A stretch of 21,765 nt of DNA, taken from the NCBI GenBank assembly GCA_031414955.1, contig JANOQV010000077.1, positions 1-21,765 on the forward strand, given 5' to 3'. This document shows, one piece after another, positions 1-21,765 of this stretch. The translations under genes were made by a program, and so were the position numbers. This DNA comes from Pedosphaera sp. (GTDB lineage Bacteria; Verrucomicrobiota; Verrucomicrobiia; Limisphaerales; SIBH01). Below the pieces are notes generated by a model. The model did not search any database. It had not been told where the DNA came from and worked only from the letters and a program-made list of their open reading frames with translations. Position 1 is the first letter of the stretch, and each line of letters opens with the position of its first letter.

Positions 1-75
1 AAACGCTGGCGCGCAACACCAAACGCCTCGACGTTCGCGGAGCGTTTGGAGTGCGGTCGCTTCAGCGCCGCTGTT
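1..75. repeat. REP-like palindromic extragenic repeat (GGAGTGCG family), truncated at window edge
   Basis: AAACGCT (1-7) and CCAAACGC (19-26) are inverted relative to AGCGTTTGG (41-49), followed by GGAGTGCGGTCGCTTCAGCGCCGCT. Lies just downstream of the DUF58 stop. Resemblance to interspersed PVC repeats is from recall. Confidence 0.5.
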
Positions 76-86
76 TTGCGTCGCGT

Positions 87-977
87 TCATGCCCAAACTT
101 CGGATGCTCGGAGTTGCTTGAGCAGCAGGTCTTCCAGCTTCATCGCGGAACTTACGCTGAAGAAGTTGATGCCGCGTGTCGCGCAGAACTCGCGCAGCTT
201 CTGGATGAAGTTCTGCACCGTCTGCTGATACGAGTTCAGCCGGTACTTGCCGAACGTGACTTCCTGGATCTGGCCGCTCTCGGCATCGACGAGTTTCAGG
301 TCGCCATACGTGCCGGGCGCCAGTTCATCGGGCGAAAGGATTTGCACGGCATTGACCTGGAAGCCTCGACCGACCAGTGCGCTCAAGCCCTTCTCGTAAC
401 CGGCGGGATCAAGGAAGTCCGTGAGCACCACGGCGACGCCGGCCTGACGCGCCTCAAGCGCGCCACGGCGCAAGGCCTCGTTGAAGTTCACGCCGCCGCC
501 ACACTTGAGCTTCGTGATGTTCTGGAAAAATTGCAGCGAAGTCTTGCGCCCGCGCACGGCGCGGAGCGCGCCAGCCGTGGCGATGTTCTCGCCCTCGTTT
601 GGAAACGGCACCACCGTCACGCGATCAAATCCGCACAGCGCCACGTAACCCATCGCCGCAGCGATCTGGCGCGCGAAGTCGAACTTGCGCGGCTCGCCGA
701 AGTTCATCGACTCGCTGCAATCGAGGAAGATGCGCACCGGCAGTTCGCGCTCCTCCTCGTAGAGTTTGAGGAACAGTTTTTCGAGGCGGCCGAAGAGATT
801 CCAGTCGAGGTAGCGCAGGTCGTCGCCTGCGACGTAGTTGCGGTAATCTGCGAACTCGACCGACTGCCCCCGTGCCTTGCTCCGTCGCTCGCCCTTGGCG
901 GAACTTTTCGCGCGCCGGGCCGCGAGCAGTTGGAATTGCTCGAGACGACGCAACAGTTCTGGAGTGAGGAGTGACAT
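87..977 (-). CDS. DUF58 domain-containing protein (VWA-like, MoxR-associated family)
   Basis: Motifs G.SVEFADYRNYVAGDDLRYLDWN..GR.EKLFLKLYEEE and a MIDAS-like DCSES. The ATG at 977 overlaps the upstream TGA (TGATG). 296 aa. Confidence 0.93.
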   Translation of the reverse strand: MSLLTPELLRRLEQFQLLAARRAKSSAKGERRSKARGQSVEFADYRNYVAGDDLRYLDWNLFGRLEKLFLKLYEEERELPVRIFLDCSESMNFGEPRKFDFARQIAAAMGYVALCGFDRVTVVPFPNEGENIATAGALRAVRGRKTSLQFFQNITKLKCGGGVNFNEALRRGALEARQAGVAVVLTDFLDPAGYEKGLSALVGRGFQVNAVQILSPDELAPGTYGDLKLVDAESGQIQEVTFGKYRLNSYQQTVQNFIQKLREFCATRGINFFSVSSAMKLEDLLLKQLRASEVWA

Positions 978-1582
978 CAGTTTCGCGCGATGGTCAGTTT
1001 GATTCTCTTGAGTTCCACGCCGCCGGGCACGCTCTGGCGGAAGGGCGGATATTTGCCTGTCGCCTTGCCCTGCGCCTGCCATTGCGTGAGCTGCCGCACG
1101 CCTTCATCCGAAACCAGGAAGACGCACAGCGAAATGCTGCCGCCCGCCGGTGCGCCGAAGTCGTTGCCGGTTCCCGACCAGCTCCCGTTCTCGACATCGA
1201 GCAGCGGGAATTTTGGCGAATACACTCCGCGACCGGAATCAATGACCAGCATCAAGCGATGTCCCGACGGCAACGGATCGGACCGCCCCGAGGCCGGGAA
1301 CCGGCGCGGCACGGACTGGCCCTCCTGCGGGGTTTCGATGGTGACGCTCATCGCGACATCGCTGATCACCACCGGTGTGGAATCGAAGCGCGCGGTGGGG
1401 GCAGGCTGGGGCATCGGGCTTTCGGATTCGTCGGTCGGAGCCGTCTCGCTGATGACTGCGGCCGCAGGTTGCACTGCCACCAGCGATGATTGGCTGCGCT
1501 TCCAAACCCAGACGCCGAGGATGACGACGACGTCGAGGATCAATAAACCGGCCAGCAGCAGAATGATCGTGCGAAGGCGCAT
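977..1582 (-). CDS. Hypothetical membrane-anchored protein
   Basis: N-terminal TM (IILLLAGLLILDVVVILGVWVW), Pro/Ala/Ser/Glu linker, then a beta-rich domain (VTIETPQEGQSV...). Translationally coupled to DUF58. Start could be 1597. Confidence 0.75.
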   Translation of the reverse strand: MRLRTIILLLAGLLILDVVVILGVWVWKRSQSSLVAVQPAAAVISETAPTDESESPMPQPAPTARFDSTPVVISDVAMSVTIETPQEGQSVPRRFPASGRSDPLPSGHRLMLVIDSGRGVYSPKFPLLDVENGSWSGTGNDFGAPAGGSISLCVFLVSDEGVRQLTQWQAQGKATGKYPPFRQSVPGGVELKRIKLTIARN

Positions 1583-1674
1583 ATGGTCAGGCACCACCGT
1601 GCGACACCTCTGTGCCAGGTGGAATCAACACACGGTGGGCGATGCAGGGCATAGGCACGGGAGTCACCAAGCCT

Positions 1675-2247
1675 TCACCACTCCCATTCCTTGAACAGGT
1701 CGGCGATGGAGTATTGGAAGCCGGGCAGCAGTTGTTCGCCTTCGAGCATGGCAGCGGGGCCGAGCAGACGGCGTGAGGTCGGGGAGTGGCAAATCTCAAC
1801 CAACTCGAGCTCGGGGTCGATCACCCACGCGAGTTGAGCGCCGCTGGAAAAGTAATCACTCAACCGCTCGTCCACTTCGCGACGGGTGTTGGAGGGGGAA
1901 AGAACTTCGACCGCCAGGTCGGGCGCGCCCTGGAAAAACTTCGCCTCGCGCCGTTTCAGTCCTCGCAAGCGCTCTTTGCGGACGAAGGAAATGTCCGGCG
2001 CACGGCAGTTCAGGTTTTCCATCCAGAAGCCGGTGCTGGAATCCCACACGGCACCGAGGCGGTGCCGGTCGGCGAAAGTCTTCATCGCCGTTGCAAGCCG
2101 CATGCAAATCTCACCGTGAAGCCAGTTGTTCTTGGGACTCATAACCAGTTCTCCATTGACCAGCTCGCGGTCGTAGCCGTCTTCGGGCAAAGCCTCCAAT
2201 TCGGCCTCGGTCCAGACCTTCTTAGGTGTTTCCAGTGTGGCTGCCAT
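1675..2247 (-). CDS. Uma2 family (DUF820) PD-(D/E)XK-fold endonuclease
   Basis: ELVNGELVMSP, H.EI, RAPDISFV, GAPDLAVEVLSPSN, YF..G..L.WVIDP; 190 aa. Confidence 0.93.
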   Translation of the reverse strand: MAATLETPKKVWTEAELEALPEDGYDRELVNGELVMSPKNNWLHGEICMRLATAMKTFADRHRLGAVWDSSTGFWMENLNCRAPDISFVRKERLRGLKRREAKFFQGAPDLAVEVLSPSNTRREVDERLSDYFSSGAQLAWVIDPELELVEICHSPTSRRLLGPAAMLEGEQLLPGFQYSIADLFKEWEW

Positions 2248-2436
2248 GACGAAACGCTAGGCGAGGCGCCCGGGAGTGTCGAGCCGTGAAACCGTCACGC
2301 GCGCGTGTCTGGGCTGTGCCAGGGAACGGCGTGAGCGGCCCGGCTGGAGGGGTTCCATCGCCCAGGTCGGCGCGGAAATGAAAATACTGCGTGCCGCCGC
2401 GAATGTGATTACGATGCGGCGAATCTCAAGGACGAC

Positions 2437-5400
2437 ATGAGCCATCGCACGGTCAATAACTCGGTCTGGAGGCCGCGAGCGCGCACGAGTTGGAGCGCGG
2501 TGGTGGCCGTCGGCCTTCTCACATTCGGAATGGCGCTCGCCGCCCAGGCCGCCACGGCCCGGTCCAACCCGGCCAGTTTGGCTGCCGAGGTCCGTCCCAT
2601 TCTTTCGGCGAATTGTTTCCACTGCCACGGGCAGGATCCGAAGACGCGCAAGGCCAAGCTGCGGCTTGATACGATCGAAGGGCAGCGGACCAACGACGTC
2701 GTCGTGCCGGGCAAACCGGATCAGAGCGAACTCATCAAGCGCATCTTCACCACCGACCCCGACGATCTGATGCCGCCGGCGGATTCGCATCGCACCCTGG
2801 AGGCGGCGCAGAAGGAGTTGCTCAAGCACTGGGTCGCGCAGGGAGCGCCGTGGCCATCGCACTGGGCCTTCGCGGCCCCGGTTCGTCCGGAGTTACCCAA
2901 GCTGAAGTTGTCCGCCGGGATGAACCCCATCGACGCCTTCATCCGGGCCCGGCTTGCGCAGGAGAAATTGAAACCATCACCGGAAGCGGACCAGACCACG
3001 CTCCTGCGCCGCGTGACGCTCGACCTCATCGGCCTGCCGCCCACGCCGGAGGAAGCGGACGCCTTCCTCGCCGATCACAAACCCGGCGCTTACGAGCGGC
3101 TCGTGGATCGCTTGCTGGCCTCGCCGCATTACGGCGAACGCATGGCGTTGCCCTGGCTTGATGCGGCGCGCTACGCGGACAGCAACGGCTTTCAGCAGGA
3201 CGGCGACACGCATCAGTACGTCTGGCGCGACTGGGTGGTGCGGGCGCTAAACAACAACCTGCCGTTCGATCAATTCACGATTGAGCAGCTCGCGGGCGAC
3301 TTGCTGCCGTCGGCGACGCTGGAGCAGAAGATTGCCACCGGCTTCAACCGCTGCCATTTGCTCAACGGCGAGGGTGGCGCGATCGCGGAAGAACAACGCA
3401 ACGTGGTCGTGTTCGACCGCGTGGACGTGACGGCCACGACCTGGCTGGGCCTGACGATGGCGTGCGCGCAATGCCACGATCACAAATACGACCCGATCAC
3501 GCAGCGCGATTACTACCGCATGTTCGCCTATTTCAACAACGTGCCCGAGAGCGGCGTGCCGGGCGGCAGCGGCCAGTATCGCATCGCGGACCCGGCGCAA
3601 CCGGTCGGCACGGAAGTGGAGTTGGCCAAACTCAAGGCGCTCGAAGATGCCTCGGCCTCCGCGAAGACGGCGGTGGAGAAAATCGAGCGCAGCCCGGAAA
3701 TTGGCGTCGCGCAAACGGCCTGGGAAGCCTCGGCCTGGGGCGAGACCAACACTTATTGGTCGAACCTCGAAGCGATGGAACTGACTTCCAGAGGCGGCGC
3801 GATCCTCGACAAGCTGCGGGATGATTCCATCCTCGTCAGCGGCAAGAATCCCGATCAAGACACCTACACGCTGGTGCTGACGAACAGCCTTTCGGTCCTG
3901 ACCGGCTTGCGGTTGGAGACGATCCCGGACGGACGTTTCCCGGCCAAGGGCGCGGGCCGCTCCGACAGCGGCAACGCGGTGCTCACGGACTTCGCGGCGA
4001 CGGTGGGAGGAAGGAGGATTTCCTTCCAGCGCGCCATTGCCGACTACACGCAGCAGGGTTTCAGCCCGGCCAATGTGTTCGATGCGGACAAGGGTTCCGG
4101 CTGGGCTTTCTTCCCGGACACGGCGTCGCCCCACGCGCTCATTCTGCAAACCGCGTCGCCCGTGGAACTCAAACCCGGCGACGCGCTGACCATCGTGCTC
4201 GACTTCCAATTCAAGAAGCCGCCGCAGCACACGCTGGGACGCTTCCGACTTTCGGCCACGACCAACGCCAGCCCCACCGGCCGCGCGCCGCTGTCGTCCA
4301 ACCTGCTCGCCATTTTGCAAACGCCCGTCGCGGCGCGGAAGTCGAACGATGCGAAGTTGCTGCGCGGCCATTTCCTTTCCAACAGCCCGCCCGCGACGCT
4401 GCTCGCGGCCCGGGCCACGGTGGCGAAGCAGAAGAAGGAGTTCGAAGATTACCGAGCCAGGCTGCCGCGCGTGATGGTGATGTCCGACGCGAAGCCGCGT
4501 CAGACGAAAATTCTCGAGCGCGGCAATTACGAGCAGCCGCGCGATCCGGTTTTCGCCGGGACGCCTGGTTTCTTGCCGCCGCTTCCTCCTGATGCGCCGA
4601 CGAACCGGCTCGGGCTGGCGCGCTGGCTGGTCAGCCCGGAGCATCCGCTCACGGCGCGCGTGCAGGTGAATCGGGCGTGGCAAACTTTTTTCGGCCAGGG
4701 CTTGATCGCGAGTTCCGAGAATCTCGGCACGCAGAGCGAACGGCCGAGTCATCCGGAATTGCTCGACTGGCTGGCCGTGGAGTTTCGCGAGAGCGGCTGG
4801 GATGTGAAGCGATTGCACCGGCTGCTCGTGACTAGTGCGACCTACAAGCAGTCGAGCAGGTTCGCGGTGCCCGGTGCCCAGTCATCCGTGGCGGCGCGGC
4901 GGGCGGGCGCGAAAACCGGACAGCACGTCAGTCCGCCCACGGAGCACGCTTCCCTCCCTGCCTCCGACCTCAAACGCGCCCTCGCCGTCGATCCCAACAA
5001 CCGACTGCTCTGGCGCGGCCCGCGTTTCCGATTGCCGTCCCTGCTGCTGCGCGACGTGGCGCTCGCCTCCAGCGGATTGCTCGAAGCGCGTCTGGGCGGC
5101 AAGCCGGTTTATCCCTACCAACCCAAGGACATATGGGACGGGCTGTCCATCACCAAGGAGCGCGACTTCACCTATCCGCAGTCGAAGGGCGCGGACTTGT
5201 ACCGCCGCAGCCTCTACACGTTCTGGCGGCGCACGGTGGCCCCGGGGAACATGTTCGACGCCTCGGTGCGCCAGACCTGCCAGGTGCGTCCTAGTCTCAC
5301 GAGCACGCCCTTGCACGCGCTCACCATGCTCAACGATCCGACCTGGGTGGAGGCCAGCCGCGCGCTGGCCGAGCGTGTGATGAAGGCCAGCGCCCAGGAT

Positions 5401-5649
5401 GAAGCGCGCCTGAGCGACGCCTTCCGCCGCGTCTGCGCGCGTCCGCCTTCGGCGAGTGATCTGAACATTCTGCGGGGCAGTCTTGACCGGGCGCGGGCGG
5501 AGTTCCGCGCCGAACCGAAGCTGGCCGAAGCTTTCGTGAAATCGGGAAGCAGCCCGCGCGACGCCGCGCTCGACCCGGTGGAACACGCCGCCTGCGCGGC
5601 GGTGTGCCTGGCGATCTACAACCTCGATGAAGCAATGACGAAGGAGTGA
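2437..5649 (+). CDS. Planctomycete cytochrome c / DUF1549 / DUF1553 (PSD1) domain protein
   Basis: Signal peptide; heme motifs CFHCH and CAQCHDHKYDP; NPIDAFI, LLRRVTLDLIGLPPT, YGERMA..WLD.ARYADS, HPLTARVQVNR.W, PSHPELLDWLA, YRRSLYTFWRR. AAGGA RBS upstream. Confidence 0.95.
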   Translation: MSHRTVNNSVWRPRARTSWSAVVAVGLLTFGMALAAQAATARSNPASLAAEVRPILSANCFHCHGQDPKTRKAKLRLDTIEGQRTNDVVVPGKPDQSELIKRIFTTDPDDLMPPADSHRTLEAAQKELLKHWVAQGAPWPSHWAFAAPVRPELPKLKLSAGMNPIDAFIRARLAQEKLKPSPEADQTTLLRRVTLDLIGLPPTPEEADAFLADHKPGAYERLVDRLLASPHYGERMALPWLDAARYADSNGFQQDGDTHQYVWRDWVVRALNNNLPFDQFTIEQLAGDLLPSATLEQKIATGFNRCHLLNGEGGAIAEEQRNVVVFDRVDVTATTWLGLTMACAQCHDHKYDPITQRDYYRMFAYFNNVPESGVPGGSGQYRIADPAQPVGTEVELAKLKALEDASASAKTAVEKIERSPEIGVAQTAWEASAWGETNTYWSNLEAMELTSRGGAILDKLRDDSILVSGKNPDQDTYTLVLTNSLSVLTGLRLETIPDGRFPAKGAGRSDSGNAVLTDFAATVGGRRISFQRAIADYTQQGFSPANVFDADKGSGWAFFPDTASPHALILQTASPVELKPGDALTIVLDFQFKKPPQHTLGRFRLSATTNASPTGRAPLSSNLLAILQTPVAARKSNDAKLLRGHFLSNSPPATLLAARATVAKQKKEFEDYRARLPRVMVMSDAKPRQTKILERGNYEQPRDPVFAGTPGFLPPLPPDAPTNRLGLARWLVSPEHPLTARVQVNRAWQTFFGQGLIASSENLGTQSERPSHPELLDWLAVEFRESGWDVKRLHRLLVTSATYKQSSRFAVPGAQSSVAARRAGAKTGQHVSPPTEHASLPASDLKRALAVDPNNRLLWRGPRFRLPSLLLRDVALASSGLLEARLGGKPVYPYQPKDIWDGLSITKERDFTYPQSKGADLYRRSLYTFWRRTVAPGNMFDASVRQTCQVRPSLTSTPLHALTMLNDPTWVEASRALAERVMKASAQDEARLSDAFRRVCARPPSASDLNILRGSLDRARAEFRAEPKLAEAFVKSGSSPRDAALDPVEHAACAAVCLAIYNLDEAMTKE

Positions 5650-5653
5650 GCCT

Positions 5654-7120
5654 ATGAATCCGCTGTTTACCCGCGACCTCCAATTCACCCGCCGCGAATT
5701 CTTTGGCCGGGGTGCCACTGGCATCGGCGTGGCCGCGCTGGCGGGTTTGCTCGGTCCTGATCTGTTCGGCGCGAACACGCCCAGGACTCCGGGTTTGCCG
5801 CCGCTGCCTGGCCTGCCGCACTTCGCGCCCAAAGCGAAGCGCGTGATCGTGCTCTGGCAGGGCGGTGCGCCCTCGCAAGTCGATCTGTTCGATCACAAGC
5901 CGGGCCTGGCCAAACGACGTCTGGAAGAATTGCCCGAGTCCGTCCGCGCCGGCACGCGGCTTTCCACCATGACGGCGAGCCAGAAGAAGTATCCGATTCT
6001 CCCGGCCATCAAACCCTTCAAGCAGTACGGCAAGTCCGGCCAGTGGTTCTCCGAAATGTTGCCGCACATCGGCTCCATCGCCGACGACATCTGCGTGGTG
6101 AAGACGATGCAGACCGAGGCGGTGAATCACGCGCCGGGCGTCACGCTCTTCATGACGGGCAGCCAGATTCCCGGCCGCCCGAGCATGGGGGCGTGGGCCA
6201 CCTACGGACTGGGCAGCATGACGAGCGAGCTGCCGGCCTTCGTCGTGATGACCTCGGCGGACAAAGGCAAAACCTGCGGCCAGCTTTTCTACGATTATTA
6301 CTGGGGCAGCGGCTTCGTGCCCTCGAAGTATCAAGGCGTGCGCTTCCGCAGCGAAGGCGAGCCGGTGCTGTATCTGAAGAATCCCGACGGCATGTCGGCC
6401 GGCTTGCGGCGGGGGCTGCTTGACGACATCGCCGCGTTGAATCATCGCCATCTGAATGAATTCGGCGACCCCGAGATCGACACCCGCATCGCACAATACG
6501 AGATGGCCTACCGCATGCAGACCAGCGTGCCCGACCTGCTCGACATTTCGCAGGAGCCGCCCTCTGTCCTCGAGCTCTACGGCCCGGATGTGCGGCGCAA
6601 AGGATCCTTCGCGCGCAACTGCCTGCTCGCGCGACGGCTGATCGAGCGCGGCGTCAGCTTCGTGCAACTCATGCACTCCGGCTGGGACCAGCACGGCAAC
6701 CTGAGCACGCAGCTCGAAGTCCAATGCCAGGACACCGATCAACCCAGCGCCGCGCTGGTCAAAGACCTCAAGCTGCGCGGCCTGCTCGAAGACACCATCG
6801 TGCTCTGGGGCGGAGAATTTGGCCGCACCGTCTTCGTGCAGGGCGACATCAACAACAAGAACAGCCACGGTCGCGATCATTTCGGCGCCTGTTACAGCAT
6901 GTGGCTGGCGGGCGGCGGCTTCAAAGGTGGCACCAGCTTCGGGGAGACGGATGAGTTCTGCTACAAGGTCGTGCAGGATCCGGTTCATGTGCATGACTTG
7001 CAGGCCACGATCCTTCACCAGCTCGGTATTCATCACGAAAAGCTCACCTACCGTTATCAGGGCCGCGACTTCCGGCTGACCGACGTGCATGGACAGGTGG
7101 TGAAGGGGATCATTTCTTAA
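5654..7120 (+). CDS. DUF1501 domain-containing protein (sulfatase-like; Tat-type N-terminus)
   Basis: TRREFF Tat-like motif; AKAKRVI.L.Q.GAPSQVDLFD.KP, NCLLARRLIERGV.FVQ, GWDQH, DQPSAALVKDLK.RGLL, WGGEFGRT, GRDH, VHVHDLQATILH, RLTDVHG. Starts 4 bp after the PSD1 gene. Confidence 0.95.
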   Translation: MNPLFTRDLQFTRREFFGRGATGIGVAALAGLLGPDLFGANTPRTPGLPPLPGLPHFAPKAKRVIVLWQGGAPSQVDLFDHKPGLAKRRLEELPESVRAGTRLSTMTASQKKYPILPAIKPFKQYGKSGQWFSEMLPHIGSIADDICVVKTMQTEAVNHAPGVTLFMTGSQIPGRPSMGAWATYGLGSMTSELPAFVVMTSADKGKTCGQLFYDYYWGSGFVPSKYQGVRFRSEGEPVLYLKNPDGMSAGLRRGLLDDIAALNHRHLNEFGDPEIDTRIAQYEMAYRMQTSVPDLLDISQEPPSVLELYGPDVRRKGSFARNCLLARRLIERGVSFVQLMHSGWDQHGNLSTQLEVQCQDTDQPSAALVKDLKLRGLLEDTIVLWGGEFGRTVFVQGDINNKNSHGRDHFGACYSMWLAGGGFKGGTSFGETDEFCYKVVQDPVHVHDLQATILHQLGIHHEKLTYRYQGRDFRLTDVHGQVVKGIIS

Positions 7121-7146
7121 TAATTGCGGCGTTCGATTATTGTCGC

Positions 7147-7226
7147 TTGACAACCCGTAACTTGCCTGCCTCCATGACACCACGCTTTCACAAAGGAAAC
7201 TGGCAGTGGCTGTCAGCACTGTTTGA
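7147..7226 (+). promoter_or_regulatory. Putative promoter/operator region for the barrel-adhesin operon
   Basis: Perfect TTGACA at 7147-7152 but only a weak -10. Near-palindrome CAGT(G)GCTG-T-CAGC-ACTG at 7204-7221. Confidence 0.3.
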
Positions 7227-7455
7227 AAGTCTGGTCTTGGGACAAAAATAAACGCGCCATGCTCTGTCCAGTCTCAATCGATTGTCCGTTTCAGCAGGTT
7301 GAAGCTTTTGTGGCCGGTGGTCGGATCAGTTCCAATGAAGCTCCCTTGCTCCCACTCCAGATGTCGCGAACTCATGAATTGAAGCGCGGCACATTCGCGC
7401 TCTTCCGCAGGGAGGCTTCTCCCAGTCTTCGGTAATTTTGACAATGACGAGCATC

Positions 7456-8637
7456 ATGAAATCTCAAAAACGCAAATCCATCGCGAGTTTCAACTTGGCC
7501 AAACCCGGCGCCTTCGTGACCTGTGCGCTGGGTAGTTTAGGGTTGTTTCTGAGCAGTCCGGAATCCCACGGGCAGGAGTATGTGCCGACCACCGGTTGGC
7601 GTAAGTTGTTCGGCTCCAAGCAATGGAATCCAGGACCGCCAGCGGCCGCGACCCCGCCAGCCACTGCGACCCCGCCGAGCACTGCGACCCCGCCGAGCAC
7701 TGCGGCCCCGCCGAGCACTGCGGCCCCGCCGAGCACTGCGACCCCGGTGGTTGCTCCGGCCGAGTTGCCGGATTCGCCCAAGCTTGAAACTGGGCAGGGG
7801 AAAGGGAGAAAGCATGAGATTTCAGTAGCTGCTGACTTCATGCTCGGAGAAGGCGATGTGACCGTGCCGCTTGGTTATTCCTTGAAAGAATCGGTGCCGG
7901 GCCAGATTCAACAACAGGCCGCCTCCGCCGCTCGCAGTTCCATCTATTATGGCGGTTCCATTACCTACTCCTACGGGCAGGCTTGGAATGTCGATCTTTC
8001 TTCCGTGCAAGGCGATTCTTCCGGAAGTGTTTCCTTCCCGGCCTTTACGCCGGCCCAAAACGGCGGCGAGGACTTCAAGACGAAGTTCAGCATTGAGGAT
8101 CAGTGGTATCAGGCTTACCTGCGTTACAACTTCACGGAATGGCTGCGCGGCTCGAAGTTCTCGCTCTACCTGCGCGGCGGCGTCTCTTATGTCACGGCCG
8201 ATTTGGCGGTGGATGCAATCGGAGCAGGGGAGGGCAATTACAGCCAGACGGACGCGACCACGGATATTCTGGGCAACCTGGGTTTTGGCGTCCGTTATGC
8301 GCTTTATACCTCCGCCTCCAGAAAGGTTCGCCTCGCACTGTCAGGCGAAGGGGAAGGCTTTTACGGGTTTCGCAACCAGGAGAGTCGGGAGACCTTGAGC
8401 GAAACGGATGTGGATTTTGTCACTTCCAAGATCGAGAACACTTTGTACGGCGGCATTGGCCGGGTCACATTGCGCATGGACTATCTGTTTGGAAAGTCTG
8501 GCGCCTGGAAGGCCTACGGAGAACTCGGGGCGCAGGTTCGCTACACCCTGATTGACTATCCCGACGCCACCGGTTCCACCCCCAGCGAGTTGCTGTGGGG
8601 GCCGTATGCCAAAATCGGATTGCGTTACAGCTTCTAA
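7456..8637 (+). CDS. Putative outer-membrane beta-barrel protein with N-terminal Pro/Ser/Thr/Ala linker
   Basis: Signal peptide (..SHG|Q), PPSTA repeats, about 10 amphipathic strands, and a C-terminal BAM-type signal YAKIGLRYSF. Alternative starts at 7438 and 7444. Confidence 0.82.
   Translation: MKSQKRKSIASFNLAKPGAFVTCALGSLGLFLSSPESHGQEYVPTTGWRKLFGSKQWNPGPPAAATPPATATPPSTATPPSTAAPPSTAAPPSTATPVVAPAELPDSPKLETGQGKGRKHEISVAADFMLGEGDVTVPLGYSLKESVPGQIQQQAASAARSSIYYGGSITYSYGQAWNVDLSSVQGDSSGSVSFPAFTPAQNGGEDFKTKFSIEDQWYQAYLRYNFTEWLRGSKFSLYLRGGVSYVTADLAVDAIGAGEGNYSQTDATTDILGNLGFGVRYALYTSASRKVRLALSGEGEGFYGFRNQESRETLSETDVDFVTSKIENTLYGGIGRVTLRMDYLFGKSGAWKAYGELGAQVRYTLIDYPDATGSTPSELLWGPYAKIGLRYSF
7651..7740 (+). 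repeat. Intragenic 18-bp tandem repeat x5 encoding (T/A)PP(S/A)TA
   Basis: Units at 7651, 7669, 7687, 7705 and 7723 with consensus RCCCCGCCGAGCACTGCG; degenerate unit at 7633-7650. Confidence 0.95.
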
Positions 8638-8657
8638 GCTCATTTGTTGAAACCGTT

Positions 8658-11600
8658 ATGAAAACATTCCAGCTTTCCATTCTTGGCTTCCTGGCCACCG
8701 CAGTCGTTTCCACCGCTGCTTCGACCTTGCAGTTCACCAACATCTCCGTGCGTATTAACGCCCCTGGGAACAGCCTCTACGGAGTGGCTTATGGCGAGGG
8801 CCGGTTCATGGCCGTGGGAACCAACAGTCGGGTCCTGGTGGGAAACTTCGTGCCCGGCCAGTCGTTTATTGATCCGCAATTCTGGACCATTAACAGCGCC
8901 ACGGCTTCTGGGAAAAAGAAGCTGGGGCTGCTGTCTATCGCTGCGAGCAGTTCCAACCTTTTCGTGCTCAGCGGCGAAGGGAACCGTTACTTCACCACCA
9001 CCGACGGGACGAATTTCGTGGATGAAAACCGAAAAATCTTCAGTACCAGGGCCGCCGTTTCAGGTCTGGCCTTCAACGGTAATACTTTTGTCGCCGTTCC
9101 CAAGGCTCCGCAAATTGGCTTCGCTCGGTCTGATGGCACGGCTCACGTCTTGAGGTGGGCCGAGGCTGGATCCATTGTGGATCTGTCTTATCCCGAATCA
9201 TTCCGGGCGGTGACTCCCTATCGGAATGGTTTTGCCGCTTGTGGCGTGTTCGGAGTGGTCCGGACCTCGGGTAATGGCAACGAGTGGACGCTGGCGCGGA
9301 ATGGCGGGGTCGGAGAACCGGACTTGCTCGGGATTGCTTCGGACGGGGAGAACACTCTGGTTGCGGTGGGCAAAACCGGACGGAGCGCCGTCAGCGGCGG
9401 GGTCATCATTTCCCGGCCCGATACGCAAAACGGCGGGGTGAAGTTTTCCAAAACTTTTGATGGCAAGGGTTTCGGCCCACTGAGCGCCGTCGCCTTCAAT
9501 GGGTCTGAATTTGTCGCGGTTGGTCGGAGGGGAGTGATCCTCGCCAGCACGACCACTCCGAACGGTCGGGCGTGGAGCAAGGTGGCCGTAACGAACTTGA
9601 CGCAAGACCTGCAGGGAGTGGCTTTCGCCACGAATGGTAATCTCCGGGGGGTTGGCATCGTGGTGGGGGCCAAACGAAGTGATGGCCGCGCCACCGTGCT
9701 ACTCGTGGGCGAACCGCCCAATGCTCCGGTAGTGATCACGAATGCCACGAATGTTTGTGCCGGTGAGGATCGCTCGATGATCGTGAGCATCACCAACAGC
9801 GTTGGCCCTGGATTGGTGGCGGTGGAGTGGTTTGACTTGGATGCAGGCTCATCGATTCTTCATGGAACCATCAAAGGCGATTGGAGATTTGAACTCTCTA
9901 ACACACTTTCCGAATTCACCTTGCGACCGGTGTTGACCACAGGAAATCTCACGGATCTCAACCAGCCTACCACCTTGCGAATCGGAGCCCGCGCCATTGA
10001 TCTCCGTACCGGTTTTACCGGCACCACCACCCGGTTGGACCGGGTTATTTTCCCGCGCCCGACCTCCTTGGTTTCGGGCCACACGAATATCTGCAACGGT
10101 CAACCGGTCAGCATCCGTGCCGACTTGACGGGCCTTGGCCCGTGGCTCGTCTCCTGGACTTCCAACGGGACGGTTCTTGCCCCCGTGCCCAGTGCGACCC
10201 GCGTGGCACTGCTCAATTTCACTCCCATCAACCCGGAGTTAAACACGTTTTCTCTCCATGAATTTAAGGTGGCCGCGCTGGTGGATTTGGGCTCGGCCCT
10301 GCAATGCGCGGCTAATGTGTTGAGCAATGATTTGGTCGGCACGGCCATTGTGACCAATTTCCCGCGCCCGACGGCCTTGGTGTCCGGGAGTACGAATATC
10401 TGCAACGGAGAACCGGTCACCATTCGGGCCGAGCTGACTGGGATCGGGCCGTGGCAAATCACCTGGGCTTCCAACGGATTTCTTCTTCCAGCGCTCGCAA
10501 GCTCCAGTCCTCTGGCGCTGCTCGGCACCACGCCCAGCAGCCCCGAGTTGAACGCGCCTTCCCTGCACGAGTACCGGGTCGCGGCGTTGGTGGACTTGGG
10601 TTCAGCACTCCAGTGTGTGGCCAATGTTTTGAGTAATGATCTGAGGGGTACGGCCATCGTGACCAATTTCCCGCGCCCGACGGCCGTGGTGTCCGGCACC
10701 ACGAATATCTGCAACGGTGATCCAGTCACCGTTCGGGCCGATTTGACAGGGATTGGGCCGTGGCAAGTCACTTGGGCTTCCAATGGCGTGGCCCTTCCGG
10801 CGGTCTTCAACGCCGCGCCGCTCGCGTTACTCGAGGTTGCGCCGATCAGCGCGGAGTTGAATGGATTCTCGCTGCATACTTTTGGGGTCGCGGCGTTGGT
10901 GGACTTGGGCTCAGCCCTGCAATGCGCGGCCAATGTGTTGAGCAACGATTTGCGGGGCACGGCCATCGTGACCAACTTCCCGCGTCCCACCGCGGTGGTG
11001 TCCGGCAGCACCAATATCTGCAACGATCAGCCGGTCACCATCCGGGCTGACTTGACGGGGCTTGGCCCCTGGCGCGTCATCTGGACTTCCAATGATCTGG
11101 CTCTGCCCGCGATCACAAATGACACGCCTCTAGCGCTGCTAAATGTCATCCCCATCAGCCCTGCTTCGAACACCTATTTCCTCCATGAATTCAGGGTTGC
11201 CATCCTGGTGGACTTGGGATCAGCCTTGCAATGCGCGGCCAACGTGTTGAGCAACGATTTGCGGGGCACGGCCATCGTGACCAACTTCCCGCGTCCGACT
11301 GCGGTGGTGTCCGGCAGCACCAATATCTGCAACGGGCAGCCGGCTTTGATACAGGCGGAATTGACGGGGATTGGTCCGTGGCAAATCACCTGGGCTTCGA
11401 ACGATGTGGTGCTGCCCGCTCAAACGGTTTCGGGAGTGGAGCGTCCTTTCGTCGCCGTCCGGACGGAGACGCCCATTAGTCCCGAACCAAACGCAGTCTT
11501 CCTCCACCACTACCGGGTGGTGAACTTGGTAGACTTGGGTTCCGCAGTGAACTGCCCGGCGACCTTGGAGAATCTGACTGGCACCGCCACTGTGACCAAT

Positions 11601-13367
11601 TACCCACGGCCCACCGCGGTGGTATCTGGCAACAAGACGGATTGTGAAGGGGGAGTGGCCGATGTTCAGGCCGAGCTGACCGGCATTGGTCCCTGGCAAA
11701 TCACCTGGGCCTCCAACGGCGTCGTTCTTCCACCCCAAACCGTGCCCAGTGGATCCTCTCCGGTGATTCACGTTCGCACTGAGACGCCCGCCAGCCTGGA
11801 TCCAAACGCGGTAACTTTGCATCGCTTCACGGTGACCAACCTGGTGGATATGGGTTCTGCTCTGGCCTGCGCGGCCAACTCTGGGAGCAATGATTTGCGC
11901 GGCAGCGCCCTGGTCACGGTCAATCCCCGGCCCACCTCGACCATCATCAGCGGCAGTACCAATTTCTACAACCTCCCCTTCAAGAAGAACGAGCATGACA
12001 AAGACTTCGACATCACGGCCGTGGCCCAACTGACCGGCGTCGGGCCATGGAAAGTGACTTGGTCAGACGGGGTTACTGATCCGGTGGAGGTGACCCACAA
12101 CAGCAGTCCGGCCTCTCATGAATTTACGGTGAAAGTGTTCAAGGCGACCCTGCCGACCAATTTCACCTTTTCAGTGATTGCCTTGTCGAACAGCGCCACC
12201 ACCTGCCAGGCCGGGTTGAGCGACTTGAGGTCAAACGCGGTGGCCAGCTTCAATCCGCTCCCGGCTGCCTTGGTTTCTGGCCGGACCAACCTGTGTGCTG
12301 ATAATCTCAGTGACTTCGAGATCGAGGTCGATTTGTCAGGTCGCGGCCCTTGGACCAACATTGTCTGGTCGGATGGATTCACCAATGTGCTCGAGACCAA
12401 CAGTTTCGTGCGCACCATCCCGGTCAGCTATTTTTCCAACTTGACCTCCGCCTCCTCCAATTACGTTTTCTATATCACGAATCTGCACGATTCTTTCACC
12501 AACACGGCGAACACAAACCTCGACCTATTGGGAGTTGCCCAACTGACCATCTATGCTGTCGCCACCAACGCGCCGGTCAGCCTGGGTAATATCACAAACT
12601 GTGACAATGAAGTGGCCGAGCTCAAGGTAAGCGTCGCGGATGGGTTCACGGTGGACTGGTTTGAGGATGCTGGTCAAACGGTGCTGCTGCTCCCGGGTTC
12701 GACGAATTTGGCGATCAACTCCGACGTGGGGACGAATGTGTACTGGGCCGCCGTTCGTTCCATCGATGCACCCGTCAGGTTGTGCTACTTCGCGGTCAAC
12801 ACGCCAGTCACAAATGTGGTCATTCCGGTGCCCGCCACGGGAGCGACCAGCGTCGGTAATGTGACCAGCCTGACCAATATCCCGGTGCAACTGGAAGTCG
12901 CAGTGGATGCAGGTTTGACCGTCGATTGGTTTGCCGACGAGGCCCGAACCTTGCCCATCTTGAACGGACAAGGAACGACTACCGTGCATGATATTCTGGC
13001 CAGCGAGGCCGGAGCGACGAACTACTACGCAGCGGTGCGCTACGCCTCCGCGAGTGAACCGTTCTGCTACTTTCCGATCAACACCATCGTTACTCATGTG
13101 GCGACCAATCTTCCGCCAACCCCACCCATGCTCGGCAGCGCAGCGAGTGGAACTCCGGTTCTGGGTCTGACCAAATCCGGAACCGCTTTGTCTCTGCAAT
13201 GGACGGGGGATTTTGTCCTTCAGAAATGCACGGATCTGGCCACCGGCAAGTGGGTCAATGTCCAGTCTGGCACGTCCGGTGTTATGAACACCTGCACCTT
13301 ACCGATCCCAAGCGCAGCTTCCAGCGGGAGCGCCTTCTTCCGACTGGTTCCCGGCAGTTCCAAGTAG
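8658..13367 (+). CDS. Large secreted surface protein/adhesin: beta-propeller + tandem Ig-like repeats + putative C-terminal sorting domain
   Basis: Signal peptide MKTFQLSILGFLATAVVSTAAS; propeller blades (VAYGEGRFMAVG, LAFNGNTFVAV, VAFNGSEFVAVG); 8 repeats of about 103-110 aa; 2 Ig_7-like units (TVDWF..., YWAA/YYAA); C-terminal LQW...LQ..TDL...W...FFRL. Confidence 0.88.
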   Translation: MKTFQLSILGFLATAVVSTAASTLQFTNISVRINAPGNSLYGVAYGEGRFMAVGTNSRVLVGNFVPGQSFIDPQFWTINSATASGKKKLGLLSIAASSSNLFVLSGEGNRYFTTTDGTNFVDENRKIFSTRAAVSGLAFNGNTFVAVPKAPQIGFARSDGTAHVLRWAEAGSIVDLSYPESFRAVTPYRNGFAACGVFGVVRTSGNGNEWTLARNGGVGEPDLLGIASDGENTLVAVGKTGRSAVSGGVIISRPDTQNGGVKFSKTFDGKGFGPLSAVAFNGSEFVAVGRRGVILASTTTPNGRAWSKVAVTNLTQDLQGVAFATNGNLRGVGIVVGAKRSDGRATVLLVGEPPNAPVVITNATNVCAGEDRSMIVSITNSVGPGLVAVEWFDLDAGSSILHGTIKGDWRFELSNTLSEFTLRPVLTTGNLTDLNQPTTLRIGARAIDLRTGFTGTTTRLDRVIFPRPTSLVSGHTNICNGQPVSIRADLTGLGPWLVSWTSNGTVLAPVPSATRVALLNFTPINPELNTFSLHEFKVAALVDLGSALQCAANVLSNDLVGTAIVTNFPRPTALVSGSTNICNGEPVTIRAELTGIGPWQITWASNGFLLPALASSSPLALLGTTPSSPELNAPSLHEYRVAALVDLGSALQCVANVLSNDLRGTAIVTNFPRPTAVVSGTTNICNGDPVTVRADLTGIGPWQVTWASNGVALPAVFNAAPLALLEVAPISAELNGFSLHTFGVAALVDLGSALQCAANVLSNDLRGTAIVTNFPRPTAVVSGSTNICNDQPVTIRADLTGLGPWRVIWTSNDLALPAITNDTPLALLNVIPISPASNTYFLHEFRVAILVDLGSALQCAANVLSNDLRGTAIVTNFPRPTAVVSGSTNICNGQPALIQAELTGIGPWQITWASNDVVLPAQTVSGVERPFVAVRTETPISPEPNAVFLHHYRVVNLVDLGSAVNCPATLENLTGTATVTNYPRPTAVVSGNKTDCEGGVADVQAELTGIGPWQITWASNGVVLPPQTVPSGSSPVIHVRTETPASLDPNAVTLHRFTVTNLVDMGSALACAANSGSNDLRGSALVTVNPRPTSTIISGSTNFYNLPFKKNEHDKDFDITAVAQLTGVGPWKVTWSDGVTDPVEVTHNSSPASHEFTVKVFKATLPTNFTFSVIALSNSATTCQAGLSDLRSNAVASFNPLPAALVSGRTNLCADNLSDFEIEVDLSGRGPWTNIVWSDGFTNVLETNSFVRTIPVSYFSNLTSASSNYVFYITNLHDSFTNTANTNLDLLGVAQLTIYAVATNAPVSLGNITNCDNEVAELKVSVADGFTVDWFEDAGQTVLLLPGSTNLAINSDVGTNVYWAAVRSIDAPVRLCYFAVNTPVTNVVIPVPATGATSVGNVTSLTNIPVQLEVAVDAGLTVDWFADEARTLPILNGQGTTTVHDILASEAGATNYYAAVRYASASEPFCYFPINTIVTHVATNLPPTPPMLGSAASGTPVLGLTKSGTALSLQWTGDFVLQKCTDLATGKWVNVQSGTSGVMNTCTLPIPSAASSGSAFFRLVPGSSK
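10050..12555 (+). repeat. Eight intragenic tandem domain repeats (309-330 bp)
   Basis: Unit starts at 10050, 10359, 10668, 10977, 11286 (309-bp period), then 11601, 11922, 12252. Consensus FPRPTAVVSG.TNICNG.P..I.A.LTG.GPW..TW.SN...LVDLGSAL.C.AN..SNDL.GTA.VTN. Confidence 0.93.
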
Positions 13368-13867
13368 GGACGGTTGGTTGGACATCGCCCCGTTCTTGCG
13401 TCGCCGTCCTCGGGGAAACCGAGCACTGCTCATCTGGGCGTGTCCGAGCCTGTGCGTTTCCAGTCCGAACGGCAGGGCCATGTTCCGCGACTGCTTGGAC
13501 TGAGGGGCGAGTGCAAAACAGATGTTCAGTCTCCGGCCTGTGGGAAGATCTCGTACTTGGAGTGAGGGATCTTCAGTGGAGGCCACCATCAAAGGCGCGT
13601 TCCACTACGATGCGACCCTTTGCTTCCCCGGAACATTCAAGAACGTGGCCAACCCGGTTGCCGGGCGACGAGCGGGAAGTTTCCGCCCCTGCCTCCGGTG
13701 AAGGCCCAAGCCGGGTGCCCCGCCTCCGGGCTGAGGGTGAAGAGTATGAGCCTCCGATCTTGGTGCTTGATAGGTGATCCCCTCGGCCCTCCAGCCTGTG
13801 TTTCGCAACCAACGCTGGTTCTTTGCCTCGGCTCCTCTTGGTGAATGCGTCCGGTCTTACTCGAACA

Positions 13868-13916
13868 TTGACTTGAACTTTGACCCGCGCATAACAATGG
13901 CTGGTCAGCACTTTGA
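13868..13916 (+). promoter_or_regulatory. Putative sigma70-type promoter and operator for the T6SS module
   Basis: TTGACT (13868-13873)-N16-CATAAC (13890-13895), followed by TGGCTGGTCAGCACTTTGA (13898-13916). Confidence 0.35.
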
Positions 13917-13972
13917 TGGTTTTAACGCATGAAGCTGTATTTCTTTTCAATCCACGCCGTTCCGCGCTCCGT

Positions 13973-14896
13973 ATGCACCTCGAACTGAGCGAGGAGTCTG
14001 CTTGGGCCAGCGGCGTGGCTGCTCGGCTGCGCGTGTTGCAGGCCAATGGTTCCGAGGCTCCGGCCGCAACGCAGCAGGAGTTCATCACCGAAGAACTGGA
14101 GCGTGCCCTCAAGGAGGTGGTTCCTTCAAAACGCAATGCGTTTCTTCTGGCTTTAGGCGGACACTTTCCGGCCTGGCTGGTCGCACCGGCTGGAGACCAG
14201 GTCTCGGCGGCGAAAGCCGAAATCATAGAAGACACGCCTGAGCGCCGACTGGAGAGCCTCCTCCAGGTGGCTCCGGAACTGACTCCGGAACAGCGGCTCA
14301 AGTTCGCCGCGAAACTCAAGGCCGCCGGTTTCGTTGTGGTGGAGGAGAGCAAGGCCTTGCCGGCCGCGCCCGAACTGGAGAAAGCTTTGGGGGGCAGCCT
14401 GCCGCAATTGGACGCCGAGCGCGCCGTGAAGCTGCTGGCCCTGACTTCCTCGTTCGCCCTGACCTTGGAACAATTGGTCTGGAATCTCTGGAAACAGATC
14501 GCCCAGAAGTCCATGGTGCGTCGTGACTCTGGCCCGGCCAGCGACATGCGGCTGCTGATGCGCCGCTACGTGGCCGGGGATTCCGAGGTTTCCGCCCAGC
14601 AGATAAATCAAATCATTGAGCAGTCGCGCAAGTTGACGGCCGGGCTGCTCATGGCCATGGGCGGGGTCGGGCCGGAATTTGCCAAGAAATTTCAGGAGCG
14701 GTTCGTGCCTCACGAAATCGAGGAGCTGGCCCGCATCGAGAAGAAGGTGATGGAGACGCTGGAGAAGGCGTGCTGGAGAAAGTACGGTGAGATCTACAAG
14801 GATTTTGGCAGCGAGGCGGCCATTGACAGCCTGATTGAAGAAGCGGTGGTGCGGTACGCGGAGAAAGTGATGCGTGGCCAGCAAACCAGCGCCTGA
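13973..14896 (+). CDS. T6SS-associated hypothetical protein, helical; C-terminus resembles the Fha/TagH C-terminal domain
   Basis: Ends 5 bp before tssK; no signal peptide or lipobox. C-terminal RF.P..IE....K.CW.KY..IY.......I......Y pattern. Start could be 13913 or 13916. Confidence 0.75.
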   Translation: MHLELSEESAWASGVAARLRVLQANGSEAPAATQQEFITEELERALKEVVPSKRNAFLLALGGHFPAWLVAPAGDQVSAAKAEIIEDTPERRLESLLQVAPELTPEQRLKFAAKLKAAGFVVVEESKALPAAPELEKALGGSLPQLDAERAVKLLALTSSFALTLEQLVWNLWKQIAQKSMVRRDSGPASDMRLLMRRYVAGDSEVSAQQINQIIEQSRKLTAGLLMAMGGVGPEFAKKFQERFVPHEIEELARIEKKVMETLEKACWRKYGEIYKDFGSEAAIDSLIEEAVVRYAEKVMRGQQTSA

Positions 14897-14901
14897 AGAA
14901 C

Positions 14902-16281
14902 ATGGACGCACACATTCACTGGCACGAAGGGTTGTTCCTTCAGCCGCATCATCTGCAACGCATGCAGCGATCCCTGCGCGAACTGGTCCTCGCAGATCGC
15001 AAGCTGGCCTGGAACCATCCCTACGGCGTGATCCAGGCGCATGTTTCCCGGGATGAACTCGAGAACATGCGCGTGCGCTTCGACCGCCTGCGCGTCATCA
15101 TGCCCAGCGGGTTGGAGGTAAATTTCCCCGACAACGCCGAACTCCCTTCGCTGGACATCAAGCAGGCTTTTGCCAAGGGGGCCGGAGCTTTTCGCATCTC
15201 GCTCGGTGTGCCCCTCTGGTTTAACGCCCGCGCCAACACGGTGCGCCAGGGCGAGGATGTGGATTCACGCGTCAAGCTGCTCTACCGCGTGGCCGAAGCC
15301 GAATGCACCGACGAGAACACGGGCGAGAATCCGAGGCCCGTCCAAGTGCGCAAGATCAACGCCCGGCTCCTGCTGGAAAATGAAGACACCGCCGACCTGG
15401 AGGTGATTCCGCTGCTTCGGATCGTCCGCGGCACGGCCGGTCAGGTGGGCGTGCCTCAGCAAGACCCCGAGTATGTCCCGCCCTGCTTGATTTTGAGCGG
15501 GTCCAACGTGCTGCGCGAACTGATCGGCGATCTCGTGGCCAACGTCGAGGCCAGCCGCAAGGCGCTGGTGGTGCAGGTCACGGGCGGAGGATTCAGCGTG
15601 GACACGATGCGGGGTGTCCAGTTCGAGCAGGTGATCCGCCTGCGCACCCTGAACCGTTTCAGCGCCCGGCTGCCTTCCCTGCTCCAGGCTCCGCAGGTCA
15701 CGCTTTTCACTCTTTATCTCGAGCTGCGCGAACTGCTCGGCGAACTCATGGCCCTCCATCCGGATCGCGATGACTTTGACTGCTCGCCCTACGATCATGA
15801 TCAGCCCTACATCTGTTTCCGCGAGCTATCGAACAAAATCCGGCCCTTCCTCAAGGGCGTGGTCAAGGAGCGTTTCATCCAGGTTGAGTTCAACGACGTG
15901 AACGGACTGCTCACCGCCCCTCTGACCGAGGAGCATTTCACCGCTCCCAACGCCTATTTTCTGGGCATCAAGACCAAGCAGGATCCGGTCGGCCTCGCGC
16001 GCTTCGTCGAGGACGAAGACAAGTTCAAGTTCATGCCCCAGACCCTGGCGCGCGCCGCCATCCGGGGAATCAAACTCAAGTGGGAGCGCCAGCCTCCACT
16101 TGGTTTGCCCGCTTCCTCGGATTTGCATTACTTCCGCATTGATCGCACTTCGAACGAGCGGCGCTGGGAGCAAATTCAAAAGGAGAAGCTCGCCGTCGTG
16201 GTATGGGAGGCGCAGCGCAGCGAGAACACCATCGAGCGTCAAGGCACGACCTTTACCCTCTACATGACCGCACCCAATTAG
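14902..16281 (+). CDS. tssK: Type VI secretion baseplate subunit TssK (ImpJ/VasE)
   Basis: N-terminal IHWHEGLFLQPHHLQ, YGV, IMPSG, DPEYVPPCL, LYLELRELLGEL, YDHD, PP.GLP....HYFRID...W; 459 aa. Confidence 0.93.
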   Translation: MDAHIHWHEGLFLQPHHLQRMQRSLRELVLADRKLAWNHPYGVIQAHVSRDELENMRVRFDRLRVIMPSGLEVNFPDNAELPSLDIKQAFAKGAGAFRISLGVPLWFNARANTVRQGEDVDSRVKLLYRVAEAECTDENTGENPRPVQVRKINARLLLENEDTADLEVIPLLRIVRGTAGQVGVPQQDPEYVPPCLILSGSNVLRELIGDLVANVEASRKALVVQVTGGGFSVDTMRGVQFEQVIRLRTLNRFSARLPSLLQAPQVTLFTLYLELRELLGELMALHPDRDDFDCSPYDHDQPYICFRELSNKIRPFLKGVVKERFIQVEFNDVNGLLTAPLTEEHFTAPNAYFLGIKTKQDPVGLARFVEDEDKFKFMPQTLARAAIRGIKLKWERQPPLGLPASSDLHYFRIDRTSNERRWEQIQKEKLAVVVWEAQRSENTIERQGTTFTLYMTAPN

Positions 16282-16291
16282 GAATTTTTTT

Positions 16292-16987
16292 ATGACCGCC
16301 CTCGAAGTTTGCGAACCTGTCTTCCAATACGTCTGCCGTCTCAACCGCCTGGCCCGCAGCGGGGCGGCGGCCGACTATTCGGTGGTGCGCGCGGAACTCA
16401 AAGCCCTGCTGGAAGACGCCCAGCAAAAGGCCGCTTCCGAAGTCCGGCTTTCCGCCCAGATGAAGCGGCTCGAACTGCCCTTGATGTTTTTCGTCGATTC
16501 CATGATCGCGGAGAGCGGATTGAAGTTCGCCCAGCAATGGCATCAGAACCGGCTCGCCTACGAGCGCAATGAACTGGCTGGGGACGAGAAGTTTTTCGAC
16601 CTCCTGGAAGAGACCCTCAAGGACAACAGCGACGAAGCCTCGGAGCGGCTGGCCGTCCTTTACACCTGCATGGGCCTGGGCTTCGTCGGCATGTATATTG
16701 GGCAGCCGGAATACTTGCGGAAGACCATGATGACCATTTCGCCCCGCATCCGGCATCTCATGGTGGCCGACAACACGGCCCGTCTCTGCGGCGAGGCCTA
16801 CGAAGGCGTGGACACCCGGAACCTCGTCCAACCCCCCGGTGGCCGGCTGGTCTTTCTCGGCCTGCTCTTTCTCGTCTGCTCCATTGCGGTCATCGTTTCC
16901 TACATCCTCATGTTTAACAGCTCCAAGAGCGGGTTGGCCAAATCCCTGGAGACTATCGTCAAGCGGGACGCGGCGGCGGCGAAATAA
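16292..16987 (+). CDS. tssL: Type VI secretion membrane protein TssL (DotU family), no OmpA domain
   Basis: PLMFFVDSMI, W....L, GDEKFFDLL, LYTCMGLGFVG.Y, single C-terminal TM (LVFLGLLFLVCSIAVIVSYILMF); lies between tssK and tssM. Confidence 0.92.
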   Translation: MTALEVCEPVFQYVCRLNRLARSGAAADYSVVRAELKALLEDAQQKAASEVRLSAQMKRLELPLMFFVDSMIAESGLKFAQQWHQNRLAYERNELAGDEKFFDLLEETLKDNSDEASERLAVLYTCMGLGFVGMYIGQPEYLRKTMMTISPRIRHLMVADNTARLCGEAYEGVDTRNLVQPPGGRLVFLGLLFLVCSIAVIVSYILMFNSSKSGLAKSLETIVKRDAAAAK

Positions 16988-17019
16988 GCTGCCCTGGTGA
17001 AAACACATTTTGCACGGTT

Positions 17020-20000
17020 ATGAATGAATTCAACAACTTGCCCGGCCCGGTGAAAATTGGAGCGGGCACGCTGGGCGTGGTGACCATAGGGGGCGCAACT
17101 TGGTTCATCCCCAAGAGCCAGCTATTTATCTTTCTCGGCGTGCTGGTGGTGTTGCTGGTGCTGTTTCTCGGCGGCTGGCTGCTCTGGCGGGCGCGTAAGC
17201 GACGCCGAAATAATGCCCAGATCAGCGGCGGGCTGGTCGATGACGCCCGCGCCACGCCCAAGGGCATCAGCGATCCGGCCAAGCGGGCCAAGCTGGATGA
17301 CTTGCGGAAGAAATTCCAGCAAGGCGTTCAGGAGTATCGCTCGCGGGGCAAGGATCTCTACAAGCTCCCCTGGTATGTGATTTGTGGTCCACCCGGAGCG
17401 GGCAAGACCGAGGCCATCCGCCGGTGCAATGTCGGCTTCCCGCCCGGCATGCAGGACGGACTGCAAGGCGTGGGCGGCACCGTGAACATGAACTGGTGGT
17501 TCACCAACCAGGCCGTGATTCTCGACACGGCCGGCAAACTGATGTTCGAGGAAGTCAGCCCTGGTGAAACCAGCGAGTGGCGCGAGTTCCTGACCCTGCT
17601 CAAGAAGTCCCGCACCAACTGCCCGATCAACGGCCTGTTCCTGGCCATCTCCGTGGAGGACTTGATCAAGGATTCCTCCGAGAAAATCCTGCTCAAGGCT
17701 GGCAAGATCGCGCAGCAGCTCGATGTCATCCAGCGCGTCCTTGATGTGCGCTTCCCGGTCTATGTCATCGTGACCAAGTGCGATCTGCTCGCCGGCTTCC
17801 GCGAGTTCTTCGACGACATCACCGATCCCCAGCTCCAGCACCAGATGGTCGGCTGGTCCAATCCCGAGACTCTCGACACCGCGTTCCGGCCCGAGTTAAT
17901 CGACCAGCATCTGAAGTCCGTCAGCCAGCGCCTGCGTGGCCGGCGCATGGGACTGTTGCGCGATCCGATTCCCGAGAGCACCGAGCACCGGCGCACCGAT
18001 GAGGTCGATGCCATGTTCGCCCTGCCCAACAGCCTCACATTGATCGGGCCGCGGCTGCGGCGTTATCTCGAAACGATCTTTGTCGCCGGCGAATGGTCGG
18101 CCAAGCCGCTTTTCCTGCGCGGCATTTATTTCACCTCATCCATGCGCGAGGGATCGGCCCTTGATGAGGAATTGGCCCAAGCCATCGGCGTGCCCGTGGG
18201 CGAATTGCCGGACCGGCGTGGCTGGGAGCGGGAACGGTCCTACTTCCTGCGCGATCTGTTCATGGAGAAGGTTTTCAAGGAACGCGGCCTCGTGACGCGC
18301 GCGACCAACACGGGCCAGATGCTGCGCCGGCGCCGGGCCTTGCTTTTCGGCACGGGCTTCGCCTTCGTGGCCGTCTTCTTCCTGTTCTGTTTCTTCGGCC
18401 AGCGGAAATTCAGTGAAGCCATCGGCGAGCAGGCGGGCTTTTGGAAGGCGGCGGAGACGGCCCAACCCATCGTCCGGGGCGGCAAGGATCAATCCCGGAC
18501 CGAGGCTAAGGCGGCAGACGGTTTTCCGCTCAAGGGCAGCCCCAAGCTGGGCGAATTCCACGCCCGGCTGCGCAAGCTGGCCGGCACCAAAATCAACTAC
18601 TCGGTCTTCCAGCCCATCGCCTGGATCAGCGGCGGCGATGTCAAACCCCAGGCCATGCAGCAGGCGCAGGCCAGAGTTTTCGAGCGCGACGTGATCTGGC
18701 CTTTGGTGACGGAGGCCCGGCGCAAGCTGGGTTCAGCTTCGGAGGCGACGGACACAGGTGCTTCGGCCAGGGAATCCGCTGCCTTGGCGGCGCTCGTGCA
18801 GTTGGAAGCCCGGCTCTTGCAGAAGACCAATGCGAACCCATTGTCTCGCAAGGACGCGGAACTGTTTCTGGGCAGCCTGATGCCCTTCGTGACCGAACAG
18901 GAAAGCTGGACGGTCGAGACGAATCTGGTGGCCACGATGTCCTGGCTTTACTCCGAAGGTGCTCGGGCCAATGACTGGCCGCCGGCGCAATTCGGCGAAT
19001 CCAGCCCGGGCCAAAATCGCGTCGTCGTCGCAGGGTTTCGCCGTTTGATGGAAGGAGCCGAAAAATCCGCCCAAGCCAACCAGGCCGGAGCCGCCGAGTT
19101 TCTGCTCTTGCGCAAAGCCTTCACCAATCTCCATCTCGCCGAGACCGTGCTGGTGTCCAGGATCAACACCGCCGGATCCAGTGCGGACCTTCAGACTGCT
19201 TTGCAGCCCTACAAGCCCGTCTTTACTGAATGGGAGCGTGTGCTGACAGAGGCCCGCAAGAGCTTGCTCAAGGGTTTCGATTATTCTTCCGAGTCGGCCT
19301 ACGCCACCAACGTCGATCGCAATCGCCGGCGCGTGGCCGAGTCTTTGCAGCAAGCCGGCACGGTCCTGGAGCAAAATCAGAAGCTGGCGGGGATCAGCCC
19401 CTTCAAGGAGATGGAGCAGATCGTGGGGGATACCAAGGCGAAGTTGATCCAGCAGTTGGACAAGAATTCTGAGACCGACGTGGCCGCCCAGCGATTTTTG
19501 GATCAGCGGGCCTTGGCCAATGTTTCCACCGGTGCCGTCTATCAGGCGCGGGCGGAAGTTTACCGGATGCTCTCCGAGCTCGCCCCGGTGGCCAGCGCCA
19601 AGGTCACCACCAAGTTCGATGGTTTCGCGAAGTGGCAGGCCGGTGCGCTCAAGCTGCAACAGCAATTGTCGGCGGCGGGAGTGGGACCGGAACTTGTGGG
19701 GGCGGCCAGCAATTATCTCCAGCGGATGAGCGGTTCGCTGGCCCGCGAGATGTGGTCCGATTTCGCCGGTGATGCCAGCAGACTCGTGCTGGAGCGCCTC
19801 GAGTATCCCTTGCTGCGTTTTGACCCGGCGAGCCGGCAACCGCCCATGGAGGCCGGTCAGGTTGTCGCCAAGAAGAAGCTGTTCGCGGACATTGAGGCGG
19901 ACATGCAGACGGCGGCCTTCACCAACTTGCTGGCCTTCCAACCCGGGTTGGGGTTGACAGACTTCAACAATACCTTGCGTCAGTTGCGGGAAACCGCCTC

Positions 20001-20466
20001 GGCTTTGGTGGGCGACGACGGGGCCGCGCCGGCTTGCAAGATTACGCTTCTATTTCGCAAGCCTGGCACCGCCGACAGCCAGCGCGAAGCTTGGCGTGGC
20101 AGTGCTACTCATGTGTCTTTCAACGAAAAGCGTTCCCAAGTGGACTATCTCGACATGGTGGCGTGTCAGGTGGCGATGGACCAACCGCTCGAGTTCAAGT
20201 TCTACAGCGGCAAAGACATGACGGAGAAAGAGGCGCTGCCGAACTTGTCCCTTAGCTTGGGCAGTTGGGCTGCGATCAGGCTGTTGCATGTCGAACCGGT
20301 AAATCAGGACGATGCCGGCCCGGCGCGCAAAGTTGAACGTCGGATCACGGGTGGCGACAACCAGTCCATGCTCTTTGAATTGAATTTCGCCTCTCCGCGC
20401 CCCTTGCCCAAGCTCAACACTTGGCCCACCCGCGCTTCGGTCACAAAGGGTCTCCAGATTCAATAG
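17020..20466 (+). CDS. tssM: Type VI secretion membrane protein TssM (IcmF)
   Basis: LYKLPWYVICGPPGAGKT (Walker A), WWFTNQAVILDTAG, W.EFL.LLKK.R...PING, FPVYVIVTKCDLLAGF.EFF, LRGIYFTSS, SYFLRDLF..KVF.E.GL. Three hydrophobic segments; C-terminal GSWAAIRLL. Confidence 0.93.
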   Translation: MNEFNNLPGPVKIGAGTLGVVTIGGATWFIPKSQLFIFLGVLVVLLVLFLGGWLLWRARKRRRNNAQISGGLVDDARATPKGISDPAKRAKLDDLRKKFQQGVQEYRSRGKDLYKLPWYVICGPPGAGKTEAIRRCNVGFPPGMQDGLQGVGGTVNMNWWFTNQAVILDTAGKLMFEEVSPGETSEWREFLTLLKKSRTNCPINGLFLAISVEDLIKDSSEKILLKAGKIAQQLDVIQRVLDVRFPVYVIVTKCDLLAGFREFFDDITDPQLQHQMVGWSNPETLDTAFRPELIDQHLKSVSQRLRGRRMGLLRDPIPESTEHRRTDEVDAMFALPNSLTLIGPRLRRYLETIFVAGEWSAKPLFLRGIYFTSSMREGSALDEELAQAIGVPVGELPDRRGWERERSYFLRDLFMEKVFKERGLVTRATNTGQMLRRRRALLFGTGFAFVAVFFLFCFFGQRKFSEAIGEQAGFWKAAETAQPIVRGGKDQSRTEAKAADGFPLKGSPKLGEFHARLRKLAGTKINYSVFQPIAWISGGDVKPQAMQQAQARVFERDVIWPLVTEARRKLGSASEATDTGASARESAALAALVQLEARLLQKTNANPLSRKDAELFLGSLMPFVTEQESWTVETNLVATMSWLYSEGARANDWPPAQFGESSPGQNRVVVAGFRRLMEGAEKSAQANQAGAAEFLLLRKAFTNLHLAETVLVSRINTAGSSADLQTALQPYKPVFTEWERVLTEARKSLLKGFDYSSESAYATNVDRNRRRVAESLQQAGTVLEQNQKLAGISPFKEMEQIVGDTKAKLIQQLDKNSETDVAAQRFLDQRALANVSTGAVYQARAEVYRMLSELAPVASAKVTTKFDGFAKWQAGALKLQQQLSAAGVGPELVGAASNYLQRMSGSLAREMWSDFAGDASRLVLERLEYPLLRFDPASRQPPMEAGQVVAKKKLFADIEADMQTAAFTNLLAFQPGLGLTDFNNTLRQLRETASALVGDDGAAPACKITLLFRKPGTADSQREAWRGSATHVSFNEKRSQVDYLDMVACQVAMDQPLEFKFYSGKDMTEKEALPNLSLSLGSWAAIRLLHVEPVNQDDAGPARKVERRITGGDNQSMLFELNFASPRPLPKLNTWPTRASVTKGLQIQ

Positions 20467-20471
20467 TCGTC

Positions 20472-21527
20472 ATGGGCCTCTTTTGGAAAAGCAATCCTCC
20501 CGTGTCTGGCGCTTCCGAGGCTCCGTCGTCGGCGGCCGTATTGCCGTTGCTCGTGGCCGCGTTTGGCAAGCACCCGGGCTGGGATGATCATATTGATGAC
20601 ATCGGCCTCACCACGGCGGCGCTGGTTGAGATTAAGCAGATTTTCTACCTCCACGGGATTGGCCGGCAGATTGATCTGGGCGCATGGGACGCGCTTGATG
20701 AAACGCAGCGCCTGCCCGAGTTCAAACATTTCTTCCTCTGGCGTCGCCCGACGCACTGGATGATCGGGCGTATCTGGTCTTCCAGCGATGGCAAAGGACG
20801 CACGCGCTATCCGATGGTGGTGTGCTGTCAATACGGCGGGCCGGATGGCATCGAAGCCACGCGCCGGCTGTTCCTCCCGCTGGTTGAATTGGAGCGTGAT
20901 TGCAAGTCCGCCCGGACGGCGGAGGAAGTGCGCGCCGTCCTGGGCCGCGCCTCTGAATCGTTGCGCGCCGCCGTGGAGAGCCGTGCTCCATTGCCAGCGG
21001 CTGCGGAGGATGAACGACTGCTCCGGGAGATGCCCGGCGGGGCTGGTGAGGAAGCCTTGCTGCGAGTCATTTATCAGGTGCAGACCCAGATGAGCGTCTA
21101 TGCCCGAGGAGGCACGGTACGCCTGGCCGGCAACGAAAGCCCGCGCCCGCAACAGGTCCGCGTGCCCGCCGCGCCGGAATTGCTGCTCGACTCAGTCCTG
21201 TTCTGGATGCGGTTCTTCCTGAACTATTCGGCCCGGTCGGTTCCCGTCCTGCTGGCCGCACCCGCAGGCGAGCCGTGGCTTGATGTGACTCTCGGGCAAC
21301 CGGGCGAGCACGAATTCTTTTGTCTGCGCGCTTCCCCGAAATCGCTGCCGCCCGCCAGTGAAATTCCGTACACGCTGGATGATCCCTTTCGCGTCGAGGC
21401 CCGAGCCCTCCTCGAGGCCTTCAAGAAACAGGATCCCTCTGATTTCGTGGCGGGCGAATCTTCCCGATCCGGCGTTGACCCCGGCACCCAGAGTTTTCTC
21501 AAATCCAAATTGTTTGGCCGGAGCTGA
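20472..21527 (+). CDS. tagF: T6SS-associated TagF-like (ImpM/DUF2094) protein
   Basis: FGKHPGWDDHI resembles the TagF GK.P..GDF motif; GRIWSSSDGKGRTRYPM resembles G....S.D.VGR.FP. Starts 5 bp after tssM; 351 aa. Confidence 0.72.
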   Translation: MGLFWKSNPPVSGASEAPSSAAVLPLLVAAFGKHPGWDDHIDDIGLTTAALVEIKQIFYLHGIGRQIDLGAWDALDETQRLPEFKHFFLWRRPTHWMIGRIWSSSDGKGRTRYPMVVCCQYGGPDGIEATRRLFLPLVELERDCKSARTAEEVRAVLGRASESLRAAVESRAPLPAAAEDERLLREMPGGAGEEALLRVIYQVQTQMSVYARGGTVRLAGNESPRPQQVRVPAAPELLLDSVLFWMRFFLNYSARSVPVLLAAPAGEPWLDVTLGQPGEHEFFCLRASPKSLPPASEIPYTLDDPFRVEARALLEAFKKQDPSDFVAGESSRSGVDPGTQSFLKSKLFGRS

Positions 21528-21765
21528 TCCATTGGGCCGGGCGGGCAGTAATGCGCGGCCCGCGATGCTGTAGCTGTCATAACTATGTCAGTGACTGACC
21601 AGGTTCAGGTTTGCACCGGGCTTTCCGGGTGCATCCGTACACCGTTCTTAATTAGGCGGGTTGCCAGAGTTGATCCCAATGGTGGTTGCGGCGGGCTTCG
21701 TCGAGGGCGAGCAGAGCGCGCAAGCCGGGCCGCGTCCAAAATTGTCCGGCCCGCTTGAAGCGGCA

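Follow-up and report, generated by a model that had tools for sequence, protein, structure and literature searches.

Several described type VI secretion systems (T6SSs) resemble the locus analyzed here in one part or another. The TssJ-less T6SSs of Acinetobacter are associated with TslA, TsmK and a Gly-Ser linker in TssM (accessible parts of PMC10564176 and PMC12949010), and the accessible part of the first source gives a survey in which TssJ is lacking from 27.5% of 1,096 genomes outside Acinetobacter that have both tssM and tssB. T6SS types iii and iv, as far as the accessible part of PMC8632748 describes them, have no TssJ, TssL or TssM homologs. The Fha (TagH)-TagF-PpkA module is treated in the accessible parts of PMC5995506, PMC6082577 and PMC13584744. 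Outer-membrane lipoproteins of the TssJ/SciN/Lip family (PF12790; PDB 3RX9, 4A1R, 3ZHN, and 6HS7) and Francisella IglE (5AMT) supply the best fold matches for the lipoprotein discussed below. The tail genes are closest to those of i3 systems, a subtype of T6SS type i; we take the label i3 to denote the P. aeruginosa H1 type. Our literature search found no dedicated description of a T6SS from PVC bacteria.

Gene content of the locus

The window, the whole stretch of DNA analyzed (21,765 nucleotides), is one complete contig (C77) of a Pedosphaera sp. assembly. As an earlier note on this DNA had it, five close-packed genes, separated by gaps of 5, 10, 32, and 5 bp, fill positions 13973-21527 on the + strand, with no lipoprotein gene ahead of tssK inside the window and 238 bp between the last stop (21527) and the window end. 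Its tssK, tssL, and tssM are confirmed by PF05936, PF09850, and PF14331. The features are as follows.

13973-14896, + strand: X, 307 aa counted from ATG; C-terminal half weakly similar to the Fha/TagH C-terminal domain, FHA domain absent
14902-16281, + strand: tssK, 459 aa, baseplate-to-membrane connector; PF05936 E 4.4e-68, TIGR03353 over cut-off
16292-16987, + strand: tssL, 231 aa, short form; PF09850 E 3.2e-21
17020-20466, + strand: tssM, 1148 aa; PF14331 E 6e-59
20472-21527, + strand: tagF-like gene, 351 aa; called from motifs and position
21618-21626, + strand: 9-bp target-site duplication, with its copy at the insertion sequence (IS) end on reversed contig C101
21627-21765, no strand assigned: end of a multi-copy IS (ISKra4-like) with terminal inverted repeat; 18 copies of each end

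The TssL-TssM membrane-complex pair is thus present, in contrast to types iii and iv. TssL has a single C-terminal hydrophobic stretch (residues 178-212 in a hydropathy scan) and no OmpA domain; TssM has two (26-59 and 438-461) and a Walker A motif. The periplasmic part of TssM is divergent. The TIGR03348 match covers model positions 36-467 only and stays under the cut-off, and a homolog search with the C-terminal region found none. A structure model of the last 269 residues (pLDDT 86.7) has the C-terminal domain of EAEC TssM as its best match (Foldseek E 1.8e-3; VIA Z 9.7, rmsd 4.2, 209 residues aligned), so this end of the protein has a predicted fold like that of the domain to which TssJ binds in EAEC TssM. 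Like the Acinetobacter systems, the genome yields no TssJ by standard profile search and has its tagF-like gene after tssM; unlike them, it encodes a lipoprotein with a predicted TssJ fold, and the Gly-Ser linker is absent from the last residues of TssM and from a 49-row consensus.

Two genes upstream in the window, one beta-barrel-like and one encoding 1590 aa, were considered as a substitute anchor and rejected; among 160 loci, a single one has a match to the 1590-aa protein beside X and not one has the barrel there, and neither gene turned up in the nine relatives examined.

The contig break and the rest of the system

The final 139 of the 238 bp after tagF belong to the end of an IS that occurs 18 times, so this empty stretch is an assembly break and not the end of the locus. 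Inverted repeats mark the IS ends, and related copies carry fragments matching NF033572 (best E 1e-57, under cut-off). Among the IS copies of this assembly, a unique 9-bp partner could be assigned to 16 of 18 left flanks; that of C77 is unique among the 18 right flanks, the runner-up sharing only 3 bp. The pairings include C77 to reversed C101, which carries vgrG and a PAAR-like (DUF4280) gene, and reversed C101 to C69, where the order is tssA-B-C-hcp-tagJ-E-F-G-clpV. These target-site duplications suggest that the chromosome would read X-K-L-M-F-[IS]-vgrG...DUF4280-[IS]-tssA-B-C-hcp-tagJ-E-F-G-clpV, with two IS copies in intergenic gaps within the cluster. The gap between tagF and the IS copy that follows it is 99 bp; the IS copies upstream of vgrG and tssA lie about 130 bp and 75 bp from these genes. 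It is likely that mobile elements split one T6SS across contigs. Bin contamination is 5.84% and the lipoprotein gene sits on a separate contig (C184), which counts against the anchor proposed below; C77, C69, C101, C184, C208, and C96 all fall within the tetranucleotide range of the bin.

The genome encodes single copies of TssA, TssB, Hcp, TssE, TssF, TssG, ClpV, TssK, TssL, and TssM, one TssC plus a divergent second copy, two VgrGs, and one PAAR-like protein. The tail and baseplate core of a type i T6SS is thus present, its genes uninterrupted and with Pfam scores over cut-off on C69, C101, C96, and the window; ClpV was called from AAA domains, position, and best phmmer matches to annotated TssH. 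All core open reading frames are full length and lack internal stops, and there is only one full tail operon.

We put at roughly 0.8 the probability that the five-gene block is the membrane-and-docking end of one complete T6SS, anchored by the TssJ-fold lipoprotein encoded on C184. In such a system, for which we infer lipoprotein-TssM binding, secretion activity, and the role of X proposed below, the lipoprotein would be lipid-anchored in the outer membrane and bind TssM at its C-terminal beta domain, the inner membrane would be spanned by TssM together with TssL, and TssK would dock the TssEFG-VgrG baseplate. Contraction of an i3-like TssBC sheath would then drive Hcp-VgrG-PAAR with its cargo (the Rhs protein encoded on C96 is one candidate) into neighboring cells, and ClpV and TagJ would recycle the sheath.

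The lipoprotein with a predicted TssJ fold

The C184 protein has a signal peptide with a lipobox cysteine and a mature chain of about 175 residues; the lipobox pattern recurs in 140 of 147 homologs. Its structure model (pLDDT 90), a transthyretin-like sandwich, was compared with 48,161 chains; only three reached a Z of at least 8 (10.7, 10.5, and 9.3), all of them TssJ, and the nearest non-T6SS chain was transthyretin (Z 5.4). The first ten Foldseek matches are to TssJ, or to chains of TssJ size from membrane-complex entries, and ranks 11-12 are IglE. Structural identity to TssJ is 8-14%, with query TM-scores of 0.41-0.51. PF12790 is over cut-off in none of 17 genomes (this one and 16 relatives) and matches none of 148 family members; hhalign against eight reference TssJ proteins gives E 0.12, and PDB sequence searches with the protein or its profile return nothing under E 0.1. 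Because it lacks a PF12790 match, the protein is classed as a structural homolog of TssJ and not as a member of that family. The shape of the model indicates that this lipoprotein is likely the supposedly missing TssJ, overlooked by standard sequence profiles.

The lipoprotein occurs in 14 of 16 TssK-positive and 0 of 285 TssK-negative genomes of the class. Its gene lies directly upstream of tssK in six genomes of genus g30, three g30 loci having two tandem copies, and the order lipoprotein-kinase-like-X-K-L-M-F is found in G190, G202, and G282. Like TssJ/SciN/Lip proteins it thus bears a lipobox and is tied to tssK, although its usual partner is the gene for a kinase-like membrane protein and not tssK. 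The family comprises 980 clusters at 50% identity and is uncatalogued: 6 of the 15 members listed are annotated "hypothetical protein" and the others are nameless. Its taxonomic range rests on the class genomes, three named loci, and Atlas clusters, because the alignment has no conserved stretch suitable for a locus search.

These results bear on three other explanations. A genuinely TssJ-independent system like that of Acinetobacter, with the lipoprotein and the kinase-like protein serving as a sensor or accessory and TssM reaching the outer membrane otherwise, is unlikely. It would account for the lack of sequence similarity to TssJ, for the lipoprotein and kinase-like genes staying together, away from K-L-M, in G000, G115, G186, and G045, and for two 99% complete genomes with full T6SS clusters, G061 and G230, which have TssK-L-M and no lipoprotein match even with the 148-row profile. 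Against this, TssJ is the best fold match, far above transthyretin; the lipoprotein gene directly precedes tssK in the g30 genomes, with no kinase-like gene in the three loci read; and TssM is predicted to retain the C-terminal domain fold and lacks the Gly-Ser linker. The description "TssJ-less" in the earlier note therefore does not hold, and its "different outer-membrane anchor" is not supported for this genome, given the predicted structure of the C184 protein.

The earlier note's other option, a stand-alone membrane and baseplate-docking module serving an unrelated tube and sheath, we regard as very improbable. In several relatives the block does move as a unit away from the sheath genes, the tree position of TssK is unlike that of TssC, and G184 has X-L-M-F and no TssK or TssC match; however, by the target-site duplications the other core genes follow directly past the contig end, the C69 tail operon is the only full one in the genome, both halves stand in one cluster in G214, G061, G230, and G045, and of 17 genomes tested for TssC, 16 have it, every TssK-positive one (16) among them. 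We also think it improbable that the T6SS has all its parts but is silent or decaying, the IS copies having cut promoters off the vgrG and tssA operons and the parts being scattered. The closeness of these copies to tagF, vgrG, and tssA would fit such decay, as would the single same-genus genome searched (G081, 96% complete), which has no match to TssK, X, or the lipoprotein; the intact core reading frames speak against it, and the closed genome G282 has a split order too, with about 2 Mb between K-L-M and tssC. One complete, lipoprotein-anchored T6SS remains our preferred reading.

Putative control genes, relationships, and meaning

X occupies the fha position, directly preceding tssK in 85 of 91 scorable loci, and its profile and that of TagF match the same 11 of 301 genomes. 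It has no hydrophobic (transmembrane) segment. Ten of 41 homologs match PF20232, the C-terminal domain family of Fha/TagH, at E<=0.05 (best 2.2e-5), and in the rank-3 Atlas cluster PF20232 is on 10% of members; FHA families match 0 of 41, so X is not classed as Fha. Against seven reference Fha C-termini hhalign gives E 4.5e-4 at a probability of 33% (reversed control, E 0.01), a similarity that covers only the last third of X.

The earlier note called the fifth gene tagF; motifs and position favor this, but PF09867 is not matched and there is no Pfam match at E<=0.1, so we call it TagF-like. Invariant columns G32-K33, D39, and S104-D106-R110 are spaced like G8K9, D15, and S79D81R85 of P. aeruginosa TagF, residues on which Fha binding or repression depends (given in the accessible part of PMC5995506). 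All 156 rows keep the S-x-D-x3-R motif and 154 of 156 keep GK-x5-D, but the latter is not independent support, as GK belonged to the search pattern. Against five reference TagF proteins hhalign gives E 0.014 (controls, E at least 0.16), and PDB sequence searches with the protein or profile return nothing under E 0.1. In the linked kinase-like protein, which in some relatives is fused to an FGE-sulfatase-like domain, Asn, Ala, or Lys replaces the catalytic Asp of the H-R-D motif in all 11 aligned proteins; Pkinase matches are weak and occur in two of seven scanned.

Compared with the Fha/TagH-TagF-PpkA module, as presented in the accessible parts of the three sources cited for it above, the TagF residues for Fha binding, an X in the fha position co-occurring with TagF, and a linked membrane kinase-like protein are all present, whereas the FHA domain and the catalytic Asp are missing and the similarity of X to Fha is weak. 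We somewhat favor the view that X corresponds to the C-terminal part of Fha without FHA, is needed for assembly, and is curbed by TagF; since the catalytic Asp is lacking in the kinase-like protein encoded beside the lipoprotein, control would not run through threonine phosphorylation. No phosphatase gene was found in the stretches of C77, C101, C69, and C184 that were read.

The sheath and TssK appear to have different relatives. TssC scores 802 bits against PDB 5N8N, presumably the H1 sheath (next match 504; Vibrio VipB, about 392), and is 74% identical to that of Ca. Thiodictyon syntrophicum, which shares with C69 the order tssA-B-C-hcp-tagJ-E-F-G-clpV; in the TssC tree, 15 of 17 PVC rows share a fork with all six i3-like references (SH-aLRT 94, not starred). 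In a TssK tree with 13 references only, the 17 PVC proteins lie on one side of a branch (SH-aLRT 96, starred), and an AU test, made after an earlier FastTree had been seen, rejects a PVC-plus-i3 grouping (p 0.0014). The 16 PVC rows of the TssM tree also share one side of a branch, with support of 72 only and long-branch warnings; the best phmmer scores of TssM are to i3-like references. Among the matches listed, TssK shares only 20-27% identity with full-length plasmid-borne TssK proteins. Both TssK trees connect it with the i4a-like group of Rahnella/E. coli plasmids, a link that we do not claim because it joins long branches and is not supported by TssM. These trees suggest a TssK clade apart from its i3-like sheath. 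The divergent subtype of the earlier note is supported in part, by TssK and not by TssC, which mixes with i3-like references. Of the three findings that the earlier note said would refute it, two were made, core genes placed just past the window and a tssJ homolog (on another contig), and the third was not: TssK does not nest in a known clade, nor, as far as the weakly supported tree shows, does TssM. As in i3 systems, TagJ, TagF-like, and Fha-like genes are present; the differences are a TssJ invisible to PF12790 and on another contig, an X without FHA, and a kinase-like protein without its catalytic Asp.

New here is a T6SS variant of Verrucomicrobiota and Planctomycetota, with a TssJ-fold family, an FHA-less Fha-like X beside a motif-intact TagF-like protein, a kinase-like protein without the catalytic Asp, and its own TssK clade. 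More tentatively, at somewhat less than even odds, Verrucomicrobiota, Planctomycetota, and Lentisphaeria may share an undescribed T6SS subtype that combines its own TssJ-K-L-M module, including an undetected TssJ, with an i3-like tail, control that needs no phosphorylation and involves TagF, an Fha lacking FHA, and a pseudokinase sensor, and a 650-residue protein of no known family. With X, a natural Fha-like protein without FHA, one can directly test whether Fha acts in assembly independently of phosphorylation, as has been proposed (in the accessible part of PMC6082577). The module marks T6SSs of PVC bacteria. The analysis takes one wrongly labeled "TssJ-less" case off the list and provides a profile for the TssJ-fold lipoproteins, a large family overlooked by Pfam, with which detection failures among the TssJ-less genomes of the survey become testable; if the undescribed-subtype reading is true, some of these T6SSs would simply carry an unrecognized TssJ.

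Extent and order of the cluster

The five open reading frames of the block X-tssK-tssL-tssM-tagF-like, their gaps (5, 10, 32, and 5 bp), and the 238 bp past the last stop are as the earlier note described them. Pfam and NCBIfam upheld the identities of TssK, TssL, and TssM (the TIGR03348 match to TssM is restricted to model positions 36-467); X, a protein of 307 residues, and the fifth gene product gave nothing over cut-off in either. The window is all of contig C77 of a 6.55-Mb genome (313 contigs; 95.9% complete, 5.84% contaminated), and the guess of a verrucomicrobial host fits both the nearest named TssK in the tree, from a Limisphaerales genome, and the best Atlas clusters for X, which are mostly from Verrucomicrobiota. 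Elsewhere in the window are common PVC genes unrelated to T6SS (87-7120: DUF58/VWA, Uma2 endonuclease-like, DUF1549/DUF1553 cytochrome, and a 488-aa partner gene), as well as a beta-barrel-like protein whose N-terminus is rich in Pro, Ala, and Thr, and an exported protein of 1590 aa that contains repeats of ~100 residues (7438-13367), neither with a tie to T6SS.

C77 terminates in one end (139 bp) of an insertion sequence (IS) that appears ISKra4-like, judged from fragments scoring under the family cut-off; each IS end is present in 18 copies. For 16 of the 18, the last 9 bp of the left flank are repeated in exactly one right flank, and two lack a partner. By these target-site duplications, the partner of C77 is reversed C101 (next candidate 3 bp), and that of reversed C101 is C69 (next candidate 6 bp), which would give the order X-K-L-M-F-(IS)-vgrG...-(IS)-tssA...clpV, from duplication pairing rather than joining reads. 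The block had been proposed as a possible stand-alone module, a reading that is not supported; the duplications lead to the remaining T6SS genes. The same duplications pair 16 contig ends across the genome and could scaffold much of the assembly.

T6SS-related features outside the window (C, contigs; G, genomes of relatives in the class; L, fetched loci)
C101: vgrG, peptidoglycan-binding, phosphodiester-glycosidase-like, DUF4280 PAAR-like, and methyltransferase genes
C69, start: tssA-B-C-hcp-tagJ-E-F-G-clpV
C96, L010:205-12026: second vgrG with pentapeptide-repeat, PAAR-Rhs, DUF2169, and LysM-like genes
C208, L011:3970-5964, plus strand: 664-aa protein, no Pfam match; then a divergent TssC-like gene, L011:5983-7386
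C184: 198-aa protein with lipobox, then a 1062-aa kinase-like gene
G061:C8, 386500-405200: full T6SS cluster, no match to the lipoprotein family or PF12790
G230:C24, 302500-330700: full T6SS cluster, no match to the lipoprotein family or PF12790

Core T6SS genes are single-copy in the genome, with the exceptions of VgrG and a divergent second TssC; the C96 stretch is likely an effector island. Homologs of the 664-aa protein, a candidate new T6SS component, turned up in 9 of the 301 class genomes, every one TssK-positive, and are often neighbors of the lipoprotein or X. A class I methyltransferase carrying PF10119 and PKMT domains (L009:157-1695) is encoded on the opposite strand within the cluster, as in many related clusters, and adjoins tagF/tssA in many of loci L115-L274.

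A lipoprotein with a predicted TssJ fold

Neither this genome nor any of 16 relatives has a PF12790 (TssJ) match over cut-off. A lipoprotein gene and a kinase-like gene lie upstream of X in relatives G202 and G190, and C184, which falls within the tetranucleotide profile of the bin and has a short repeat in common with C69, encodes a homolog of the G202 lipoprotein (E 3e-11). The order lipoprotein, kinase-like, X, K, L, M, F is found in G190, G202, and G282, and the lipoprotein gene is immediately 5' of tssK in six genomes of one genus (g30). A six-row lipoprotein profile matches 14 of the 301 class genomes (14 of 16 with TssK, none of 285 without), counts that are not independent because three of the matched genomes built the profile and six share one genus. 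At E<=0.001, 980 representatives belong to the family.

The lipoprotein model (pLDDT 90; 17-row alignment) retrieved, at Foldseek ranks 1-10, Serratia Lip, EAEC SciN, P. aeruginosa TssJ1, and TssJ-sized chains of membrane-complex entries that we take to be TssJ (E 1.4e-4 to 2.9e-3), with IglE next. VIA-align against TssJ chains gave Z 10.7 (rmsd 3.2, 122 aligned), 10.5 (3.3, 120 aligned), and 9.3 (4.0, 124 aligned), versus 6.6 for IglE and 5.4 for transthyretin; Z 8 was reached by 3 of 48,161 chains. The PF12790 cluster at Atlas rank 14 (score 0.85) is a lead only, and at the sequence level PF12790 matched none of 148 family members and hhalign gave E 0.12. TssJ binds the C-terminal region of TssM. 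The last 269 residues of TssM (model pLDDT 86.7; 49-row alignment) best match the EAEC TssM C-terminal domain (Foldseek E 1.8e-3; VIA-align Z 9.7, rmsd 4.2, 209 aligned), the sole chain at Z>=8, followed by an unrelated chain at Z 7.4; as modeled, TssM keeps the domain that partners TssJ. The C184 lipoprotein is predicted, with a probability of about 0.8, to act as the functional TssJ in a complete T6SS, and the description of the system as TssJ-less can no longer be maintained.

The described case of a TssJ-less T6SS is that of Acinetobacter (PMC12949010, PMC10564176). Within the class, the remaining candidates are G061 and G230, genomes 99% complete with full T6SS clusters and no match to the lipoprotein family or PF12790; G184 also gave no lipoprotein match, and its TssK and TssC matches are likewise absent. 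Genus g30 (genomes of 2.2-2.6 Mb; L095-L098, L110-L111) has T6SS in 6 of 31 genomes; the three loci examined have two tandem family lipoproteins 5' of tssK and a long TssM (1387-1702 aa), and neither X nor TagF. Proteins with a STAS-like N-terminus and a weak OmpA-like C-terminus (L023:7526-9361, L102:10271-12238), which adjoin the K-L-M block in G282 and G230, are possible peptidoglycan anchors for the short TssL.

Phylogenetic position and range

With the TagF pattern, 436 related stretches were retrieved from species genomes; most of the best 80 come from Verrucomicrobiota and Planctomycetota, plus two from Victivallales and a few others. Among PDB entries, TssC comes nearest to 5N8N, and it shares 74% identity with a TssC encoded on a proteobacterial plasmid; for TssK, identity to full-length TssK from plasmids is 20-27% (best 45 of 380 rows). 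In quick trees with 13 plasmid references (none of i2, ii, or iii; subtype labels presumed) and 17 of 30 PVC TssK rows, 15 of 17 PVC TssC rows fall together with six i3-like references at one fork (support 94), the 17 PVC TssK rows form one side of a branch (support 96*), and TssM points in the same direction as TssK (support 72). An AU test rejects holding PVC TssK with the i3-like references (p 0.0014). With class definitions taken from PMC8632748, the system is best read as a complete type i T6SS and as a new variant within PVC bacteria; the two headline ideas of the earlier note fell, but the divergent module that it described is real. Among the titles and abstract openings searched, no paper devoted to this system was found, and the available text of a 2026 review of accessory factors (PMC13584744) names neither Verrucomicrobia nor Planctomycetes; genome-wide T6SS tables in subscription papers or supplements may already include such clusters.

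X, TagF-like, and kinase-like proteins

X has no hydrophobic segment and no FHA-domain match. T6SS_FHA_C is matched by 10 of 41 X homologs (best E 2.2e-5), and hhalign aligns X residues 194-295 with reference Fha C-termini (E 4.5e-4; reversed control 0.01); an X profile search of 1,529 ORFs did not recover reference Fha. The fifth gene product retains G32-K33, D39, and S104-D106-R110, equal in spacing to G8K9, D15, and S79D81R85 of P. aeruginosa TagF, where GK and SDR are required for Fha binding (PMC5995506). X and TagF profiles match the identical 11 of 301 genomes and none of the six g30 T6SS. X is immediately 5' of tssK in 31 of 34 metagenome loci and 54 of 57 genome loci fetched by the TagF pattern, counts that leave out 62 loci without tssK and seven with tssK at the edge and include some near-copies.

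The catalytic Asp is absent from all 11 kinase-like proteins aligned, two of which end in a weak FGE-sulfatase-like match. Since Fha has an assembly role independent of phosphorylation (PMC6082577), we lean toward a model in which X would retain that role and TagF would hold X in check. TagF-like proteins are often extended to ~700 or ~1,500 aa (L138:9914-12076 and many of loci L115-L274), and the one extended protein with a match carries an FGE-sulfatase-like C-terminal domain (E 1e-14); such an end would mean a fusion of TagF with a membrane sensor.
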